A stretch of DNA of 64,000 bases from a virus. The notes under the pieces are model-generated. The model searched no databases, had not been told where the DNA came from, and saw nothing but the letters and a program-made list of their open reading frames with translations. Shown here in pieces: positions 1 through 64,000 of the stretch (position 1 is the stretch's first letter; every line of letters begins with the position of its first letter). The translations under genes and the position numbers were made by a program. Location: the IMG/VR virus record IMGVR_UViG_3300045988_072028, positions 1 through 64,000 of that record; one strand, written 5' to 3'.

Positions 1-3000
1 CAGGACCTATCCCCGTCTGAGTACAGTTTCGCCTTGAACGCTACCATAGAGGGTGACGATGGGAGTCAGCTTAAGATCCAGAACGAGCCTAGTACCCTTT
101 TATGTAAGCGATTTGATGGCTATAAGGTTATTGGGTATAAGAATGATATAGCTGGTGATAACACTTATTTCTTTCTGGTGAATCCTGATAACAACACCTC
201 TAAGATCACGTTCATGAGGTCATTGGATTATGTCAAGACCGTAGAGGATCAATTAGCGGGATCAGGGAAAGATATTCATCGTATCCTTGGCGAGAGGCTT
301 GAGGAGTCGGATGGTCGTTTCGATGAGATATGTGATTTGATGGAGGTGTTGATAGAGGATGGGACCGATGACCCTTGTCTTAACTTTTCCATTCATCACC
401 CGATCTTTGATATAGAGATCAAGGATGAGAAGTGTGGTAAGGTGATATACTGGACTGATGGATATAACCCCCAGCGATATGTTATGGTTGACAAGGCACT
501 TAATCCGGATGATGATGGTGACTTCTGGTATCATTATCATGGATATAAGACATGTGGGGATGATAAGCCAATAGAGAGGTGTAGGCTGGCTTGCGAGAAG
601 CTACTGGTATTCCCGCTGCTGACGGCCCCGTGCGTGGAGCCTGAGGTCGTGGAGTTCGGGGGAAGCCTGCGTGCCGGGACCTACCAGTTCTGCGTGGCGT
701 TGTGCGATGAGTTCGGGATAGAGAAGACCGGATATTGCTCATTGACCAACCCTATCATGATATTCGATCGTCAGGATATAGTCATTCGTGATGGCTTATG
801 GGGCAAATCAACCAACATGGGTATCCGGCTTACTGTATCCAATATAGATAAGCAGGTATCTCATTATAAGGTAGGTGTTATACAGAACACCGTTGGATAT
901 AATGGCGAGCAAAGCCCGGTTCTTGAGTATTTCATAGAAGGTATACATCCGATAACGGAAAGGACCATCTATTACCTTACGGATCAGTATAGTGAGCGTA
1001 CGACCATGGAGAAGTTATCCAAGGAAATACCGGTATATAAGACAGCCAGAGGCATGACGTCTGTCGGGAATCGTCTTCTTCAATACGGCTTGACCGTGGA
1101 GAATGAATGGAATCTTCAACCGGTCGTTAACTTCTTGGGTCATTTCGTTAAATGGCAGACATCTATAGCCACGGAGAATTTGTATAAAGACGGTGTGGCT
1201 TGCTCTAAATACGCCTCTTTCATGCGTGACGAGGTATATCCGTTGGGTATAAGATTCTTTACCAATACGGGATACAGGACAGCTAGATTCCCGCTTATCC
1301 CTCGTCCGGCCACAAGGGAGGAGATGGAGGTTATCGTTGATGAGGACGGTAACTCTGACGACCTGTCGGCTGCGTCGGTGCTGGAGAACAACCCGCAGTG
1401 CGCAGGGAACAGCCGCCGTCATCTTTGGCAGTTTAAGAATACGGCAAAGATCATAAACGACCCGTCTTGGGGATTTGATGGTTTTGGAGGAGAATGCAAG
1501 AATCAGCTAGATGTCAAGCAACTCAGATATGTAGAGCAGGAATATGCCACAGTAGGAGAGACTCAATTCGTTATCAACACGATGGGGGAAGATGTTACGG
1601 TAGATGATGCTATTGATTATATCGCTGATAATATAGAGAATCTGTGTGATATCATAGGATCTAATGTAGGTATTACCGACGAGTTATGCGCTGCTATATC
1701 GTTGCCGGAGGATCAAGACGGTATAAAGGCTCCCGATTTCCCTAGTGGATGTGATGATATTGAGAGGATAGAGACCAGGACTATATTGGATAAAAACTCT
1801 TTGGTGGATTCTAGGATTGATTTTACATATAAGCTGGCTAGTGATTATGTGGAGACCGAGCCTACTACATTAATACAAAGTAATGCCGAGTCACAAAGGA
1901 AGTTCTCTGTATTGTGTGATTTCGATAATTATTCCAGTGGAGGTAAGAATATCATAGATCTGGTTCAGGAATGGCTGGATGGTCAGGATGAGGACAAATT
2001 CCCGTCTGATATAGATTCTTCCGCCTTGGTCTTGTGCCAGGATATGTCTAATGTCCGGCAGCTATATGATGAGGGTATATGTACTAATGGTTGTTCGGTA
2101 GGAGATCCTTACGTGAATCCTACTATTAACGATGTGCAACTACCAACGTTCCAAGGAGGTAGGTCATTGGGTAAATGTACGTTCTTATTCCAAGGCGATG
2201 GATGGGAAGGCAAGAAGCATACCGAGACTATGCTTGATATATTGATGGATTCAATGAAAAAGTACTTCCCTCAATATGAGAGTCAGTTTGGTATTGAGAA
2301 CGCCATGTGTCTTTTTGGTGATGGTGATAACTCTAAGTTCAATACCGGCATATCTACTGATTGGGAAGATCGTGTGTCTGTGCAGAATGATATTGACGCT
2401 AAGACTAATTGGTTCGGTAGAAGCAACTTGACTTATTTCAAGTTCTATCCACATGTATCCTCATACGCCAGATGGGTGGAGTTGGATTACGAGAAATACA
2501 TAAGTGGTTTATCCGATCCTGATAACGGTATTATGTATATAGAGATGATGGGTAACTATAATTATCCGATCGGCGACTCATCATCATACAATAAGGTTCG
2601 TATAACGTTTTTCTCGGACAAGGAAGGTACCGTGGCTCCTAATCCTTTGGCTAATGATGCCAAGAAAGGTGTTATAGTGAATTACGTGGATCATAAGATA
2701 TTTATGATGCCAAAGTACTTGTTCTGGAATGATGACAAGACTACTTTCCATAAGATATATGTTTGCATCGAGCCTGCGGTATGCGTGTTCTTCACCGGTT
2801 TCGCCATGAGGCAGGACATGAAGGAGCTTGCCGGATTCTATACGGCCGGCACCGCCATCTTCCCCGCCCCGTTCTGTTTTGGCATTCGGCCACTGGAGGT
2901 GAAATACGTATTCTTCTTCACGAAAGAATTGAAATTAAGAAGATTTGTTACCTATGAGGCGAAATGTATCTCATGTGGAGATAAACCCGCTGATTGCGCT

Positions 3001-6000
3001 CCCAGACCATATCAGTATGGTGATTTCGGATATTGGGAGTCTACCAATAAGTATCCGGCTAATTTTGAGTTGTATGATTCAAGTAAGATCGGGATATCAT
3101 CGGGAGGATCAAAGAGGAAGGACATAATAGATTCTTTGACGAAATACTATGGGTCTCCTAAATCCGTTGAGGGTAAGTCTTATTTCACCGGTAATGGGGG
3201 TAACGCTGAGTACCCCAATACGTCAACCACGTTTTGTCAGAGACCTATACGTCATTACAAGTTCCCGGATAACTCTGTCGCTCCTTTTATGGGTAATCCG
3301 TCTCAGCTGACTGGTCAATATGGAGTTGACTCCTATATTTATCCTATGGGGGTGATGCTTGATGACGATATCGTTAATGAGTTTTTGGATATAGCGGTAG
3401 AGAACGGTCTTATAGATAAGGCTAGAAGGGATTCCATAATAGGATATGAGTTGTATAGGGGCGATAGGACGTTGGATAAGAGCGTTATCGGAACCGGTCT
3501 GGCTTATGATATGTTTAAGTACGATGATCCCGACGGATCGGCTAACCTTTATCCTAATTACCCTTACAACGATTTGTCTGATGATATGTATATCTATAAG
3601 GATATTAATCGTGAGAAATTTATAACGCATCCGTTTAACAGGAAGGGTAATATCTGGTATTCATTCTTAAGTCCTGATATTGCCTTTAACAAGCCTGACG
3701 CTCCCACCGAGTGCCTTGTTGATGGTTATCAATTAGGTAAATCCTCCGGTATATTCAGGGAGGTGGAGGATCACCCTAAATGGACGATATTAGGGGGTAA
3801 GGCTTATAGTATGGCAACGTCATTGGCTACGGTGGAGGCTATGGCTAATTTAATATCCGCTATAGCTGAGTATACATATCAGTCGGCTTCACAGCAATAT
3901 GTCGGTGGAGGCGTGTTCTTTTTAGCCAACCCTGTCGGCATAGCGCTGACGGCTATCCGTCTGGCTACGGGTATCGCCAAGGCCACAGCCCAGTCCGTGG
4001 TGGATATAGGCAAGTACAGATATCAGTGGTTAACGGCATTGATAGATAGGGGACCTAGACGGAACTATGCTTATTATTATACTTCTGTCGCTCATTATAA
4101 TTTATTTTACCAAAAAATAGGGGCGTCGGAGCTACGTGGATTGTCAACGGCCAAATATATCAAGAGCGGATTGTATCCGGTTACAGACATCTCGTCACAA
4201 GGGGGAACCGTAGGTGGTAAGCCTATTATCATAAACAACCTCGATCGTGAGCATTCGTTGTTCATGTCATTTGGTATGGATAAGTATATGCTTGAATATC
4301 CGGAGTTGGTTTCAAGTTACGATACCAGCCGTATTCAGGATGAGTGTAATATTCGTAACGATGAGGTGGCTGGTATGACGCCTCATTTTATGACACGTGA
4401 ATCTTTCGTATCCTGCCCCTATATGAGGATAAAGAAATATTCTCCGGCTCAATACGGGCAGATAGAGGATATCAGGTGGGTATCGTTAGGTGGTTGCGGG
4501 TTGATGGATGAGAATAAGCGTAAACCTGTTTTTGGAGGTGATGTATTTATATCAAGATTCTCGCTTAAGAGGAAGATGCCTATGTTTTATTTGACTCAGT
4601 TCGGTCAGGGGGACATGATACCATTCCCTTATTACGATTATCGAAACATCGGGTATCCCCGTTATTTCGTTAATTACGATACCGGGGAGGATTATCTTAA
4701 CAAGACCGATACGGATACCGGATCGCTATACTCTTTCCCTAGCCGGAAGAGCGCTTATGAGATGGTTTGCAAGACCGGAGATATGTATCTTAGCGGTCGT
4801 TTCTTCCTATACTTCTATGGCATACCTCAGTTTCTTGTGGAGTCTGAGATCAATTGCAATTTCCGTATAGCCGGGCCTGAGCCTTACGAGGGGTTCTATC
4901 CGGAGGTAGGGGATTATATATCATGGACTCAGGAGCGTAATGTCCCTATATCAAGGGATAATGTGTTTAAGATAAGTCCTGTGTATAAGAATCGTTTTAC
5001 GCTAGGCGGAAGGTCATTACCAGAGACGTATGATAGCAATTTTTGGGACTGCGCTTACCAAAGACCCAACGGCGTCATATGGAGCACCGCCGACGTGTCG
5101 GAGAACGGCATGACCGATCCTTGGCTGTCGTACAAGCCTATGGATTACCATGAGTTCAAGACCTCTTTCGGGAAACTTATAAGCATGAAAGGGATAGAGT
5201 CGGATCAGATACTGGCTCGCTTCGAGAATCAGGTAGGGCTGTATAACGCCATAGACGTGTTGGCGGAGAGAATATCCCCGGAGAATAGCGAGCTAGGGAC
5301 AGGTGGTCTTTTCGCCTCTCGTGGTATCGAGTATAATAATACGACGTTAGGATATTCCGGGACCCAGAGTCGGGATATGATCAGTTGCGAGTTTGGGCAT
5401 TTTTGGGTCGATTTAAGGCGTGGTCAGGTGTTTAAGGTAGATTCTAATGGGAGGAATCTTACGGAGGTCACACCGGGACTTAGAAACTGGTTTAAGGAGC
5501 ATCTTCAGATGAAGATCATCCGTAGCCGGATATATAACGCTGATACGGACGCTGAGTTGTCTTATTATGATATCGATAACAAGTTCTTTGGTATAGGGCT
5601 ATCCATGGGCTGGGACAATCGGTTCAAGAGGGTTCTGATAACCAAGAAAGATTATATACCGGTAGGGAATCCGAGCGAGTACCAATTCCGTGGCGGCCGG
5701 TTCTACAGGAACGGACAGGCGGTGGAGTTGCAGGACACCAGCCATTTCACGGACGTCTCGTTCACCGTTGGGTATAACTGCCTGAAGGGTGAGTGGAAAT
5801 CATATTTATCCTACACCCCTGATTATTATATCGAGCACCAGCATTATTTCCAGTCTGGAAAGAACTACTCAAGTGAAAGTCAGGAGATAGGGTTATGGTC
5901 TCATGGATTGACCAACCAATCTTATCAAGTATTTTACGGTAAGCTATATCCGTTCGTTATAGAGGTCCCGGTACGTGAGCAGTATGTGAATAAGATCCTC

Positions 6001-6459
6001 ACGAACTACCAATATCGGATGGATGCCAGAAGGTATCAGGATGAGGTTAATTACCAAATCCTTAGGACTACTGGATTCAATAAGGCATGGTTTTATAATG
6101 ATACGAACAACAGCGGTGAACTTCGGATGGTTATCGCCGACAAGAACGATATGAGCCAGCGGTTAAGGTATCCTATAACCAATGATGATAGCCGTGAGAT
6201 ACTGGTGACGGAGGTTGATCAGAAGATAAATATAAATGACTATTTTAACGAGGTCAAAGACGATACTAATAATCTCCCGGTATGGATCAAGGACGTGAAT
6301 GACATTGACCGGAAGATCGACCCTAGGGCTGTCGATTATCATCGGAGGTGGCGTGATCGTCTTCGTGGCGATTGGTTCTTGGCTAGGTTCGTGAATGACA
6401 TTGAGAGCAGGTTCAAGATGATAGTTCGTTGGTTTAGCAATGATGAGAAAGTTTATTAA
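1..6459 (+). CDS. giant virion/tail-associated structural protein, 5'-partial (>2141 aa); function not assignable
   Basis: The reading frame is open from nt 1, with no in-frame stop upstream of the TTG at 34, so the gene starts outside the window. TAA at 6457. YWTD-like motif GKVIYWTDG. Immediately precedes a tail-fibre gene. Confidence 0.85.
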   Translation, partial: QDLSPSEYSFALNATIEGDDGSQLKIQNEPSTLLCKRFDGYKVIGYKNDIAGDNTYFFLVNPDNNTSKITFMRSLDYVKTVEDQLAGSGKDIHRILGERLEESDGRFDEICDLMEVLIEDGTDDPCLNFSIHHPIFDIEIKDEKCGKVIYWTDGYNPQRYVMVDKALNPDDDGDFWYHYHGYKTCGDDKPIERCRLACEKLLVFPLLTAPCVEPEVVEFGGSLRAGTYQFCVALCDEFGIEKTGYCSLTNPIMIFDRQDIVIRDGLWGKSTNMGIRLTVSNIDKQVSHYKVGVIQNTVGYNGEQSPVLEYFIEGIHPITERTIYYLTDQYSERTTMEKLSKEIPVYKTARGMTSVGNRLLQYGLTVENEWNLQPVVNFLGHFVKWQTSIATENLYKDGVACSKYASFMRDEVYPLGIRFFTNTGYRTARFPLIPRPATREEMEVIVDEDGNSDDLSAASVLENNPQCAGNSRRHLWQFKNTAKIINDPSWGFDGFGGECKNQLDVKQLRYVEQEYATVGETQFVINTMGEDVTVDDAIDYIADNIENLCDIIGSNVGITDELCAAISLPEDQDGIKAPDFPSGCDDIERIETRTILDKNSLVDSRIDFTYKLASDYVETEPTTLIQSNAESQRKFSVLCDFDNYSSGGKNIIDLVQEWLDGQDEDKFPSDIDSSALVLCQDMSNVRQLYDEGICTNGCSVGDPYVNPTINDVQLPTFQGGRSLGKCTFLFQGDGWEGKKHTETMLDILMDSMKKYFPQYESQFGIENAMCLFGDGDNSKFNTGISTDWEDRVSVQNDIDAKTNWFGRSNLTYFKFYPHVSSYARWVELDYEKYISGLSDPDNGIMYIEMMGNYNYPIGDSSSYNKVRITFFSDKEGTVAPNPLANDAKKGVIVNYVDHKIFMMPKYLFWNDDKTTFHKIYVCIEPAVCVFFTGFAMRQDMKELAGFYTAGTAIFPAPFCFGIRPLEVKYVFFFTKELKLRRFVTYEAKCISCGDKPADCAPRPYQYGDFGYWESTNKYPANFELYDSSKIGISSGGSKRKDIIDSLTKYYGSPKSVEGKSYFTGNGGNAEYPNTSTTFCQRPIRHYKFPDNSVAPFMGNPSQLTGQYGVDSYIYPMGVMLDDDIVNEFLDIAVENGLIDKARRDSIIGYELYRGDRTLDKSVIGTGLAYDMFKYDDPDGSANLYPNYPYNDLSDDMYIYKDINREKFITHPFNRKGNIWYSFLSPDIAFNKPDAPTECLVDGYQLGKSSGIFREVEDHPKWTILGGKAYSMATSLATVEAMANLISAIAEYTYQSASQQYVGGGVFFLANPVGIALTAIRLATGIAKATAQSVVDIGKYRYQWLTALIDRGPRRNYAYYYTSVAHYNLFYQKIGASELRGLSTAKYIKSGLYPVTDISSQGGTVGGKPIIINNLDREHSLFMSFGMDKYMLEYPELVSSYDTSRIQDECNIRNDEVAGMTPHFMTRESFVSCPYMRIKKYSPAQYGQIEDIRWVSLGGCGLMDENKRKPVFGGDVFISRFSLKRKMPMFYLTQFGQGDMIPFPYYDYRNIGYPRYFVNYDTGEDYLNKTDTDTGSLYSFPSRKSAYEMVCKTGDMYLSGRFFLYFYGIPQFLVESEINCNFRIAGPEPYEGFYPEVGDYISWTQERNVPISRDNVFKISPVYKNRFTLGGRSLPETYDSNFWDCAYQRPNGVIWSTADVSENGMTDPWLSYKPMDYHEFKTSFGKLISMKGIESDQILARFENQVGLYNAIDVLAERISPENSELGTGGLFASRGIEYNNTTLGYSGTQSRDMISCEFGHFWVDLRRGQVFKVDSNGRNLTEVTPGLRNWFKEHLQMKIIRSRIYNADTDAELSYYDIDNKFFGIGLSMGWDNRFKRVLITKKDYIPVGNPSEYQFRGGRFYRNGQAVELQDTSHFTDVSFTVGYNCLKGEWKSYLSYTPDYYIEHQHYFQSGKNYSSESQEIGLWSHGLTNQSYQVFYGKLYPFVIEVPVREQYVNKILTNYQYRMDARRYQDEVNYQILRTTGFNKAWFYNDTNNSGELRMVIADKNDMSQRLRYPITNDDSREILVTEVDQKININDYFNEVKDDTNNLPVWIKDVNDIDRKIDPRAVDYHRRWRDRLRGDWFLARFVNDIESRFKMIVRWFSNDEKVY

Positions 6460-6472
6460 TTTATTAACATAT

Positions 6473-6483
6473 GGGGGGGGGGG
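6473..6483. repeat. G11 homopolymer tract upstream of tail-fibre gene 1
   Basis: Counted directly: g at 6473-6483. The tract is 13 nt after the upstream TAA and 34 nt before ATG 6518. Confidence 0.95.
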
Positions 6484-6517
6484 TATTTGCCGCCTCTTCC
6501 TTGTATATTAAAACGAT

Positions 6518-8794
6518 ATGGAAGATTTTATTGGTAAGTACGATGGTAATCAAATAGACAGTAGACTTGATAAGGTCAAGGATATGGTTGGCGCTACGGC
6601 GTCTCAGGCTGGGGAGGATGGATTGGTACCAGCTCCGGCGAAGGGAGATGAGGGTAGGTTTCTTTGTGGAGATGGCACGTGGAAGGATGTGGTAGTCGAA
6701 CCAGATTACACAGTGTTTGACATTGTTATGGAGATATCATCAAGTGGTAACCTATCTATATCTCAGGAAAATTATAATAAATTATTAGAGAAACTTCCAA
6801 GCAATGCTGTTAATATATTTCCAGTCAGAGATAATGGAGTATACATATCAAGTATTTTTGGTGGGTATAATGTTAATGATGATAATTCTATTTGGCTTTA
6901 TATAAAACAGGATGCGGGAATATTACATAATTCTTCTATACAAATCTCTATATATCAAAATTTAACTGTTGCTATAACTTCTGGTATGAATTATTTAATA
7001 CCAGTAAATGATGGAATTGATGTATATACAAACCTATCAAATGATTCTTCTGAGAATGATATTAGACAGTTAACAATACATACTACAGGTGATGGAACTA
7101 AATCTTTAATGGATGATGGTAAATATCGTAAGCTGCCCGTGTACGGCAGGAACCTGTTGCTGGGATCGGGGAAGGAGGTGAGTCACTCAAATTACGAAAT
7201 GGGCCGTTATTGGTTGGTAGAGCAGATACCGGAAGGTACACAAGTCACATTGACTATTTGGGGAGAATTAGGTGAAGGGAAAAATTATTTTTCTATCTAT
7301 AACACTAAAGGATTAGGTGAAAATTATTTAGAAACTAGAATATATAGTACTGGTTTTATAGAGGGGAAAGCTTCTAGTACTTTTAATTGGAAAGTGGCTG
7401 ATTCTAATTCTTCTATACTTATATATTCCGCTCCACAAAATGTTACCTCTGTATCCACCATCCACAAGATCAAGCTCGAGTACGGTGACATCTCGACCGA
7501 GTGGTCTCCAGCTTGGGAAGACATACCAGATCTAGAAGAAAGATATGCATACGGTGTTGAATGGGATACTGCATCATCTAGTCCTGATGGGGTTAGAGTA
7601 GGTAATATGCAATTGCATAGGGAGTTGCCGGTGCAGAGTAAGATGAGAAGGTGTCTTTTGGATAGAGATGGTGGAGTTAAAGAATATTTGGATAATGAGC
7701 TTTCATGGGGTGGAAGCTATTTGGATTATGCCGTTATGACAGAGATACCTGAACATTGGTATAAATTGTATTTTAATGGCACTAAATTTAGGAAGATGTT
7801 GTCCGAAATTCCATTACCTGGGTATAAACATGTAGATAAGTTCTATATCTCAACATATGAAGCCAGAATGTATAGAACCGATAATTTATTATGTTCGGTG
7901 GCTGGAGCTAGTAAATTAAGTGATCCTAATTCAACTAATTTTAGAGGTGGTGACAACACCGCTGAATGGGATGATACCTACCGTTCCCTACTCGGCCGCC
8001 CCGTCACCAACCTCACCCGAGACCAATTCCGTCAAGCCGCGAGGAAACGTGGCAGCGGTTGGGAGATGTATACCTACAACGCCCACAAGATACTGTTCTG
8101 GCTATTCGCCGTCGAGTACGCCACTTTGGACAGCCAGAAACCTTTCAACGCCCAGAAGGACGCTAACGGTTTCGCCCAAGGCGGCCTAGGTCCGGGACCG
8201 ACGCAAATGACGGATTGGGCTAACTTCAACAACGCCAACCCCCTTATCCCATGCGGCTATACCAACGAGTTCGGGAACGGCTCGGGAGAGAAGGCATATG
8301 TGGTGAAGAACGCTTCCGGCGGTACTCATGCCACATTGATGGCTAACAGGTATCGTGGTATAGAGAATCCGTTCGGCCATATCTGGAAATACACCGATGG
8401 GGCCAACATACAAGTCACCACGGGTGATTCCGGATTGTCTATCTTATGGACTACCGATGACCCGTCAAACTTCAGCGATACATCTTACACAGGCTATAAC
8501 AAGAAAGGCAACATCTGCCGTACCAATGGTTATGCCAAGAAGATGCTCCTAGGTGAGGATGGTGATATCGTGGCTACGGAGGTCGGCGGTAGTAGCTCTA
8601 CCTACTGGTGCGACTATTACTACACCTATACGCAAGCCAACCGCTTACAGGTGGTGCGGGTTGGCGGTGGCGCGGACAACGGGTCGCATGCGGGCCTCGC
8701 TGGCGTGCATGCGGATACTGCGCCTTCCGCTGCGGGTCGTGGCGTCGGTTCGCACCTTTGCTTTTTCCCCGAATTTCGTAAAACGTCGGCGTAG
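6518..8794 (+). CDS. tail fibre / receptor-binding protein 1 (lectin/FGE-like C-terminal domain suspected)
   Basis: 758-aa ORF. N-terminus MEDFIGKYDGNQIDSRLDK is shared with fibre 2. GLVPAPAKGDEGRFLCGDGTW resembles the repeated AGLVPxPAAGKQxSFLRGDGTW of fibre 2. C-terminal motifs RYRGIENPFGHIWKYTDG and VGGGADNGSHAG are typical of lectin-fold phage receptor-binding domains. Confidence 0.8.
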   Translation: MEDFIGKYDGNQIDSRLDKVKDMVGATASQAGEDGLVPAPAKGDEGRFLCGDGTWKDVVVEPDYTVFDIVMEISSSGNLSISQENYNKLLEKLPSNAVNIFPVRDNGVYISSIFGGYNVNDDNSIWLYIKQDAGILHNSSIQISIYQNLTVAITSGMNYLIPVNDGIDVYTNLSNDSSENDIRQLTIHTTGDGTKSLMDDGKYRKLPVYGRNLLLGSGKEVSHSNYEMGRYWLVEQIPEGTQVTLTIWGELGEGKNYFSIYNTKGLGENYLETRIYSTGFIEGKASSTFNWKVADSNSSILIYSAPQNVTSVSTIHKIKLEYGDISTEWSPAWEDIPDLEERYAYGVEWDTASSSPDGVRVGNMQLHRELPVQSKMRRCLLDRDGGVKEYLDNELSWGGSYLDYAVMTEIPEHWYKLYFNGTKFRKMLSEIPLPGYKHVDKFYISTYEARMYRTDNLLCSVAGASKLSDPNSTNFRGGDNTAEWDDTYRSLLGRPVTNLTRDQFRQAARKRGSGWEMYTYNAHKILFWLFAVEYATLDSQKPFNAQKDANGFAQGGLGPGPTQMTDWANFNNANPLIPCGYTNEFGNGSGEKAYVVKNASGGTHATLMANRYRGIENPFGHIWKYTDGANIQVTTGDSGLSILWTTDDPSNFSDTSYTGYNKKGNICRTNGYAKKMLLGEDGDIVATEVGGSSSTYWCDYYYTYTQANRLQVVRVGGGADNGSHAGLAGVHADTAPSAAGRGVGSHLCFFPEFRKTSA

Positions 8795-8823
8795 CCGCAC
8801 GTCTCACGTCGGGATTTTTTTTT
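8767..8823 (+). terminator. intrinsic terminator-like structure after fibre 1
   Basis: Inner hairpin cgtcggc/gccg(c)acg at 8784-8801. It is enclosed by cccga (8768-8772) pairing with tcggg (8809-8813). A T9 run follows at 8815-8823. Confidence 0.55.
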
Positions 8824-8846
8824 GTGTGATGATTAAATAACAAGAT

Positions 8847-9212
8847 ATGAAAAGAACATATAGCGACACTATACCGATCACTATAGAAAAGGATGGTGAC
8901 GGTTCCTACCTGTACCGGTGGGACGTTAGAGAGGAGACAAGGGAGATGGGTGACGATATGTCCCCCGTGATCTCCTATAGTTACAACGAGGTCAGGGTAT
9001 GGCCCACGTTGACGGCCAATAAGATATTGGAGGCCTGTATCGACGCCCTATGGGGTAGCGGTGTTGAGCAGAAGATGCTGAACGACTATAACGCCGCCAA
9101 GTTAGGCATACTTGACTCGTCTTACATCGAGTCCTATAAGGTATTTCTGAATGACAGGAAGTCATTGAAGGAGCGAGTGGACGGTGATTTTCTGGATTGG
9201 GAGAATGGCTAG
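8847..9212 (+). CDS. hypothetical protein (121 aa) downstream of fibre 1
   Basis: ATG-initiated ORF, co-directional, with clean coding appearance. No recognisable motif. Confidence 0.65.
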   Translation: MKRTYSDTIPITIEKDGDGSYLYRWDVREETREMGDDMSPVISYSYNEVRVWPTLTANKILEACIDALWGSGVEQKMLNDYNAAKLGILDSSYIESYKVFLNDRKSLKERVDGDFLDWENG

Positions 9213-9327
9213 TTGACACGCTAGCGCCCTCAATGGGGCGGGATTTGGTCTTATGTTGATATCATGGGCGGGTATGTGATGTGGATCATGTTCCCGTCTC
9301 GTGTTTTAATATCCGTTTGATTGTGCG

Positions 9328-9335
9328 TATATTTG
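9328..9335 (+). promoter_or_regulatory. Bacteroidota-type -7 promoter box TATATTTG
   Basis: Matches the TAnnTTTG consensus, 16 nt upstream of ATG 9352. Confidence 0.55.
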
Positions 9336-9351
9336 TGGAAAAACGTGATTT

Positions 9352-12300
9352 ATGGCTAAGAAAAATAGACCGGAGGAGATTCCTTCATGGATAAAGGATT
9401 TGTATAAGGAAGATCTTGATCGTGTTGTAAGAGGTGAGCGTCCCATGTATTTTAGGGGTATGAATGATGGTCCTTTAAAGAACGTATCCCCGGAGTTTGA
9501 TGTCCTTAGCGGAGGAGCCGCAGTTAAAGGTATGAATGGGATAAGAGGTACGTTGTCCCCGTTGAATAACGGTATGGGTAATTATAATTTCAGCCTCAGG
9601 GGTATAAATAAGAAGATAGGTGAGCTGGTTGACGAGGCGGGATTATATCTACCTGAGAAATTAAGGCCTGTATATCGGACTGTGGTGGATGCTATGTCGA
9701 GTTCCAAGGATAAGGGGTTGGGTCATATCACGCAGCCGTTGGCCAACGCCCTGTACCCTGCGGACGAGCGGCGGAACCGGCGCATGGACGGGGAGCATCC
9801 CGTTGGTTATGTGGATGCCATAGACGGCATATGGCCTAGGGATAAATATGGGCTATGGGGAGAGAAAATTGAGCGGAAAGCTGATGGAGGAGAGATGTAT
9901 ACCGTATCTAAAGGCGATACTCTTTGGAGTATAGCCAAAAGATTGGGATTATCTTTAGACGATATTGTATCGTGGAATAGGGATATCCCTGATATCAACA
10001 AGATACAGATAGGTGATAAGATAAAGGTTTCAGACCCATCGCTGTCAATAGAGAAAGAGGATCATGATTTGATGGATATAATATCCAGGGAGGCTGAGAT
10101 CAATAAGATGAGCGATGAGGATATAATCAAGAGCGTCGATCATAAATCTAATTATGCTATTGTAGATAAGAAGAATAAAAAACTAACGGTTTATTCACCG
10201 AGCGGGGATATTCTTTATAGCACTAATAATATAGGTGTAGGTGCTTCTGGCGATGATTATAATACCTATACCAAGACGACGAAGGATAAAAAACTTATCG
10301 CCGGAGCTGGAAATATGTCTACTCCGGCCGGCATAACAAGAGTGTCAGGTATAGGCGAGTATCATGGCCAGAAATCGTTCCAGAGAGCTAGGTTTAATCC
10401 TAAGACAGGTAAATGGGATCATAACATAGCTTCGTCTATGCACCACGAGGCCTCTGCCGGAAGAGGCTCTAATGGATGTATCAGGCTTCTTGGTGATACA
10501 GGGAATGAGTTGTATAATTTTATAAAGAAGGGTGATTTTATTTATACGCTTCCAGAGAAAGAGGGAAGTAGATTTGTCATTCGTGAGGGATCTATTAATT
10601 ATATAGCGGATAATCCTTATGGTGAGGATTCCGGAGAGAAGAAGCTATGGGATGATTACAATGTTCACATAAATAAGGATTTTAGACCTTTAAATATAAG
10701 TATCAAGAATAGTGACATATCACCAGATGTCTTACCTAAATGGATTTATGATGCTTATGATCCAAAGGATGGGACAAATTCTAATAGCGCGTTTCTTGGT
10801 GTTATATCAGCTATTGATAATATAGCTAAAATGGATAAACTGGGTAATATGAAGGAATATGGTGATGCCATATCATCTAACAAGGAACGTATCATGAGTG
10901 AGTTCGATATCGATAGCTACACTTATGATAGGATGGCTATGTTGGCCATGGGTATTGCTGAGCAGGAGACAAAGTTTGGAGTATCTCCCAGATATATCGG
11001 GAAACAGGCTATCGGGGATTTCGGTGTTGATATAGCCAAAAGATTTAGATCATTGCTCAAGGGTGACGGATGGAATGACAGGTCTTATAACTCGAAGGGT
11101 ATAACACAGATAAAGATAGAAGGTGATAATGATGAGACAAAGAAGATATATGATAAGTTTGGTATAGATAAGGAGAATATCCTAAAGCCATATAATTCAG
11201 GTATAGCTACCATGTTGCGTTTGGCGTCTATATACAAGAACGAGGTTGTAGGTCGTGGTTTTAAGGATAATAAAGGTAATGATATAGACAAATTCGACGC
11301 CTTGCTTTATAAGTGGATGGGTAAGGGAAAGTTATTGAATAACGGCAAGGCTTCTCCTGATGATAATGATTATATCAATAACGTAAAGAAATATATTGGT
11401 AATTTTGATTTCAAGGTTAAATATGGTGATGGTGGACTTATTAGTGATGAGCCATTGGGCGTAAGACAGGATGTATCTGATAAGGCTTCATATTTGAAGG
11501 ATATTATAGGTAATGCCATAAGAAGAAGGTTGTACGAGAATGTCACTCCTGATGTGGTGGCTTCAAATGCTAGCCTTCCTGGCAAGGTCAATGAATTTAT
11601 ATATGGCAGAAACGGGAAGGTTAACGTTGATGAATATAGTGATCAACTATGGGCTAGATTTTTATCTCAACCTAATAATCTAGATGGCAATAATAAGGAG
11701 ATACGGATTCCTGATAATGTCATTGCTGACATTGAGAAGATGTTTAATCGTGACACTAAGGATGAGATAAAGAGGTTAGATAAGAAAATACATGATACGG
11801 AGCAAGAAATATATGGTTCTGATACACCGGCATCAGATGAGCTTTATGGTAAATTGGAGTTCTTAAAAAAATCAAGAGAGTGGGTAGATACTTTTGAGAA
11901 GAATCGTAATTCGGTAAGATCTGGAAAGCCTACGGTTTTTTCTGAATACGATTTTTATCCCGAAGCTGCTGGTGATCTTACCCCATTGTCAGGATTTGGT
12001 AATTTTACAATTTATAGGCGTCCGGATGGAAGGTTAGGTGTCTATGACGTATACGATTTTCATGGTGACGATCAGGAATTTCCTGTAAACGTAGCCACAA
12101 AGGTACTAGACGCTATAGGCGATAAGTTTGAGGAGAGAGGGTCGTTTGAGGATCATAATCCTCTTCTGGAAAGCGGGAAGGATGCTCTTATCCGTAACGC
12201 TATTATGTCTAAGAATAAGTTGGAGGATAAGGAGGATGGAGGTCCGGTAAATACAGAACGAGATTATGGTGCCGGTAAATACGTTATTGATCCTAGTAGA

Positions 12301-13158
12301 TCAGAGGATAGTAAGATGGTTGTGTATGATGAGATATGGGACTATCTGACAGAAAAGAAGGGAATACCACAAACGCAAGCGGTAGGCATCCTCGCCAACA
12401 TCGCCGCCGAGTCCGGAGGGGACACCGAAGCCCTAGGAGCCGCCGGTGATTTTGGCATCCAACAATGGCTTGGACCGAGGAAGAAGGAGCTACAGCGCAG
12501 GTATGGGAAGAAACCGACATTGACACAGCAGTTGGATTATCTCGTGGATGAGTATCAAGGCAAGGTCCCGGGGTTAGGTTGGAATTACATCAATCAAGGA
12601 AAGTTTTTTGACAAGGACGCTCAAGGTAATGTATATAATTACTATATGTATTCTAAATCCGATTTCGATAACGCCGTCAACTACAAGGACGCTACCGTGG
12701 CATGGAATCAAGGATACGGAAGACCCCTTGGATCGACATTAAGAAACGAGAAGCGGTTTGAGTTCGCCGATATGTTCTCCAACAGATACGGTGTCCCGGA
12801 GAACGAGCCAATGAGATACGAGTTCGGGCAGCGGGATTCGGGCACGGGGGACGGAGGTCAGCAGCCCGTGCCTGAGACGGTAGCCCCCGCCGGTTCTTCT
12901 TTGGCTTCCCATCCTGCCATGGATAGCTGGTGGGAGAAGGAGGGTCAAGATCTGTTATATAAGATGCTAGCTCAATCCGGCGCTAACAAGAAAGCTATAG
13001 AGGACATCGCTAATAATATTAAGAATGATCCTCAATCAGAGGCGCAGATAGCGGAGGCTGAGCGTATGCGTAAGGAACAGGCGAAAAGGCAGTTGGTGCT
13101 TAATATGATACCGGGGTTGATGCTGAATATAAAGGGTATGAGTAGATCTCAAAATTAA
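9352..13158 (+). CDS. virion-associated multi-domain peptidoglycan hydrolase (LysM + YkuD-like + SLT-like + phage-tail-lysozyme-like)
   Basis: LysM YTVSKGDTLWSIAKRLGLSLDDIVSWN (about 9898-10030). YkuD-type catalytic motif HHEASAGRGSNGCIRL (Cys codon 10477-10479). SLT-like MLAMGIAEQETKFG (about 10930-11300). Tail-lysozyme-like GILANIAAESGGD..FGIQQWLGPRK (about 12375-12760). Confidence 0.8.
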   Translation: MAKKNRPEEIPSWIKDLYKEDLDRVVRGERPMYFRGMNDGPLKNVSPEFDVLSGGAAVKGMNGIRGTLSPLNNGMGNYNFSLRGINKKIGELVDEAGLYLPEKLRPVYRTVVDAMSSSKDKGLGHITQPLANALYPADERRNRRMDGEHPVGYVDAIDGIWPRDKYGLWGEKIERKADGGEMYTVSKGDTLWSIAKRLGLSLDDIVSWNRDIPDINKIQIGDKIKVSDPSLSIEKEDHDLMDIISREAEINKMSDEDIIKSVDHKSNYAIVDKKNKKLTVYSPSGDILYSTNNIGVGASGDDYNTYTKTTKDKKLIAGAGNMSTPAGITRVSGIGEYHGQKSFQRARFNPKTGKWDHNIASSMHHEASAGRGSNGCIRLLGDTGNELYNFIKKGDFIYTLPEKEGSRFVIREGSINYIADNPYGEDSGEKKLWDDYNVHINKDFRPLNISIKNSDISPDVLPKWIYDAYDPKDGTNSNSAFLGVISAIDNIAKMDKLGNMKEYGDAISSNKERIMSEFDIDSYTYDRMAMLAMGIAEQETKFGVSPRYIGKQAIGDFGVDIAKRFRSLLKGDGWNDRSYNSKGITQIKIEGDNDETKKIYDKFGIDKENILKPYNSGIATMLRLASIYKNEVVGRGFKDNKGNDIDKFDALLYKWMGKGKLLNNGKASPDDNDYINNVKKYIGNFDFKVKYGDGGLISDEPLGVRQDVSDKASYLKDIIGNAIRRRLYENVTPDVVASNASLPGKVNEFIYGRNGKVNVDEYSDQLWARFLSQPNNLDGNNKEIRIPDNVIADIEKMFNRDTKDEIKRLDKKIHDTEQEIYGSDTPASDELYGKLEFLKKSREWVDTFEKNRNSVRSGKPTVFSEYDFYPEAAGDLTPLSGFGNFTIYRRPDGRLGVYDVYDFHGDDQEFPVNVATKVLDAIGDKFEERGSFEDHNPLLESGKDALIRNAIMSKNKLEDKEDGGPVNTERDYGAGKYVIDPSRSEDSKMVVYDEIWDYLTEKKGIPQTQAVGILANIAAESGGDTEALGAAGDFGIQQWLGPRKKELQRRYGKKPTLTQQLDYLVDEYQGKVPGLGWNYINQGKFFDKDAQGNVYNYYMYSKSDFDNAVNYKDATVAWNQGYGRPLGSTLRNEKRFEFADMFSNRYGVPENEPMRYEFGQRDSGTGDGGQQPVPETVAPAGSSLASHPAMDSWWEKEGQDLLYKMLAQSGANKKAIEDIANNIKNDPQSEAQIAEAERMRKEQAKRQLVLNMIPGLMLNIKGMSRSQN

Positions 13159-13168
13159 TGTTACATTT

Positions 13169-13570
13169 GTGAAATCATTAAACGTTTTAGATATGAAAAG
13201 ATTGTTGTTTTTATTTGCTATGTTATTGACGCCATTCGCTTTGATGGCGCAAGAGGTAATCCCATCAGAAGGGCCTATTACTATTGATCTGACTACCTTT
13301 ACAGGCATCATGGCTTTCGTCACGATGTCAGCTACGCAGTTAGCCAAGGTTGTGCCGTATATTGACACCCATAAGTGGGCTAAAGTCCTATCCGCCGTAG
13401 TCATAGGTATGCTGGTTTGTATATTAGCGTGGTTTCTAAAGGTGTCTCCATTGCTTATAGGGAGTGAATGGTGGGAGGCATTGCTGTATGGGGTAGCTGT
13501 TGGGTTCAGTAGTGCCGGCTTCTACGATCTGGTGAAAGCTATAGGATCACTGTTTGTAAAAAGGATCTAG
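13169..13570 (+). CDS. small membrane protein (signal-like N-terminus plus about 3 TM segments); holin-like candidate
   Basis: Hydrophobic segments LLFLFAMLLTPFALMA, FTGIMAFVTMSA, VLSAVVIGMLVCILAWFL and ALLYGVAVGFSSAGF. Lies directly after the muralytic gene. The function is inferred from position only. Confidence 0.6.
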   Translation: MKSLNVLDMKRLLFLFAMLLTPFALMAQEVIPSEGPITIDLTTFTGIMAFVTMSATQLAKVVPYIDTHKWAKVLSAVVIGMLVCILAWFLKVSPLLIGSEWWEALLYGVAVGFSSAGFYDLVKAIGSLFVKRI

Positions 13571-13660
13571 CATCTTGTAATTATTTGAGATATGTAAAAT
13601 TTCAAGATTTTATTATCTATAATATAGGCTATTATATTTTGCAATAATATTAGTATTGCT

Positions 13661-13703
13661 TATATTTGTGCGCCTACCTACTCATCACGAGCGGATAGGC
13701 GCA
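13661..13703 (+). promoter_or_regulatory. TATATTTG box fused to a long hairpin (8-bp outer stem TGCGCCTA/TAGGCGCA, apical loop ATCAC)
   Basis: Box at 13661-13668. Stem 13669-13676/13696-13703, inner pairs cc/gg and ctc/gag. Followed by the T-rich tttattaattt. Confidence 0.5.
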
Positions 13704-13732
13704 TTTATTAATTTAAAACTTTTAGTAAAGGT

Positions 13733-14485
13733 ATGAAAAGTAATTTGATTTTATCATCAGAGAGTAGGGAATTATTAGGTAGGAACATTTCTGTTATGTC
13801 CAAGGACGGGTTTGTATGCATAACGGAAGTTATGGAAGCCTTGAATGAAAAACGTAAATCTATGGGGTTGGAGTCTAGAAGGCTTGATCATTTGTTTGCT
13901 ACTAATGGATTTCAGGAAAAGATGAAAGCTCTTGTTAGGGAGCTGAGTATTAATGATATATGTACTGTAAGAAATCTTACGGTACAAAACCATGAATTGA
14001 AAATCAATAAGATAACCGATCTCAAAAAATACGGAATGGCTTACCGAAGAGGAAAGGGGGAGGGTCAGAAATGGTATGTAAATCCGTATTTTTTTGTTAT
14101 GGTAGCATTGGAATTGGATCCAGAGATATACGCCAAGGTGATAATATGGTTGCATGATGGATTCATAGAGGACAGGAATGCCGCTGGCGAGGCTTATATC
14201 AAGATGAGTTCGGCCGTCGCCAGGTTGGTTAGCGACAAGAGTCAGTTGTCTGATAAGATATCAAGGGTAGCTAAGGCTATTAATTTTATCGTCTTTAACA
14301 AGCATGAGAGTGGGATAAGGAATACGGCCACAAAGAATCAGTTAAACGACATAGTAGCTGTAGAGAATGTTATTACCGGCATTATAGATGGGGGCTTTAT
14401 AGATACTTATGATAAGCTTATAGACTATCTTGGACATGAATGGAAGAAGAAATGGGGTAATCCTGTTGCGGCTTTAAAATATTAG
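13733..14485 (+). CDS. KilA-N-like DNA-binding domain protein (tentative)
   Basis: 250-aa ORF. The N-terminal region RNISVMSKDGFVCITEVMEALNEK..LDHLFATNGFQEK resembles KilA-N domains. It has its own promoter-like box and its own terminator. Confidence 0.6.
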   Translation: MKSNLILSSESRELLGRNISVMSKDGFVCITEVMEALNEKRKSMGLESRRLDHLFATNGFQEKMKALVRELSINDICTVRNLTVQNHELKINKITDLKKYGMAYRRGKGEGQKWYVNPYFFVMVALELDPEIYAKVIIWLHDGFIEDRNAAGEAYIKMSSAVARLVSDKSQLSDKISRVAKAINFIVFNKHESGIRNTATKNQLNDIVAVENVITGIIDGGFIDTYDKLIDYLGHEWKKKWGNPVAALKY

Positions 14486-14492
14486 TATTAAA

Positions 14493-14532
14493 GAGACTCA
14501 TCGTTATATAAATGGTGAGTCTCCGTTTTTTT
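14493..14532 (+). terminator. intrinsic terminator
   Basis: 8-bp stem gagactca/tgagtctc (14493-14500/14516-14523) followed by cg and a T7 run. Confidence 0.75.
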
Positions 14533-14536
14533 AGAT

Positions 14537-14544
14537 TATCTTTG
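14537..14544 (+). promoter_or_regulatory. -7 box TATCTTTG with conserved leader TGTCAGAACGA
   Basis: TAnnTTTG consensus 23 nt upstream of ATG 14568. Box plus leader are nearly identical to 26224 and 38428. Confidence 0.6.
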
Positions 14545-14567
14545 TGTCAGAACGAAATTAATTAGAC

Positions 14568-17300
14568 ATGAGCAAGTATGTAATCAAGAGGAAGATACCT
14601 AAATATCAAGAGGCCGGGGAAGTTGGGTCGTATATGCTTGGTAATATGGATGGCATACAGGGGTTAGGTATAGAACCTTTGGTGAATACCAACCAAGGAT
14701 TACCCGCGCCGGTCAATCCGCTAGGGATATATTCTTTGGATACTCCAGATCAGTTGAGGACTAAATATGCTAATGCTTTTGATCAGGATAATGTGTTTCC
14801 GGATAGCTTCAAGGGTAGTTTGCAACGTATAGCTGAGAATTATCAGGACAATGGTATTACGCTTAATAACATAACTGTTAACGATGTTGATAAGTCTAAG
14901 ACCGGTTCAGGCGAGACGGATGTTTTTGATTTTACCACCATCCCCTACTATGGCGCTGATGATATAGGGTCTAGATTCACTCAGATGGGTCGTGGTATAG
15001 GGCGTATGAGAAGTGAGGGATATGGAGATTTATCCACTGGGGCTAAAACAGCTAATACGATAACCACCATAGCCTCAGGAATTAGTGGTATCATGGGATT
15101 GGCTCGTAGCGTGGTTTCTGGGATAGCGTCAGAGAAAGGTACTCGTACCAATATCAGGTTAGCTCAGGAGCGTGAGGCCAGACAAAGAAGGCAATCCCAG
15201 ATGCAGTACAAGGATGGTGGGGGTGTTTATCTAGGACCTAATAATAGGTTCGATAGCGGAAGCCTTACCGGTGAGTACCTGTATCCGTTACCTAAGTCGA
15301 TGGAAGATCAAGCCAACGTAGAGGTCGAGAAGGGTGAGTACGTGACGCAGCCCGGAGAGGCGCCGATGGAGGCCATGGGGCAGAAGCACGCCGATGGTGG
15401 AACCCCCGTTTCCTTGGAGCAGGGAACGAAGGTTATTACCGACGACACAACCATAGAGCCGGATTTCGCTAAATACATCAGAGATACGTATGGGATCAAA
15501 GCCACGCCTAAGGATACGTATGCTACGTTAATGGACAGGTATAAGGCTAAGATCGGTCTTAAATCGGCTTACGATGATCAGAAAAAGGCGCTGGAGAAGC
15601 TGAAGAAAAACGATAAGATAGATGACGAGAATACAAGGCGTTTAAACGCCTCCGTATTATCTAAGGCTATAAATGATAGCAACGATACCGTTAATGGATT
15701 AGAGGGAAGATTTACGGACTTCGCTAATGTCATATACAAGGAGCAGGAAGACCGGAAGATGAAGAAGGATGAGGATACGTATTTCGCCAAGGGTGGTGAG
15801 ATAGATAACATCATATCCAGATCTATGAAAGAATACGGTCTTACGGAGGAGGATATAGCTGAGGCTAAGAAAGAGCTGCTTAAGAAAGTGGCTGGTATTC
15901 GTCAGAAGATGGAGATAGGAGGCACGTCTTTGTTCGGTCGTAAATTAACTTTCCGCCCGATCGAGAATAGGTTCAACAATGATCCTAACTATTTCGGTTA
16001 TCAACGCCAAGGAACTGATGGCTCTTATGGAGGTATTAATACGGATGAGAGGTTGAATTATTATAAGACATTCAATCCGGTCGCTTACGATGCTTATATG
16101 GGAGCTTCAGAGGGCGCTAGGGCTAGGGCATTGCAAGACGCTATCTACGGTCAGACAAGTAGCTGGATGGGCTTGGCTACGGCTGAGAACCCGATCATCG
16201 CCAACGCCGAGGCGCTTCGGGATTACACGACGCTCGTTTCCTTTGGCGGTGAGGATAGTCAAGGTAATTACCCGGAAGACAAGAAAGCCGCATATCATGA
16301 TAGGATGAGAGACAATAAATTAGGTTTGTTTACCACATCTCGCCCTATGATCGGTCTAGACGTTGTTACAGAGGAACAGCATAAGGCTCTTAACGATGCT
16401 GGTATCACCCATTTTAGCCAACTATTCTCTGACAAGAACAAGGATGTCGTTAATAAGATACTTGGCGAGGATATGCTTAAGATGCAGGCATTGAGATCCA
16501 TGAAAGGAATGGAAGGTCTTGATTTTATACTTGATCCTCATAAGGTGGCTTCCGGTCCTATGGATATAGGTGATGTGGAGGATCCTGATGTTAAGTTGGA
16601 TATGCCTGAGCTGATTGATCCTAATACACTCCCTAAGACCAATACAAATGCCAGTACTAACACCGGTAAGACTAATAATGGTAACGGGAACAGGAATATA
16701 GTGGGTGGTGGCCTTGACTTCCCTGAGGTGTTCAGGATGACTCCGGGAGCCGTGACAACGGAAGGTATGGAAAGGCATTACGCTCCTACCGTGGATCCGG
16801 TGTTGAGATCGGCTGATCAGTATATGGTTGAGGCCAATCGTGCTTTCCAATCACAATTGGATCAGATGGGTAATGTCCCGGATTCCCAGAGAGGGGCTTT
16901 ATCATCCAACTTACAGGCTATCATGAGTTCCAATATAGGTAGATACATTAATGAAGTAGAACAAGGGAACGTGGCTCAAAGGACTTGGGCTGATAATGTA
17001 AACGCCCGGACTTGGACTGATACGTATGATAAGAATATAGCTCAACGTCAGGGTTATCAAAGTCGAATATTACAGGCTTTGGCTAATACTGACGAAAACT
17101 GGGCTAGGTATTTTGATAGCGTAAATGACGAGATCCAACAGAAGTGGAATACGGCTACGACCATGAATACATTAAGGTCTATATTCGGGGATGTCAAGAT
17201 CGGTCCTAATGGGCAGTTGATCGCTGATCCTCAAGGAGATATATTGAGTTATAGGAGATTATATCCTGCTCAGGAAGTAACTAAAGGCAAGAAAGGATAA
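14568..17300 (+). CDS. large virion-associated protein (910 aa), function unknown
   Basis: Long ORF behind a terminator/promoter pair. N-terminus MSKYVIKRK resembles the N-termini of the 26250 and 38452 products. No catalytic motif recognised. Confidence 0.85.
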   Translation: MSKYVIKRKIPKYQEAGEVGSYMLGNMDGIQGLGIEPLVNTNQGLPAPVNPLGIYSLDTPDQLRTKYANAFDQDNVFPDSFKGSLQRIAENYQDNGITLNNITVNDVDKSKTGSGETDVFDFTTIPYYGADDIGSRFTQMGRGIGRMRSEGYGDLSTGAKTANTITTIASGISGIMGLARSVVSGIASEKGTRTNIRLAQEREARQRRQSQMQYKDGGGVYLGPNNRFDSGSLTGEYLYPLPKSMEDQANVEVEKGEYVTQPGEAPMEAMGQKHADGGTPVSLEQGTKVITDDTTIEPDFAKYIRDTYGIKATPKDTYATLMDRYKAKIGLKSAYDDQKKALEKLKKNDKIDDENTRRLNASVLSKAINDSNDTVNGLEGRFTDFANVIYKEQEDRKMKKDEDTYFAKGGEIDNIISRSMKEYGLTEEDIAEAKKELLKKVAGIRQKMEIGGTSLFGRKLTFRPIENRFNNDPNYFGYQRQGTDGSYGGINTDERLNYYKTFNPVAYDAYMGASEGARARALQDAIYGQTSSWMGLATAENPIIANAEALRDYTTLVSFGGEDSQGNYPEDKKAAYHDRMRDNKLGLFTTSRPMIGLDVVTEEQHKALNDAGITHFSQLFSDKNKDVVNKILGEDMLKMQALRSMKGMEGLDFILDPHKVASGPMDIGDVEDPDVKLDMPELIDPNTLPKTNTNASTNTGKTNNGNGNRNIVGGGLDFPEVFRMTPGAVTTEGMERHYAPTVDPVLRSADQYMVEANRAFQSQLDQMGNVPDSQRGALSSNLQAIMSSNIGRYINEVEQGNVAQRTWADNVNARTWTDTYDKNIAQRQGYQSRILQALANTDENWARYFDSVNDEIQQKWNTATTMNTLRSIFGDVKIGPNGQLIADPQGDILSYRRLYPAQEVTKGKKG

Positions 17301-17303
17301 AGG

Positions 17304-20300
17304 ATGGCTTCACAATATAGTATATTAAGGAATTACGGCAAGTATGTATCGCCCTACAACATGGATGTCATGATGCAGGGGATGGGGTACATGCAGCAGA
17401 AGATAGATACCAATCGGCAGGCTATAAACGAGTATGCTGATTATATTATCAATTCTGACATTATAAAACCTCAGGATAGGGAATATCTTCAGAATAGGTT
17501 AAATGGGCTGATACAGGACGTGAATAACGTGTATCGTAAATCTAATTTGGCTTCCGACGGTATAGCCAGAAGCATACAGGCTCGTCTTGGAGAAGCTCTG
17601 GATACCCGTGTGTTGAATGCTATTGCCGGTACTAGGGAGATCCGGGCTTTTAGCGAGAAGATGGAGGATATGAAGCTGAACAATCCCAAGATGTATAGTC
17701 CTATAAACGAGGCTGAGGCTTTTGCGGATGCCGTGGCTTGGATGAATGACGGTCAGGTAGGGACACGTCTTAATCCTATACATTATACCCCTTATACGGA
17801 TTACCACGCTGAGATTGATGAGAAGATGAAGAATTTCATCTCCCTTAACAAGGGGAAGAAAGTCAATGTACCGGTGACTGATGCCAATGGCAACAGGACG
17901 GGCGAGATGCGTGAGATGTATATAGATGAGATGAGTTACGCTCAGGTCAGGGATATAGCCATGGCTTCTATATCTGAGAACGGTAAGGCTCAGATGCAAT
18001 TAGAGGGAAGATATATGGCTAGAACGAATCCTGACTTATTTAATGTTCAAAGCACCTCAGATTTCCTTAAAGGGTATATTGATGATTTCAGTGTCAAGGA
18101 AGAATCCATACGAGCCAAGCTAAAGGGCGTTGGCAATGACAAGGCCAAGAGGGCTAAGTTGGAGTCGGAGCTGGCGGATATTATCAAGCAGAGAAATGAT
18201 TTCGTGGAGGAGGCCGAGGGCGTTATCGGTAGCAACTACAGCCCGGAGCGAGCCGGCATGTTCATGGTACGACAGCAGTTCCTTCGTGGCGTCGGGCTGA
18301 GATGGTCTTATAATAACTCATATGAGACGCTGGGCGTAGATGAGTATTACTTTAAGGCTAACCAACAGATGATGGAAAGAGCTAGGTTTAACGAGACAAA
18401 GAGGCATAATCTGGCTATGGAGAAAGCCGCTTTAATGAAAGCCAGTAAATCGGGTGAATCCGGTGGTGATGGTGGTGGTAATAATACTGTTGGGCCTACG
18501 GTGGTTACGAAGAGCGATAATCTTGATGACGTGAATATAAGTGATGAGTTCATGAACGGATTTACGGCTAATGAGAAGGCTGTTAATGCTGGTATGAATA
18601 GCTTTGTTAAATCACTATCAGATGACGCCAAGAGAAAAATTAGCGCATGGGCGTCCGATCCTGAGAATAGTAATGTTGTCAAGAATATGAGTGATGATCA
18701 AGTCATCATGACTTATTTCAAGGCTAATGGCGGGTCTACGAATACGCTTCTTGATTACAATGGCAAGGACAGCTATATAAAGCTTCTTGGGTTAAACAAC
18801 CAAAGGAATAAGTATAATAGGATCAATGAGGGATTCAATAAGGCTGAGGACGCTGTCTTGGATGGAGTTGATGCTATAGTCGAGAGAGAAGCTAGATCTA
18901 TTACTGGATCTGGAATTGATATTAGTTATGGATATGGGACGTTTGATCTTGGAGATATTGTAGAAGGAGGGCATTGGGCTTTTTCTCATCATGAAGCCAT
19001 AAAAGATATATCGTTAAAAGATTGGGCCAAATTATCCGCATATAGCTCTATCCTTAGTAATAGTGTAGAATTTATTAAGATAGGTAATGACCCTACGCAT
19101 CCAGTATCATATAAAGGTGTGAGTCTTGGAAGTGTTAATTCTGGAGAAGCGTCAGTAGTCCTAGGAAGAATAAATGATCTTATGGGAACCTCCTTAACAT
19201 TGGATGATATACAGTTATTAGCTAATATGGGGGCTGGTCATTTTTCTACATCTGATTTATTTAAAAAGAATCTAAGTGAAGGGTTGAGTAATTATAACGA
19301 GAGGAATGCCGTTGTTGCTACAGCTATATATGATGAGATAAATAAAGAGAATGGGGATGTACTTAGGCATAAATGGAGCCGTGGCGATTTAGGAAGACTT
19401 GCTAGCGACGCTAAACGTGCCGGTGAGGATTATCTAAGACAATATCGTCATGAGTACGCTGAGCGTGAGTATATCTTCTCTGGTGATTATCCGTCTAAAA
19501 GCAAAGCTGAGTATGATTATATAAAGATTAGTGATCTATTCACTCGTGGTGGTGGTTTTATCCCCAAGGATGAGGATAATGCCAATAAGAAGATAACGTT
19601 TACTATATCTCCTATAGGTGATGGCAATTATCAGATCATTGGTAATAATGGAGGTGATGGAAGATCTGTTGTTGAGGTAAGTGAGGCAGATTTAGCCGCC
19701 AATGACCTTACTTTTTATAAGGAGGATGTAAGTATCCCATCCGAGACCTACGATTCTGGCGTCGTGCCTATATCATTCGCCAGTTCAAGTGATAACGCTT
19801 ATGGCAAGATGGCTAACGCTTTACAGGTAGGGCCGGTGGCTTATGCTAGTGGGGCTAAGGATATGACAATGTCTTATATAGATATGTTTACCAATGTCAA
19901 TGATGGTAATATCAGAAAGAACCAGATGTTGATCGCCACTGATGTGTTGTTTGACAATACTTCTATGTATGAGCTTCGGGCTTCTGGATATAAGTATAAT
20001 AACGGTTCTTCCGGCATAAATGTTGATATATACAGGAAGGGCGGAGTAGCGAATGGCAGTACTCCATTATATTCCATTGATCTGGATGGCGTTAACTATG
20101 CTGATGAGGTAGCAAGGAAGATCGACTTCTGCCCGCAGTATTATTTGGTCATGGCATGGCAACAGATACTTAGCAAGGAGAATGAGGTGTATTGGAGGAG
20201 CGAGGGAAGATCTACTACTGATGATTTCGAGAGCTTCATCTCGCCCATAGCTGATATGATTGATCAGGAGATAAGAAACAGGAATAACGGAAATAGTGGA

Positions 20301-20327
20301 AATAATGGAAACAATGGAAATCTATAA
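17304..20327 (+). CDS. large virion-associated protein (1007 aa), function unknown
   Basis: ATG 3 nt after the upstream TAA. The C-terminus is an NGNSGNNGNNGN tail encoded by 9-nt tandem repeats. Confidence 0.85.
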   Translation: MASQYSILRNYGKYVSPYNMDVMMQGMGYMQQKIDTNRQAINEYADYIINSDIIKPQDREYLQNRLNGLIQDVNNVYRKSNLASDGIARSIQARLGEALDTRVLNAIAGTREIRAFSEKMEDMKLNNPKMYSPINEAEAFADAVAWMNDGQVGTRLNPIHYTPYTDYHAEIDEKMKNFISLNKGKKVNVPVTDANGNRTGEMREMYIDEMSYAQVRDIAMASISENGKAQMQLEGRYMARTNPDLFNVQSTSDFLKGYIDDFSVKEESIRAKLKGVGNDKAKRAKLESELADIIKQRNDFVEEAEGVIGSNYSPERAGMFMVRQQFLRGVGLRWSYNNSYETLGVDEYYFKANQQMMERARFNETKRHNLAMEKAALMKASKSGESGGDGGGNNTVGPTVVTKSDNLDDVNISDEFMNGFTANEKAVNAGMNSFVKSLSDDAKRKISAWASDPENSNVVKNMSDDQVIMTYFKANGGSTNTLLDYNGKDSYIKLLGLNNQRNKYNRINEGFNKAEDAVLDGVDAIVEREARSITGSGIDISYGYGTFDLGDIVEGGHWAFSHHEAIKDISLKDWAKLSAYSSILSNSVEFIKIGNDPTHPVSYKGVSLGSVNSGEASVVLGRINDLMGTSLTLDDIQLLANMGAGHFSTSDLFKKNLSEGLSNYNERNAVVATAIYDEINKENGDVLRHKWSRGDLGRLASDAKRAGEDYLRQYRHEYAEREYIFSGDYPSKSKAEYDYIKISDLFTRGGGFIPKDEDNANKKITFTISPIGDGNYQIIGNNGGDGRSVVEVSEADLAANDLTFYKEDVSIPSETYDSGVVPISFASSSDNAYGKMANALQVGPVAYASGAKDMTMSYIDMFTNVNDGNIRKNQMLIATDVLFDNTSMYELRASGYKYNNGSSGINVDIYRKGGVANGSTPLYSIDLDGVNYADEVARKIDFCPQYYLVMAWQQILSKENEVYWRSEGRSTTDDFESFISPIADMIDQEIRNRNNGNSGNNGNNGNL
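20286..20321 (+). repeat. 4 x 9-nt tandem repeat (aacggaaat agtggaaat aatggaaac aatggaaat) at a gene junction
   Basis: Read directly. It encodes the Asn/Gly tail of the upstream gene and carries the candidate start codons of the downstream gene (GTG 20296, ATG 20305, ATG 20314). Confidence 0.9.
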
Positions 20328-23300
20328 TAATACCTCTAACGGAAAGGATCTTGCCGAGAAGTACAGATATCCTACCATAAACGTAGATAATATAAAGGCT
20401 ATTGGTACGGATCCCTATGATATGCCGGATCGTGACCTGCCTCCGGTATTGGATCCGTATTCCGCTTCCGAGAGATCAAAGTCCCAGATACCGTCATTAT
20501 CAGAGAGGATCAAGAATACGGTAAAGACTAATTATTATGATAACATGAAGCATATGTCCCCTTTGGGATATATGGCGTCTGATCAGAGCTATAAGGGTAG
20601 GTTTAATCTTACTGGACCGGAGATATCGTTAGAGGATTCAAGATATCGATTAAGTAGTGGAACGTGGATACCCAAATACGAGTCCTATATACCCGGTGTA
20701 GATAATGATACACGTCTATCAAAAACCCAGAGTAGGACTGAGAAATGGATGAGGGGATTGGGTAAGCTTGCCGGAAAAACCGCCTTGTACGGATTAGGAG
20801 GCGTTATCCAGCCTTTTTATGGTATTTATGCCGGAGTATCCAAAGGTAATTTCAATGCTGTTTTTGATAATGATTTCACTAGATGGTTAGATGATCAGGA
20901 TAAGAAGATGGATTATGGTCTAGCTCATTATTATAATCGAGAGGAGCGGGACATGAACTTTCTTCAAAGTATGACTACGGCTAACTTCTGGTCTAATGAC
21001 TTTCTGTCGGGTCTGGCTTTTACCGCTGGCGCCATGTTATCATCCGCCGTATATTCCGGGGCCGGTCTGATGAACCTTGCTCGTACCGGAGCTAGGGCTG
21101 GGGTGGCTTTAGCTAGGATAGGCAAGGCCGCTTCGGACACCAAGAAAGCATTCGGAGCTTACCTTAGGGCCGCCCGTATAGGGCAGAGGGTAGGCAAGGG
21201 GCTGGATGCCGCCCTATTTCTTGGTACGTCTACCTCATGGGAAGCTTCAGTGGAAGCCAGAAGTATGTTGATGGAGGCCGAGGAGAATTTCAGGCAATCT
21301 TATCGTAACGCTTACGGGAGGGAAGTCCCGTATGAGGAGCTTATGAGGTTCAGGGCTGACAATGCCAATGCCGCTAACGCCGTATTCGCCGCAAACGTCG
21401 GCATATTGTCATTATCCAACATAGCTATGTTCGGTGATATGTTTGGTATGGAGCTGGGTGTAGACAAGTTCATAAAACGCAATATATTTGGCGTAGGAGC
21501 CGAGAGAATGGACAACGGTGCACTAAGGGCTATAACACCAAAGAAATGGCAGAAAATAGCTGGTAATACGTTTAATATCATCAAGCGACCGGTATCTGAG
21601 GGTTTGTTCGAGGAAGGTCTTCAAGGTGTGTCCAGCAAGTCCGCGGAGGATTGGGTGGAATCAAGATACAATCCCATGGCTATTCGCCAGAATATAGGTT
21701 ATATGGAGGCTATAAAGAACGGATTCAAGGAGACTTACGGATCTAATCAGGGATGGAAGGAAATCGGCATCGGTATGATTATTGGATCGTTTATGGGAGG
21801 AAAAACTATTGGTGGTATAAAGGAATGGAGCCAAGACATGTCCCGGAACAAGGGGATGGTGGAGGCTTACAACACCAATGCCGGCGCCTTGACTACCGCC
21901 GCTATCCGTGCTATTCGTGGCAGTATGGCTCTGAACGCTCAATTATCAGGCTTAAGTACGGATAATAACGCTGACGATATACCTAATTCTAGAATCGTAG
22001 ATAAGACTTTTAGTGATGCCGTATTCAACCGTCTTCGTTATGATCAGGGAATGGGGATGTTAGATGATACTAAGGAGAATTTCAAGACAGTCATCGAGTC
22101 TATACCTAATAGCGATATAGCCTCCGATATGAATATGACAGATGAGCAGGTAAATGAGTATAAGTCCAACCTTATCAGTGAGTTCAATAAGAAGGTTGAT
22201 AATTTTACTATGGCCAGCAGATTTGCCGACTCCCTTACCGATGGTATATCCAATAGATCATTTAACACCTACATCTCTAACATGGCTTATAACGGTCTTG
22301 AGGCTAAGGATAATTTGGATGATATCGCTAATCAGTTAGGAAGGATATACAATACGGATATAGGCCCCGCTTTAGATATATATTCTCGTCTTAATCCTGA
22401 TTCGAGTAGGGATCTTGAGAAACTTAGGAAGCTTACAGATGATATACGGAAGATGGAGAATAATGTTTTGAAGCTTCAGCAGAGTGTCACGTCTAAAGAA
22501 GCTCTTGAGTCTGATAAGGTCAAGTTCGCCAAGGAGAATGATAGACTTCTTAAATTGACGGAGGATAGAATTGCTTTGGAGAGGAGATTAGCTACGTTAG
22601 TTAACTCAGAGACAGATATATCTAAGCTGTTATTAAACAGGAATGAATCAAGGATCAGTGCCGCCGATCTTATGGCAGCTTATGAGACTATAGTTGGTTT
22701 TGAGAATGCCGTATCTATCCGTGGGGTTGATAATCATAAGGAGGCTATGGCGTTGCTTAGCGAGTATCGTCATAATCTTGTGGCTTATAAGAATATAAAC
22801 GAGTCACTTCGTCGTATGCGTGACAGAAGATTCATCCGGGCGCAGGAGCGCGGGTTCATGAAGATATTATCGAACGCATGGGGGAAGACTTATGAGGAGG
22901 ATGACAGCAAGTATGATTTCAGGAATACCGATGATCCTGATGCTAATTCCCTTTATGCCAATGATCAGGCCATAGATAAGGCTTATCAAGATGGTCTTAT
23001 AGGGGAGGATGAGGCATTTATGTTCAAGACATATAATCATATGATAGCCAGATCTATGGAGAATGAGATCAAGGCTGATGAGGGAGGTATCGTTGAGAAT
23101 GTACCTGATAATGAGGATATCATAAATCCTTCTGATGATAGAATCAATAATATAGCTATAAAGATATGGAACGGTAATGAGGATATCTTATCTCCTAGGG
23201 AGAGGCAGATATATGATAATAATAAGGATCGTATCAATGATCTTGTAAATGGGTTTGGCGATAATCCTATAGCTAGGCTTAATAAGATTAGGTCAATGAT

Positions 23301-25182
23301 AGATAGGTTAAATACCAACGATAACGTCTTAAATAACATCAGAGATACTATTGATGATATCATAGATATAAACATTAATGGTCTTGATCAGGATCAGGTT
23401 AAGGGGGCTATACAGACTTACAATGATCTTATGAATGATATTGACAACGGGAATGAAGTTGATCAGGATAAACTTAATGAGGCTATTGATATTATCAATA
23501 ATTATTCTGATGATCCTCTTCTTCAATTCGTGGAATGGATGAGGCTGTATAATAATGGAAGTATGGTTGTCAAGGATTACGATAAGTCTATACCTATGGG
23601 TGATGTTCTCACGGAGAGCGAACCCGGGACATCCACCGGCAGGACGGAGGTCAACGCCGCCCAGAATCCGGTGGTGTTGATGGCTCAAAAGAGGGAGATC
23701 GGTGGGGTCATGTATTATGAGGTAGGAGGAATGAGGCTTGACAGGTTTATGGCGGGATCCGGGCTTAAGGCTCTCGTCACGCCCGGTGAATATATTATGG
23801 ATGATAAGATGGTGATGGATTTTACTGATGGGACGAACATGTTCAGCGTTATTGAGTCCAAGAATCATTCAAGATGGATGATTAGTGAGGATGACGCTCA
23901 GGCTTTCGAGAACGCTACCGGTGTCATACTGGGGCGGCAGACCGCCTTATCGACCTCCAATTGGTTCATGGTGTATCGCAAGGGGCGGGATGGGTCTATT
24001 GTCCCTTATTATACGGGTGATACGTTTGGATCTAACAACGAGTCGGTGAATCAGGAAGCAGCGGCTAGCCTCCGCAAGGGTGATATGGTAAGGTTTAAGA
24101 TGGATATGTCAGATCCATATACCAAGGAATTGTATGATAAATACAATAGCCTTAACGCCGTTGACCCTAATTCTGATGAGACTAAGTCGGCTTACAGAGA
24201 GCTGGTTGATAATATGGTTATTAAGATCGTGGATAGTGATGGTAATTTTGTCTCGGTGCTAAAAGCCAATGATCCAGACTCAAAAGGGAGTAACGCTGAT
24301 TTAAGGAGTATGGCCTTTGAGTTGTATAGGGATAATATAGGATCTGTTACTGGCGAGATTGATATACCGTTCGTAGGTACAGTTACCAGTGTTTTGCCGG
24401 GAAGACCTAATTTTAGCATAAGTGATGATAATGGGACGTTGATGGTATCCGAGAATGATTTTACCAACGAGACGGTTGGTAAAGTCGAGAGCGTAGGATA
24501 TATAGAGAATGGGGAGGTTACGATGAAGGATAATATTAGGTATAACATATTCCCGTTCTGTACGGCTATCGTCAGGGACAAATATGGTAATTATAAAAAT
24601 TCACGTATCCCGGTCGTAGCTATAAAGACAGGAAATGGAAGAAATTACCTGTACCCCGTAAGATTGAAAAATCAGGATATATCGTCATTTTCATCCATGA
24701 TCGGATCGATGGTCGATAGGATTACGGAGGGTCTAGGCGGAGGCGTAAGTATTGATGATATAATGGATCTTAATAACGCTATAGCCAGATCCGGGTTGGA
24801 TAATAAGACATATATGATTCCGCTGGCGGGAGATGTGGATGTTATCAAAGGCCGGCTTGAAGCTGTCAAGGAAGCGGTTAGCAGGATGCCTATGACCGCT
24901 GATGTAAGAGGATGGATAGGTGATTCCAGAACTAAGGAGGATATTTTGATGAATGATGTTACGATCAACATTGATCTTAACAACGATCCTTTCATAGCTC
25001 CTAAGTTTAGGATGAGTATCAAGGAGAACAAGGTATCCAAGGAGGAGACGGAAGTCTCGTTCCCTAACCTGCCGGATCTGCCATCGGAGTTCGCCTCGCC
25101 TACGAAGGCGGCCGAGGACAAGTCTTTGGTTTCCGACGGAAATGTCGTATCTGGAGAAAAAGAGGCGGAGGATCCTTGCTAG
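20305..25182 (+). CDS. giant membrane-interacting internal/ejection-type protein (about 1625 aa); start uncertain
   Basis: Glycine-rich hydrophobic segments: AGKTALYGLGGVIQPFYGIYAGV, FLSGLAFTAGAMLSSAVYSGAGL, ANVGILSLSNIAMFG, IGIGMIIGSFMGG. A long acidic, helical-looking region follows. TAG at 25180. Confidence 0.85.
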   Translation: METMEIYNNTSNGKDLAEKYRYPTINVDNIKAIGTDPYDMPDRDLPPVLDPYSASERSKSQIPSLSERIKNTVKTNYYDNMKHMSPLGYMASDQSYKGRFNLTGPEISLEDSRYRLSSGTWIPKYESYIPGVDNDTRLSKTQSRTEKWMRGLGKLAGKTALYGLGGVIQPFYGIYAGVSKGNFNAVFDNDFTRWLDDQDKKMDYGLAHYYNREERDMNFLQSMTTANFWSNDFLSGLAFTAGAMLSSAVYSGAGLMNLARTGARAGVALARIGKAASDTKKAFGAYLRAARIGQRVGKGLDAALFLGTSTSWEASVEARSMLMEAEENFRQSYRNAYGREVPYEELMRFRADNANAANAVFAANVGILSLSNIAMFGDMFGMELGVDKFIKRNIFGVGAERMDNGALRAITPKKWQKIAGNTFNIIKRPVSEGLFEEGLQGVSSKSAEDWVESRYNPMAIRQNIGYMEAIKNGFKETYGSNQGWKEIGIGMIIGSFMGGKTIGGIKEWSQDMSRNKGMVEAYNTNAGALTTAAIRAIRGSMALNAQLSGLSTDNNADDIPNSRIVDKTFSDAVFNRLRYDQGMGMLDDTKENFKTVIESIPNSDIASDMNMTDEQVNEYKSNLISEFNKKVDNFTMASRFADSLTDGISNRSFNTYISNMAYNGLEAKDNLDDIANQLGRIYNTDIGPALDIYSRLNPDSSRDLEKLRKLTDDIRKMENNVLKLQQSVTSKEALESDKVKFAKENDRLLKLTEDRIALERRLATLVNSETDISKLLLNRNESRISAADLMAAYETIVGFENAVSIRGVDNHKEAMALLSEYRHNLVAYKNINESLRRMRDRRFIRAQERGFMKILSNAWGKTYEEDDSKYDFRNTDDPDANSLYANDQAIDKAYQDGLIGEDEAFMFKTYNHMIARSMENEIKADEGGIVENVPDNEDIINPSDDRINNIAIKIWNGNEDILSPRERQIYDNNKDRINDLVNGFGDNPIARLNKIRSMIDRLNTNDNVLNNIRDTIDDIIDININGLDQDQVKGAIQTYNDLMNDIDNGNEVDQDKLNEAIDIINNYSDDPLLQFVEWMRLYNNGSMVVKDYDKSIPMGDVLTESEPGTSTGRTEVNAAQNPVVLMAQKREIGGVMYYEVGGMRLDRFMAGSGLKALVTPGEYIMDDKMVMDFTDGTNMFSVIESKNHSRWMISEDDAQAFENATGVILGRQTALSTSNWFMVYRKGRDGSIVPYYTGDTFGSNNESVNQEAAASLRKGDMVRFKMDMSDPYTKELYDKYNSLNAVDPNSDETKSAYRELVDNMVIKIVDSDGNFVSVLKANDPDSKGSNADLRSMAFELYRDNIGSVTGEIDIPFVGTVTSVLPGRPNFSISDDNGTLMVSENDFTNETVGKVESVGYIENGEVTMKDNIRYNIFPFCTAIVRDKYGNYKNSRIPVVAIKTGNGRNYLYPVRLKNQDISSFSSMIGSMVDRITEGLGGGVSIDDIMDLNNAIARSGLDNKTYMIPLAGDVDVIKGRLEAVKEAVSRMPMTADVRGWIGDSRTKEDILMNDVTINIDLNNDPFIAPKFRMSIKENKVSKEETEVSFPNLPDLPSEFASPTKAAEDKSLVSDGNVVSGEKEAEDPC

Positions 25183-25198
25183 ATAAAATATCTTGACT

Positions 25199-25290
25199 TA
25201 TCTTTGCGGCGTCAGTCCATCACCTGACGAGTAAGATATTTAAAAGTTGGTCCCTGTCGGGTGTGTGATGGCCCCGGTGGGGACTTTTTT
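25199..25290 (+). promoter_or_regulatory. twin-hairpin leader element, copy 1 (-7 box, hairpin with loop TCCATCAC, hairpin with loop TGTGATGG, T6)
   Basis: Box 25199-25206. HP1 25210-25215/25224-25229. HP2 25250-25261/25273-25284. T6 25285-25290. ATG 25296. Confidence 0.7.
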
Positions 25291-25295
25291 AGTAG

Positions 25296-25895
25296 ATGCA
25301 ACTAGACGCTTTTTTACACCGGAAAATTATGCAAGACCTACGCATCCAGCGAGTGAAGGTCTTGATGATGTTATACACCAGTAACTATTTTGTCAAGGTC
25401 AGACAAAAGCAGTTGCTTGATCATACATACTCATTAAGCAGGGATCAGGCTTTTGATTATATGACTGAGTTCAATAAAAGGCTTAGTGATAAGGTTGGTA
25501 TAGAATGTACGATGGATATTCTTCTGCCTACCGATGATGATAACGCTAATATCATAATCGAGTACAATGGCATCATTAAGAAGTTGATGAGGGAAGCCGA
25601 GAAGCTGGAACTTGATACTGATGCTATCAAAGCCATGATGCGTGATCTTCTTGATGAGTTGAAGGATGATATTGATCTTAATATCCTGATATTTGACGTA
25701 ACCCAGTTACTTATAAAATATAATCTATTTAGGTTGGATGCCATAACCGAGCAGGAGTTCAAGAACTCTTTTGTCAGAATGGATAGTAGGAATATGGAGA
25801 TAAAGAAACTAACTTTATCTGATATCAAGGAGGTGGTAACAATGATAGAGGATAGATATAGCTATGCTTTATATATGACAGAGGAATGTGACTGA
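25296..25895 (+). CDS. hypothetical protein (199 aa; start uncertain)
   Basis: ORF directly after the leader element, ending in TGA at 25893. No motif recognised. Confidence 0.6.
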   Translation: MQLDAFLHRKIMQDLRIQRVKVLMMLYTSNYFVKVRQKQLLDHTYSLSRDQAFDYMTEFNKRLSDKVGIECTMDILLPTDDDNANIIIEYNGIIKKLMREAEKLELDTDAIKAMMRDLLDELKDDIDLNILIFDVTQLLIKYNLFRLDAITEQEFKNSFVRMDSRNMEIKKLTLSDIKEVVTMIEDRYSYALYMTEECD

Positions 25896-26189
25896 TTACA
25901 TTTTGGGCTTTAGTAAACAGTGATCAGTTTATGCAAGGTATTGATTATGAGATTTTAGCCACAAATGGTGAAAATACGACAGTTTTATGGAGCTAACACC
26001 GTCTATGTGACCCATAAAGGATTTCAGTGGATTGTGTCGTAGATCGGATAAAGATATTTTTCGCTAAACGATAAATTCCATTTTTTTTGTAATTTAGGAT
26101 TGAGTTTTTGCCTGTCCGTGAGGATCGGCAAAACGATTTGTACTTTTTCAGTAGAAACATAAGATTTGTTACAATGTTGTTATTTTGGT

Positions 26190-26222
26190 ATCCCGCCCGC
26201 TCGTGAGAGTAGACGGGATTTT
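26190..26222 (+). terminator. terminator-like hairpin (atcccg/cgggat) with T-rich tail
   Basis: Stem 26190-26195/26214-26219. The loop contains CCGCTCGTGAGAG. Followed by tttt. Confidence 0.5.
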
Positions 26223-26223
26223 C

Positions 26224-26231
26224 TATCTTTG
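26224..26231 (+). promoter_or_regulatory. -7 box TATCTTTG with conserved leader TGTCAAAACGATTTAGTA
   Basis: 18 nt upstream of ATG 26250. Near-identical to 14537 and 38428. Confidence 0.6.
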
Positions 26232-26249
26232 TGTCAAAACGATTTAGTA

Positions 26250-28487
26250 ATGGGACGATCTTGTTATGTTATAAAAAATAAGGAGGGTAGGGTAGATAAT
26301 GTCCTTGCCCCGAACGACCAACCATCCGGATTATACCAAAGGGCGATGGAGGTGCTTGGCGACCAGAAGCAGGCCTTATCGGTCTGGGGTACGGCCTACT
26401 CCCCCGACTTCGTGTCCTTCTTTGGCGATTGGATGTCCATGCCATCAGAATACGACTTAGATAGCAATGGGGAGCCTAAGTATGATGATGTCATGTCCTT
26501 TATCAAACAAAAGAATTATGCTGTGGGTAATTTCATGGCTGGCGAGGTTAAGGATATTAATAATACCCTTACTTCCTTGGGCGTCGATAATATCAATGAT
26601 CTTAATGATATGATCGTATCTAATTTCCTTTCAGGCGGTGATATATTCCTCAATAGGTACAATCTTGAGCGATCGGGGATGTATGACGCTGATGAGATTG
26701 ATAATATCATGACTAACCGATCGGAGTATGATCGGGTAAGGGGTATGATGAGGAGGATTGTCGATTTTATGTCTGACGGGGATCTTAATGAGAAGGATAT
26801 GTATTTCCTGTCCTCCGAGTCGGGCCTTGGTGATGATTATATGATATATGAGGATACATATGACTCGTTAGGAAAGAGAAGGGGCTTGAATCCAATAGAG
26901 GTAAGGGATACGATCATGAGGGCGGTAGGCGGTATCAGCGACCGCCGGGAGTTCGATCAGGCTTTCGCCTCCATCCCATACCCTTCCTTGGCACTCCGGT
27001 ATCAGGAGGATCAGGATTACGCAGATCGGATGTATGACACGTATCGTAATATGACCCGTATGGAGGTTCGGAGTCAGGACGGAAATACGATTACCGACTC
27101 GTACTTCAATAGTACCACACCGTATATCAGTATGCCTAAGGATATGAAGGGTCTAAGGGATAAGGTTGGGGAGATAATCGATATGGATGATTTTAAGGAC
27201 ATCAAGGACGTTGCCGGACGTCTATATGACATAGCTATGGATCTTGCCGACATTGGCGTGGATATAAGCGAGGCGATCAGCGATGAGATGGTTATATCCA
27301 GACCGGAGGATATCCGTGATCTTATGGCGTCGCTGGATGTCATGTTATCTTCCATACAGGCCGGCAATTCGGTATACGATAGCTTTATCTCCGATCTTGA
27401 TAGGATAACAGGAAAAGGGAATCCGATATACGAGGTTCAGGATACTTATTCTACCGGTGATAGGATGGTGTATGTAAGGTCCGGGAATACATCCCCTTCC
27501 GATATGTATGATAGGAGCATGTTGTATATGGGTAGGAATACGTACCACAACACAGCCCCGATAACCGACACCGATCAGGCCTATGAGATGTTGGCCGATA
27601 TCGGGATAGAGCGGCCCTCGTACTTGCCGGCTGGCGTGGTTCCTGCCGGGGCTTCTCGATCCGATATTGACGTGATCAAGGATAACATAAAGAAGCTAGT
27701 TATGTCCAACATCTCATCCTCGAATACTGAGAACATGATCCTTACCAGATTAATATATCAGCATCCCGTAACCCCTAAGATGGATGATGTCGATATTGAT
27801 CGGGAGTTCAGGAGATACGAGGCTAGACAGGGGAAGGATCGGGATTTTACCAAATCCTGTACATCGTTGAGGAAGATCCAGATCAAGGAAAGGTTAAAAA
27901 AATCGGATTTATATAATAATGTCTTACGTTTCCTTGATTTTAATGGATTTTATAATGTATCTTTGAACCACCATGACAGAAGTACGTTAAAAAGCATGGA
28001 GATGTCGTTGCCGGAAGGTCAGGTAAGGGATCTTCTGTTTGACGTGGCTATCGAGTCCGGTGACAGTAGCATGAGAAACCTTTTCTATCTGGATAGACAG
28101 GATAGGATGATGGATGCCGGGTTTTATAGGTATCTGTACCAAAGGAATCCGGGCCTGCTACGGGAGGTCAACGGCGGCGTCGAGGCGAGACCGGACGGTT
28201 CGTTCTTGGCTCGTGGAAGGTATGATGATTTCGTGTCGTTCCAATCCGGCTTATATGAGAAGATAGGTGAGACGGTTGATGGATCAATATATAGGTTCGT
28301 CGATGATCTTATATACTCCGATCCATCATCATATCAAGAAAGCGTGGTACGAAGGATGGGTGATGTTACGGTAAGGAGTGACGATAACCGCCTGTCAAGG
28401 ATAGAGGATAATCCTTCATCCAGTAAGATAGTTAATGAATACACTGCTAATACAAATAAGTTGATGCGAGATTTTTCGTGTAGTTAA
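26250..28487 (+). CDS. large virion-associated protein (745 aa) sharing an N-terminal domain with the 2148-aa protein
   Basis: ATG 26250 is preferred over TTG 26166, because the TTG extension would run through the hairpin and the promoter box. N-terminus MGRSCYVIKNKEGRVDNVLAP...FGDW aligns with the 38452 product. DVDID motif at 27786-27800. Confidence 0.85.
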   Translation: MGRSCYVIKNKEGRVDNVLAPNDQPSGLYQRAMEVLGDQKQALSVWGTAYSPDFVSFFGDWMSMPSEYDLDSNGEPKYDDVMSFIKQKNYAVGNFMAGEVKDINNTLTSLGVDNINDLNDMIVSNFLSGGDIFLNRYNLERSGMYDADEIDNIMTNRSEYDRVRGMMRRIVDFMSDGDLNEKDMYFLSSESGLGDDYMIYEDTYDSLGKRRGLNPIEVRDTIMRAVGGISDRREFDQAFASIPYPSLALRYQEDQDYADRMYDTYRNMTRMEVRSQDGNTITDSYFNSTTPYISMPKDMKGLRDKVGEIIDMDDFKDIKDVAGRLYDIAMDLADIGVDISEAISDEMVISRPEDIRDLMASLDVMLSSIQAGNSVYDSFISDLDRITGKGNPIYEVQDTYSTGDRMVYVRSGNTSPSDMYDRSMLYMGRNTYHNTAPITDTDQAYEMLADIGIERPSYLPAGVVPAGASRSDIDVIKDNIKKLVMSNISSSNTENMILTRLIYQHPVTPKMDDVDIDREFRRYEARQGKDRDFTKSCTSLRKIQIKERLKKSDLYNNVLRFLDFNGFYNVSLNHHDRSTLKSMEMSLPEGQVRDLLFDVAIESGDSSMRNLFYLDRQDRMMDAGFYRYLYQRNPGLLREVNGGVEARPDGSFLARGRYDDFVSFQSGLYEKIGETVDGSIYRFVDDLIYSDPSSYQESVVRRMGDVTVRSDDNRLSRIEDNPSSSKIVNEYTANTNKLMRDFSCS

Positions 28488-28555
28488 TCTCTCTTTGACG
28501 TCGTGAGACGTTTTCTTTCGAGCATTGAAACATTGGATTTTATAGATTTGCGATG

Positions 28556-28590
28556 AATCCGGGTCGTAGTGATACGCTCCGGATTTTTTT
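28556..28590 (+). terminator. intrinsic terminator
   Basis: Stem aatccgg/ccggatt (28556-28562/28579-28585) followed by a T run to 28590. An additional mini-hairpin acgtc-gtga-gacgt lies at 28498-28511. Confidence 0.7.
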
Positions 28591-28736
28591 GTCTTGTATC
28601 GGTTCTTATTAATCCCATTTACAAGACATGACGTACTTTGATGATGACACATATCACGATTTTAGGGCTGTTAATTTTTGAACTTTGTAACGCCCGCCAT
28701 CAGGTGGGGTTATTATTAATTCAAAAATAAATAGAC

Positions 28737-29747
28737 ATGGGTACAAGTGGAGACAAAATCGTTTTGTTAGACGGTATGGGTTCCGGTAGTGGAAGCGCCA
28801 CTAACGGTTTATTATCTATGATTCCGGGGATGTTCGCCAATTTAATAGGCGGAAATAAGATGGATCCGAACTTGGTAGCGGCTTTGATGAACGGTCGTAA
28901 CAACCAAGACGGTTTCGGCGGGGCTAACGGTTGGTGGTTGTGGATCATTGTCCTGTTCTGGTTATGGGGCGGACGTGGTTTCGGAAATGGTTTTGGTGGT
29001 AATGGAAATGATTGTTGCGCTAACGGTCTTCCGGCTCAATTGAACAACGACTATGGCCGTGAGCTACTGATGCAGGCCATCCAAGGTAATAGAAGCGCTA
29101 TCGAGCAGATCGCTAACGCCTTGAACTGTACTACCACTCAATTGCAAAGCGCTATCTGTAACGTACAAGGCGCTATCGATAAGGTAGCTGGTCAGGTAGG
29201 TATGACCTCTCAGGCTGTTATTAACGCCGTACAGCAACAAGGTTGTGAGATCGGTAATCAAATTAGCTCTTGCTGCTGCAATTTGAGTTCTTTGATCAAC
29301 CAAAGCACGTGCGCTACTCAAAATATGATAACGCAGCAAGGCTTTGACAATCAATTACGGACGTTAGAGCAAACCAATGTTCTTCAGAGTAACATCAACC
29401 AAGGATTGACAAACAATCGTGAGCAGGCTACTACGCAGTTCAATATCTTGAGCGCTAAGATTGATGCTCAAACAACCTTGATTAATGATAAATTCTGTCA
29501 ATTGGAAATGCGTGAGATGCAGAATACGATCAATCAGTTGCGTGATGAAAGGTCGGCTTACCAAGCCTCCGCGTTGACTCAGCAACAGACTCAGAATTTG
29601 ATCAACCAGTTGAGACCTACCCCTGTGCCGGCTTATCCTTCATGCTCTCCTTACCAGACTTATGGATGGGGTCAAGCATTTTATGGAGGTAATTACGGAT
29701 GTGGGTGCAACAATGGATGCTGCAACAACGGAAACGCCGCTATTTAA
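28737..29747 (+). CDS. Gly/Gln/Asn/Cys-rich single-pass membrane protein (336 aa), unknown function
   Basis: Gly-rich N-terminus, TM helix GWWLWIIVLFWLWGG, and a long Q/N-rich helical-looking region. 15 Cys by my count, including SSCCCN and the C-terminal GCGCNNGCCNNGN. Confidence 0.8.
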   Translation: MGTSGDKIVLLDGMGSGSGSATNGLLSMIPGMFANLIGGNKMDPNLVAALMNGRNNQDGFGGANGWWLWIIVLFWLWGGRGFGNGFGGNGNDCCANGLPAQLNNDYGRELLMQAIQGNRSAIEQIANALNCTTTQLQSAICNVQGAIDKVAGQVGMTSQAVINAVQQQGCEIGNQISSCCCNLSSLINQSTCATQNMITQQGFDNQLRTLEQTNVLQSNINQGLTNNREQATTQFNILSAKIDAQTTLINDKFCQLEMREMQNTINQLRDERSAYQASALTQQQTQNLINQLRPTPVPAYPSCSPYQTYGWGQAFYGGNYGCGCNNGCCNNGNAAI

Positions 29748-29770
29748 CTCTATAAAGGAAGGAGGCTATT

Positions 29771-30187
29771 ATGGCTTGTGTTTCTAAAATAGGGTCTCTT
29801 TATGAGTTGGTCACGAAGAACGTGGTAGTGACTACTACCAACACCATCTTCGGCATCAACCCAAGGATATGGCTGTCCTTGCCATGCGAGGGCCTTCTGC
29901 TGCTGAAAATCCGGCAGGTGGTTCCGACAACAGGCGAGACATTGCCAGTACAGATAGCTGTCCCAGCGAATAGCACCGTATCCACGGTAGGTGATGACAC
30001 ATGCTGCCCGGTAACCGGCGTGGCTGTGGTGAACCCGATCAACGTGGCTGTGACCGGAGCGGCTATGGTTAACAACACCGAACGCCTTGTTTATTTCAAT
30101 AAGGTAAGGGGTGTATTGAGGCTCATGGATTGCTGTGTGCCTACAACTTCCGCCTCGGCGTCGGAGACGACTGTTGATGAGGAATAG
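29771..30187 (+). CDS. hypothetical protein (138 aa) with Cys doublets
   Basis: ORF with TCCPV and DCCVP motifs, co-directional with the previous gene. Confidence 0.65.
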   Translation: MACVSKIGSLYELVTKNVVVTTTNTIFGINPRIWLSLPCEGLLLLKIRQVVPTTGETLPVQIAVPANSTVSTVGDDTCCPVTGVAVVNPINVAVTGAAMVNNTERLVYFNKVRGVLRLMDCCVPTTSASASETTVDEE

Positions 30188-30204
30188 GTTAGATTGGATG
30201 TCTA

Positions 30205-30738
30205 ATGGGAGGGTATTCCCTCCCGCTTAAAAATCGAGATATGTTTAGAGACTTAAAGAAAGGATTTCAAGTATATACGCTGGATACGTCCGATGTTCCG
30301 GTGTTCAGGATGGGGAATGTGGTTAACGTGTCCGAGCCTAGGTTCCAGCAACCCCAGATGGGTCAGATGGGGCAATATCAGCAACTACAGGATAGGGTGA
30401 TAGACCTTACCGTGGAGATAAACGGGTCTTCCATGACCTATGTCGTACCGGAGAGCAGGGATGTCGCTATGTCCAATAACATAACTTTGGCCTGCTCGGT
30501 CGATCCGATCATGAACCAGCTTAACGCCGCTAAGAGAACCAGCTCCGATATTCTCGATAGTATCGATAAGCATAGGAGGACACTAGAGGCTTGTGATTCG
30601 ATCCTTGAGGAAATCAATCCGGCTTTTAAGCAGACTAAGGATCAAGACCGGAAGATCAAGAATCTTGAGGAGAAAGTCGATAGGATGGGATCCTCTTTCG
30701 ATGAGCTAAAAGAGTTGTTAATTAAAAAATTAGGTTAA
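30205..30738 (+). CDS. hypothetical protein (177 aa)
   Basis: ORF with a helical, charged C-terminus. Its stop is 1 nt before the next ATG. Confidence 0.7.
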   Translation: MGGYSLPLKNRDMFRDLKKGFQVYTLDTSDVPVFRMGNVVNVSEPRFQQPQMGQMGQYQQLQDRVIDLTVEINGSSMTYVVPESRDVAMSNNITLACSVDPIMNQLNAAKRTSSDILDSIDKHRRTLEACDSILEEINPAFKQTKDQDRKIKNLEEKVDRMGSSFDELKELLIKKLG

Positions 30739-30739
30739 G

Positions 30740-31108
30740 ATGAGAGTTATAGATTTAGGCGGCGGCCACGATGAGGACTACGATGATGAGATCTACGATC
30801 GTAGAGGCGGCCGTGGACGTAGCAGACGTTCGGATGGGACTTACATGGGTTATGGTGGTGGAATATACGACCACTATGGCAAGGAGCATGACGGCAGAAT
30901 GGATGAGCTAGAACGCCGTGAGCGTGATCTTGAAAGACGCGAGAGGGAGCTGGAACGTGACGAGCGTGAGCTTGAGAAACGCGAGAGACTCCATGAACGT
31001 GAGGACGAGATGTATCGCAGGGGATGGTTCGGTGAGCGTGGCATCCGTGACGAGTACGAAGGTACCGAACCGTATATGCGCAGGGGACGCAGGAGTCGTT
31101 ACTACTGA
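30740..31108 (+). CDS. Arg/Glu/Asp-rich protein with ER/K-type heptad repeats (122 aa)
   Basis: ELERRERDLERRERELERDERELEKRER, encoded with a 21-nt DNA period (about 30905-31010). Ends at TGA 31106, which is in frame with the next ORF. Confidence 0.7.
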   Translation: MRVIDLGGGHDEDYDDEIYDRRGGRGRSRRSDGTYMGYGGGIYDHYGKEHDGRMDELERRERDLERRERELERDERELEKRERLHEREDEMYRRGWFGERGIRDEYEGTEPYMRRGRRSRYY

Positions 31109-31201
31109 GGAGCAGACGCCGATGACCCGGATTATAAGCGGTATATAGACACCCATGGATATCACTTTTCCAAGGAGCTGGCTAGGGAAGCCGCTGACAA
31201 G

Positions 31202-31495
31202 ATGCTTAACGCCGACGGGTCCAAGAGAAGATGGACGATGGAGGACGCTAAGCAGATGTTCGATAAATGCGGGGCCAAGAAACCTGATAACGCCACTTGG
31301 GGAGATATCCAATATCTGTTCGCTATGTTCTATAGCGACTACTTTCCTAAGGTATTGGATTGCGACCAGAAAATAGTCAAGGCTGTCTTGGCTTATCTGG
31401 AAGACCCTGACGCCCCGGAAGGGACGGCGTTCGTAAGGTATCTGGCGGTGCGGTGCTTCGTCGGTGACACAATCAAATGGAGTGATATGATTTAG
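31202..31495 (+). CDS. hypothetical protein (97 aa from ATG; frame open back to 31109)
   Basis: Same frame as 30740..31108, separated only by TGA 31106 plus 31 sense codons with no start codon. Confidence 0.6.
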   Translation: MLNADGSKRRWTMEDAKQMFDKCGAKKPDNATWGDIQYLFAMFYSDYFPKVLDCDQKIVKAVLAYLEDPDAPEGTAFVRYLAVRCFVGDTIKWSDMI

Positions 31496-31512
31496 TTTGA
31501 TACAACGTTGGA

Positions 31513-31552
31513 GAACCCTGTCGGCAATAGAATACCGATAGGGTTTCTTTTT
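31513..31552 (+). terminator. intrinsic terminator
   Basis: Stem aaccct(g)tcgg/ccga(t)agggtt (31514-31524/31535-31545) followed by tttcttttt. Confidence 0.7.
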
Positions 31553-31682
31553 GACCGTAGCTTTATTATGATTACATTTGTTCGAGGTAGATCTTTTGTT
31601 CATAGGAAGGGTGGGCGGGAATGAAAAAAGGATATCCTCACGGACACCCTTTCCCCTTGGTTGAAAATTACCTAAAAACCTT

Positions 31683-32060
31683 ATGAGTTACTACTTTTTC
31701 GCAAATATAATTATTAAATCGCAAACAGCAATGGGTAAGGGGTATTACTGGATAGAACCTGTGGATCAAACGTTAAACGATTCCCAGTTTTATAAGGCTC
31801 GTATCGTGGGTGATCCTGAATATGACGAGAAGCATCATCGTGTTATATTAAGGACGGATAAGTACTTCCCTGTAGGGAGTATCTTCCATGTCTTGAAAGA
31901 CTCGGAGATGTTCGTTATAGAGAGGAAATTCAAGACATGGGGGAATAAGTATGTCATTAAGCCTTGCGAGGGTGAATGGGAATGGGGGTCTGTCCAGAAG
32001 CTGAAAGACAAGGCTATTATATTCCGTAGCGGATTCCTGCATGGGGATGGTGGTTTCTAA
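31683..32060 (+). CDS. hypothetical protein (125 aa; may start at the internal Met of MGKGYYWIEP)
   Basis: ORF between a terminator and the fibre 2 promoter region. Confidence 0.6.
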   Translation: MSYYFFANIIIKSQTAMGKGYYWIEPVDQTLNDSQFYKARIVGDPEYDEKHHRVILRTDKYFPVGSIFHVLKDSEMFVIERKFKTWGNKYVIKPCEGEWEWGSVQKLKDKAIIFRSGFLHGDGGF

Positions 32061-32074
32061 CACTACCCGTATCT

Positions 32075-32083
32075 CCCCCCCCC
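32075..32083. repeat. C9 homopolymer tract upstream of tail-fibre gene 2
   Basis: Counted directly. It ends 28 nt upstream of the -7 box at 32112. Confidence 0.95.
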
Positions 32084-32111
32084 TATATTTCTTGGTGTGT
32101 ATGTATATAGC

Positions 32112-32119
32112 TATATTTG
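32112..32119 (+). promoter_or_regulatory. -7 box TATATTTG
   Basis: TAnnTTTG consensus 18 nt upstream of ATG 32138. Confidence 0.6.
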
Positions 32120-32137
32120 AGCAAAAATAATTATGAT

Positions 32138-34036
32138 ATGGAAGATTTTCAAGGTAAATATAATGGCAAGCAGATAGAGCAGCTTTTGGATAAGGCTAAT
32201 GATATTGATCTTTCCAAATACGCTCTTAAGACGGATAACGCTCCTACCGCCACAAAATTACAGGCAGCTAGGACTATAGTGCTGTCCGGGGCTGTTAGCG
32301 GTAGTGTCTCATCGGACTTTGGAAGTAATGTTACTATCTCCACGACATTGTCGAACTTCGACGCCTCTAAGATCACGTCCGGTACCATTGATATAGACAG
32401 GTTGCCTAAAGCAGCCTTAGAGAGAATGGTCGTGGTTGCTGATGATACGGCAAGGTTTAAACTTACTACAGCCACGGCTCAGGTCGGGGACACGGTTAAG
32501 GTAACGGCCACGAATAAGATGTATCTGGTCAAGGATGATAGTAAGTTGAATACCGAGGATGGTTACGAGCCTTATACGGCAAGTTCGGCGTCATCTGTGC
32601 CATGGTCTGGAGTGACCGGCAAACCTAGCACCTTCGCTCCACCTACGGCGGCGGCCTCCACCTTAGGTGGCGTAAAGGTAGGATACACGACTTCTGGCAA
32701 GAACTATAAGTTACAGGTTGACGCTTCTGGTAACGCTTTTGTTAATGTTCCATGGACAGATAATAATACGACCTATAATCAGGCCACGGCTGACACTTTA
32801 GGATTGGTTAAGATCGGTTATACCTCTAGTGGGAAGAACTATGCCGTATCCTTGGACTCTAATGGGAAGATGTATGTGAATGTCCCTTGGACTGATAATA
32901 ACACGACTTATGCTCAAGCCACGAGCGATAATCTAGGTCTTGTTAAGATTGGATACTCTACCAATGGCAAGAACTATCCCGTTGCTCTTGACGGTAGTGG
33001 TAAGATGTACGTGAACGTCCCGTGGACGGATACCAACACCACATATTCCAATATGGGGGCGGCAACCTCCTCTACTGCGGGAAAGGCCGGTTTGGTTCCC
33101 GTCCCAGCCGCAGGTAAACAAGCCTCTTTTTTACGTGGTGATGGCACGTGGGTTGTCCCTACTAATACTACATACGCCAAGGCCAATACATCGACCCTTG
33201 GGCTGGTAATGATTGGATATGCGGAGAATGGCAAGAATTATCCGGTAGAACTGGACGGTAGCGGAAAGATGTATGTCAATGTGCCTTGGACAGACACTAA
33301 TACGACGTATGGTGTTGTAGGAGCTAATGGGTCTACAGGTCTGGTAAAGAACGGGAGTACGGTAACCAGCGCTTCTGGCTATACCGCCTGTCCTATTGTC
33401 AGTGGTGTCCCTTATTATAAAGACACTAATACCACTTACGCCAATATGAAGGCAGCTACGGCTTCAGCGGCTGGTGCTGCGGGATTGGTACCGGCCCCCG
33501 CTGCGGGCAAACAGACGTCTTTTCTTCGTGGTGACGGAACATGGGTCGTACCTACCAATACCACATACGGATTGGCCTCTACTACAGCTAACGGCTTGTT
33601 GAGACAGCTTAATGGTAGTACATCCAGTTTCATGCGTGGAGATGGCACTTGGGCCACACCTCCTAACACGACATACGCCGTAGCCAACGAGTCTACTAAC
33701 GGGTTGATGGCGGCGGCTGATAAGAAGACCGTGAATAGGCTTATAGGAGTTAATACGGTCACGACATTAGCCAACCTGCCTATTAGCAAGAGAAGTATCA
33801 CGGCTACGTTATCAGCCGCTACCACCCTATCCGTGCAGTCAGGCATGCAGATAGGAGAGGAGCTGATGATCAGATGCGTCCCGTCGGCAGTGTTTACACA
33901 GGCTATACCAAACTCTGGAGCTTATGTAAGCATGAGTGGTACTTCTATAACCACTACGGCTAACAAGCCTTTCGAGATAAATATCTGGTGTTACGCTTCA
34001 GGTAAGTATAGCATCGCCGTTAAAGAACAAGATTAA
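32138..34036 (+). CDS. tail fibre / receptor-binding protein 2 (repeat-rich)
   Basis: ATG 32138 gives MEDFQGKYNGKQIEQLLDK, parallel to fibre 1. The TTG 32117 start would overlap the promoter box. Contains four roughly 45-aa repeats, two copies of AGLVPxPAAGKQxSFLRGDGTWVVPTNTTY and a third, shorter SSFMRGDGTWATPPNTTY. Confidence 0.85.
   Translation: MEDFQGKYNGKQIEQLLDKANDIDLSKYALKTDNAPTATKLQAARTIVLSGAVSGSVSSDFGSNVTISTTLSNFDASKITSGTIDIDRLPKAALERMVVVADDTARFKLTTATAQVGDTVKVTATNKMYLVKDDSKLNTEDGYEPYTASSASSVPWSGVTGKPSTFAPPTAAASTLGGVKVGYTTSGKNYKLQVDASGNAFVNVPWTDNNTTYNQATADTLGLVKIGYTSSGKNYAVSLDSNGKMYVNVPWTDNNTTYAQATSDNLGLVKIGYSTNGKNYPVALDGSGKMYVNVPWTDTNTTYSNMGAATSSTAGKAGLVPVPAAGKQASFLRGDGTWVVPTNTTYAKANTSTLGLVMIGYAENGKNYPVELDGSGKMYVNVPWTDTNTTYGVVGANGSTGLVKNGSTVTSASGYTACPIVSGVPYYKDTNTTYANMKAATASAAGAAGLVPAPAAGKQTSFLRGDGTWVVPTNTTYGLASTTANGLLRQLNGSTSSFMRGDGTWATPPNTTYAVANESTNGLMAAADKKTVNRLIGVNTVTTLANLPISKRSITATLSAATTLSVQSGMQIGEELMIRCVPSAVFTQAIPNSGAYVSMSGTSITTTANKPFEINIWCYASGKYSIAVKEQD
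32660..33310 (+). repeat. in-gene tandem repeats (135-nt period) in fibre 2
   Basis: Units start at 32660, 32795, 32930 and about 33190 (TLG[GL]VK[VI]GY..GKNY...G..YVNVPWTD.NTTY). Confidence 0.8.
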
Positions 34037-34046
34037 AGAATAGATT

Positions 34047-35090
34047 ATGGCATATACATATATAAACAGGGAAATATATCCCAATATGTTGGTTTTAGAC
34101 GAACCTCTTGATGATAATTACGCTAAGGGTAATAGCTATGATGATTATATTAATGGCAATCCGATTCCATGGATAGAGCTGGGAGAGGAGCAATTGGCGT
34201 TCAAGGAAGCTAATCCTAAAGCCACGGTTAAGGAGATCATTGAGGCTAGGTTAGATGAGTCGAGGATTCTTAACGAGGAGAAATCAGCTAAATATGAGGA
34301 GCTGAGATCTTATGAGACTGAAAATCTCCATGAGTTTTTCTTGGATGATCAAGATATTTATATTCCTGAATATGACAGACGTAACGCTTTGGCTGATGGG
34401 GCTATAGTCGGTAAGATAACGATTATGGGCCTGGAGTTCGATATGACGGAAGGCAAGATCTTGATCGGGATGATGGATAAGTACGATAACGATCTGACAA
34501 CGGCGTTAGGGGACAAGCAAAAGCAGATCAGTATAGCCACTACCGTAGAACAGGTGAGAGCTGTCGATGTTCAGTCCGGCTATCCTGATAAGGTAAGTGT
34601 TACCACGGCGTACATCCAGCAACAGGCGAAGGAGAAGGATGCTCTCGATCCTCAAAAAGTAGCTGTCGAGTTTTCTAGGATGTTGGTTAATGACAAATCT
34701 TTATCCTTATCATCCAACGAGAAATTGGATGTTAAGGTCCTATTTCCTATATGGGGACAAGAAGGAGCGGAGTTCGGGCTATCCGTGGATACCGGATTTT
34801 GTCTTAGGGTAGTTAAGGAGGATACGGATATCCTTTACGAGGTTATCCAGCCTCATACGTTATCGTCAGAATGGGAGCCTGGACTCAGTACGGCCTCCTT
34901 ATATAAGGTTGTTGACAAGGAGCATGTCGGGACTATAGGTGATCCTATCCCGTATTTCCCTCCAATGGAGATATTCAAGGATAAATATTACATCCAGAAC
35001 GCTGATGTGTATAAGTGTACTAGGGATAGCGGAACTCCTCTCAGCCATAATCTACAGGATTTAATAGGTCTGTACGTGGAGCGGGTGTAG
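34047..35090 (+). CDS. fibre-associated protein (347 aa), possible carbohydrate-binding C-terminal segments
   Basis: Starts 10 nt after fibre 2. The segments YEVIQPHTLSSEWEPGLSTASLYKVV and YYIQNADVYKCTRDSGTPLSHNLQDLIGLY resemble CBM5/12-like motifs (tentative). Confidence 0.7.
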   Translation: MAYTYINREIYPNMLVLDEPLDDNYAKGNSYDDYINGNPIPWIELGEEQLAFKEANPKATVKEIIEARLDESRILNEEKSAKYEELRSYETENLHEFFLDDQDIYIPEYDRRNALADGAIVGKITIMGLEFDMTEGKILIGMMDKYDNDLTTALGDKQKQISIATTVEQVRAVDVQSGYPDKVSVTTAYIQQQAKEKDALDPQKVAVEFSRMLVNDKSLSLSSNEKLDVKVLFPIWGQEGAEFGLSVDTGFCLRVVKEDTDILYEVIQPHTLSSEWEPGLSTASLYKVVDKEHVGTIGDPIPYFPPMEIFKDKYYIQNADVYKCTRDSGTPLSHNLQDLIGLYVERV

Positions 35091-35106
35091 CCGTAGTGCG
35101 ATCTAT

Positions 35107-35115
35107 CCCCCCCCC
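35107..35115. repeat. C9 homopolymer tract upstream of the BACON-like gene
   Basis: Counted directly. It ends 27 nt upstream of the -7 box at 35143. Confidence 0.95.
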
Positions 35116-35142
35116 ATATTTTATGGCTAACATTATATAAGT

Positions 35143-35150
35143 TATTTTTG
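35143..35150 (+). promoter_or_regulatory. -7 box TATTTTTG
   Basis: TAnnTTTG consensus 35 nt upstream of ATG 35186. Confidence 0.5.
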
Positions 35151-35185
35151 GCATAATAAAAGGACATTTATAAATATATTTAAGT

Positions 35186-35845
35186 ATGGCATCACAAAAA
35201 TTCGGTTTCGTAACCGTAGACCCGGTATCAGGATCAGGAGATCAAGCGGTTAATTTCTCCGGTGATAAACACACCGGTCGTCTTCAACGCACTATCAACC
35301 TTACGGTCACCACGAACGGCGGGGCTAAGAAGGCGTTGGTAGTTAATCAGGCAGCGGCTGCTGAGGTGGTAAGATCAGACAGCCCTAACGCTTCCGTACA
35401 AAAGACAGGTGGTAATGTTACCATCACCGGTAAGTCTAACAGTACTAAGCTTACGTTCGCGGTCACGCCGGCTGAGGAGAACGGGCTTACGTTACAGCTC
35501 CCGGATAACTACACGGCGGCTGGAAAGACTACGGCTAACGGAGCGATTATCGCCGACGATCCCGGAGCCGCTGGCGAGTTCGTTTGGAGCATCACGATCT
35601 CGGACGTACCGGCCAACGTCACGATCGAGGAACTGACAGCTACATTGAAGGTAACTGCCGCTGGTGGCCAGACAGCTAACGTGACGGTAACGCAAGCCGC
35701 TGGAGACTCTACTATCGAGCTTGACAAGGAGACTATTAACTTGGATGTAAATGGTACTCAACAGACGGTTAACGTAACATCTAATGACAGCTGGACATGG
35801 ACGCAAGCTGCGGCTAGAACCGTATTGAGAATGATGGGACGATAA
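35186..35845 (+). CDS. BACON/Ig-like domain protein (219 aa)
   Basis: Two Ig-like modules. VDPVSGSGDQAVNFSGD...LVVNQ and IELDKETINLDVNGTQQTVNVTSNDSWTW match the BACON-type pattern (..V.V.SN..W). Confidence 0.7.
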   Translation: MASQKFGFVTVDPVSGSGDQAVNFSGDKHTGRLQRTINLTVTTNGGAKKALVVNQAAAAEVVRSDSPNASVQKTGGNVTITGKSNSTKLTFAVTPAEENGLTLQLPDNYTAAGKTTANGAIIADDPGAAGEFVWSITISDVPANVTIEELTATLKVTAAGGQTANVTVTQAAGDSTIELDKETINLDVNGTQQTVNVTSNDSWTWTQAAARTVLRMMGR

Positions 35846-35868
35846 TCAGTTTCTTTTCGCTTACTCAG

Positions 35869-35907
35869 ACCCCGATCGACTAAAGCCGGTTGGGGTTTAT
35901 TTGTTTT
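35869..35907 (+). terminator. terminator-like hairpin
   Basis: acccc(g)atcg/cggt(t)ggggt followed by tttatttgtttt. Confidence 0.5.
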
Positions 35908-35909
35908 GC

Positions 35910-35917
35910 TATCTTTG
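35910..35917 (+). promoter_or_regulatory. -7 box TATCTTTG
   Basis: 24 nt upstream of ATG 35942. Confidence 0.55.
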
Positions 35918-35941
35918 CAATAGAACAAAAATAATACAACT

Positions 35942-36925
35942 ATGGCTAATGATTTGAATATTAATTGGAAGGACGGGGTAGGTGAGGTAACGGACCAGCC
36001 TCTGACCGTCAGCCCGGGAGCCGGGAGTGGGGATGCGGCGGTTTCCTTTGGCTCGGTAATGAATAAAGGACTTGACCGTACCCTTGAGTTGGAGATAACA
36101 ACCCCCAAAGGCGTTAAGAAGACGCTCACGGTGAATCAGGAGGGATGTAGGCAGGCTTATATCACGAGCGACGGCAAACGATGGCTGACTAGCGACAATC
36201 AGGTTTATGGCGTATTGAAATCAGACGCCCCGTGCGAATGTACCGATACGTGTCGTGAATGTACGCTTATTGGATTTGATTATGCCGGGGTGATAAGTGA
36301 ATCCGGTAACGACCATATATTGATAAGGCCGTTGCCTGACAACCCCACAAAAACGACAGTTATCAAATATTCTAAAGACATCTCCACGTTCAGGGATGCC
36401 GATAAACCCTTTGATAGTCCCGATTCATCCAATAAATGCAGGTGGAATAACGTGACGCACGTAACATTGACCAACAGGGCTTATATATACTCAAGACCTC
36501 AATTGACTCCACACGAGGTTCAATACGCCCAGGCGGAGTATTCCAGCATGCAAGGGGAGTATGTAAATAAGATAGAGCTATTGATAGTTCCTGGGACTTT
36601 CAATATATCCGTTCCGGCTATTTATTCCTTGACATCTCCTGATAGCAGGGGAAGAATGGATATAGTATTAGCCGAGAATGGCAATGACGAGAATATATCG
36701 TATGATATATCCAATTACAATGATGTCCTTTACGGACTCAATAAACTAGCGCAATGCGTGTTGGTCAATAAAACCAGAACCTCTTTATCTATAAGGTATA
36801 AGGATACGGAGGAAGTGGTTACCGTAAATAATGGGGTATCATATTCCCTAGATACGTATATAAGGGAGGATAATTCTACCGATCATGGTAAATTCAGGGA
36901 TATTGAGATACTTCCTATAGGATAA
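35942..36925 (+). CDS. protein with N-terminal BACON/Ig-like module paralogous to 35186 (327 aa)
   Basis: LTVSPGAGSGDAAVSFGS...KKTLTVNQEG parallels VDPVSGSGDQAVNFSGD...KKALVVNQAA of the preceding gene. Confidence 0.75.
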   Translation: MANDLNINWKDGVGEVTDQPLTVSPGAGSGDAAVSFGSVMNKGLDRTLELEITTPKGVKKTLTVNQEGCRQAYITSDGKRWLTSDNQVYGVLKSDAPCECTDTCRECTLIGFDYAGVISESGNDHILIRPLPDNPTKTTVIKYSKDISTFRDADKPFDSPDSSNKCRWNNVTHVTLTNRAYIYSRPQLTPHEVQYAQAEYSSMQGEYVNKIELLIVPGTFNISVPAIYSLTSPDSRGRMDIVLAENGNDENISYDISNYNDVLYGLNKLAQCVLVNKTRTSLSIRYKDTEEVVTVNNGVSYSLDTYIREDNSTDHGKFRDIEILPIG

Positions 36926-36945
36926 TGATATTATCCTTTGTTTTT
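36920..36945 (+). terminator. intrinsic terminator overlapping the stop codon
   Basis: Perfect 7-bp stem ggataat/attatcc with loop gat, followed by tttgttttt. Confidence 0.7.
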
Positions 36946-36959
36946 ACAAATTTTGTAAT

Positions 36960-37054
36960 TATTTTTGTGCCGGATGTCCATCACCATCCAAATCCTGCTA
37001 ATTTATTATACGAGAGGCGGTGTATGTGATGGTACGCCAGCCTCTCTTATTTTT
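36960..37054 (+). promoter_or_regulatory. twin-hairpin leader element, copy 2
   Basis: Box TATTTTTG 36960-36967. HP1 ggatg/catcc 36972-36976/36985-36989 with loop TCCATCAC. HP2 37012-37024/37033-37046 with loop TGTGATGG. T-rich 37047-37054. ATG 37058. Confidence 0.7.
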
Positions 37055-37057
37055 ATC

Positions 37058-37339
37058 ATGGAGAAGAAATTAAATGTTTTCGATGTTAAGATTCCTGATG
37101 GCGGACAAATCAGTTGTCTACAGATTGATAAGGTTACTTATTTTGATCTTGAGTCTATATGTAAGTTATGTTTTGATACATACGATCTACATGACGTGGC
37201 TGACACTAAGGTGATGAGCGAGTTCCTTCACCGTGAGGGCGGTCGTTTCTGGACTACCTTGGATGGCGTAAGGCAATTATATAGGAGGGTCGAGTGCAAG
37301 ATGTGTTTCGAGGTAATTGAAAAGCTAAGGGAGTTATGA
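37058..37339 (+). CDS. hypothetical protein (93 aa)
   Basis: ATG 37058 is preferred. The longer ORF from 36965 would run through the leader hairpins. ATGA-type overlap with the next gene. Confidence 0.65.
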   Translation: MEKKLNVFDVKIPDGGQISCLQIDKVTYFDLESICKLCFDTYDLHDVADTKVMSEFLHREGGRFWTTLDGVRQLYRRVECKMCFEVIEKLREL

Positions 37340-37704
37340 TGAAATTATTGCTGGTGGATGTTTATGAGTTCAAGACAGACCCATATGGTTTGGATAGATT
37401 CGGGAGTAAGATAAAGAATTATGGTCTTAAGCTTATCCGTAAGAACATACCGTTCGGTGTTGAGTATTACATATTAAGAGGGGAGAACAAGATTCAGATA
37501 TATGATAAGGATATCTTGGTAGTATTTCCAAGTTCTCATGTAAGACCTTCTTTTTGTAAGGTGGATTTCCATTATTTTGAGGTTTACAGACCTTCTATGT
37601 TTGAGGCTCTTCACAAAATAGCTATTGATTATGCCTTGGATTTGAGAAATGAGTTTAATGATATCGTTAACAAAAAAGATGATTATGAAGGAAAAGGAAA
37701 ATAA
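37336..37704 (+). CDS. hypothetical protein (122 aa)
   Basis: Translationally coupled ORF. Confidence 0.65.
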   Translation: MMKLLLVDVYEFKTDPYGLDRFGSKIKNYGLKLIRKNIPFGVEYYILRGENKIQIYDKDILVVFPSSHVRPSFCKVDFHYFEVYRPSMFEALHKIAIDYALDLRNEFNDIVNKKDDYEGKGK

Positions 37705-38110
37705 GAAAGAGGTATTGGTGTATGAGTACGATCCCAAGATATACCCGAGGAAATTGTTCGTGATGAAAGGATGTGAGATCAAGGATATCAAGGAAAGATT
37801 CTCCACGAGGGATGACGAGGAGATCGAGACAGAGATCGAGAAGGGATCTGAGCCAGCGTTAAGGGTCTTCCCTATGGTAAAGATAAAGGATACCGGCGCT
37901 TATGGTGAGCTGGTTGTGGTCTTCGTGGAGCCTGAGTACGTGAGCTGCGGGATGATCTCCCATGAGGCCTTCCATGTGGCCATGGACATCCTTAGCGAAC
38001 TAGGGGTCATGTTTCATGCCGACAATCAGGAACCCATAGCTTATATGGTCGAATGGGCGGCGGAATGCATCCATGACGTGATAACCGGGGAAGCGGATAA
38101 GGAGGATTGA
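37649..38110 (+). CDS. small putative zinc metallopeptidase (HExxH); start uncertain (internal Met codons at 37679/37685)
   Basis: Motif GMISHEAFHVAMDIL in a protein of about 140-153 aa. Confidence 0.6.
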   Translation: MSLMISLTKKMIMKEKENKKEVLVYEYDPKIYPRKLFVMKGCEIKDIKERFSTRDDEEIETEIEKGSEPALRVFPMVKIKDTGAYGELVVVFVEPEYVSCGMISHEAFHVAMDILSELGVMFHADNQEPIAYMVEWAAECIHDVITGEADKED

Positions 38111-38111
38111 T

Positions 38112-38387
38112 ATGGTACATACTTACAAATCCAAGGGGCTTACGAAAAGAGCCGTGAAGATCAATCTTGGTTATGATCCGGGAAATACGGGAAGGGTGTT
38201 TGGTTGCGAGACCAAGATGCTTTACGGCGGAGATCCGCCTCATTTGTTGGGCTTGATGATCACTGATTCTACTTGTACGTTCGTGGCTAAGGATGGGGAT
38301 TATGTGGTGGAGGTAGATAGGGATGGTCCCGTGTTATGGGCGGTAAGAAAGGACGTTTTTGAGCGTCTGTTTAAGATCATTGGTTAG
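38112..38387 (+). CDS. hypothetical protein (91 aa)
   Basis: ORF starting 1 nt after the previous stop. A terminator follows. Confidence 0.65.
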   Translation: MVHTYKSKGLTKRAVKINLGYDPGNTGRVFGCETKMLYGGDPPHLLGLMITDSTCTFVAKDGDYVVEVDRDGPVLWAVRKDVFERLFKIIG

Positions 38388-38392
38388 GTTGG

Positions 38393-38424
38393 GCCTGTCT
38401 GGTTGTTAGCTAGACAGGCTTTTT
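38393..38424 (+). terminator. intrinsic terminator
   Basis: 8-bp stem gcctgtct/agacaggc (38393-38400/38412-38419) followed by T5. Confidence 0.75.
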
Positions 38425-38427
38425 GTT

Positions 38428-38435
38428 TATCTTTG
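38428..38435 (+). promoter_or_regulatory. -7 box TATCTTTG with conserved leader TCAAAAACATTTAGTT
   Basis: 16 nt upstream of ATG 38452. Confidence 0.6.
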
Positions 38436-38451
38436 TCAAAAACATTTAGTT

Positions 38452-41400
38452 ATGTCAAGTTGTGTCATTAAAAGAAATAAGGAGGGTAAGATAACCCGTG
38501 TCTTGACCCCTTCCGGAGAGGTATCCACCTTGTTCGATAAGATAGCGGGTATAGCCGCCGTAAGTGACCTTAATAAGGCCGCTGAGGCTTATATGACTAT
38601 TTATAACGATAAGTTCAGATCCAAGTTCGGAGACTGGACGAGATCCGTGCCAAGGAATAAGGAGGCGGCCAGATCCATAAGCGCCAGACTTAGCTCCAGC
38701 GAGTGGGGGCAACTTATGTCAGCCAAGGTCCTGTCCGCCATAAGCGATATGGATGCCCCGGCGTTGGCCAGAAGTCTCGGGAATAGCGACAATGTCGTGG
38801 CTTATCTTACCTCCGGAGAGGTAGGTGATGTCAATGATATGGCTGTGGTAGATACATCTACGGTACAGGAGGTGGATCTGGATTCCATAAACGAGGATAA
38901 TATTGGCGATACGATACTGAAAGAGGCGTCATGGGATGATATAAGGGCTATCAGGGAGAATATAGACATTAAGGAGACAGCCCGTATGTTATGGAAGGCC
39001 GTGGAAAGCGCTTTTACCGGGCAACGACCTAATATTAGGGTGAAAGGCGGAAGTATAGACGGGGAGATCATATTTTCTGGCAATGTCTTGCCGTTAAATA
39101 ATATTGAGAATTATACTCCTCCATCTTCAAGATTGGTATATGATTCCGGTGAGCCTCGCCTGTTCTTTAGATCGGATGACGGCAAGATACACGAATCTTA
39201 CGCCAACGCCATAAAAGGATCGTCCGGTGGGCGGGTCGAGGCCGGGTTCTTGGCCGGCAGTGTCGAGGAGAGCGACGTCCCGTCCGGTACGGCTGATATC
39301 TCCTTTGGCTCTTCCTCCATAACCCTTAATAACAGTGGGTCATTCATCCCGATCCTTGGTATTAGCTCAAACTCAGATGTAAGCACTCGTGGAGGGTTTG
39401 TTAATTACCTTATCAAGAAAGGTCTGTTGAGCGGGGAGCGTATAAGGCTAGGGGATAGGTATTATCTTACCGGTGCCGGCAATTCTGATGGTCTTAAGAT
39501 CTATAACGCTATGGATGCCTTGTCTAGGCTAAGGAATAGGTTTGGAAGTCAGTCCTCCGAAATGAACGTATTGGGTTCTATAGGTTTTGATACGGAGGTA
39601 AGTAATGATCTTGATCTTATCACGACATCAGGGGATAAGGTTACGGTAAGCAGATCGGAGATCAAGGGCATGTTAAGGCAAGGTAAGTTTGAGGAGCTTA
39701 ATAATAAGTATGATGGGTTCATGGAGCTAGCCTTGTCGTTGATGATGGAGGATAACGCCTTGTACGGAAGTAATGTCCGTGGGGTTATCGAGAATGAGAA
39801 GGCGGAGGATCTCCAGAATAGGACTGATATCACCAATATCTTATCCACGTTAGGTATCCGTGTGATGGGTATGTCTGAGTATATGGATAAGTATAAGATG
39901 CGTAATGGTGTCGAGCCTTCGGCTAGGGCATTGTCCGATATGGCCAATGGGGTTATCGCTTTGGCCGAGGGAGCTACGGTAGAGGATCTTAATGAGGAGG
40001 TGGCTCATTTCTTGATCGATACTTACCGTAACCAACAGGAGATTGACGAGGTTCTGGACTCTGTTGTCGGCACGCCATTATGGAATCAATTCGCCGGTCG
40101 TTACTATGAGGTGTATGGGAAGGAATACCAAGGGGAGGAACTGGATCGGATGGTGAAGCGGGAAATCCTAGGCAAGACGTTGGCCCAGCGGTTCGTCCCG
40201 GGTATGGAGCAGGCGGTGGAGGATCTGGCCTCGTCCGAGGATGCCCAGCTCTCCTTGTTTGGCAGGATAATCCGGGCTATACGGAATTTCTTCTCTACTC
40301 AAAGATCAGACTTGAATAAGGTTCTTGATAGGATAAAGGAGTCGGCGTTAGCTGATGATCCAAGCGCCTTTGACGTGCTTCTGTTAAAGGATAGCGACCA
40401 TCTCATGTACTCATTATCGGATGTTGATGTGGCTAATAAGCTGATCAAGAACGGTAGGTCATTGGAAAGACTATATACCAGATTGCAGAGGATGAGGTCA
40501 AGCCAAAGCCAGAGGATCGGGGAAAGCATCTCCCTTCTACGTGATATAGGCGAGAAGGTAAGACAAGTCGGGGGTGAGCTAAATAAGAATAACAACCTAT
40601 TATCCACCAAGAGCGTTATAGCTACAGCCAAGGCTGAGGTGGAGTATTTGGTCACTGTCGCCAGCAGCTTACGTAAGAGCGGGAAAGGATTGGATTATGA
40701 GACGATGCAGGTTATCGATAACGTATATGGGGAGATCGTGCCACTTGTCAGGAACCTTCGTGGATTCGTCAATAATCAGGCGGCTGATTATTATGGCAGC
40801 AATAAGGTTGGCATGGTAGAGGATATGGATGATATATTACGTATGGCTGAGACATCCATGTCAGATATAAACGCCCTTAAAAGTGATCGTAACGAGGATT
40901 GGCTGGATGGACAGCTTCGGATGTTCAATATCCCGGAAAGGTACTGGAATGGGATAAAGAAGTTGATAGATAACATCCATAAGGATATCAATGTCATGTC
41001 CCGGTTTTTCGGGACGTTAGAACATAGCGGTAACGCTATCCTAGGCATGTTAGGCCAACGTCTAGCCAAGGCTTATAACGACGCTCATGTTGAGGGTGTG
41101 GCTAATATCAATAAGATGACTAAGATGATGAAAGAGCGTGGATGGGGGATAAAGGATAATGAGGATCTTATACAGAAGATAAACGGTAAGAACTCGGATT
41201 ACCTTGACTCGTCCCGTGATTTCGCCAAATACGATTTACTGCTCAGGACCGAGCAGGCTAAGGCTATTATCGATATATATGATCTTAAGAATGTTACGGG
41301 TAAGACCGAGAAACAACTTATCGACCTTCTTCTATCCGATAGAGGCCTTAAGGTGAAGACCCGTGACGACATAGTAGGATATGACGGGGATAAGCCTATT

Positions 41401-44400
41401 ACGAAGGCCGTGTATCATGTATTCAAACCTACCATCCAGAATTTTGATATCTCGGACATGACGTTCGAGGATCAGCAACGGTATCTGGATACGATAAATA
41501 GGTGGTTGGATGAGAACCAAGAGAAACCTATGGTGCAGGCTTATTACGATAAGATCGAGAAAGTTAATAAGAAGGTCGAGGAAAGACTGGGTCGTAGGGT
41601 ATCGCAAGCCACGTCCGATTTCATGACCCGTATCCGTAGAAGCCGGTATGTGGCTATGGATAAGTTTATTAAGAACAAGAAGGTCGATTGGGACGCTTTC
41701 CAATCTGACCCTATAGCTTGGAGATCTTATCTGGATATCCTTCGTGATAGGGCTATAGCCAAGAGCGAGTGGTATTCCGACGGGACACCAAAGGAAGCGG
41801 GGTCCGAGGCGTTGATGATGTCCGAGGAGATCAAGGCATGGGACGAGGCGTGGGCCGAGGAGTTCGGGAATACCAACGAGGGTCGTAAGGCTTCAGCCGA
41901 GTTTAAGGAGATACTGCGTGGGATAGAGCGGTCCGAGGGCGGTAAGGCAGCATTCGAGTTCCTGCTAGCCGGTGGTCATCTTGGCTTCTCCAAGGATATG
42001 TGGGGATCCGAGGAGGGTGATTATTACGAGAATCTGGTTGATAAGATCACGGAGCAATCTGTATCATCATCAAGGATAGAGAAGGTAGAGGAGGCGATGG
42101 CAACAATAAATGAGATTAACGATCAGTTAAGACCTTTGCTTATTCAGTACCGGGACAGTACCAGATATGGCGAGTATGATTTCGATCGTCTTCGTGGATC
42201 ATCGTCATTAAGGAAGATAAACGAGCTATACGACCGTCTGGCCGAGGCCAAGAGTGTTATTAACGCCGCCGCTTCCGCTGAGGATATTGAGATGAATATG
42301 CCCGATACGGTGGAGAGTGGCGTTACAGATTCCTACCGTAATGCGTTAAGGGATGCCGTGACATACGACAAGGGAATGGATGAGATTAAATTCGCCAAGG
42401 AACATATGTCTGCCCGCTCCCGGAGTCAGGTAGATAGGATGGCCGCCAAGCTGTCACAGAAGAATCCATCATGGACATCCATGGAGACAACGTTCCTTAG
42501 AAAAAAATACGGTCCTGATTTCAGTGATAAGCTGGCTAATGATATAGCTATGGGTAAGGCTAATAGTATACTTATTGAGTATGCCAGAACCCGGCTATAT
42601 CCTTATATGAGAAAATACTCTCCCAAAGGGTATTCTGATTTTGTCAGGAAGATAAATAACGGTACGTATAAGGTGTCGGATTTTTTTGATGCCATGGAAA
42701 GCGGTATATCAAAGGAAGAAAGCGTGTCCCGTTTCGGCTTCGATATTAATATGATTGATTTGTCGATCAACAACCAATGGTTAGATGAGGCTGATTTCGA
42801 GAGTTCCTTCCGGAATCCTAATTATAATCCCGATCTAGGTTATGGATATCATACGCCTAGATTTGATAAGTACAAGAATGAGGCTTTCTTCAAAAAATAC
42901 GGTATTACCAAGGAAGGAGAGGAGGCCACGATCAACAAGGATAAGTGGGAGATGAGGAAGGAATTGCTTAACATAAGCCGTAAGGCTATGGAGGATTATG
43001 ATGAGCGTTTCAGGAATATCTACCAGATACCACAGATATCCAAGGGCGGAGTGGAGAGGATGGTGCAGGCCGGGGTTGACCCGAAGGCGGCCATCGGAAA
43101 CGCCGTACGTGACATCGTTGGCGAGAGGGTTGATGATCCCATACATGGTCAAGGACAAGACCTAGGAGGGCTTGATGAGAACGATAACAAATATCGCATG
43201 ATCCCCAAGTACTATCTGAGCAAGCTAGAGAATGCCGATGACGTATCCCATGACTTCGCGTACTCCTATTCTATGCTATCCCTTCAGGCGGCATCTTATA
43301 AGTATAAGAGAGCTGCTTTGGATGATGTTATGGGATATAGGAATATGATGCTTGAGACACAATATGATGGGGGAAAGAATCCAGAAGCCACTCATGCCTA
43401 CAGGATGTTTCAGGACTGGGTTAACGCCAGTATCTATGACGTTAGGATAAACAATAAGCGGACTGAATGGAATATAGGCAATTATAAGGTCGATCTTAAT
43501 AAGCTGGCCCTTATGTTTACCAAATTTGTGTCCAAATCCAACTTAGGCTTCTCCCCGTTCGTGGCGGCTACCGGTGCCCTTACCGGGCAGGCCAACTTCC
43601 TTTTGGAAGGTATGGTAGGACAGTACATAAGCAAGGACTCCATGAAATACGCTTATGGAGAAGCTCAGAAACAGTTAAGTACGTACGTGTCTGAGATCGG
43701 GGACATAAATCGTACCAATAAGTTATATGTTGTCGGTGAGGCCCTAGGCGTATTCAACGTTCGTAACCGTGTAAGATCGGCGGCATATAACAAGATCTGG
43801 AGAACCTTATTCCGGGACCTGCCGTTTAAGATGATGGAGGTTTTGAACTCTCCTTTGGATCCGCAGGTTATTATCTCGGTGATGGATGACACCCGCTTGT
43901 ATGAGGGTCAGTTCTGGTCATATTCTAATTTCAAGGAGATGATGATGAAGGACAGGAATATGTCCGCTAATGAGGCTAAACGTGATTGGGAGCGTTTAAG
44001 GGATTATTCCATATGGAACTTAGTAAATGTCAAGGACGGGAAGATCGTGGCTAAAAACGAGGCTAATAAGGATATTATAGACCGATACATACCTACATTG
44101 TCCAGCAGGGTCAGGAGTATGGTGCAGATATGCGACGGCGCCCTGAACGAGCAGAACCGGGTGGGGGCTAGCCGGAACGCGATCCTTAACATGGTGCTTC
44201 CTCATCGTGGATGGTTTATATTGGCTGTGCAGCGGGCGTATAAGAAAGCCGGTTTCAATTTCCAGACCAACCAGTTCGAGGAAGGATATATGAGGACATT
44301 ATGGCGATTGGCGGGGAATGTCTATAATACGATGTCCGAGGGTCGTATGGGGGAGGCGTATGACGTGCTTAAAGAGGAATATGATAAGCTTACACCTTAT

Positions 44401-44898
44401 GAGCAGGTTAATATCAAGAGATCTATTATCAATGTGGCGGTATTCGCCACGATGATGGCTATAGGAAGGGCTTTGATGGGATATAGGGAGGATAATGAGG
44501 ATAGCTGGTTCGGGCAGTTCATTACCTATATCGGGTTCAGGACGATCAATGAGATCGCTTCCCAGACATCCCCGTTCATGGAGCTTAACGCCATAGATAT
44601 GCTGCAAGATCCGCTGGTTACCGCCCGAAAGTTAGGCGATCTCACCGATCCTCGAAACTGGGATCCGTTCGCTACCGTCCAGACCGGCGTGTATAAGGGA
44701 GAGAGCAAGCTATGGAGGCAGCTCATGAAATTCTCGTTCGGTAAGCAATGGTATAATATCAAGACGGCTAGGGATATTAAGCAGACATCCGACTACTGGT
44801 TGATGACCAACGGCATGACGATGGGATTCTTCTTAGGAGGCAGGGATAAGGACGAGTCCGGGGAGGACGCTAATTGGTACTTTGACAGGGGAAGATAA
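38452..44898 (+). CDS. giant virion protein (2148 aa), polyvalent/ejection-type; size is that of a crAss-like virion RNAP but no catalytic motif was seen
   Basis: Single uninterrupted ORF, the last large gene of the + block. Its N-terminal approx 60 aa are homologous to the 26250 product. I found no DxDxD motif by eye. Confidence 0.85.
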   Translation: MSSCVIKRNKEGKITRVLTPSGEVSTLFDKIAGIAAVSDLNKAAEAYMTIYNDKFRSKFGDWTRSVPRNKEAARSISARLSSSEWGQLMSAKVLSAISDMDAPALARSLGNSDNVVAYLTSGEVGDVNDMAVVDTSTVQEVDLDSINEDNIGDTILKEASWDDIRAIRENIDIKETARMLWKAVESAFTGQRPNIRVKGGSIDGEIIFSGNVLPLNNIENYTPPSSRLVYDSGEPRLFFRSDDGKIHESYANAIKGSSGGRVEAGFLAGSVEESDVPSGTADISFGSSSITLNNSGSFIPILGISSNSDVSTRGGFVNYLIKKGLLSGERIRLGDRYYLTGAGNSDGLKIYNAMDALSRLRNRFGSQSSEMNVLGSIGFDTEVSNDLDLITTSGDKVTVSRSEIKGMLRQGKFEELNNKYDGFMELALSLMMEDNALYGSNVRGVIENEKAEDLQNRTDITNILSTLGIRVMGMSEYMDKYKMRNGVEPSARALSDMANGVIALAEGATVEDLNEEVAHFLIDTYRNQQEIDEVLDSVVGTPLWNQFAGRYYEVYGKEYQGEELDRMVKREILGKTLAQRFVPGMEQAVEDLASSEDAQLSLFGRIIRAIRNFFSTQRSDLNKVLDRIKESALADDPSAFDVLLLKDSDHLMYSLSDVDVANKLIKNGRSLERLYTRLQRMRSSQSQRIGESISLLRDIGEKVRQVGGELNKNNNLLSTKSVIATAKAEVEYLVTVASSLRKSGKGLDYETMQVIDNVYGEIVPLVRNLRGFVNNQAADYYGSNKVGMVEDMDDILRMAETSMSDINALKSDRNEDWLDGQLRMFNIPERYWNGIKKLIDNIHKDINVMSRFFGTLEHSGNAILGMLGQRLAKAYNDAHVEGVANINKMTKMMKERGWGIKDNEDLIQKINGKNSDYLDSSRDFAKYDLLLRTEQAKAIIDIYDLKNVTGKTEKQLIDLLLSDRGLKVKTRDDIVGYDGDKPITKAVYHVFKPTIQNFDISDMTFEDQQRYLDTINRWLDENQEKPMVQAYYDKIEKVNKKVEERLGRRVSQATSDFMTRIRRSRYVAMDKFIKNKKVDWDAFQSDPIAWRSYLDILRDRAIAKSEWYSDGTPKEAGSEALMMSEEIKAWDEAWAEEFGNTNEGRKASAEFKEILRGIERSEGGKAAFEFLLAGGHLGFSKDMWGSEEGDYYENLVDKITEQSVSSSRIEKVEEAMATINEINDQLRPLLIQYRDSTRYGEYDFDRLRGSSSLRKINELYDRLAEAKSVINAAASAEDIEMNMPDTVESGVTDSYRNALRDAVTYDKGMDEIKFAKEHMSARSRSQVDRMAAKLSQKNPSWTSMETTFLRKKYGPDFSDKLANDIAMGKANSILIEYARTRLYPYMRKYSPKGYSDFVRKINNGTYKVSDFFDAMESGISKEESVSRFGFDINMIDLSINNQWLDEADFESSFRNPNYNPDLGYGYHTPRFDKYKNEAFFKKYGITKEGEEATINKDKWEMRKELLNISRKAMEDYDERFRNIYQIPQISKGGVERMVQAGVDPKAAIGNAVRDIVGERVDDPIHGQGQDLGGLDENDNKYRMIPKYYLSKLENADDVSHDFAYSYSMLSLQAASYKYKRAALDDVMGYRNMMLETQYDGGKNPEATHAYRMFQDWVNASIYDVRINNKRTEWNIGNYKVDLNKLALMFTKFVSKSNLGFSPFVAATGALTGQANFLLEGMVGQYISKDSMKYAYGEAQKQLSTYVSEIGDINRTNKLYVVGEALGVFNVRNRVRSAAYNKIWRTLFRDLPFKMMEVLNSPLDPQVIISVMDDTRLYEGQFWSYSNFKEMMMKDRNMSANEAKRDWERLRDYSIWNLVNVKDGKIVAKNEANKDIIDRYIPTLSSRVRSMVQICDGALNEQNRVGASRNAILNMVLPHRGWFILAVQRAYKKAGFNFQTNQFEEGYMRTLWRLAGNVYNTMSEGRMGEAYDVLKEEYDKLTPYEQVNIKRSIINVAVFATMMAIGRALMGYREDNEDSWFGQFITYIGFRTINEIASQTSPFMELNAIDMLQDPLVTARKLGDLTDPRNWDPFATVQTGVYKGESKLWRQLMKFSFGKQWYNIKTARDIKQTSDYWLMTNGMTMGFFLGGRDKDESGEDANWYFDRGR

Positions 44899-44955
44899 CC
44901 GATATAGTATGACAAAAAAAATAGCCAGTCAATTGTTTAAGACAATTTGATTGGC

Positions 44956-45081
44956 TATATTTGCATTATGAAACAATGAATGACGGGATCTCACTTCAAG
45001 GTCATTCAATGTGTAAGATATTTTTGGCTCATTAGGATTTGTCGAGGTGAGATCCGACATTTCCTTTTGAGCCTATTTTTT
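44956..45081 (+). promoter_or_regulatory. TATATTTG box plus about 120-nt structured leader upstream of the antirepressor-like gene
   Basis: Hairpin gaatgac/gtcattc (44978-44984/45001-45007). Its loop ggatctcac (44986-44994) is complementary to gtgagatcc (45047-45055). Outer stem ggctca/tgagcc (45026-45031/45068-45073) followed by a T run. Confidence 0.5.
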
Positions 45082-45086
45082 ATATT

Positions 45087-45944
45087 ATGTGTAATATTGT
45101 TTTAAATGACAATTTGTCTATTAGATTGTATTTTGAGAAGGTTCTTGAGTTAGTTAAATCCGGAGAAGATTTTCCAGTTAATTTAGATGATGTTTGGCCT
45201 TTGATATATTCTGATAAAGGTAAGGCTGTTAGGGTTCTTACTGGTGATAATGGTTTTATCAAAGATATTGACTATAAGGTTTTTACCCAAAATGGCAAAA
45301 ACCCGGTTGGAGGAAGACCTGCGATTGTGTATATGATTTCTGTGTCTTGTATGGAATATTTAATAGCAAGAAAAGAAAGAAGAGTATTTGATGTATATAG
45401 GAGTGTGTTTCATGGTGCGGCAAATGCTTTTAATAAGATGGAAGAATCCGTGGAGAAGAATCTTCCGCATAATTATATAGAAGCGTTAGAGGCGTTGTTG
45501 GCATCCGAGAAAGAGAAGCAGGCGTTAGCTGAGGCCAAGAAAGCGGTAGAGGATGCTAAGAGAATATCCGATAGCATTATCAAAGAACAAGCCCCTAAGG
45601 TGGGATTCGCTGAAACGGCTATCATGGCCAATGACAAAGGTGATGATATGCTGATCCGTGATGTCAGGAGGGAATTGGAGTCTCATGGATGTGATATAGC
45701 GGAAAGATCGTTAAGAGAGTTTTTACAAGAACAAGGTTTCTTTTACAAGAATAAGAGAGAATGGATATTGACGGAGCATGTGATTAAGAAAGGTTACGCC
45801 CATTACAGGTACAACACGGATACCGGAGTCAGGAATACGGTTTATATGACTAGGAAGGGGTTTGAGAAAACGTTATATAATATCAGGAATATACCTAAAT
45901 CAAGAGAACTCTTTATTTCTTTCGGAGGCAAGATATTTGATTAA
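45087..45944 (+). CDS. antirepressor-like protein (AntA/KilAC-type, tentative)
   Basis: The N-terminus FPVNLDDVWPLIYSDKGKAVRVL and the C-terminal APKVGFAETAIMAND..MLIRDVRRELESHG..SLREFLQEQGF resemble Ant/KilAC domains. Confidence 0.65.
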   Translation: MCNIVLNDNLSIRLYFEKVLELVKSGEDFPVNLDDVWPLIYSDKGKAVRVLTGDNGFIKDIDYKVFTQNGKNPVGGRPAIVYMISVSCMEYLIARKERRVFDVYRSVFHGAANAFNKMEESVEKNLPHNYIEALEALLASEKEKQALAEAKKAVEDAKRISDSIIKEQAPKVGFAETAIMANDKGDDMLIRDVRRELESHGCDIAERSLREFLQEQGFFYKNKREWILTEHVIKKGYAHYRYNTDTGVRNTVYMTRKGFEKTLYNIRNIPKSRELFISFGGKIFD

Positions 45945-45949
45945 AGTAA

Positions 45950-45983
45950 GAGAAGGATAGGCGATTATCATCCTATCCTTCTC
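45950..45983. terminator. bidirectional terminator at the convergent module boundary
   Basis: Perfect 12-bp stem gagaaggatagg/cctatccttctc with a 10-nt loop. Sits between the + gene ending at 45944 and the - gene ending at 45994. Confidence 0.8.
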
Positions 45984-45993
45984 GTTTTTGTTA

Positions 45994-46518
45994 TCAGCTC
46001 TTATATTTCTTCACAAAATCATCCACATCCATATACTCACACCCGAAGTTCTCTGCCGTCTTCTTATCGGAGTCGGAGAACTGTCCTTCTTTCCCGGAAG
46101 CATCCCCGATCATCAAGATAGTATCGTATACGATCTTTTCTTCCTCATCTTCATCGTTATTCATGTATTCTATGAAATCCATATACTCTTTTATCATCCC
46201 TATATTTGGCTTCCTATTGACGTTGCGTTTATTATTGCTTTCGCAGTAATAAGCACTTACGGATACATCTGTATAATCTTCCAAGGCATTTGATATATAA
46301 TCGAATTTATATTCAAACATCTCTCTGTCCACGAATCCTTTTTCTATACCTCCCTGATTTGATATGATTAATATATCATCAGGAGCGTAATTTTTGATAG
46401 CCTCAAATACGTAGAGTTTGATTTTCATATCCCATATACCTTTAGGGAATGTATCTCCTGACAATGTTTCAATCAGTGTCCCATCTAAATCTGTTATTAA
46501 CAATTTATATTTTTTCAT
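45994..46518 (-). CDS. HAD-superfamily phosphatase (PNK 3'-phosphatase / subfamily IIIA-like)
   Basis: Motif I ITDLDGTLI, motif II ISNQGG, motif III/IV GDASGKEGQFSDSD. Confidence 0.75.
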   Translation of the reverse strand: MKKYKLLITDLDGTLIETLSGDTFPKGIWDMKIKLYVFEAIKNYAPDDILIISNQGGIEKGFVDREMFEYKFDYISNALEDYTDVSVSAYYCESNNKRNVNRKPNIGMIKEYMDFIEYMNNDEDEEEKIVYDTILMIGDASGKEGQFSDSDKKTAENFGCEYMDVDDFVKKYKS

Positions 46519-46553
46519 GATTCAAAATTTAAATGATATATAATTACCTTACT

Positions 46554-46769
46554 TTATTCATATACTACTCGTCCCATTGCTCCTAATAGCTCTTTATCAT
46601 CCTGCTCCTTTACCTCTACATAATAATATCCCTTGAAACAAAATTTCTTTTGATCGGGATCTGACAAGAACTTTTTATATTCCTCGAATCCTTCATCTGA
46701 AAGATGATAAGCCTTTCTTTTTTGTTGAAGTAATTCATTTGATTCTAATATCTGTTTCTTAGTAGCCAT
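46554..46769 (-). CDS. hypothetical protein (71 aa)
   Basis: ORF in the co-directional packed block. Confidence 0.55.
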   Translation of the reverse strand: MATKKQILESNELLQQKRKAYHLSDEGFEEYKKFLSDPDQKKFCFKGYYYVEVKEQDDKELLGAMGRVVYE

Positions 46770-46942
46770 AATAACATCATTTTTTATTTTACGGTTCTTA
46801 GACGATGAGGTATTCTGCCTAATGATATTTCATCCCCATATTATTGATTTGTTTAATTTACGAGCCTCTGATAAGGCTCGTGTTAGTATATCCTTTTTCC
46901 TTATAATCTCCTTATATCTTTTGATATTCATTTTTATTGTCT

Positions 46943-47296
46943 TCATAATAAGTTCTTTTGTCTTAATAGCACCAGCATCTTATTCCAATCCACATATCCT
47001 TTATCCGTAAGTGGAGTGCCGATATTCCTATCATCTATATAATAATCACAATACACTTTTGGTGATGATGATACTGGCTCAGGATTGTAGTTTACCGAAT
47101 ACAGATTGATATGATTGTATCTAAACCAGTCTACGGCATCCTGTAGATATTTACCATCTCTTACCGTATATAATATCAGAAGATTCTTATCAGCCAATTC
47201 TCTCAATACTTTAGCGGCTCCGATATTGTCTCCTACATAAGGGAATGAGTCTACTACGCACGTCCCATCAAAATCTATCCCTATTATTTTCTTCAT
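46943..47296 (-). CDS. small HAD-like hydrolase (117 aa)
   Basis: IDFDGTCV (DxDxT), LILYTVRDG and YIDDRN motifs. Confidence 0.65.
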   Translation of the reverse strand: MKKIIGIDFDGTCVVDSFPYVGDNIGAAKVLRELADKNLLILYTVRDGKYLQDAVDWFRYNHINLYSVNYNPEPVSSSPKVYCDYYIDDRNIGTPLTDKGYVDWNKMLVLLRQKNLL

Positions 47297-47297
47297 A

Positions 47298-47705
47298 TTA
47301 TATATCTTGTAATAAATACTCTTCTATTTTCTTAGCCATATCAATAAGCATCTCACATCTAAGGTTATTAAACTCCTTACAAAACCTCATGTCTTCCTCA
47401 TGCTTTTCCTCAGGCGATCTGTTATCAATTACGCTGTAGCATGGTGACGAATACACGGGGATAGGTCTCATGGCCTCTATAGCCAATTTAATAGCCTTTT
47501 CACTGATCTCGCTCATATAATCCTCTTTTTGCACCCATATAATACCACTGTCAAGGCAATCTGGGTTTTCTAACTGGCAATTTCCATTGTCATAAAAACA
47601 ACATCCTGTACAAGATTTTTTCTCTATCTCTGAGACAGCCATGAATCTCTTCTCTTCATATATCATGGTATCTCCTTTTTTTATCTTATTCCTCTTTGTA
47701 TTCAT
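47298..47705 (-). CDS. hypothetical Cys-motif protein (135 aa)
   Basis: CTGCCFYDNGNCQLENPDC motif, paralogous to the one in 48832..49317. Confidence 0.65.
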   Translation of the reverse strand: MNTKRNKIKKGDTMIYEEKRFMAVSEIEKKSCTGCCFYDNGNCQLENPDCLDSGIIWVQKEDYMSEISEKAIKLAIEAMRPIPVYSSPCYSVIDNRSPEEKHEEDMRFCKEFNNLRCEMLIDMAKKIEEYLLQDI

Positions 47706-47980
47706 CTTATCAAACCTTTATATTCTACTTTCTTTAACTGCTCTTCGGTAGCTTTCTTCTTCGGGAACTTCCCGTGCCATTTCCCCGGCACCACGACATC
47801 ACGGCCGTCCGGGGAGGTAGTAAGCCTCCCGCATTCACTGCACAGCCCCATACCCTTGTACGGCTGTAGTTCCTTGGTATAGTCAAATTCATCCACCATA
47901 TACTCGTTTGTCAACATCCAGTAACTAGACGTGGCGGTATTATCGATACAGCCGCATTTAGCGCATATAAATAAGCTCAT
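47702..47980 (-). CDS. zinc-ribbon protein (92 aa)
   Basis: CAKCGC ... CSECG pairs. ATGA overlap with the downstream gene. Confidence 0.65.
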   Translation of the reverse strand: MSLFICAKCGCIDNTATSSYWMLTNEYMVDEFDYTKELQPYKGMGLCSECGRLTTSPDGRDVVVPGKWHGKFPKKKATEEQLKKVEYKGLIR

Positions 47981-47986
47981 AGTAAA

Positions 47987-48190
47987 TTATTTAATATCAT
48001 TATCCTTCTTATCATCGTCAATCCTCTCCACCTTAATCGTCCCCATATCACCTGAAGGTAACGTGATATCACTATACACATTATTCCAGCTCTCGTCAAT
48101 GGCCAACTGATGTAATATCGACCTATATATCTGGTAGGTGTTACCGATAAGTCTCTTCCTATTTATCTTATCCTTACTACCCCCCATCAT
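47987..48190 (-). CDS. hypothetical protein (67 aa)
   Basis: Packed co-directional ORF. Confidence 0.5.
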   Translation of the reverse strand: MMGGSKDKINRKRLIGNTYQIYRSILHQLAIDESWNNVYSDITLPSGDMGTIKVERIDDDKKDNDIK

Positions 48191-48434
48191 ATCCTATATG
48201 CTCATAATCCCCAAGATCAGGGAACAGTCTTCTTCTTATCGCTCGTGAGTTATTGATTATAAAGCTTCTTATCCCCAGCGTTTCCACTCTATCCATATCA
48301 TTTATCAACGTATCTATCGTATGTTGTAGGTCCATGTCGCCAGCGGCGAATCTACTGATGTCTTCCACGCATTGGGATATCAGCATTAGCTGTTCCCTTG
48401 TCAACGTTATTTTATAAAGTTGTTTATTATCCAT
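48177..48434 (-). CDS. hypothetical protein (85 aa)
   Basis: Packed co-directional ORF. Confidence 0.55.
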   Translation of the reverse strand: MDNKQLYKITLTREQLMLISQCVEDISRFAAGDMDLQHTIDTLINDMDRVETLGIRSFIINNSRAIRRRLFPDLGDYEHIGYDGG

Positions 48435-48831
48435 GATTATCTGATATTAATTTTTCTTTTATATGTTTAGATATATCAATTATCTCATCTTTTATATTAC
48501 AGTCATCTTTTAATAATGAACCAAATATACATGATATGGCGCTCTTTAGGCCTAGCGCTATCCCTATCTCCAATATTTTTTTATCGGTATTAGAGATTTC
48601 TACAGGTTCATATAATATTGATGATATGTTGTTAACGACGTATATTATATCATCTTCATTCATTGATGTAGATTTATCGACAATAGCTATAAAATCTTTT
48701 ATAATCATAATATAAGCTATTTTTATTTCTTTTATCGTATCATCGCTTAGATGTCTATCTCTTATATGCCTTTCAACATACTTGTTTGCTAGATTCTCTA
48801 TTTTGTTTGATTTGTCCATTTGTACTATCAA
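48427..48831 (-). CDS. hypothetical protein (134 aa)
   Basis: Packed co-directional ORF, abutting the stop of the upstream gene. Confidence 0.6.
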   Translation of the reverse strand: MIVQMDKSNKIENLANKYVERHIRDRHLSDDTIKEIKIAYIMIIKDFIAIVDKSTSMNEDDIIYVVNNISSILYEPVEISNTDKKILEIGIALGLKSAISCIFGSLLKDDCNIKDEIIDISKHIKEKLISDNHG

Positions 48832-49317
48832 TTATTTAGTTAATAATAGATCATAGTCCTCTTCGTCTACACTCCCATTATTGTTGATGTATATAATGAA
48901 ATCATTTAAAAGCACGGACTTATCCTTGGATAAGGCTTTTATAATAAGCTCTCCATCATCTTTCAACATCACATGCAGAGTATCCCATATAACATATTTT
49001 TGACATTCTTTCTCAATCTTCTTGATTGTTTTAAGTATTGTCTCCTCATATCTTTTTACTATTCCGCACAGTTCAGTCGTATTATATTTACGTATAGCCG
49101 TGAATATATATTCCTTTTTACAATCCCAGCATTTTATCAGTCTTTCTGATCCGCACGCCTTATCCTCGTAGAAGAAGCAACCCTTACATGGTTCATTATG
49201 GTCGTAGCTTAATACTACAAGCAGCTCCACACCATTCTTGTATATCACGTCTCCTTGTTTCATCTTGTCTATTTTATTAATCTCATTATCAATATAGTAA
49301 AGTTGGATATTATCCAT
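48832..49317 (-). CDS. hypothetical Cys-motif protein (161 aa)
   Basis: CKGCFFYEDKACGSERLIKCWDC motif. Confidence 0.65.
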   Translation of the reverse strand: MDNIQLYYIDNEINKIDKMKQGDVIYKNGVELLVVLSYDHNEPCKGCFFYEDKACGSERLIKCWDCKKEYIFTAIRKYNTTELCGIVKRYEETILKTIKKIEKECQKYVIWDTLHVMLKDDGELIIKALSKDKSVLLNDFIIYINNNGSVDEEDYDLLLTK

Positions 49318-49420
49318 ACTATAGATATCCAGAACGTTGTACTTAACATAAGACCTATATTCCTAGGTATAGGATCTACTCTCCTGAATGTCAGGATCAT
49401 GAATATAAATGTCTTGAAGT

Positions 49421-49933
49421 TCATAATTTACGATATTTTTCTATATAGTTAACTATCAAGTCTTTAACTCCTTTTGGGACATCTACCAGTTTGAGATTAC
49501 CTTGGAATATGTCCTTGCCGTACTCATCCATAATCTCCCCGAATGAGGGATTCATGACTCTTGTTGACATAGATATCGGTTGATCAGTGTCAAATTTGAT
49601 AACGATCTTCTTTCCGCCGTTTATCGCCTTTTTAAAAGCCACGTAAAGCTTTCGACCTTTTATTATATCACAATTCCCTTTCAGGATATTAGACATATGT
49701 ATGACATATTCTTTCTTCGCATCTCCTGGGTTGTTCATAAGCTTAAGATCTCCTCCGGTATCTCTCCATTTCCTGAAGCATGGGAAACATAGACCGTGAT
49801 TTGCCTTAGCGTGTCTAGGTATCATCCTACTGCTGCCGGCTGGGATCGTATCGCCACAGCAGATACACGTCCTATCCTTGTTGGTGCGCATCGGCACATA
49901 GCTCTTTATTGGGTATTCTTTTCTTTTATACAT
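49421..49933 (-). CDS. zinc-finger protein (170 aa; alternative start at 49891)
   Basis: CICCGD...CFPCFRKW motif. Confidence 0.6.
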   Translation of the reverse strand: MYKRKEYPIKSYVPMRTNKDRTCICCGDTIPAGSSRMIPRHAKANHGLCFPCFRKWRDTGGDLKLMNNPGDAKKEYVIHMSNILKGNCDIIKGRKLYVAFKKAINGGKKIVIKFDTDQPISMSTRVMNPSFGEIMDEYGKDIFQGNLKLVDVPKGVKDLIVNYIEKYRKL

Positions 49934-50361
49934 CTTCTTCTGTTTTCAAAATTATCATCACCATACTCATAATTAGGACAAGCTTTGTTGCTTGGTCGTC
50001 TAACATAAGTCTTTTGCTTCCTGTTATATTTACTGTTAGGATTTATATAATGGTCACACACTTGCCAAATAGAGCAACATACCTTCCCGTATCTTTTCGC
50101 CCACTCCTGATCATGTAGATGTACGCAAGTAGCGCAAGTTGGATTCTTGAGCTTATCCTTGTTATCATCTATGATCTTATTAACCCGATCAAGAATAACG
50201 GACATATGCTCAGTATACATAACATTGAATACGTCCGGTTCTGGAAGATATGTCATCGAGCTTATATCTATGTCCATTTCCTTGGATTTGTTGTAAGCTG
50301 ATTTGTATTTCCTTACCATCAAATCTTTTAACTGATTTACCTTCTTCTCATATGTTCCCAT
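49906..50361 (-). CDS. hypothetical Cys-rich protein (151 aa)
   Basis: CATCVH..CCSIWQVCDH motif. Confidence 0.6.
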   Translation of the reverse strand: MGTYEKKVNQLKDLMVRKYKSAYNKSKEMDIDISSMTYLPEPDVFNVMYTEHMSVILDRVNKIIDDNKDKLKNPTCATCVHLHDQEWAKRYGKVCCSIWQVCDHYINPNSKYNRKQKTYVRRPSNKACPNYEYGDDNFENRRRCIKEKNTQ

Positions 50362-50364
50362 GTC

Positions 50365-50628
50365 TCATTCGGTTTTCCATCCCTGTTTCTTCAATAGATC
50401 CACCATCATCCCCTTTATCTTAGGACTGATAGCCTCGGTAAGTATATCAGCGGCCAAGTTAATAGAGAAGTTTGTCATTCTGGATTCTCCTATATACTTC
50501 TCGCTGGTAACTTCTTTTACATAATCGTGGATATCCTTAATCATCTCATTTTGAGATTTCAGGAGATCCAGTATCTCATCAATCTTATCATCCATTTTTC
50601 TCGAATATACCTGACAATAACCAGACAA
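50365..50628 (-). CDS. hypothetical protein (87 aa)
   Basis: Packed ORF. Confidence 0.55.
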   Translation of the reverse strand: MSGYCQVYSRKMDDKIDEILDLLKSQNEMIKDIHDYVKEVTSEKYIGESRMTNFSINLAADILTEAISPKIKGMMVDLLKKQGWKTE

Positions 50629-50697
50629 TCACTATCAAAAAGAAAAATAGCCCAAGCGCCTCATCCGGATAATCATGCATCGCCTCTAAGATACTTC

Positions 50698-51279
50698 TCA
50701 TAACTTAACATCCATTTTACCGATTATACGATAGAAAATATCCCTAGTCAGCTCGATATCGTAAGTAGCGTCATGGAGCTTATTCTCGTCGATCTCAATA
50801 CCCATAGTTCTGGCTACGGTCATCAACTTAAAGTTCTCCATATCGTTTCTTACACCCATCAGGAACGGTGTCACCATAACATATACATCCATACAGTTAG
50901 GATAGAACCATGATCCGAAATACTTATCCCCACATTGCTGGAATAAAGCCCGTAGGAAGCTGTTATCGAATCCAGCGTTGTTATACCCCACTAAATACAT
51001 TTTATCCCTCTTGTCGAACTTATTCACGTATTTGGATAATATACCAACTAACTGCCTGTACCCGTCTTCCATAGGCTGATACGACTGCACCTGCTCCAAG
51101 GTAACTCCAGCCACGTCCAGCGCCTCTTGCTCTATCGTGGCGGCAGGGTTCGGGGCTAGGCGAATGTCAAACCTCTCGGCCTCCTGCCCGTCGATATCCA
51201 CGATCCCTCCTATTTGGTGTATCCCGTTTCTCCAGAACTTAACCCCAGTTGTCTCTAAATCGAAAAATAGTAATTTCAT
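50698..51279 (-). CDS. DEDDh 3'-5' exonuclease (DnaQ/epsilon-like)
   Basis: ExoI FFDLETTG, ExoII GYNNAGFDNSFL, ExoIII HDATYDIELT. Confidence 0.85.
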   Translation of the reverse strand: MKLLFFDLETTGVKFWRNGIHQIGGIVDIDGQEAERFDIRLAPNPAATIEQEALDVAGVTLEQVQSYQPMEDGYRQLVGILSKYVNKFDKRDKMYLVGYNNAGFDNSFLRALFQQCGDKYFGSWFYPNCMDVYVMVTPFLMGVRNDMENFKLMTVARTMGIEIDENKLHDATYDIELTRDIFYRIIGKMDVKL

Positions 51280-51281
51280 AT

Positions 51282-51659
51282 CTATTGATTTTTAAAATGT
51301 TCCTTAATCTTCTCCAATGCCTTATAAGATAGATAGCTGTCTATGGCTTTATTGCTATTCACTTTCATCAACTCATCAAATAGATCTTTAGCCAGTACTT
51401 TCCACTGCTCTCCCCAATCACGGAGATTCTCGACCTTTGACCGTATATCCTCGAAATAAGAATTTACGTCTGATTTGATTGATTTTGAATAGTATTTAAC
51501 ATCCTCCTCATCCCCATCCATAATATAATCACATTGTGTCTCGATATCTTTTATATGACTATCTATATCACTACACATATAATCAACAGGTCTACGTATA
51601 TTGAATATAGCTTCTGACGTAAGGCCGGTTATATTTTGTATGTCTTTTAAATTATCCAT
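51282..51659 (-). CDS. hypothetical protein (125 aa)
   Basis: Packed ORF 2 nt upstream of the exonuclease gene. Confidence 0.6.
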   Translation of the reverse strand: MDNLKDIQNITGLTSEAIFNIRRPVDYMCSDIDSHIKDIETQCDYIMDGDEEDVKYYSKSIKSDVNSYFEDIRSKVENLRDWGEQWKVLAKDLFDELMKVNSNKAIDSYLSYKALEKIKEHFKNQ

Positions 51660-51666
51660 AATTTAA

Positions 51667-52062
51667 TCAATTAAATGCCAACCATCCACCTGCAAATCCC
51701 ATTGCGAAAATAGATAAGATTATAGACGTGAATAATATCCAATCTTTTGTACTTAACTCATTATTATCTCTCTTTATTTTCTCAAGATAATCATATATCG
51801 CTGTATAGACAGCATGGTGAATATTCTCGTCTCTAGCCCTTACGATATTATCATATTCGTCATATCCTAGATTATGGGTAGCGCTTTCGATCCTCATATT
51901 CCCCGTAACCTTTTTGTTTACATCAAAATCGAAGCTAAATACTATATCGGTGGTTAGAGCGCTGGCGATTTTGCTTTTTATCTCATCATTACTAAGATTA
52001 GCACAATTCACTAATTCATCGTAATCTTTTTCGTCAAGAACTATCTGTTTTTTAATGTTCAT
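51667..52062 (-). CDS. hypothetical protein with C-terminal TM segment (131 aa)
   Basis: ATG at 52062 forms an ATGA overlap with the upstream stop (52059-52061). C-terminal WILFTSIILSIFAMGFAGGWLAF. Confidence 0.6.
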   Translation of the reverse strand: MNIKKQIVLDEKDYDELVNCANLSNDEIKSKIASALTTDIVFSFDFDVNKKVTGNMRIESATHNLGYDEYDNIVRARDENIHHAVYTAIYDYLEKIKRDNNELSTKDWILFTSIILSIFAMGFAGGWLAFN

Positions 52063-52352
52063 ATCCCTAATATTTCTGTTACATAAACAAAACCATAACA
52101 TACATAATTACCATCGTCGTGCTCACCATAATCCTCATGCCAGATAACAGCGCATGGGAAATAGAGTGGCATATCCTCAGCCATAGGCTCCTCTCTAAAG
52201 TCATCAATGTTTATCTTCTCCCTCCACCTCCACAGGTCTTGGATATCGTTCAAGATCAATTTGTTCATAACAATCTGGTTTTTAATACTGATACAAAGAT
52301 AGGATTTAAACAAAAATAAAAGCATGAATAATATTAAAATAATATTAATCAT
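52059..52352 (-). CDS. hypothetical protein with N-terminal TM segment (97 aa)
   Basis: MINIILILFMLLFLF N-terminus. First gene downstream of the TnpB element. Confidence 0.55.
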   Translation of the reverse strand: MINIILILFMLLFLFKSYLCISIKNQIVMNKLILNDIQDLWRWREKINIDDFREEPMAEDMPLYFPCAVIWHEDYGEHDDGNYVCYGFVYVTEILGI

Positions 52353-52444
52353 GCTTAAATATAAATATATCCCTTCTAGTTCTCACGGATATACGTATTC
52401 GTACTCATCTGGGGGAGATGTCTTGTATTCAACATCGCACTCCA

Positions 52445-53720
52445 TAGTTGTAAATTTCATAGAAAATCATAGAAATAATTAAGATATCCTACTCCATTTT
52501 AGACGCTTCAACACATCCGGTAACCCGGCTGCTCTGCGTCCGTATAGCCGCATCAACTCCTACGGCTTGTATGTTAATCGCGGCGTTGAGATCCCTGTCG
52601 ATCTCCAAGCCACAATCTTTACAAACAAATGTTCGATCCGATAATTTCAGATCTTTATTCTTCCAACCACATCTTGAACAGGTTTTCGAGGATGGGTAAA
52701 AACGATCTATAACAATCAGTTCTTTACCATACCACCTACACTTGTATTCAAGTTGGTTACGGAACATCGAGAAAGAAGCATCATATACAGAACCGGCAAG
52801 TTTGTGATTCTGTAGCATACCGGAAGCATTTAGATTCTCAATACAGATAACATCGTAATTATTTACCAGCATCGTGGTCAAATTATGCATGTACCATGAA
52901 CGCTTGTTGGCTATATCACGATGAAGTCTTGATACTTTTAGCCTGCATTTGTTTCTTCGATTACTTCCTAATTTCTTTCTTGATAAATGCCGTTGCATCC
53001 TTTTTAACTTCGCTTGGTTCTCACAAAGAAAATGGGGATTCTCAACAGCAATCCCATCAGATAATGTAGCTAATGTCTTAATCCCTAAATCAACTCCGAC
53101 TGTTTTGCTAGTTTTCTGTTTGTAACACTGTTCTGTTTCTACAAGAACTGATACGAAATATTGACCAGCACGGTTCTTTGAAACGGTACAGGAGATAAAA
53201 CGAGCGTTGTCTGGAACTCCACGATCGATAACAATCTTAACCCATCCGATCTTTTCGATCCGGATCTTATTGTTAGTGATTTTAAACTTCGGGAACGGCA
53301 ATCTAAACGACTGGTTGTCGTGTTTATTTTTGTAATTCGGTTTACCGAGTTTTTCTTTCCTGTTCTTGTTGAAGTATTGTCTGGAGAACTCGATAAAATC
53401 ACGTTGCTTCTGCTGCAAGGTGGCTGCCGATACTTCATTTAACCAAGGTTTTTCAATAACAAGATCCGACTTTGTCGGGAATTTCGGATTATGGTTTGTT
53501 TCTTTATCGTATGAGTTAAATGAGTCAACACAAGCATTCCATACAACACGTACGCATCCGAATGTTTTTGCAAGAAGTTCTTCTTGTGTTTTGTTCGGAT
53601 ACATACGATATTTATATGAACGCTTTATTAGACTCATCATCAATTCATTTTAATATATTAAATATATAAATAATTCTATGATTTTACAATGGATTACTAT
53701 CGATTTTGTAATTATTTAAT
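52445..53720 (-). mobile_element. IS200/IS605-family (IS1341-like) tnpB-only element; boundaries approximate
   Basis: tnpB is flanked by inverted matching segments: 52448-52464 ttgtaaatttcatagaa versus the reverse complement of 53674-53690, attgtaaaatcatagaa. There is an imperfect subterminal palindrome at 53668-53717. No tnpA is present. Confidence 0.6.
52489..53640 (-). CDS. tnpB: TnpB RNA-guided endonuclease (OrfB family), apparently catalytically intact
   Basis: N-terminal YKYRMYPNKTQEELLAKTFGCVRVVWN. RuvC-I VGVDLGIK, RuvC-II ICIENLN, Zn finger CSRCGW..CKDCG, RuvC-III DRDLNAAINI. ATG at 53640 or 53637 is preferred over TTG 53643. Confidence 0.9.
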   Translation of the reverse strand: MMSLIKRSYKYRMYPNKTQEELLAKTFGCVRVVWNACVDSFNSYDKETNHNPKFPTKSDLVIEKPWLNEVSAATLQQKQRDFIEFSRQYFNKNRKEKLGKPNYKNKHDNQSFRLPFPKFKITNNKIRIEKIGWVKIVIDRGVPDNARFISCTVSKNRAGQYFVSVLVETEQCYKQKTSKTVGVDLGIKTLATLSDGIAVENPHFLCENQAKLKRMQRHLSRKKLGSNRRNKCRLKVSRLHRDIANKRSWYMHNLTTMLVNNYDVICIENLNASGMLQNHKLAGSVYDASFSMFRNQLEYKCRWYGKELIVIDRFYPSSKTCSRCGWKNKDLKLSDRTFVCKDCGLEIDRDLNAAINIQAVGVDAAIRTQSSRVTGCVEASKME

Positions 53721-54175
53721 CATACTTGTCTCCTCTTCTGTATACTAACGCTACCCAACAGTCGTATTTTTTGCTGTATCCTATAAGAGGGACATTGGCC
53801 ATAGGCGGATTATCCTCCGTTTTGTACCTTATTCTTGCTGTTTTTTTTATACTCATATAATCCATTTTTTAATAATGTTGGGTTATTATATACTATTTTA
53901 CACCATATATGTTGTAAAACATACGTATGTTATTTAATTTCACATTCTTCTTTTCTAATTTTGTCTCACTCAATCGAATCATATAGTCCCTTGTTTCGGA
54001 CAAGACGGTTGAGCAAAAGAGGTCTTTGATATAAGGTTTTACCCTAAAAAAAATATTCGTTGGGTAAGTAAAATCAAAAACGTTTTGTTTAGTAAAAGAA
54101 TCCGGCGATCTCACTTTTGAGCAACCGGTAGAGGGTATTGGTGATACCCAGTATGATGTTTCGTACAAATGCATA

Positions 54176-54574
54176 TCATTTCTCATTTTTTTTGGTGTAA
54201 AATGGTATATAATCACCTAATGTTGTTATCAGTGAAAATAATGTATCTATAAGAAGTCTCTCGCTACTCCAATATATAGGGATCTCGTCTATATCTCTAT
54301 ACGCTACAGACCATGCATGTTCTAGCTTATAACATTCGAATGTAGAACCCTCTATCTCATATGGGAGTAAATTCAGTAACGTCCCTACATCCCAAACAGG
54401 ATTGGATACATCAGGGGTAACGGCCTCTATCAACCCTATACGACCAGCGTTATCCTCCATAGAATGTAATTGATCCAGATACTTGTCTCTGAAGCCGCTG
54501 GCGGTAGAGATAGGGAGGCCGGCCTCGACCAGCACTCTTCCCTGTTCTTTTGTGGTAAAAATCCGTTCCTTCAT
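54176..54574 (-). CDS. hypothetical protein (132 aa), last gene of the methyltransferase operon
   Basis: ATGA overlap with the upstream MTase gene. Confidence 0.65.
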   Translation of the reverse strand: MKERIFTTKEQGRVLVEAGLPISTASGFRDKYLDQLHSMEDNAGRIGLIEAVTPDVSNPVWDVGTLLNLLPYEIEGSTFECYKLEHAWSVAYRDIDEIPIYWSSERLLIDTLFSLITTLGDYIPFYTKKNEK

Positions 54575-55083
54575 AATTTCATTTTCCTTTCTACTGTAAC
54601 GATCGTATCATTATGCCATCCCCCATGAGCCACGAGAAGAATCTCCTGCTGCTCGAAGCCAAGCCCGGCCCCTATACCGCCGGAGTTCCACGCGCAGGTA
54701 ATGACCACCCCGCCCTTCTTGGTAATCCTAGCTATCTCCTTCTTCTGTTTAGCCCAATAACTGGATTGTGTTGTTTGCATATTAACAGATTCTCCAAGCC
54801 TTTTATATGACTCGGACACCTGTCTAGCAGAATATGGTGGATCATATAATACCATATCAGCTATATTATCATCAAGATGACACAAGAAGTCCGTGGCGTC
54901 TTTATGATACATAGCCTTAGTCTCAGGATCAAGATCGTTGGTTATCGTCCCTATATCGCTGTTTCTGGCGAATGGATCCACTATAACCATTCCGTCTTTT
55001 TTATATCTATCTATAAGTTCTCTTATCGGTTTTATGCTGAATGTCTCGCTGTTCGGCATCGACCATGTCTTGTTTATAATCAT
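54571..55083 (-). CDS. small DNA N6-adenine/N4-cytosine methyltransferase (DPPY)
   Basis: SAM-binding-like VIVDPFARNSDIG and catalytic motif LYDPPYS. Confidence 0.75.
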   Translation of the reverse strand: MIINKTWSMPNSETFSIKPIRELIDRYKKDGMVIVDPFARNSDIGTITNDLDPETKAMYHKDATDFLCHLDDNIADMVLYDPPYSARQVSESYKRLGESVNMQTTQSSYWAKQKKEIARITKKGGVVITCAWNSGGIGAGLGFEQQEILLVAHGGWHNDTIVTVERKMKL

Positions 55084-55107
55084 ATCGTTGTAATAGTGTT
55101 TTAAATT

Positions 55108-56046
55108 CTACCTACACTCTATGCCTTTTAGCAAATGGGCTATCACATCCACCGTCCATCCGTTACCTGTTAAAGACATGGCCGTATTCGGGGCTATCCC
55201 ATCAAGGTAATCATCCGGCAATGTCTGTAGCCTACACATCTCCACAGGAGTCAGGTATCTGAACTTATCTTTCAGGTCAAAGGCGTTCAGATATCTTCCG
55301 GGCGGTAATGATGATATCACGTTATCTTTCATGACTGTTGTAAGGCAATTACTTTTCTTAATAGAGGTAGTATTCTTGTCTTTTCTTACTTCCAGACATT
55401 GTATGATTTTCACGTTCTTGTCATAGTCCTTTCGGTGTCCGTTGCTATCTATTCTTCGACCAACGATAGTTGATATATAACGTCCTCTTATGGTCCCAGA
55501 TTTCCATCCTTTATCATTCTCTAAAACATCATCTAACGATATATGTTTGTCTTTCGGCATTTCTACTGGCCAATTACACCAATAAAGACGATGCCGGGTC
55601 TGCGCCGATACCAAGGCGCTATCGATCTCCACCGGCTCTACGCCCAGCTCCTCCGTTATCACTCGGCGATGCTCGTCCCGCATCCGGACGTTCTCGCCCA
55701 GGAACAGGATCTTACCTTTGGTCTCCTTCTTTAAATGCCTTACGATGTCCGAAAAGCAGAAGAAAAGCCTTCCCCTTGCGTCCATAAACCCCTTACCCTT
55801 ACCTGAGCTAGAGAAACTCTGGCAACAAAATCCTCCCATGACCAGATCTATGTCTTTCCAAGGGATATCCCATGTTCTCCAGTTATTGACATCCCCTAAC
55901 TGGATGATATTCGGAAAATGTTTTTGACTTACCTTTATGCATGTCTTGTCTATCTCCGAGGCGTAATAAGCATCTATAGGTATGCCGGCCCTCCGTAACG
56001 CTAGATATCCACATGATATCCCATCAAATAATGATAATATATTCAT
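55108..56046 (-). CDS. dcm: DNA cytosine-5 methyltransferase
   Basis: Motif I LFDGISCG, motif IV GGFCCQSFS, motif VI GENV, motif VIII QTRHRLY, motifs IX/X LTPVEMCRLQTLPDDY and GNGWTVDV. Confidence 0.9.
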   Translation of the reverse strand: MNILSLFDGISCGYLALRRAGIPIDAYYASEIDKTCIKVSQKHFPNIIQLGDVNNWRTWDIPWKDIDLVMGGFCCQSFSSSGKGKGFMDARGRLFFCFSDIVRHLKKETKGKILFLGENVRMRDEHRRVITEELGVEPVEIDSALVSAQTRHRLYWCNWPVEMPKDKHISLDDVLENDKGWKSGTIRGRYISTIVGRRIDSNGHRKDYDKNVKIIQCLEVRKDKNTTSIKKSNCLTTVMKDNVISSLPPGRYLNAFDLKDKFRYLTPVEMCRLQTLPDDYLDGIAPNTAMSLTGNGWTVDVIAHLLKGIECR

Positions 56047-56429
56047 GACCTGAAAATTTCCCTTTCGGCTATCTGCATGATAGATTTATGTATACCCGGC
56101 AAGACATCAACCAATTTAATGCCAAAATTTTCTCCCCTCTTAACGAACGTCCATTTACCATATATGATTCCATGCATCATGTTCTGTATTACTTCCTTAC
56201 TGTCTGTCAAGAATACTTGGTAATAGACACTTTTGGCATAATTAAAATCCTCCCCATGATCATTCGCCGGTCTTAATATCATTACAGCCGAAGAGCATCC
56301 ACGAACGAATCCGTATATCTCAAGGCATTCCTCGAACTCATAATTATCACGATCCTCGTCATGATCATCTTTAACCCACTTACATGGTTTCCCATCTTTA
56401 AATGGGATTCTTAACTGTTTCTTTGTCAT
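56043..56429 (-). CDS. hypothetical protein (128 aa), first gene of the methyltransferase operon
   Basis: ATGA overlap with dcm. Confidence 0.65.
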   Translation of the reverse strand: MTKKQLRIPFKDGKPCKWVKDDHDEDRDNYEFEECLEIYGFVRGCSSAVMILRPANDHGEDFNYAKSVYYQVFLTDSKEVIQNMMHGIIYGKWTFVKRGENFGIKLVDVLPGIHKSIMQIAEREIFRS

Positions 56430-56627
56430 AATTGTTTTTTTTATATTAATTGTGATATTACTCTAATAGCATAGAGCGTCTATTTCAAGACTCCTATATT
56501 TGTCAGTTATATTGATATCAGCCCACATGTTCAATATCCCCTTATCATCCAATTGCATATGGATACAGTCTTTTGTCACCTTCTTTCCGGCTTTAAGAGC
56601 CTCTACGTCTTTATCGGTAATCTTTTT

Positions 56628-56960
56628 TCATGCTTTCGATATTTTATCGTTACAATTAAATTCATCTTTCATCCTGATCTTTATGCCTCCATATGATAAT
56701 TCCTTATGAGCTGTGACAAAATAATCAACCGCATCTTCATCTAATAAACTATGCGGACACCTTTCCCATACAGGACTTTGATCTAGATGATCCCATGTAG
56801 CTACAAGCAACTGATTCTTGTCATTATCAACAGCTATTTTATATGTCCCTATAGTAGTCTTACGTTTAATGATCGCTCCATTTAACATCTGCTTCTTAGC
56901 CCAGCTCCATGAACCTCTCAGCCCAAATGTTCTTATAACCCAGTCATTTATCTTCTTCAT
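56628..56960 (-). CDS. hypothetical protein (110 aa); TGA stop followed by a 54-codon in-frame extension
   Basis: ORF ending ..FNCNDKISKA-TGA. See findings. Confidence 0.65.
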   Translation of the reverse strand: MKKINDWVIRTFGLRGSWSWAKKQMLNGAIIKRKTTIGTYKIAVDNDKNQLLVATWDHLDQSPVWERCPHSLLDEDAVDYFVTAHKELSYGGIKIRMKDEFNCNDKISKA

Positions 56961-56966
56961 TTCAAG

Positions 56967-58112
56967 TTATTTGTTAAAATAGTAATATAAATATAAATAC
57001 ATAAATTGGATAGGGCTATTCACCATACCCTTATCATTAGGCTCGTCATACTTGTCAAGCCAAAGACGAAGCGCTTCCCAATCGATATCCTTATGGTCAC
57101 AGACCATGCAGGCTAGGTTAGCCCCGAACAGATCCCCTCCGCCACGTAAAGACTCGTTAAATCTCTTGGCTAGCCTTTTCTTGAATCCTTTATTGTACCA
57201 AATACCGGAGGTAGCGGCATAACAATAATAAGCGTTGTATTTCATTTTCACACCCATCTTCTCAAATAAAGGCGTATGCCATATCCGGTCAAGGAAGAAT
57301 ACTATTCCACGATAGATAAAGGTTCGGAGATTCTTCCTGTATTTCTTCCCCAAGAAGCTATCTACGCAAGATATAGTTCCGCCTGAATAGTACCAGTTAT
57401 TGGCGCCTCTCTTAACCTTATCCGTCATCTTGAACTTATTTTCCCTATCCTCTACCCTATCCCAAGGCTTTAATTTATCCTCGTTAAATGTTGGACAATA
57501 ATGATAGTAATGATTGATCCATGAAAGGTATGGGTTGTATATCGTGTATCCATTATCGCTGACATATGAGTTTATATCATATCCAAGTTCTTTGGCTAGA
57601 ATAGACCCTTCATCAGCTAATACCTTCAATATCGGGTTCAAGTTCCATATCTGGTCTTGGCTGACGAACATCGAATAACAAGGATCCTCATCCTCGCCAT
57701 ACCATCCTCCCATCCCGCTCACTATTTTATCCAAATCAAGTGAATAATCTTTCCCGGATAAAAAATCATCTCTAAGAAAAAAACCTCTATATGGGATCAT
57801 GTCATATACACCCGGTTGATCCTCAAACATATGTTTAGCGTTCTCGGTCAATCTGATCAATGTTTGCAAGGCAGAAGATATATCTATGGGCGCATATTCA
57901 CACCCATAGACCTTATTATTTATCCAAAGATATTGAAGAAGCTCGGCTATATTAATAGTCCCGTCCTCCACATATCCTGTCTTGTTATCGAAGTTTATTT
58001 TGGCTAGAGGTATATTACTTCCTTGTGGTTGGTCACTTTTTTCATTACAACAATGCACGAACCTGTCAAAGAATATATCTTTCCAACCAAAATATTTATC
58101 CCTTATCGTCAT
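56967..58112 (-). CDS. hypothetical protein (381 aa from ATG 58112)
   Basis: The internal Met (MTIRDKYFGW) at 58112 lies 4 nt downstream of the upstream stop. The longer form would overlap the upstream gene by 92 nt. Confidence 0.7.
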   Translation of the reverse strand: MTIRDKYFGWKDIFFDRFVHCCNEKSDQPQGSNIPLAKINFDNKTGYVEDGTINIAELLQYLWINNKVYGCEYAPIDISSALQTLIRLTENAKHMFEDQPGVYDMIPYRGFFLRDDFLSGKDYSLDLDKIVSGMGGWYGEDEDPCYSMFVSQDQIWNLNPILKVLADEGSILAKELGYDINSYVSDNGYTIYNPYLSWINHYYHYCPTFNEDKLKPWDRVEDRENKFKMTDKVKRGANNWYYSGGTISCVDSFLGKKYRKNLRTFIYRGIVFFLDRIWHTPLFEKMGVKMKYNAYYCYAATSGIWYNKGFKKRLAKRFNESLRGGGDLFGANLACMVCDHKDIDWEALRLWLDKYDEPNDKGMVNSPIQFMYLYLYYYFNK

Positions 58113-58116
58113 AAGC

Positions 58117-58392
58117 CTATTTCTTGTCGTATAACGACATGACGTTAATAAGATCAGCTTTTCTGGCCATCCCTTCAAGTTTATTAAAGCCATCCATGTT
58201 ATCTCCACTGACGATGATAGTAGGATATACCTCTATACCGTACTTGGATATCTCCTCCTCCGCGGCCTTGTTCTCCGGAATCTGGTTTAACGTGACCTCA
58301 CCCTCATACTCCTGTAATGTGTTGGCGATAATATATCGCATGTAATCGCTGTACTCAGCGTCTTTCTTCGTGAAAAAATCAATTCTTACCAT
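58117..58392 (-). CDS. thioredoxin/glutaredoxin-fold-like protein lacking CxxC (tentative)
   Basis: YGIEVYPTIIVSGD resembles the Trx-fold cis-Pro region. There are no redox cysteines. Confidence 0.55.
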   Translation of the reverse strand: MVRIDFFTKKDAEYSDYMRYIIANTLQEYEGEVTLNQIPENKAAEEEISKYGIEVYPTIIVSGDNMDGFNKLEGMARKADLINVMSLYDKK

Positions 58393-58394
58393 TT

Positions 58395-58724
58395 TTAAAT
58401 AGTTTTTAATCTGTTAATAATTAAATCAGCAGTAAATATAGCATTATCTACCTCATCTATACACATCTTCCTTCCATCGAAATCGTTAGATAATAAATCC
58501 TTAACAATCTGATATCTACGATGCTCCCAATTTATGTCTATATCAAAATTCAGATACCTTACATAATCATAATTCAATTCATCATAACTATAATTGAGAT
58601 ACTTAACTATCGGAAATGGAGTATCATTATAAATAGTGCGCTTGATTAAATCAACGTATTTACCGGTTTTTTTATTGATAGCTCTTAATCTCTCATCTAC
58701 TACTCTTTCTCCTGACTCTTCCAT
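58395..58724 (-). CDS. hypothetical protein (109 aa)
   Basis: Packed ORF. Confidence 0.6.
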   Translation of the reverse strand: MEESGERVVDERLRAINKKTGKYVDLIKRTIYNDTPFPIVKYLNYSYDELNYDYVRYLNFDIDINWEHRRYQIVKDLLSNDFDGRKMCIDEVDNAIFTADLIINRLKTI

Positions 58725-59308
58725 TCTATAAGCCCTTTGTTATGTTTATCGTAATATAATAATGCTATAGCGTTCCAGCATACGGCGGATAGATGCATGA
58801 ATCCCTCCTTATCATATCTCTCCCCTTTCGTATAAGCGACCAAGTGTCTCATGAGTGCACCTAGATAACGATTGAACCCATCAGGTATATCTTGCCATGA
58901 GTTATCAGCATACTTCTTGGCACCTTCTGTATATACCCTCACGATGTCTTCTATCTCAGCCAAAGGAAGGAGATCCCACCGGAGTTTGCCGTCGGCCCGG
59001 TCGTTCTTCCCGCTGCCGTCCTTCCCGACGAACGGTGCGTCTGTCGCTTCCCACTCATTGGTATTACATAGACCCTCGCCGATAGAGCTATAATCCGTAA
59101 GCTTATCGACCGTTTCCTCATCAATAATCCTTAATTTAATAGCCCTGTTTAATGATACAACCATTTCCTCGTCAGCCCAAGCATATTCATATGATGCTTT
59201 AAATAATGGGCCTAATTTCATCATTCCTGTACGATCGGCGGTTTCAAGTACCTCAAATACCTCACCGTCATAAACAACCTTTTCGTATTTACCAAATTCC
59301 TCTTTCAT
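58700..59308 (-). CDS. DUF5664 / dATP-dGTP diphosphohydrolase-N-like domain protein (tentative)
   Basis: KLRWDLLPLAEIEDIVRVYTEGAKKYADNSWQ...ALMRHLVAY..GERYDKEGFMHLSAVCWNAIALL matches the pattern I recall for this phage family. Confidence 0.65.
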   Translation of the reverse strand: MKEEFGKYEKVVYDGEVFEVLETADRTGMMKLGPLFKASYEYAWADEEMVVSLNRAIKLRIIDEETVDKLTDYSSIGEGLCNTNEWEATDAPFVGKDGSGKNDRADGKLRWDLLPLAEIEDIVRVYTEGAKKYADNSWQDIPDGFNRYLGALMRHLVAYTKGERYDKEGFMHLSAVCWNAIALLYYDKHNKGLIEWKSQEKE

Positions 59309-59309
59309 T

Positions 59310-59615
59310 TTAAATTTCTTTTTGTTTTATTATTATTACTGGATCATCATTAAAAGGAGACAGTATTCCAATATGCAGCAATATGCTTCGCTCATCCCCA
59401 TCATTCTTTTCTGCTTTAAAGCCATTGATAACACATTTGTCACTAGATATAATAAAACCGCTTGTATCAGGATTATTTTCAATTGTAACCCATCCCTTTT
59501 TAACTGATTCATGATTCCTTAGTTTATCAGCATCATCTTTCGTTAACCAATATTCCTCAAAAACAGTATCCGGATATTTGGTCTTTATTTCCTCGTAAGT
59601 ATCATACCATGTCAT
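59310..59615 (-). CDS. hypothetical protein (101 aa from ATG 59615; longer form from 59672 possible)
   Basis: ATG 59615 avoids a 41-nt overlap with the upstream gene. Confidence 0.55.
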   Translation of the reverse strand: MTWYDTYEEIKTKYPDTVFEEYWLTKDDADKLRNHESVKKGWVTIENNPDTSGFIISSDKCVINGFKAEKNDGDERSILLHIGILSPFNDDPVIIIKQKEI

Positions 59616-59631
59616 ATTTTCATGTTTTAGA

Positions 59632-59853
59632 TTAATAAAATTCGCTAAGATCCCTACATTCCGGTGTCTCACCTGTTATGGAATAAAGCTCACCAGATGA
59701 TAGATATACGCAATGCGATGTCTTCCCGTCCCTCCACTTGCTTTGCTTCGTAATCCCGCAAATAGCGCAGCGTTGGATCCCCGGCCCTGCCTTTACCCAC
59801 GAGTGTCGTACGTTTTTCTTTCTCGTCCTGTTGGTGTTGTCAAGTTTCCTCAT
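59632..59853 (-). CDS. hypothetical protein (73 aa), basic, Cys-containing
   Basis: Packed ORF with CAICG..HC motif. Confidence 0.5.
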   Translation of the reverse strand: MRKLDNTNRTRKKNVRHSWVKAGPGIQRCAICGITKQSKWRDGKTSHCVYLSSGELYSITGETPECRDLSEFY

Positions 59854-59854
59854 A

Positions 59855-60208
59855 TTAATCCTCCAAAGTCATTATAATCTTATCTTTCCCGATAATAACC
59901 TCATTCCCGCTCCTTACATCAAAGCATTTCCCTTCATCTGCCTCCTTGAAATAAAGAGCACCATTGTACTCGAACAAACCGAAGCCGTAATCGTCTAGCT
60001 TCATTTCGTTAAGTCTCTTGAATTTGTATATTTTCCCCATATTTTCTGTATTTTTTATATTTTGTATTACTAAACACATCAAAAAGATAGATAAGATCGT
60101 TGCTATTATCCCTCCATAAAATTTAGTCGAATCATTCTTTTCATTTCCTTCTACTATCAAATAGATAGAACACGCCATTATTATAAAGGTAGATCCTAAT
60201 TCAATCAT
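59855..60208 (-). CDS. membrane protein (117 aa, two N-terminal TM segments)
   Basis: STFIIMACSIYLIV and GGIIATILSIFLMCLVI. ATGA overlap with the upstream gene. Confidence 0.6.
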   Translation of the reverse strand: MIELGSTFIIMACSIYLIVEGNEKNDSTKFYGGIIATILSIFLMCLVIQNIKNTENMGKIYKFKRLNEMKLDDYGFGLFEYNGALYFKEADEGKCFDVRSGNEVIIGKDKIIMTLED

Positions 60209-61074
60209 AACATTTTCCTTGTTTTCAAAAACTCCATCATATCCTCTGCGCTAAGCTGGAAGCCTGCCGCCGCCTTATGACCTCCTCCCCCGGGATAGGC
60301 TTTATGTGCCAGCGCCGAGACATCCACCTCCTCTTTGGTGGTATAGAATGAACATCTAAAGAATCTTCCGTTCCAGCAAAATGGCATCATCAGATCATGT
60401 CTCTTAGGGTTATACATAGATTCAAATGTAGTAGAGTTAAACTCCGTGGTATTCATACATATAGCCTTGTACCCAAATACATCAGCCTCGAATGAGAACA
60501 TATTCATCTCCCCTCTGTTTTTCTCTACTATATACTCTATTATAGCCTCCCCGTTATTTATCATATCATTCACTAAGTTGTTATCGGCTTTATCTAGTAC
60601 ATCCTTAACAATGTCTACATCAAGACCGCAATATCCCCTCATCCCGTACTGGAACGCCATGACATCACTCCACTCGAACCGGTCGTGATCCCATACATCA
60701 TAAGCACTCAATAATTCTACCACATTAGGGGTTTCGATATCATCGAAAAGATATTCCCACGTAAGCTCACAGGCCGCCGTCCCTATACGCCTCTTGCCCT
60801 TTACCTCGTAATCCCTCATATCGTCTATGGCTGTCTTATGATGGTCTATCCATATGACATCTGTACCTTTATCCTTCCACTCATCGAAAAGGAATCTTGT
60901 TCTGTTTCCAAATGACACGTCAACTACAAATACCTTATCATATTTATTCACGTTAGGTATTTCCTTGCCGTAATTGTAAGGAAGAAGATCAATGTCCCCT
61001 TTGAAATACTTTTTTACTATAGCCGCTGACATTACTCCGTCAAGATCAGCCTCATGATATATACACCCAATCAT
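60205..61074 (-). CDS. DHH/DHHA1-family phosphoesterase (NrnA/RecJ-like core)
   Basis: DLDG (motif I), VVDVS, WIDHHKT (DHH), GGGHKAAAGF (DHHA1). Confidence 0.8.
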   Translation of the reverse strand: MIGCIYHEADLDGVMSAAIVKKYFKGDIDLLPYNYGKEIPNVNKYDKVFVVDVSFGNRTRFLFDEWKDKGTDVIWIDHHKTAIDDMRDYEVKGKRRIGTAACELTWEYLFDDIETPNVVELLSAYDVWDHDRFEWSDVMAFQYGMRGYCGLDVDIVKDVLDKADNNLVNDMINNGEAIIEYIVEKNRGEMNMFSFEADVFGYKAICMNTTEFNSTTFESMYNPKRHDLMMPFCWNGRFFRCSFYTTKEEVDVSALAHKAYPGGGGHKAAAGFQLSAEDMMEFLKTRKML

Positions 61075-61313
61075 AATAATTTTTTTATTTGTTTCAATTC
61101 ATATTCTATCACATTGATACGACCCATGATAATATCTTTATCATCGTCATTATCATGATCACCATCTTCCTTCTTAGATAAGATATTATCTATTTGGGCT
61201 GACGCTAATACCATCATCATGCAATGATTTGATTTAATTTTTTGTGATATATGTACGCCATTTATAGCGATTTGGACACAAATATCTTTTATCTCATCTA
61301 TACTCATATTCAT
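61071..61313 (-). CDS. hypothetical protein (80 aa)
   Basis: ATGA overlaps on both sides. Confidence 0.6.
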   Translation of the reverse strand: MNMSIDEIKDICVQIAINGVHISQKIKSNHCMMMVLASAQIDNILSKKEDGDHDNDDDKDIIMGRINVIEYELKQIKKLL

Positions 61314-62770
61314 AATCTATTGTTTTTAATTAAAAAATCTATGTATTCTTTTATCTCCCTGTTTCGATCATTACTCCAGTCAAAGGTCTCGTTTATGAAT
61401 TTGAAATACGATACTGGAATCGAATGAAACATCCATCCACAATACTTGCCGAATGTCATCACCGTAGATCCAAGGGGATGATCCGGCCTTCCGGGAACAG
61501 GGGCGGCGGTTACGCCCTGCGCCAGCCCCCTCCTACGATCTTTCTTGGCGGCTTTGATATCCAGATCTGTTTTCGTTACCTTATCCCCCATCGGGATATT
61601 AGTTATTAGCTTATCGCCGATAAACATTCCCCATCCATACCCCTTGTAGTTCTCTATACTAAGTTTCCTTATATCACCGAACCTTGACGAGTTGTTACAA
61701 CAATCAACGACCAAAGCACTATCCTTTCCGTCTTTTATACGGACTGCCCTTCCAAGCCACTGATAAAACGACGAGAACGAGAATGTCGGCCTTCCTACTA
61801 TCACGCAATCCAGACCCGGATGATCGAATCCCGTACCGAGGGCGGAATAGTTGAACACTACCTTCGTCTTACCTGACTTGAACCCCTCGACTATAGCCTC
61901 CCGCTGTTTCTTTGGCGTGCCTCCGTGAACCACTTCCGCCATGCCAGCGCATATCTTTGCGTTCATCCATTCGGCGGCGGTATTGCAGCTCTCAACAGAA
62001 TCCATAAACACCAGTATAGATCTGCATACGTCTTTTAATACCATCAACCGACGTAAAATAAGGTTGTTTAAGCCGTTTTTTCTCACCGCCTCACTAATAG
62101 ACTCGGCCGTATATTCGGAGCCGTTAGAATTAAGTTTAAGGGCATCTCCATTGAAATCCCATGTCTCATATTTAAGAGGTGTCCAAAATCCTTGCCTTAT
62201 CATCTCCTCTACCTGTATCACGTGAATCAGGTTTTTGAAATATACCGGTCTCATACGAGTGATGAAATTAAGTTGGGAATATGATGTCTGTCCTATCGAC
62301 ATGTTTTTAAGTCTACATGGCGTGGCTGTAAACCCTATCACCTTTCTCGGCTTCAGCTCATTCATGAATGTCATGAACTCACTGCCGTCTTCAGGACTGT
62401 ATCCGGCATGAGCCTCATCTATCAACACGTTCCTGATCCCCATCTCCTTAAGCTGACCAACAACCTTCTTGATAGACCCTAACGTGGCGTATATCATGTT
62501 AGATAGCTCTTTCTTGCCACAGGAGGCGGAGTAGATGGTCGCCGGTATGCCATATGATGTAAGCTTGCAGTAGTTTTGTATTAGTAATTCGCGAGACGGC
62601 TGGAGAACCAGCGTCTTATCTCCCATCAATCTAGCCGCTTCTGCTATGAGGATCGATTTACCGCAACCTACCGGTCCGATGACTAACACTGGATCATGTC
62701 TATCAGAGTTTATGTAATCGGAGATACTTTTAACACACTCCTCTTGATATGGTCTTAGTCTGTATATCAT
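61310..62770 (-). CDS. SF2 DEAH-box helicase with C-terminal DUF3820-like tail
   Basis: Walker A GPVGCGKS, DEAH (LIDEAHAGY), motif III FTATP, and helicase C-domain motifs FNYSALGTGFD and GRAVR. C-terminal FGKYCGWMFHSIPVSYFKF. Confidence 0.85.
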   Translation of the reverse strand: MIYRLRPYQEECVKSISDYINSDRHDPVLVIGPVGCGKSILIAEAARLMGDKTLVLQPSRELLIQNYCKLTSYGIPATIYSASCGKKELSNMIYATLGSIKKVVGQLKEMGIRNVLIDEAHAGYSPEDGSEFMTFMNELKPRKVIGFTATPCRLKNMSIGQTSYSQLNFITRMRPVYFKNLIHVIQVEEMIRQGFWTPLKYETWDFNGDALKLNSNGSEYTAESISEAVRKNGLNNLILRRLMVLKDVCRSILVFMDSVESCNTAAEWMNAKICAGMAEVVHGGTPKKQREAIVEGFKSGKTKVVFNYSALGTGFDHPGLDCVIVGRPTFSFSSFYQWLGRAVRIKDGKDSALVVDCCNNSSRFGDIRKLSIENYKGYGWGMFIGDKLITNIPMGDKVTKTDLDIKAAKKDRRRGLAQGVTAAPVPGRPDHPLGSTVMTFGKYCGWMFHSIPVSYFKFINETFDWSNDRNREIKEYIDFLIKNNRL

Positions 62771-62949
62771 TTGGATCTGTAGTTATCAAAAACGTCTTTC
62801 ACGTACTCTAATCTTATCGCACACTCCCGACCATCGTCCATTTTCACCATCAAAGTCTCTTTGGTCTTGCTTATGGCTATCACTTCTCCTGTTCCTATCT
62901 GGGTATGGACTATATCGCCTAGCTTTATATTACATTTGATCATGGTCAA
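62767..62949 (-). CDS. hypothetical small protein (60 aa), SH3/KOW-like appearance
   Basis: ATGA overlap with the helicase gene. Confidence 0.55.
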   Translation of the reverse strand: MTMIKCNIKLGDIVHTQIGTGEVIAISKTKETLMVKMDDGRECAIRLEYVKDVFDNYRSK

Positions 62950-63526
62950 GTTTTTTATTAAATTCCTCTATCTTGCTCCTGTCTGTCTCTTTGGTCATCT
63001 TAGCCTCTTCCTTGAACATGTCATACCCTTCCCGGATATTATCCCCAACCATATTCTCTATCATCTCCCTCATCTCATCGCTTCTTACGGCGAAAGATAT
63101 TTGGAACGATTTACTTGTGCCTTTCATCAGGTAATCAATCTCCTTCTTGCATTCTGTCATCAATCTATCCAGATTATCGAACTTAACGAACTTAGAGTTG
63201 CCATTGGCTTTCCTTACCCCATCCTTAAAATCCTCCAATATCCCGTTAAATACATCCGCCATGCACATCATGGAATGTAGCCATACCAGCATATTGAATT
63301 TATATTCATTATCAGCGTTATTCATCAAACTCACCAAAGACTCGCTTTTTGTCAACATGATCTTCGATTCCCGGTCTACGATATCCTTTATCTCCTGCCG
63401 GCATTTCATGGCACCAACGAAATCCATCCTAGAGTAACATTCGTTTGATTTCTCTACCAATTTCTTGATATCCTTTCTAGACATCAAAAGATCCAATATC
63501 TGTTTTTCTCTTTCGCTTTTATCCAT
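62930..63526 (-). CDS. hypothetical protein (198 aa)
   Basis: ORF behind its own promoter box. Confidence 0.65.
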   Translation of the reverse strand: MDKSEREKQILDLLMSRKDIKKLVEKSNECYSRMDFVGAMKCRQEIKDIVDRESKIMLTKSESLVSLMNNADNEYKFNMLVWLHSMMCMADVFNGILEDFKDGVRKANGNSKFVKFDNLDRLMTECKKEIDYLMKGTSKSFQISFAVRSDEMREMIENMVGDNIREGYDMFKEEAKMTKETDRSKIEEFNKKLDHDQM

Positions 63527-63545
63527 AACCAGTTATTTATTGATA

Positions 63546-63553
63546 CAAATATA
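63546..63553 (-). promoter_or_regulatory. -7 box TATATTTG on the minus strand
   Basis: The plus strand reads caaatata. The box is 19 nt upstream of ATG 63526. Confidence 0.5.
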
Positions 63554-63556
63554 ATT

Positions 63557-63582
63557 AAAGCCTAGATATTTACCTAGGCTTT
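63557..63582. terminator. terminator hairpin between minus-strand genes
   Basis: 9-bp stem aaagcctag/ctaggcttt with an 8-nt loop, flanked by A/T runs. Confidence 0.65.
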
Positions 63583-63591
63583 TTAATAAAG

Positions 63592-64000
63592 TTAATCTTT
63601 TTTATTCTTTCTTTTTGACTCATCCCAATTCGATGAATATCTGCATGTCCCTTGTTTATGAATTGAGAAATCGCACCAAAAACACAAGGGCTTGGGGCGG
63701 GGTTCAAGGCAGGCCGGCTGGCGTCCCATGAGGTAGCGTGTCTCGTATTTATACTCTTGCTTGACATCGTCCCAAACGTGAGCTTGATAGCTATTGATTT
63801 TATTTGTTTCGAAATCATACATATCAAGAAGAATATCATTAAGCTCCTTGACTGACCTCTCTACCTTTTCCTTATCTACCTTCACGTTTTGGTTATCCAA
63901 CATACGGGTAAAAAAATAGCTACACATATCTGGTAATACCTTATACTTCCTGTATATATAAAAGGCGTATATCGGATGCTGGAGATTGTGAAGCAATTTA
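63592..64000 (-). CDS. PD-(D/E)XK Cas4/RecB-like nuclease, C-terminal part (N-terminus outside the window)
   Basis: The frame is open to the window edge. QhxxY-like QHPIY motif and C-terminal Cys cluster CFWCDFSIHKQGTC. Confidence 0.6.
   Translation of the reverse strand, partial: KLLHNLQHPIYAFYIYRKYKVLPDMCSYFFTRMLDNQNVKVDKEKVERSVKELNDILLDMYDFETNKINSYQAHVWDDVKQEYKYETRYLMGRQPACLEPRPKPLCFWCDFSIHKQGTCRYSSNWDESKRKNKKD

What the first reader, a model, noticed from the sequence alone, without database searches (positions are those of the whole stretch)
25199..25290. Twin-hairpin leader element, copy 1: identical mutually complementary loops with covarying stems
The element runs from a promoter box to a start codon:
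- Bacteroidota-type -7 box TATCTTTG (25199-25206).
- Hairpin 1: stem CGTCAG/CTGACG, 8-nt loop TCCATCAC.
- About 20 nt of A/T spacer.
- Hairpin 2: roughly 12-bp stem at 25250-25261/25273-25284, loop containing TGTGATGG.
- A T6 run, then ATG 25296.

The same architecture recurs at 36960-37054. There the stem sequences are completely different (GGATG/CATCC and GAGAGGCGGTGTA/TACGCC-A-GCCTCTC), but both 8-nt loop sequences are identical. CCATCAC and GTGATGG are reverse complements, so the two loops could kiss or form an alternative helix.

Stem covariation with loop conservation is the classic signature of a selected RNA (or ssDNA) structure. The terminator-like second hairpin sits between a promoter and a start codon. 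That position suggests an attenuator or processive-antitermination site (put/nut-like), or a short sRNA of about 80 nt. I know of no described element with this arrangement.
Basis: seen in the sequence. Interest (0 to 1): 0.8.

Follow-up and report, generated by a model that had tools for sequence, protein, structure and literature searches.

The report
Kissing-loop twin-hairpin phage leader RNA
The finding is real: it is one member of a previously undescribed family of structured leader RNAs in phages of Bacteroidota, in which a promoter is followed by two hairpins whose loops base-pair with each other, the second hairpin looking like a transcription terminator placed just before an accessory gene.

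Summary
Observation confirmed and extended. Both copies (25199-25295, 36960-37057) exist as described. A covariance model built only from six unrelated viral contigs finds both (E 3e-9, 1e-4). Across 38 distinct sequences, 93% of stem cells pair, and 17 of 20 pairs in the two hairpins show compensatory changes. Hairpin 2 carries 106 G.U against 9 A.C cells, so the + strand RNA is the selected molecule.

The loop-loop pairing is also under selection. The window holds a third element (44956-45086) with different, 12-nt complementary loops. Relatives and cultured Flavobacterium phages carry further loop pairs. In four orthologous Flavobacterium-phage leaders, 3 of the 8 loop-loop pairs changed on both sides.

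Nothing matched in Rfam 15, in 185,579 bacterial and archaeal genomes, or in the searchable literature.

Each element sits between a Bacteroidota-type promoter and a start codon. There is no room for another promoter, and the downstream cargo genes vary.

Best reading: a promoter-proximal, kissing-loop leader or attenuator that yields a short RNA plus read-through mRNA. The structure is well supported; the function is inferred only. This is a new variant of a known kind, and it can be tested in culturable phages.

The parts
25175..25206 (+). Copy 1 promoter. It has a -33-like TTG (25175-25178, overlapping the end of the upstream ORF) and a -7 box TATCTTTG (25199-25206), 20 nt apart.
   Evidence: Read. 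The motif and spacing match the Bacteroidota TTTG-N19-21-TAnnTTTG consensus (established knowledge). The box sits at a fixed distance from hairpin 1 in all orthologues. Some orthologues have TTCG instead.
25210..25229 (+). Copy 1 hairpin 1: 6-bp stem CGUCAG/CUGACG with 8-nt loop UCCAUCAC (25216-25223). It is predicted to lie at the very 5' end of the transcript.
   Evidence: Fold. Helix 1 is 100% paired, with 3 of 4 pairs compensatory. The loop core CCAUCAC is conserved in 79 of 79 orthologues fetched independently of the loop. The only core change is C->U, which keeps a G.U pair.
25230..25248 (+). Copy 1 A/U-rich linker carrying the semi-conserved motif UAAGAUAU (25232-25239).
   Evidence: The motif is shared with the third window element (45014-45021), with class D, and with type-3 elements in unrelated phages.
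25249..25290 (+). Copy 1 hairpin 2: terminator-like 13+2-bp stem with loop UGUGAUGG (25264-25271), followed by U6 (25285-25290).
   Evidence: Fold. Of the 16 pairs, 14 are compensatory and 93% of cells pair. G.U-rich: 106 G.U against 9 A.C cells. The simple terminator scan did not flag it because of the bulge.
25296..25895 (+). Cargo gene of copy 1: a 199-aa ORF with no family match.
36937..36967 (+). Copy 2 promoter: TTTG (36937-36940), 19 nt, then TATTTTTG (36960-36967).
   Evidence: Orthologues have TACATTTG or TAGTTTTG at the same place.
36972..36989 (+). Copy 2 hairpin 1: GGAUG/CAUCC with loop UCCAUCAC (36977-36984).
   Evidence: Orthologues use GCAUG/CAUGC with wobble variants.
37012..37055 (+). 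Copy 2 hairpin 2: GAGAGGCGGUGUA / UACGCC-A-GCCUCUC with loop UGUGAUGG (37025-37032), followed by the U-rich tail UUAUUUUUA (37047-37055).
37058..37339 (+). Cargo gene of copy 2: a 93-aa ORF, first of a block of small genes. The leader upstream of its ATG is non-coding.
   Evidence: In 10 of 17 distinct orthologous leaders there are in-frame stops, and frames shift with U-tract length.
44956..45086 (+). Third twin-hairpin leader (class B).
- -7 box TATATTTG (44956-44963).
- Hairpin 1 at 44974-45011, with loop segment GGAUCUCACUUC (44986-44997).
- UAAGAUAU (45014-45021).
- Hairpin 2 at 45026-45073, with apex GAGGUGAGAUCC (45044-45055). This is 12-nt complementary to the hairpin 1 loop, with one U.G.
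- U-rich tail, then ATG 45087 of an Ant-like gene.
   Evidence: z = -4.65. The loop duplex is -22.3 kcal/mol. Orthologues L240 and L241 carry U->C, which makes the helix 12/12 Watson-Crick. The leader is 95-98% identical where the CDS is 73-75% identical. The cargo gene matches anti-repressor Ant PHROGs.
44923..44956 (+). Terminator-like hairpin directly upstream of the class B promoter. It implies that the Ant-like gene must be transcribed from the element's own promoter, through hairpin 2.
   Evidence: Read by eye. It was not folded separately.

Best explanation
It is a cis-encoded, structured 5' leader RNA, one member of a family found in phages of Bacteroidota.

Shown by sequence analysis:
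- A host-type promoter motif (TTTG-N19-20-TAnnTTTG) is followed at fixed distance by hairpin 1, which is therefore predicted to lie at the very 5' end of the transcript.
- Next come an A/U-rich linker, often carrying UAAGAUAU, and a long GC-based hairpin 2 with a U-rich tail that looks like the genuine terminators of the same genome.
- The start codon of an accessory gene follows 5-40 nt later.
- The loop of hairpin 1 and the apex of hairpin 2 are complementary (7-12 nt) and covary, so they form an intramolecular kissing-loop (pseudoknot-like) contact.

Inferred function:
- Host RNA polymerase starting at the promoter meets the terminator-like hairpin 2 after about 75-120 nt.
- Part of the transcripts end there as a short, compact, end-protected RNA. 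The rest read through and become the mRNA of the cargo gene.
- The element therefore acts as a promoter-proximal attenuator or gate.
- The loop-loop contact sets the efficiency of that gate, or the stability of the leader. Because each leader carries its own loop 'address', it does so without cross-talk to other leaders in the same genome.
- The conserved leader with variable cargo also behaves as a portable expression cassette.
For: Family membership:
- A CM built only from six non-window sequences finds both window copies full length (52 and 32.5 bits).

Stems:
- 92.9% of cells pair, against 62% in shuffles and 38-48% when slid.
- 17 of 20 pairs in the two hairpins show double changes.

Strand:
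- Hairpin 2 is 93% paired on the + strand and 76% on the - strand.
- Single-base variants in stems and loops are wobble-compatible.

Loop-loop pairing:
- Five loop classes each have their own complementary pair. Cognate duplexes are -9 to -22 kcal/mol; non-cognate are +1.5 to -9.
- In a MAFFT alignment of four cultured Flavobacterium-phage orthologues, the 8-bp loop-loop helix is 100% paired and 3 of its pairs changed on both sides.
- The first loop nucleotide (unpaired U) varies freely (U->C in 11 loci), while the 7 pairing positions do not.

Leader rather than separate gene:
- The ATG lies 5-40 nt after the U-tract, with no room for a promoter.
- Type-3 and class B elements have a terminator upstream of their own promoter.
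- The leader is non-coding.

Terminator-like hairpin 2:
- Its tails (UUUUUUAG, UUAUUUUU, UAUUUUUU, U7 in hattifnatt) resemble those of gene-end terminators in the same window, which are followed by the -7 box.

Specificity:
- 0 architecture hits in 341 promoter-like boxes of bacterial control loci, against 36 distinct hits in 1310 viral boxes.
- No true copy in 185,579 genomes.
Against: - No transcript data exist. The start site, termination at hairpin 2 and read-through are all inferred.
- In most classes the loop-loop helix does not compete with the terminator stem. There is therefore no classical antiterminator alternative, and the direction of any effect on termination is unknown.
- Several copy-1 orthologues have a weak tail (CUCUUUAUAUUAUG) or a TTCG -7 box.
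- The simple terminator scan did not flag hairpin 2 of copies 1 and 2.
- Class A loops are identical in human-gut crAss-like phages and in aquatic Flavobacteriia-type siphophages. Cis pairing alone does not explain this; it hints at an unidentified trans partner.
Confidence: 0.5

Rival explanations
1. It is a stand-alone small RNA gene. The terminated ~75-120-nt RNA is the functional product and acts in trans. With two mutually complementary loops it could do either of two things:
- bind the loops of nascent leaders with the same 'address', giving RNA-only feedback on termination. This would resemble antisense-RNA attenuation in pT181/pIP501 or the P4 CI RNA.
For: - It has the anatomy of an sRNA gene: promoter, 5' hairpin and a strong terminator-like 3' hairpin.
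- Orthogonal loop classes occur within one genome, and the two class A copies of the window share identical loops. Specificity of this kind matters mainly for trans interactions.
- Class A loop sequence is conserved across very different phages.
- Intergenic regions are among the most highly transcribed parts of crAss-like phage phi14:2 (bioRxiv 10.1101/2020.03.07.982082).
Against: - The cargo gene starts 5-40 nt after the U-tract and has no promoter of its own, so read-through must occur.
- A 20-45-nt flexible linker favours cis pairing over trans pairing.
- No other complementary targets are enriched in the window.
- This reading is compatible with the best explanation rather than exclusive of it.
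Confidence: 0.2
2. It is a constitutive 5'-UTR module with no regulated termination. The 5'-terminal hairpin and the kissing contact make a compact, nuclease-resistant leader. That leader stabilises the mRNA and insulates the unstructured, SD-less translation start region from whatever cargo gene follows. Hairpin 2 mainly terminates transcripts coming from the upstream operon.
For: - Hairpin 1 starts 3-6 nt after the -7 box in classes A, D, E and F (10 nt in class B), so it would leave almost no 5' overhang.
- Copies 1 and 2 have no other terminator between the upstream stop codon and hairpin 2.
- Cargo genes are swapped behind an almost invariant leader.
- The layout is analogous to the ompA 5' UTR, which has two hairpins and an AU-rich linker (own knowledge).
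Against: - It does not explain why the same RNA polymerase would pass a strong terminator-like hairpin with a U7 tail.
- It does not explain why loop complementarity, rather than just two stable hairpins, is maintained by compensatory changes.
Confidence: 0.2
3. It is a DNA-level element. The two loop sequences would form an inverted-repeat operator for a dimeric DNA-binding protein. Alternatively, the hairpins would extrude as cruciform or ssDNA structures, as in N4-type hairpin promoters, replication signals or invertase sites.
For: - CCATCAC and GTGATGG are an inverted repeat at a fixed 56-nt span.
- On opposite strands both hairpins would display the same loop.
- crAss-like phages carry a virion RNA polymerase.
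Against: - There is strong strand asymmetry: 106 G.U against 9 A.C cells.
- Both loops carry an extra 5' U on the same strand, which is not part of the inverted repeat.
- Loop variants are C->U or U->C wobble-type changes on the + strand.
- Several different 'operators' in one genome would need several proteins.
- The family also occurs in Flavobacterium siphophages that lack a virion RNAP.
- No inverted variant was seen in 79 + about 70 + 62 orthologous loci.
- Early promoters of phi14:2 vRNAP show no common motif.
Confidence: 0.04
4. It is a tRNA-sensing (T-box-like) leader, for class A only. Loop 1 displays two His codons (CAU-CAC). Loop 2 (UGUGAU..) mimics a tRNA-His anticodon loop and would compete with the tRNA.
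For: Only the sequence coincidence in the class A loops. There is also a noise-level Rfam hit to His_leader (12 bits, E 8.8).
Against: - The other classes have unrelated loops.
- There is no T-box or other Rfam match.
- No tRNA gene was available to test the idea.
Confidence: 0.03

Closest known systems
Promoter-proximal terminators of lambdoid late operons (pR'-tR', 6S RNA, released by Q)
   Same: A constitutive promoter is followed within about 100-200 nt by an intrinsic terminator. The default product is therefore a short RNA, and downstream genes need read-through.
   Different: - No Q-like protein, QBE or sigma-dependent pause element was identified here.
- The leader here is defined by two hairpins with complementary loops.
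- Several copies with different loop pairs occur per genome, in front of accessory genes rather than a single late operon.
Kissing-loop RNA control systems (ColE1 RNA I/RNA II, R1 CopA/CopT, pT181 and pIP501 antisense-RNA attenuation)
   Same: - There are 7-8-nt loop-loop helices between stable hairpins.
- In pT181 and pIP501 the contact decides whether a leader terminator acts.
- The terminator loop takes part in the pairing.
   Different: Those are antisense pairs transcribed from opposite strands, and they act in trans. Here both loops lie on the same sense transcript, 40-60 nt apart.
   Same: One RNA carries two loops complementary to each other, and the loop pairs covary between related phages.
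   Different: - In pRNA the pairing is intermolecular, builds a ring on the portal, and serves DNA packaging.
- Here the RNA is a promoter-proximal leader present in several copies.
- There is no link to packaging genes, and cis pairing is sterically possible.
P4 CI RNA and P1/P7 c4 RNA (Rfam C4)
   Same: These are phage leader-encoded small RNAs whose loops pair with complementary sequences in the same transcript, controlling premature termination or Ant expression. One window element likewise precedes an Ant-like gene.
   Different: - No sequence or structure match (Rfam).
- Those RNAs are RNase P-processed cloverleaf-like molecules whose targets lie outside the RNA.
PeSL promoter/stem-loop cassettes of T4-like phages (PMC2839356, PMC4122927)
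   Same: Both are conserved composite promoter-plus-stem-loop cassettes in front of variable, mostly unknown ORFs. The cassette is more conserved than the cargo, which is consistent with modular shuffling.
   Different: - PeSLs have one stem-loop, lying just upstream of a sigma70 early promoter in the PST phage pair.
- No loop-loop complementarity is described for them.
- Their hosts are Proteobacteria and cyanobacteria.
NusG-paralogue leaders (Bacteroides UpxY/ops, PMC11685472; Bacillus LoaP)
   Same: These are leader regions in the same host phylum, where hairpins in the nascent RNA and downstream termination or pausing control operon read-through.
   Different: They need a locus-specific NusG paralogue and an ops DNA element. 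Neither was identified here, and no kissing loops are described there.

Membership tests
Any curated RNA family (Rfam 15, 4227 models) | Score at or above the family's gathering threshold | tested here: not met
   There were 0 hits in the window at gathering thresholds. Permissive scans of copy 1 and of two type-3 loci gave only noise: His_leader at 12 bits against a 49-bit cut-off, and 6A RNA elsewhere.
Intrinsic-terminator attenuator (leader) | GC-rich hairpin followed directly by a U-tract, located between promoter and start codon | tested here: met
   Folds and sequence. The tails are U6, UUAUUUUU and UAUUUUUU. The position relative to the TAnnTTTG box and the ATG is fixed. The simple consensus scan missed copies 1 and 2 because of bulges.
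Intrinsic-terminator attenuator (leader) | Mutually exclusive antiterminator structure competing with the terminator stem | tested here: not met
   The MFE and centroid structures keep both hairpins. The conserved long-range pairing involves the loops, not the stem arms. The one exception is a single base pair of the apical stem in class B.
Intrinsic-terminator attenuator (leader) | Termination and regulated read-through in vivo or in vitro | not testable with these tools
   This needs Term-seq, Northern blots or in vitro transcription.
Kissing-loop (loop-loop pseudoknot) RNA | Watson-Crick complementarity between two hairpin loops, maintained by covariation | tested here: met
   There are five loop classes with cognate-only complementarity. 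Three of 8 loop-loop pairs are compensatory in a MAFFT alignment of orthologues. Wobble-compatible single changes are also seen.
Kissing-loop (loop-loop pseudoknot) RNA | Physical formation of the loop-loop helix (cis or trans) | not testable with these tools
   This needs chemical probing, native gels or a solved structure.
C4 / P4 CI antisense RNA | Match to the Rfam C4 model; cloverleaf-like fold | tested here: not met
   No hit.
T-box leader | Stem I specifier loop, T-box sequence and antiterminator bulge (Rfam T-box) | tested here: not met
   No hit. Only class A carries His-codon-like loop letters.
put / nut processive antitermination sites | Two non-terminator stem-loops acting on RNAP (put), or boxA plus a boxB hairpin bound by N (nut), with terminators further downstream | tested here: inconclusive
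   No sequence model was available. The anatomy differs: hairpin 2 carries a U-tract, and loop sequences differ between family members. Function was not testable.
PeSL-type mobile regulatory cassette | Conserved promoter plus stem-loop cassette bordering variable ORFs | tested here: met
   The same leader is followed by different genes. The leader is 95-98% identical where the CDS is 73-75% identical.
PeSL-type mobile regulatory cassette | T4-type sigma70 early promoter with a single stem-loop (upstream of the promoter in the PST pair read here) | tested here: not met
   The promoter here is of the Bacteroidota TAnnTTTG type. There are two hairpins, both downstream of the promoter (PMC4122927 read).
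Bacteroidota sigma-A promoter | TTTG at -33 and TAnnTTTG at -7, 19-21 nt apart | tested here: met
   Copy 1: cTTG-N20-TATCTTTG. Copy 2: TTTG-N19-TATTTTTG. The same box begins ordinary short leaders elsewhere in the window. Activity was not tested.

The most novel reading that the evidence does not exclude
The leaders could form a set of RNA-only, self-addressed switches.
- Each promoter-proximal terminator would be gated by a kissing contact with its own 5' hairpin.
- The abundant terminated RNA, which carries both loops, would feed back in trans on nascent leaders that share the same loop 'address'.
- This would time or limit a pulse of accessory or anti-defence gene expression without any protein regulator.
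- That would be a new class of orthogonal riboregulators, native to Bacteroidota phages including abundant human-gut crAss-like phages.
Probability: 0.2. Interest if true: 0.85.

Novelty: new variant of a known kind. Interest (0 to 1): 0.72.

Why it matters
- Very little is known about how crAss-like phages, and Bacteroidota phages in general, control their genes. No structured regulatory RNA of theirs is in Rfam.
- This family has strong covariation for two helices plus a tertiary loop-loop helix.
- It occurs in abundant human-gut phages (hundreds of IMG/VR contigs) and in 46 cultured Flavobacterium phage genome records, so it can be tested at once.
- If the kissing contact gates a terminator, it gives a compact, protein-free and naturally orthogonal set of expression-control parts for Bacteroides and Flavobacterium engineering.
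- The conserved-leader, variable-cargo pattern also marks hot spots where accessory genes (Ant-like, methyltransferase, small ORFs) are exchanged.

Tried and rejected
- **Rfam.** Gathering and permissive scans gave nothing.
- **tRNA/tmRNA.** ARAGORN found none in the window or in 60 loci, so the tRNA-His idea could not be tested.
- **Host origin.** A scan of 185,579 genomes for promoter plus both loops gave 51 hits. All were coding or chance matches, for example a conserved Flavobacterium gene.
- **BLAST to annotated phages.** The window region matched only three unannotated fragments. The type-3 element matched only AT-rich noise.
- **Loose descriptor scan.** A 7-mer inverted repeat with 4-bp flanking stems was no better than shuffles (68+45 hits against 57-97), so I abandoned it for a promoter-anchored scan.
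- **Simple terminator scan.** It missed hairpin 2 of copies 1 and 2.
- **Coding explanation.** Rejected, because the leaders contain in-frame stops.
- **DNA inversion switch.** No inverted arrangement was seen in any orthologue.
- **Second promoter in the linker.** Only class B has a consensus box there, so this was rejected as a general feature.
- **uORF from the AUG in loop 2.** Its length and frame are not conserved, and other classes lack an AUG.
- **Other cultured phages.** Bacteroides phage B40-8 (78 boxes) and the first 9 kb of phi14:2 have no such element.
- **Literature.** Searches found no description.

Full report
**1.

- Copy 1 and copy 2 are at the stated coordinates.
- The composite pattern TCCATCAC-N-TGTGATGG occurs twice in the window, with the same 56-nt span. 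It never occurs in 100 dinucleotide shuffles.
- Each copy lies 9 nt downstream of a TAnnTTTG box. Each box has a TTG/TTTG 19-20 nt further up.
- Each copy folds into two hairpins on the + strand (z -2.8 and -4.4).
- Each is followed within 5-12 nt by the ATG of a small ORF of unknown function.
- The window is the structural arm of a large crAss-like phage. It encodes giant virion proteins and tail proteins. Close relatives are IMG/VR contigs of 80-160 kb.

**2. It is a conserved family, not a local repeat**

- An exact-pattern scan of viral contigs returned about 85 orthologues of both copies.
- Copy-2 orthologues keep the loops but use other stems: GCAUG/CAUGC and GGGAUACCGGUC/GAUCGGCAUCCC.
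- Scans that excluded these two lineages found 'type-3' elements in six unrelated small viral contigs.
  - They have the same -7 box, the same two loops, again different stems, an extra covarying middle hairpin, and a U-rich tail.
  - One of these contigs encodes a tape-measure protein closest to those of Polaribacter and Flavobacterium siphophages.
- A covariance model built only from the six type-3 sequences finds window copy 1 at 52 bits (E 3e-9) and copy 2 at 32.5 bits (E 1e-4). Both matches are full length, and nothing else in the window is found.
- On the resulting alignment of 38 distinct sequences:
  - 92.9% of cells pair, against 62% in column shuffles and 38-48% with slid partners.
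  - 3 of 4 pairs in hairpin 1 show changes on both sides.
  - 14 of 16 pairs in hairpin 2 show changes on both sides.
  - Caveat: this alignment is fitted to the model.
- Hairpin 2 holds 106 G.U cells against 9 A.C cells. It is therefore 93% paired on the + strand but only 76% on the other strand. The selected molecule is the + strand RNA.
- The leader is not coding. In 10 of 17 distinct copy-2 orthologues there are in-frame stops upstream of the ATG, and the frame shifts with U-tract length.

**3. The loops pair with each other**

Retrieving copies 1 and 2 by an exact loop pattern makes loop invariance circular. I therefore re-fetched orthologues through flanking proteins.

- Copy 1: 79 of 79 loci carry the leader.
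- Copy 2: about 70 of 80 loci carry it.
- The first loop nucleotide, which is outside the complementary 7-mer, changes U->C in 11 loci.
- The 7-mer core changes only twice. Both changes are C->U opposite G, which keeps a wobble pair.
- Loop 2 is invariant.

Further family members carry other loop pairs.

- **Class B (in the window, 44956-45086).**
  - It has the same layout: a TATATTTG box, hairpin 1, UAAGAUAU, hairpin 2, a U-rich tail, then the ATG of an Ant-like gene.
  - Its loops are different: GGAUCUCACUUC and GAGGUGAGAUCC. They are complementary over 12 nt with one U.G.
  - Two orthologues carry U->C, which makes the helix fully Watson-Crick.
- **Class D (in close relatives).** A promoter-anchored scan found loops UCCGUUAUU/AAUAACGGA.
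- **Classes E and F (cultured phage).** Flavobacterium phage vB_FspS_hattifnatt9-1 has two more: GUGAGACG/CGUCUCAC and GCUUCGAC/GUCGAAGC.
- **Scan control.** The same scan gave 0 hits in 341 promoter-like boxes of bacterial control loci, against 36 distinct hits in 1310 viral boxes.
- **Duplex energies.** Cognate loop duplexes are -9 to -22 kcal/mol. Non-cognate ones are +1.5 to -9.
- **Compensatory changes among orthologues.** Class E is present in 46 cultured Flavobacterium phage genome records.
  - In a plain MAFFT alignment of four distinct orthologues, the 8-bp loop-loop helix is 100% paired.
  - 3 of its pairs changed on both sides: A-U->G-C, G-C->A-U and C-G->A-U.

This is direct covariation for a kissing-loop, pseudoknot-like contact.

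**4. Context**

- Ordinary gene junctions in this window run terminator, then TATCTTTG, then about 25 nt, then ATG (14486-14567, 35846-35941, 38388-38451).
- The twin-hairpin elements have the reverse order: promoter, hairpin 1, terminator-like hairpin 2, ATG. There is no room for another promoter.
- Class B and the type-3 elements have a terminator upstream of their own promoter. Their cargo gene can therefore only be transcribed through hairpin 2. The element is a leader, whatever else it is.
- Cargo genes are diverse:
  - unknown small ORFs;
  - Ant/KilA-like proteins;
  - a DNA methyltransferase;
  - an AAA/helicase-like protein (assigned by eye, not family-scanned);
  - a helicase and the primase region in the Flavobacterium phage.
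- The same leader is followed by different genes in close relatives.
- The class B leader stays 95-98% identical where the CDS has dropped to 73-75%.
- No copy was found in representative genomes of 185,579 bacterial and archaeal species.
- Nothing matches in Rfam 15, and literature searches found no description.

**5. Mechanism**

Shown:
- a host-type promoter motif;
- a + strand RNA with two covarying hairpins and a covarying loop-loop helix;
- terminator-like features of hairpin 2;
- a leader position in front of variable cargo.

Inferred:
- Transcription by host RNA polymerase. Middle and late genes of crAss-like phi14:2 are transcribed by host RNAP.
- Partial termination at hairpin 2, giving a short compact RNA.
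- Read-through giving the mRNA.
- The kissing contact tuning that gate, or the stability of the leader.

The contact does not compete with the terminator stem. This is therefore not a classical antiterminator switch, and the sign of the effect cannot be predicted.

Two facts hint at a trans component, either the short RNA itself or an unknown partner:
- Several orthogonal loop pairs co-exist in one genome.
- Class A loops are identical in gut crAss-like phages and in aquatic siphophages.

DNA-level readings (operator, cruciform, N4-like hairpin promoter, invertase site) are disfavoured by five observations:
- the strand asymmetry;
- the extra 5' U of both loops on the same strand;
- the wobble-type variants;
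- the multiplicity of loop pairs;
- the absence of inverted variants, and the presence of the family in phages that lack a virion RNAP.

**6. Comparison and verdict**

- It works most like a promoter-proximal terminator leader (lambda pR'-tR'/6S), combined with a kissing-loop contact of the kind used by plasmid antisense systems. Here the contact is within one sense transcript.
- Its loop covariation recalls phi29 pRNA.
- Its conserved-cassette, variable-cargo behaviour recalls the PeSL cassettes of T4-like phages.
- It is a member of none of these families.
- I rate it a real, previously undescribed structured RNA family: a new variant of a known kind. The structure is well supported, the function is open, and it is readily testable in cultured Flavobacterium phages.

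Noticed in passing
window 13655-13732 (+): A TATATTTG box is followed at once by a single 9-10-bp hairpin (GCGCCUA../..UAGGCGC) whose apex is CUC-AUCAC-GAG. A U-rich tail follows, then the ATG of an amidase-like gene (13733). It looks like a one-hairpin relative or remnant of the leader. The covariance model does not detect it.
   Followed up: partly
window 6473-6483, 32075-32083, 35107-35115: Intergenic homopolymer tracts (G11, C9, C9) lie immediately before TATTTG, TATATTT and ATATTTTATGG. They are possible slippage-prone promoter spacers, which could give phase variation. The fetched loci did not cover them, so length variation could not be checked.
   Followed up: partly
window 9213-9351 and 8795-8846 (+): Terminator-like hairpins here carry GUGAUG at the apex (9276) or just after the U-tract (8826), the same hexamer as loop 2. 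CATCAC on the + strand is found in non-coding DNA only in three promoter-proximal hairpin loops (13683, 25218, 36979).
   Followed up: partly
L008:2302-2420, L016, L017 (~3240), L050, L064, L075; corresponds to window 25896-26165: Close relatives carry a fourth leader (class D, loops UCCGUUAUU/AAUAACGGA) about 650 nt downstream of copy 1, in front of different genes. The window has an unrelated 270-nt spacer there. This is a hot spot of cargo exchange.
   Followed up: partly
copy-1 orthologues, e.g. L044, L013, L356, L383: A sizeable minority of orthologues have TATCTTCG instead of TATCTTTG in the -7 box. The promoter may be weakened in some lineages, while the RNA structure stays intact.
   Followed up: no
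L279, L290, L315, L338 (copy-2 cargo homologues): In about 10 of 80 relatives, the 93-aa gene homologue sits directly behind another ORF with no leader. The same cargo can therefore exist with or without the cassette.
   Followed up: no
window 34-6459 and 38452-44898 (+): Two giant ORFs (2141 and 2148 aa) match 'virion structural protein' PHROGs. One of them is probably the crAss-type virion RNA polymerase. Copy 2 heads the small-gene block just upstream of the second one.
   Followed up: no
L434 (Cellulophaga phage phi14:2, 2905-4601): There is a long region from which all former ORF annotations were removed. The phi14:2 paper reports that intergenic regions there are transcribed more highly than most genes. 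My scan found no twin-hairpin leader in the first 9 kb.
   Followed up: partly

What the first reader, a model, noticed from the sequence alone, without database searches (positions are those of the whole stretch)
36960..37054. Twin-hairpin leader element, copy 2 (downstream of a separate dedicated terminator)
This is the second copy of the 25199 element:
- Box TATTTTTG (36960-36967).
- HP1 36972-36989 with loop TCCATCAC.
- 22-nt A/T spacer.
- HP2 37012-37046 with loop TGTGATGG.
- ttattttt, then ATG 37058.

The upstream gene already has its own terminator at 36920-36945. The terminator-like HP2 is therefore not simply the end of the upstream operon. It sits inside the leader of the next operon (37058-38387, which includes the HExxH protein). 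That favours conditional termination.
Basis: seen in the sequence. Interest (0 to 1): 0.7.

Follow-up and report, generated by a model that had tools for sequence, protein, structure and literature searches.

The report
Kissing-loop leader with built-in terminator
An abundant human-gut crAss-like phage puts a host-type promoter, a small hairpin and a terminator hairpin with complementary loops directly in front of small gene cassettes, which looks like an undescribed RNA switch but has not been tested experimentally.

Summary
The window holds exactly two copies, at 25199-25295 and 36937-37057, each built as box, HP1, A/U spacer, HP2, U-tract, ATG.

- The "box" is the Bacteroidetes -7 promoter element TAnnTTTG. 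In copy 2 a -33 TTTG lies 19 nt upstream, so HP1 sits at the predicted 5' end of the transcript.
- The two 8-nt loops are reverse complements over 7 nt (CCAUCAC/GUGAUGG, -9.2 kcal/mol).

In several hundred related ~150-kb gut-phage contigs both stems change with compensation. The loops stay invariant. G·U pairs favour the + strand.

A second, orthogonal element of the same design precedes the antirepressor gene at 44956-45086. It is shared with the other epsilon crAss-like genus, where one base pair of its loop-loop helix is swapped on both sides.

Rfam has no matching family, and I found no description in the literature searched.

Best reading: a leader RNA whose loop-loop contact governs read-through, translation or stability at a terminator that abuts the start codon. 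It works like the leader-embedded antisense RNAs P1 c4, P4 CI and IsrK. The direction of the effect is unknown. "Conditional termination" is partly supported.

The parts
36920..36945 (+). Weak A/T-rich hairpin (GGATAAT gat ATTATCC) spanning the stop codon of gene 35942-36925, followed by TTTGTTTTT.
   Evidence: sequence.: -6.3 kcal/mol. Upstream flanks in relatives are unrelated sequences with no evident counterpart (read by eye).
36937..36967 (+). Host-type (Bacteroidetes primary sigma) promoter: -33 TTTG (36937-36940), 19-nt spacer, -7 TATTTTTG (36960-36967). The TSS is inferred at about 36971-36972.
   Evidence: the full pattern gives 4 hits against 0.45 expected; 11 of 15 +-strand TAT[ACT]TTTG boxes lie in the 4.5% of sequence that is intergenic. 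Same pattern in relatives. Consensus from PMC7366714. TSS position is from memory, not mapped.
36972..36989 (+). HP1: 5-bp stem GGATG/CATCC, 8-nt loop UCCAUCAC (36977-36984).
   Evidence: -5.9 kcal/mol; 3 of 5 stem pairs change on both sides between the window copy 2, relatives' copy 2 and copy 1. Loop invariant.
36990..37011 (+). 22-nt A/U-rich unpaired spacer (GCTAATTTATTATA conserved among copy-2 variants).
37012..37046 (+). HP2: 13-bp stem with one bulge, 8-nt loop UGUGAUGG (37025-37032). Loop positions 2-8 are complementary to HP1 loop positions 2-8.
   Evidence: -23.5 kcal/mol; 7 of 12 stem pairs with double-sided changes; loop-loop duplex -9.2 kcal/mol.
37047..37057 (+). U-tract (TTATTTTT) and 3 nt before the ATG at 37058. 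Together with HP2 this has the form of an intrinsic terminator.
   Evidence: A T-run of 5-9 follows HP2 in all copy-2 variants.
37058..38387 (+). Downstream cassette of four small genes (93, 122, 153, 91 aa). It ends at a strong terminator (38391-38421), before the virion-RNAP-like gene with its own -7 box (38428).
   Evidence: The cassette differs between relatives.
25199..25295 (+). Copy 1 of the same element: -7-like TATCTTTG 25199-25206 (poor -33; TTCG in about a fifth of relatives), HP1 25210-25229, spacer 25230-25248, HP2 25249-25285, T6 25285-25290, ATG 25296.
44956..45086 (+). Class II element of the same design, before the antirepressor-like gene 45087-45944: -7 TATATTTG 44956-44963; HP-A 44974-45011 (loop 44985-45000); spacer 45012-45025; three-segment HP-B 45026-45073 (loop 45045-45054); T-run 45074-45081. 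Loop A GAUCUCACUU pairs with all 10 nt of loop B.
   Evidence: ANT KilAC domain.
13638..13732 (+). Possible relative: full promoter (TTTG-N19-TATATTTG), then one terminator-like hairpin 13669-13703 whose loop holds CUCAUCAC, before gene 13733-14485 (weak KilA-N match).
   Evidence: Duplex with the class I HP2 loop -9.0 kcal/mol. The link to class I is speculative.

Best explanation
The element is a promoter-proximal leader RNA module.

Proposed sequence of events:
- Host RNA polymerase starts 3-4 nt after the -7 box, so the transcript begins with HP1.
- About 40 nt later it transcribes HP2 and its U-tract, which together form an intrinsic terminator that ends 3 nt before the start codon.
- Most transcripts are expected to stop there, giving an RNA of about 80 nt.
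- The downstream small-gene cassette is expressed only from read-through transcripts.
- The 7-nt complementarity between the HP1 loop and the HP2 loop forms a loop-loop ('kissing') helix. It can form within one molecule, because the 22-nt linker is long enough. It can also form in trans between the short terminated RNA and nascent or read-through transcripts of either copy.
- This contact sets how much functional downstream mRNA is made, by changing terminator efficiency, access to the adjacent start codon, or RNA stability.

What is shown:
- The promoter motif.
- Both hairpins, supported by covariation.
- The orientation (+ strand).
- Invariance of the complementary loops.
- The terminator form of HP2.
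- The logical need for read-through.
- A second, orthogonal element of the same design.

What is inferred:
- The transcription start site.
- That termination actually occurs.
- That the loops pair.
- The sign and the trigger of any regulation.
For: Promoter:
- TTTG-N19-TAnnTTTG.
- 11 of 15 -7 boxes lie in the 4.5% of sequence that is intergenic.
- Ordinary late promoters lie 17-36 nt from their start codons. The box-to-start distance is 90, 91 and 124 nt in these leaders.
- The consensus, and a typical 5' UTR of about 23 nt, are given in PMC7366714.
- Middle and late genes of a crAss-like phage are transcribed by host RNAP (bioRxiv 10.1101/2020.03.07.982082).

Structure:
- 90% of cells are paired, against 30-43% when the partner columns are slid.
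- 10 pairs show double-sided changes; 0 of 500 shuffles reach the observed score.
- RNAalifold independently finds HP1 and parts of HP2.
- + strand folds average -27.0 kcal/mol against -21.7 for the - strand, and 18% of pairs are G·U.

Loops:
- Invariant in 67 of 68 loop-agnostic copy-2 samples and in all but 4 of about 110 copy-1 samples, while stems, spacers and flanks vary.
- In one lineage the only unpaired loop nucleotide changes (U to C) and the 7-mer is kept.
- Only 0.26% of random 8x8 loop pairs reach -9 kcal/mol.

Same design elsewhere:
- In class II the 8-bp core of the loop-loop helix pairs in nearly all of 24 variants (two singleton mismatches).
- One pair is C-G in 13 and U-A in 11, split by genus.
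- Cross-class duplexes are only about -4 kcal/mol.

The ATG lies 3-12 nt after the U-tract in all variants.
Against: - There are no transcript data; termination, the start site and loop pairing are all untested.
- The class I loops never covary, so pairing there rests on complementarity and conservation only.
- The single compensatory event (class II) would also fit co-evolving protein half-sites.
- A kissing contact at the apex of a 13-bp terminator stem has no established way of changing termination.
- Copy 1 has a poor -33, and about 20% of relatives carry TTCG in the -7 box. Copy 1 may therefore be reached mainly by read-through from the upstream gene.
- The simple terminator scan did not flag HP2, because of its bulge and its strict rules.
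- A third candidate class in the sister genus often carries an uncompensated mismatch.
Confidence: 0.45

Rival explanations
1. These are stand-alone small-RNA genes. Promoter plus terminator make an RNA of about 80 nt whose loops act on other targets, or make it dimerise or multimerise. Downstream genes are fed by incidental leakage.
For: - Own promoter and own terminator.
- Copy 1 occupies a position where the sister genus has two directly adjacent genes. It therefore looks like an inserted unit.
- Flanks on both sides are mosaic.
- Terminated intergenic sRNAs are common in Bacteroides (PMC7366714).
Against: - The ATG always follows the U-tract within 3-12 nt, and no other promoter serves the downstream cassette.
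- Both loops pair best with each other.
- GUGAUGG and CCAUCAC are not enriched elsewhere in the window.
Confidence: 0.2
2. This is passive architecture: a 5' stabiliser hairpin plus an ordinary leaky terminator or insulator between gene cassettes. The loop complementarity only compacts the RNA against nucleases.
For: - Terminator-then-promoter junctions are frequent between late genes of this phage.
- HP1 lies at the predicted 5' end.
- The upstream terminator is weak or absent in relatives, so HP2 may also end upstream transcripts.
Against: - It does not explain why 7-10-nt loop complementarity is strictly kept in two or three independent element classes while stems drift.
- It does not explain the unusually large 8-10-nt loops on the terminators.
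Confidence: 0.15
3. This is protein-dependent antitermination of the lambda N/boxB or Q type. A phage factor recognises the conserved HP1 loop (and perhaps the HP2 loop) and lets RNAP pass HP2 and later terminators.
For: - Conserved loops on variable stems are what boxB-type sites look like.
- The late region contains many terminators.
- A promoter followed by a nearby terminator is the lambda PR'-tR' layout (from memory).
Against: - The two loops are complementary, not identical, so one RNA-binding protein would not see the same site twice.
- No N-, Q- or NusG-like gene was recognised in the window.
- The 8-nt loops are not GNRA-like.
Confidence: 0.1
4. This is a DNA-level site. CCATCAC...GTGATGG are inverted operator half-sites for a dimeric or tetrameric DNA-binding protein acting at the promoter.
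For: - The loops are an inverted repeat in duplex DNA.
- The concerted change of both half-sites in class II fits a change of protein specificity.
Against: - Each half-site sits exactly in the loop of a hairpin whose stem covaries, which a duplex-DNA site does not require.
- G·U pairs make the structure strand-specific.
- Centre-to-centre spacing is 48-49 bp in class I and about 60 bp in class II, neither a whole number of helical turns.
Confidence: 0.08

Closest known systems
P1/P7 c4 antisense RNA controlling the icd-ant operon (mechanism from memory)
   Same: - The regulatory RNA segment and its complementary target lie in the same leader transcript, upstream of an antirepressor gene.
- Specificity resides in short loop sequences that differ between related phages, with matching changes in the target.
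- The class II element here precedes an ANT-domain gene and shows such a matched change.
   Different: - c4 pairs with the ribosome-binding region of icd and acts through translation and Rho polarity. Here the target is the loop of an intrinsic terminator hairpin.
- No sequence or structure match to any Rfam family.
- The host phylum is different.
- The genes downstream of copy 2 are not recognisable antirepressors.
P4 CI RNA (seqB pairing with seqA/seqC) and N15 CA RNA
   Same: A leader-derived small RNA base-pairs with sites in the same leader and controls premature transcription termination ahead of the regulated genes. P4 is summarised in PMC4825925. The N15 reference is Ravin et al. 1999, cited in PMC4488713; its mechanism is from memory.
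   Different: - Those RNAs are processed (RNase P) and pair with linear target sites. Here there are two hairpin loops, one of which is the terminator's own loop.
- Processing is unknown.
- No homology was detected.
IsrK of Salmonella Gifsy-1
   Same: One promoter yields a short RNA ending at its own intrinsic terminator and a read-through mRNA for the genes just downstream. The short form acts in trans on the long form (PMC4825925).
   Different: - IsrK remodels alternative long-range helices to open a ribosome-binding site.
- Here no alternative nested structure was found, only a loop-loop contact.
Plasmid kissing-loop antisense control (ColE1 RNA I/II, R1 CopA/CopT, pT181 attenuation; from memory)
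   Same: Recognition through fully complementary 6-8-nt hairpin loops. In pT181-type systems the outcome is formation or use of a leader terminator.
   Different: - Those antisense RNAs come from the opposite strand. Here both partners are on one transcript.
- No YUNR U-turn motif occurs in the class I loops (read from the sequence).
Ordinary intrinsic terminator or 'moron' cassette boundary
   Same: HP2 plus the U-tract has the form of an intrinsic terminator. The downstream small-gene cassettes are swapped between relatives, like morons.
   Different: - The terminator lies downstream of the cassette's own promoter and abuts the start codon.
- Its loop is large, invariant and complementary to the 5' hairpin loop.

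Membership tests
Bacteroidetes primary-sigma promoter | -7 element TAnnTTTG | tested here: met
   TATTTTTG 36960-36967 and TATCTTTG 25199-25206. The motif is concentrated in intergenic DNA. Consensus from PMC7366714.
Bacteroidetes primary-sigma promoter | -33 TTTG about 19-21 nt upstream of the -7 element | tested here: met
   Copy 2: TTTG-N19, and the same in relatives. Copy 1 does NOT meet it (CTTG/TTGC), and its -7 box is TTCG in about 20% of relatives.
Bacteroidetes primary-sigma promoter | Mapped transcription start | not testable with these tools
   No transcript data are available. The start site at about 36971 is inferred from motif geometry.
Intrinsic (Rho-independent) terminator | Stable G+C-containing hairpin directly followed by a U-tract | tested here: met
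   HP2 is -20 to -23.5 kcal/mol. A T-run of 5-9 lies within 0-4 nt in copy-2 variants. Copy 1 in most relatives has a poorer tract, CUCUUUAUAUU. The simple scan missed HP2 because of the bulge.
Intrinsic (Rho-independent) terminator | RNA 3' ends produced at the U-tract | not testable with these tools
   Needs Term-seq or in vitro transcription.
Classical transcription attenuator (terminator/antiterminator alternatives, leader peptide) | Mutually exclusive antiterminator helix overlapping the terminator's 5' arm | tested here: not met
   MFE and centroid folds give only HP1 and HP2. The only long-range complementarity is loop-to-loop and does not extend into the stems (read from the sequences).
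Classical transcription attenuator (terminator/antiterminator alternatives, leader peptide) | Conserved leader peptide ORF | tested here: not met
   An ATG in the HP1 stem opens a 12-codon ORF in relatives' copy 2. In the window it runs in frame into the gene, and it is absent from copy 1.
Leader-embedded antisense RNAs (P1/P7 c4, P4 CI, N15 CA, IsrK) | Regulator segment and complementary target on the same leader transcript upstream of the controlled genes | tested here: met
   7-nt (class I) and 8-10-nt (class II) complementarity within one leader.
Leader-embedded antisense RNAs (P1/P7 c4, P4 CI, N15 CA, IsrK) | Sequence or structure homology to the described RNAs | tested here: not met
   No Rfam 15 family reaches its gathering score in the window. 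No credible match at E<=10 in the three leaders.
Leader-embedded antisense RNAs (P1/P7 c4, P4 CI, N15 CA, IsrK) | Processing to a stable small RNA; effect on termination or translation | not testable with these tools
   Requires RNA analysis and genetics.
Kissing-loop RNA complexes | Two hairpin loops with contiguous Watson-Crick complementarity of at least 6 nt | tested here: met
   Positions 2-8 of both 8-nt loops pair, -9.2 kcal/mol. Only 0.26% of random loop pairs reach -9 kcal/mol.
Kissing-loop RNA complexes | Covariation within the loop-loop helix | tested here: inconclusive
   Class I: no variation apart from singletons, 3 of 5 of them wobble-compatible. Class II: one genus-level C-G to U-A exchange. 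Class III candidate: mixed.
Purine-riboswitch-like three-way junction with kissing L2/L3 | Closing P1 helix joining the two hairpins | tested here: not met
   No conserved pairing between the sequence 5' of HP1 and 3' of HP2. The transcript is predicted to start at HP1.

The most novel reading that the evidence does not exclude
Epsilon crAss-like phages carry a family of self-contained 'kissing-loop attenuators'. Each is a 5' hairpin whose loop pairs with the loop of the leader's own intrinsic terminator. The classes have mutually orthogonal loop codes: class I (two copies), class II before the antirepressor gene, and possibly more. Terminated short RNAs would act in trans on every leader of the same code. 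That would give RNA-only regulons that gate antirepressor and accessory cassettes. It would be a Bacteroidetes-phage counterpart of P1 c4 or P4 CI immunity, and a candidate for the unexplained lysis-versus-persistence switch of crAss-like phages.
Probability: 0.25. Interest if true: 0.8.

Novelty: new variant of a known kind. Interest (0 to 1): 0.62.

Why it matters
crAss-like phages are the most abundant viruses of the human gut, yet almost nothing is known about how they regulate their genes or persist without classical lysogeny.

This element is a compact regulatory module supported by sequence covariation. It is present in several hundred contigs fetched here and defined to the nucleotide. 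A sister element sits in front of an antirepressor gene and is conserved across two genera.

If the loop-loop contact controls read-through, it would be a new way to build an attenuator, with the terminator's own loop as the sensor. It would also be a ready-made set of orthogonal RNA parts for Bacteroides engineering.

The idea can be tested directly with loop mutations and compensatory mutations.

Tried and rejected
- Exact-loop scans of IMG/VR with fixed N39 spacing gave only chance hits, because relatives have N40-41. Widening the gap recovered them.
- A blastn search of 35900-38500 against GenBank phages found nothing.
- A generic scanner for any twin hairpins with complementary loops is too noisy to be useful. 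It gave 2-14 hits per shuffled window at 6 nt or more, and more than 100 with relaxed settings.
- The covariance model found no class I copy in the csAssE-Sib genome.
- The protein searches listed only near-identical relatives, so no intermediate lineage with altered class I loops could be reached.
- The GTDB genome scan gave chance hits, plus two small contigs of this phage in a Vibrio olivae assembly that are probably contamination. It gave no host information.
- Leader peptide, classical antiterminator, riboswitch-like junction and IS200/IS605-end or MITE origin were considered and rejected. HP1 and HP2 stems, and the two copies, share no sequence beyond the loops.
- Pfam and PHROGs gave no function for the genes directly downstream of copies 1 and 2.
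- Literature searches for crAss-like promoter, terminator or hairpin elements and for kissing-loop terminators found nothing relevant.

Full report
**What the window is**

The 2148-aa ORF 38452-44898 is a homologue of the virion RNA polymerase of crAss-like phages. It is 35% identical to phage csAssE-Sib and 23% to Cellulophaga phi17:2/phi4:1, and its C-terminal part matches the crAss001 'RNA-polymerase subunit'. Other large + strand ORFs match virion and tail PHROGs.

More than 595 IMG/VR contigs of up to about 150-160 kb carry a 95-99% identical protein. The window therefore comes from a very abundant human-gut phage of the epsilon crAss-like group, in a different genus from csAssE-Sib (PMC11054128).

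**Checking the observation**

Copy 1 at 25199-25295 has the same plan.

- CCATCAC-N41-GTGATGG occurs exactly twice, with the same 55-nt span, and in none of 100 shuffles.
- Both regions fold as twin hairpins, better than shuffles (z = -3.4 and -2.8).
- A covariance model built from the variants finds only these two sites in the window (73.5 and 64.7 bits).

**What the 'box' is**

TATTTTTG and TATCTTTG match TAnnTTTG, the -7 element of the primary sigma factor of Bacteroidetes. Its partner is TTTG near -33 (PMC7366714).

- Copy 2 has the full pattern TTTG-N19-TATTTTTG. There are 4 such matches in the window against 0.45 expected.
- Relatives of copy 2 keep the pattern while the sequence differs: TTTG-N19-TACATTTG and TTTG-N19-TAGTTTTG.
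- On the + strand of the late region, 11 of 15 TAT[ACT]TTTG boxes lie in the 4.5% of sequence that is intergenic.
- Ordinary boxes lie 17-36 nt from the next start codon. The two twin-hairpin units lie 90 and 91 nt away.
- Host RNAP transcribes middle and late genes of the crAss-like phage phi14:2 (bioRxiv 10.1101/2020.03.07.982082).
- From the usual geometry of the motif (my own knowledge), transcription should start 3-4 nt after the box, at the first base of HP1.
- Copy 1 is weaker as a promoter. Its -33 is poor, and about a fifth of relatives carry TTCG in the box.

**The hairpins are real and belong to the + strand**

At copy 2 the relatives are only about 80% identical, although the neighbouring polymerase protein is 95-99% identical.

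- HP1 is GGATG/CATCC in the window, GCATG/CATGC in most relatives and CGTCAG/CTGACG in copy 1.
- HP2 occurs in at least six stem versions.
- On 38 distinct sequences, 90% of cells pair, against 30-43% when the 3' partners are slid.
- 3 of 5 HP1 pairs and 7 of 12 HP2 pairs change on both sides. No shuffle of 500 reaches the observed covariation.
- RNAalifold recovers HP1 and parts of HP2 on its own.
- + strand folds average -27.0 kcal/mol against -21.7 for the complement, and 18% of pairs are G·U. This points to a + strand RNA rather than a duplex-DNA site.

**The loops**

Positions 2-8 of UCCAUCAC pair with positions 2-8 of UGUGAUGG. That is 7 Watson-Crick pairs, -9.2 kcal/mol, a value reached by 0.26% of random 8-nt loop pairs.

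- In samples collected without fixing the loops, loop 1 is unchanged in 67 of 68 copy-2 elements and loop 2 in 68 of 68.
- All but four of about 110 copy-1 elements are unchanged. Three of those four are C-to-U changes that keep a wobble pair.
- One lineage changes only the unpaired first loop base (CCCAUCAC) and keeps the 7-mer.
- The loops are therefore the most constrained part of the element, and the constraint falls on the complementary 7-mer.
- Because they never vary, covariation cannot prove that they pair.

**A second element of the same design**

Upstream of the ANT-domain gene 45087-45944 lies, in order:
- -7 TATATTTG;
- HP-A, an 11-bp stem with a 16-nt loop;
- a 14-nt spacer;
- HP-B, 15 bp in three segments separated by UU/UU internal loops, with a 10-nt loop;
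- a T-run, then the ATG.

Loop A pairs with all ten bases of loop B (-12.9 kcal/mol).

The same leader precedes the antirepressor gene of csAssE-Sib and its relatives. There the loops read GAUCCCAC/GUGGGAUC instead of GAUCUCAC/GUGAGAUC.

On 24 variants, the 8-bp core of the loop-loop helix pairs in nearly all sequences (two singleton mismatches). One pair is C-G in 13 and U-A in 11, split by genus. HP-B is 100% paired, with two double-sided changes.

Cross-class loop duplexes are only about -4 kcal/mol. The spacer motif AAGATATTT is shared with copy 1 of class I. The design therefore recurs with orthogonal loop 'codes'.

A third candidate in csAssE-like genomes (loops UUUUGGNNNN/AUCCCCAAAA, before the gene starting at record position 17367, minus strand) is less clear. 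Most genomes carry an uncompensated A·C mismatch. Six genomes have the compensating C-to-U change.

**Consequences of the anatomy**

HP2 (-20 to -23.5 kcal/mol) followed by 5-9 T has the form of an intrinsic terminator. The ATG follows within 3-12 nt in all variants. No room is left for another promoter.

The conserved downstream ORFs (343 protein clusters for the 93-aa protein) can therefore only be expressed by reading through HP2.

It has no evident counterpart in relatives, whose upstream flanks are several unrelated sequences.
- The cassettes on both sides are mosaic.
- At the copy-1 position csAssE-Sib has two directly adjacent genes. The elements thus behave as boundaries of exchangeable units.

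**Mechanism**

I found no mutually exclusive antiterminator helix and no conserved leader peptide. No closing helix that would make a riboswitch-like junction exists either. The loop complementarity does not extend into the stems.

The best-supported model is a leader RNA in which a loop-loop contact between the 5' hairpin and the terminator's own loop decides the yield of functional downstream mRNA. The contact could form in cis, since the 22-nt linker can span the roughly 25-bp stacked helix. It could also form in trans between the short terminated RNA and other leaders with the same loops. The yield could be set at the level of termination, start-codon access or stability.

I cannot say which level, or in which direction.

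In behaviour the closest known systems are the leader-embedded antisense RNAs of P1/P7 (c4-ant), P4 (CI RNA) and N15, and IsrK of Gifsy-1 (PMC4825925; PMC4488713). Plasmid kissing-loop attenuation is also comparable.

The element is not a member of any of those families. No Rfam 15 model matches.

**Rivals**

- A stand-alone sRNA gene.
- A passive stabiliser-plus-terminator junction.
- A boxB-like protein site.
- Duplex-DNA operator half-sites. Stem covariation, G·U pairs and non-helical spacing of 48-49 and about 60 bp argue against this last one.

**Verdict**

This is a real, strongly constrained and apparently undescribed RNA element with a sister class across two genera. All functional steps remain to be tested. 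The tests are simple, because the model makes explicit compensatory-mutation predictions.

Noticed in passing
window 44956-45086: A second class of twin-hairpin leader with complementary loops (10 nt) and a terminator-like second hairpin. It lies directly before the antirepressor-like gene 45087-45944. It is conserved in the sister genus (csAssE-Sib, OR575929 about 95480-95604) with one compensatory change in the loop-loop helix.
   Followed up: yes
window 13638-13732: A full host-type promoter followed by a single terminator-like hairpin whose loop contains CUCAUCAC, before a weakly KilA-N-like gene. The loop could pair with the class I HP2 loop (-9.0 kcal/mol). It is invariant in the relatives examined.
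   Followed up: partly
L220 (OR575929.1) 17385-17456, minus strand: A candidate third class in csAssE-like phages. HP1 has loop UUUUGGAGUU and a 13-bp terminator hairpin has loop AUCCCCAAAA, followed by T9 and an ATG 10 nt later. Loop complementarity varies between genomes: many carry an A·C mismatch, and six carry a compensating C-to-U change.
   Followed up: partly
window 6473-6483, 32075-32083, 35107-35115: Homopolymer tracts in + strand intergenic regions: G11, C9 and C9. They could be slippage-prone and phase-variable, or sequencing-difficult sites.
   Followed up: no
window 36965-37339; proteins P0001, P0002: In the window lineage the leader is open in frame with the 93-aa gene. ORF lists and public gene calls therefore extend the protein to 121-124 aa through HP1 and HP2. 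Relatives with 40-41-nt spacing break the frame, so the extension is an annotation artefact.
   Followed up: partly
L223 1753-3348: In one relative an IS605-type unit (an OrfB/TnpB-like gene and a Y1 transposase gene) is inserted just downstream of, and overlapping, the gene that follows copy 2.
   Followed up: no
L625, L642 (Vibrio olivae CECT 8064 contigs NZ_JBHMEP010000029.1 and NZ_JBHMEP010000023.1): Small contigs (4.4 and 8.7 kb) in a Vibrio olivae genome assembly carry the copy-2-type element with its promoter. This is probably contamination of that assembly by the gut phage.
   Followed up: no
L093 about 5265-5400: A natural deletion variant. The sequence runs from the copy-2 spacer straight into the middle of the downstream gene, removing HP2 and the start codon.
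   Followed up: no
window 25233-25241 and 45015-45023: The spacer motif AAGATATTT is shared between copy 1 of class I and the class II leader, including in the sister genus. It is absent from copy 2. It might be a processing or protein-binding site.
   Followed up: no
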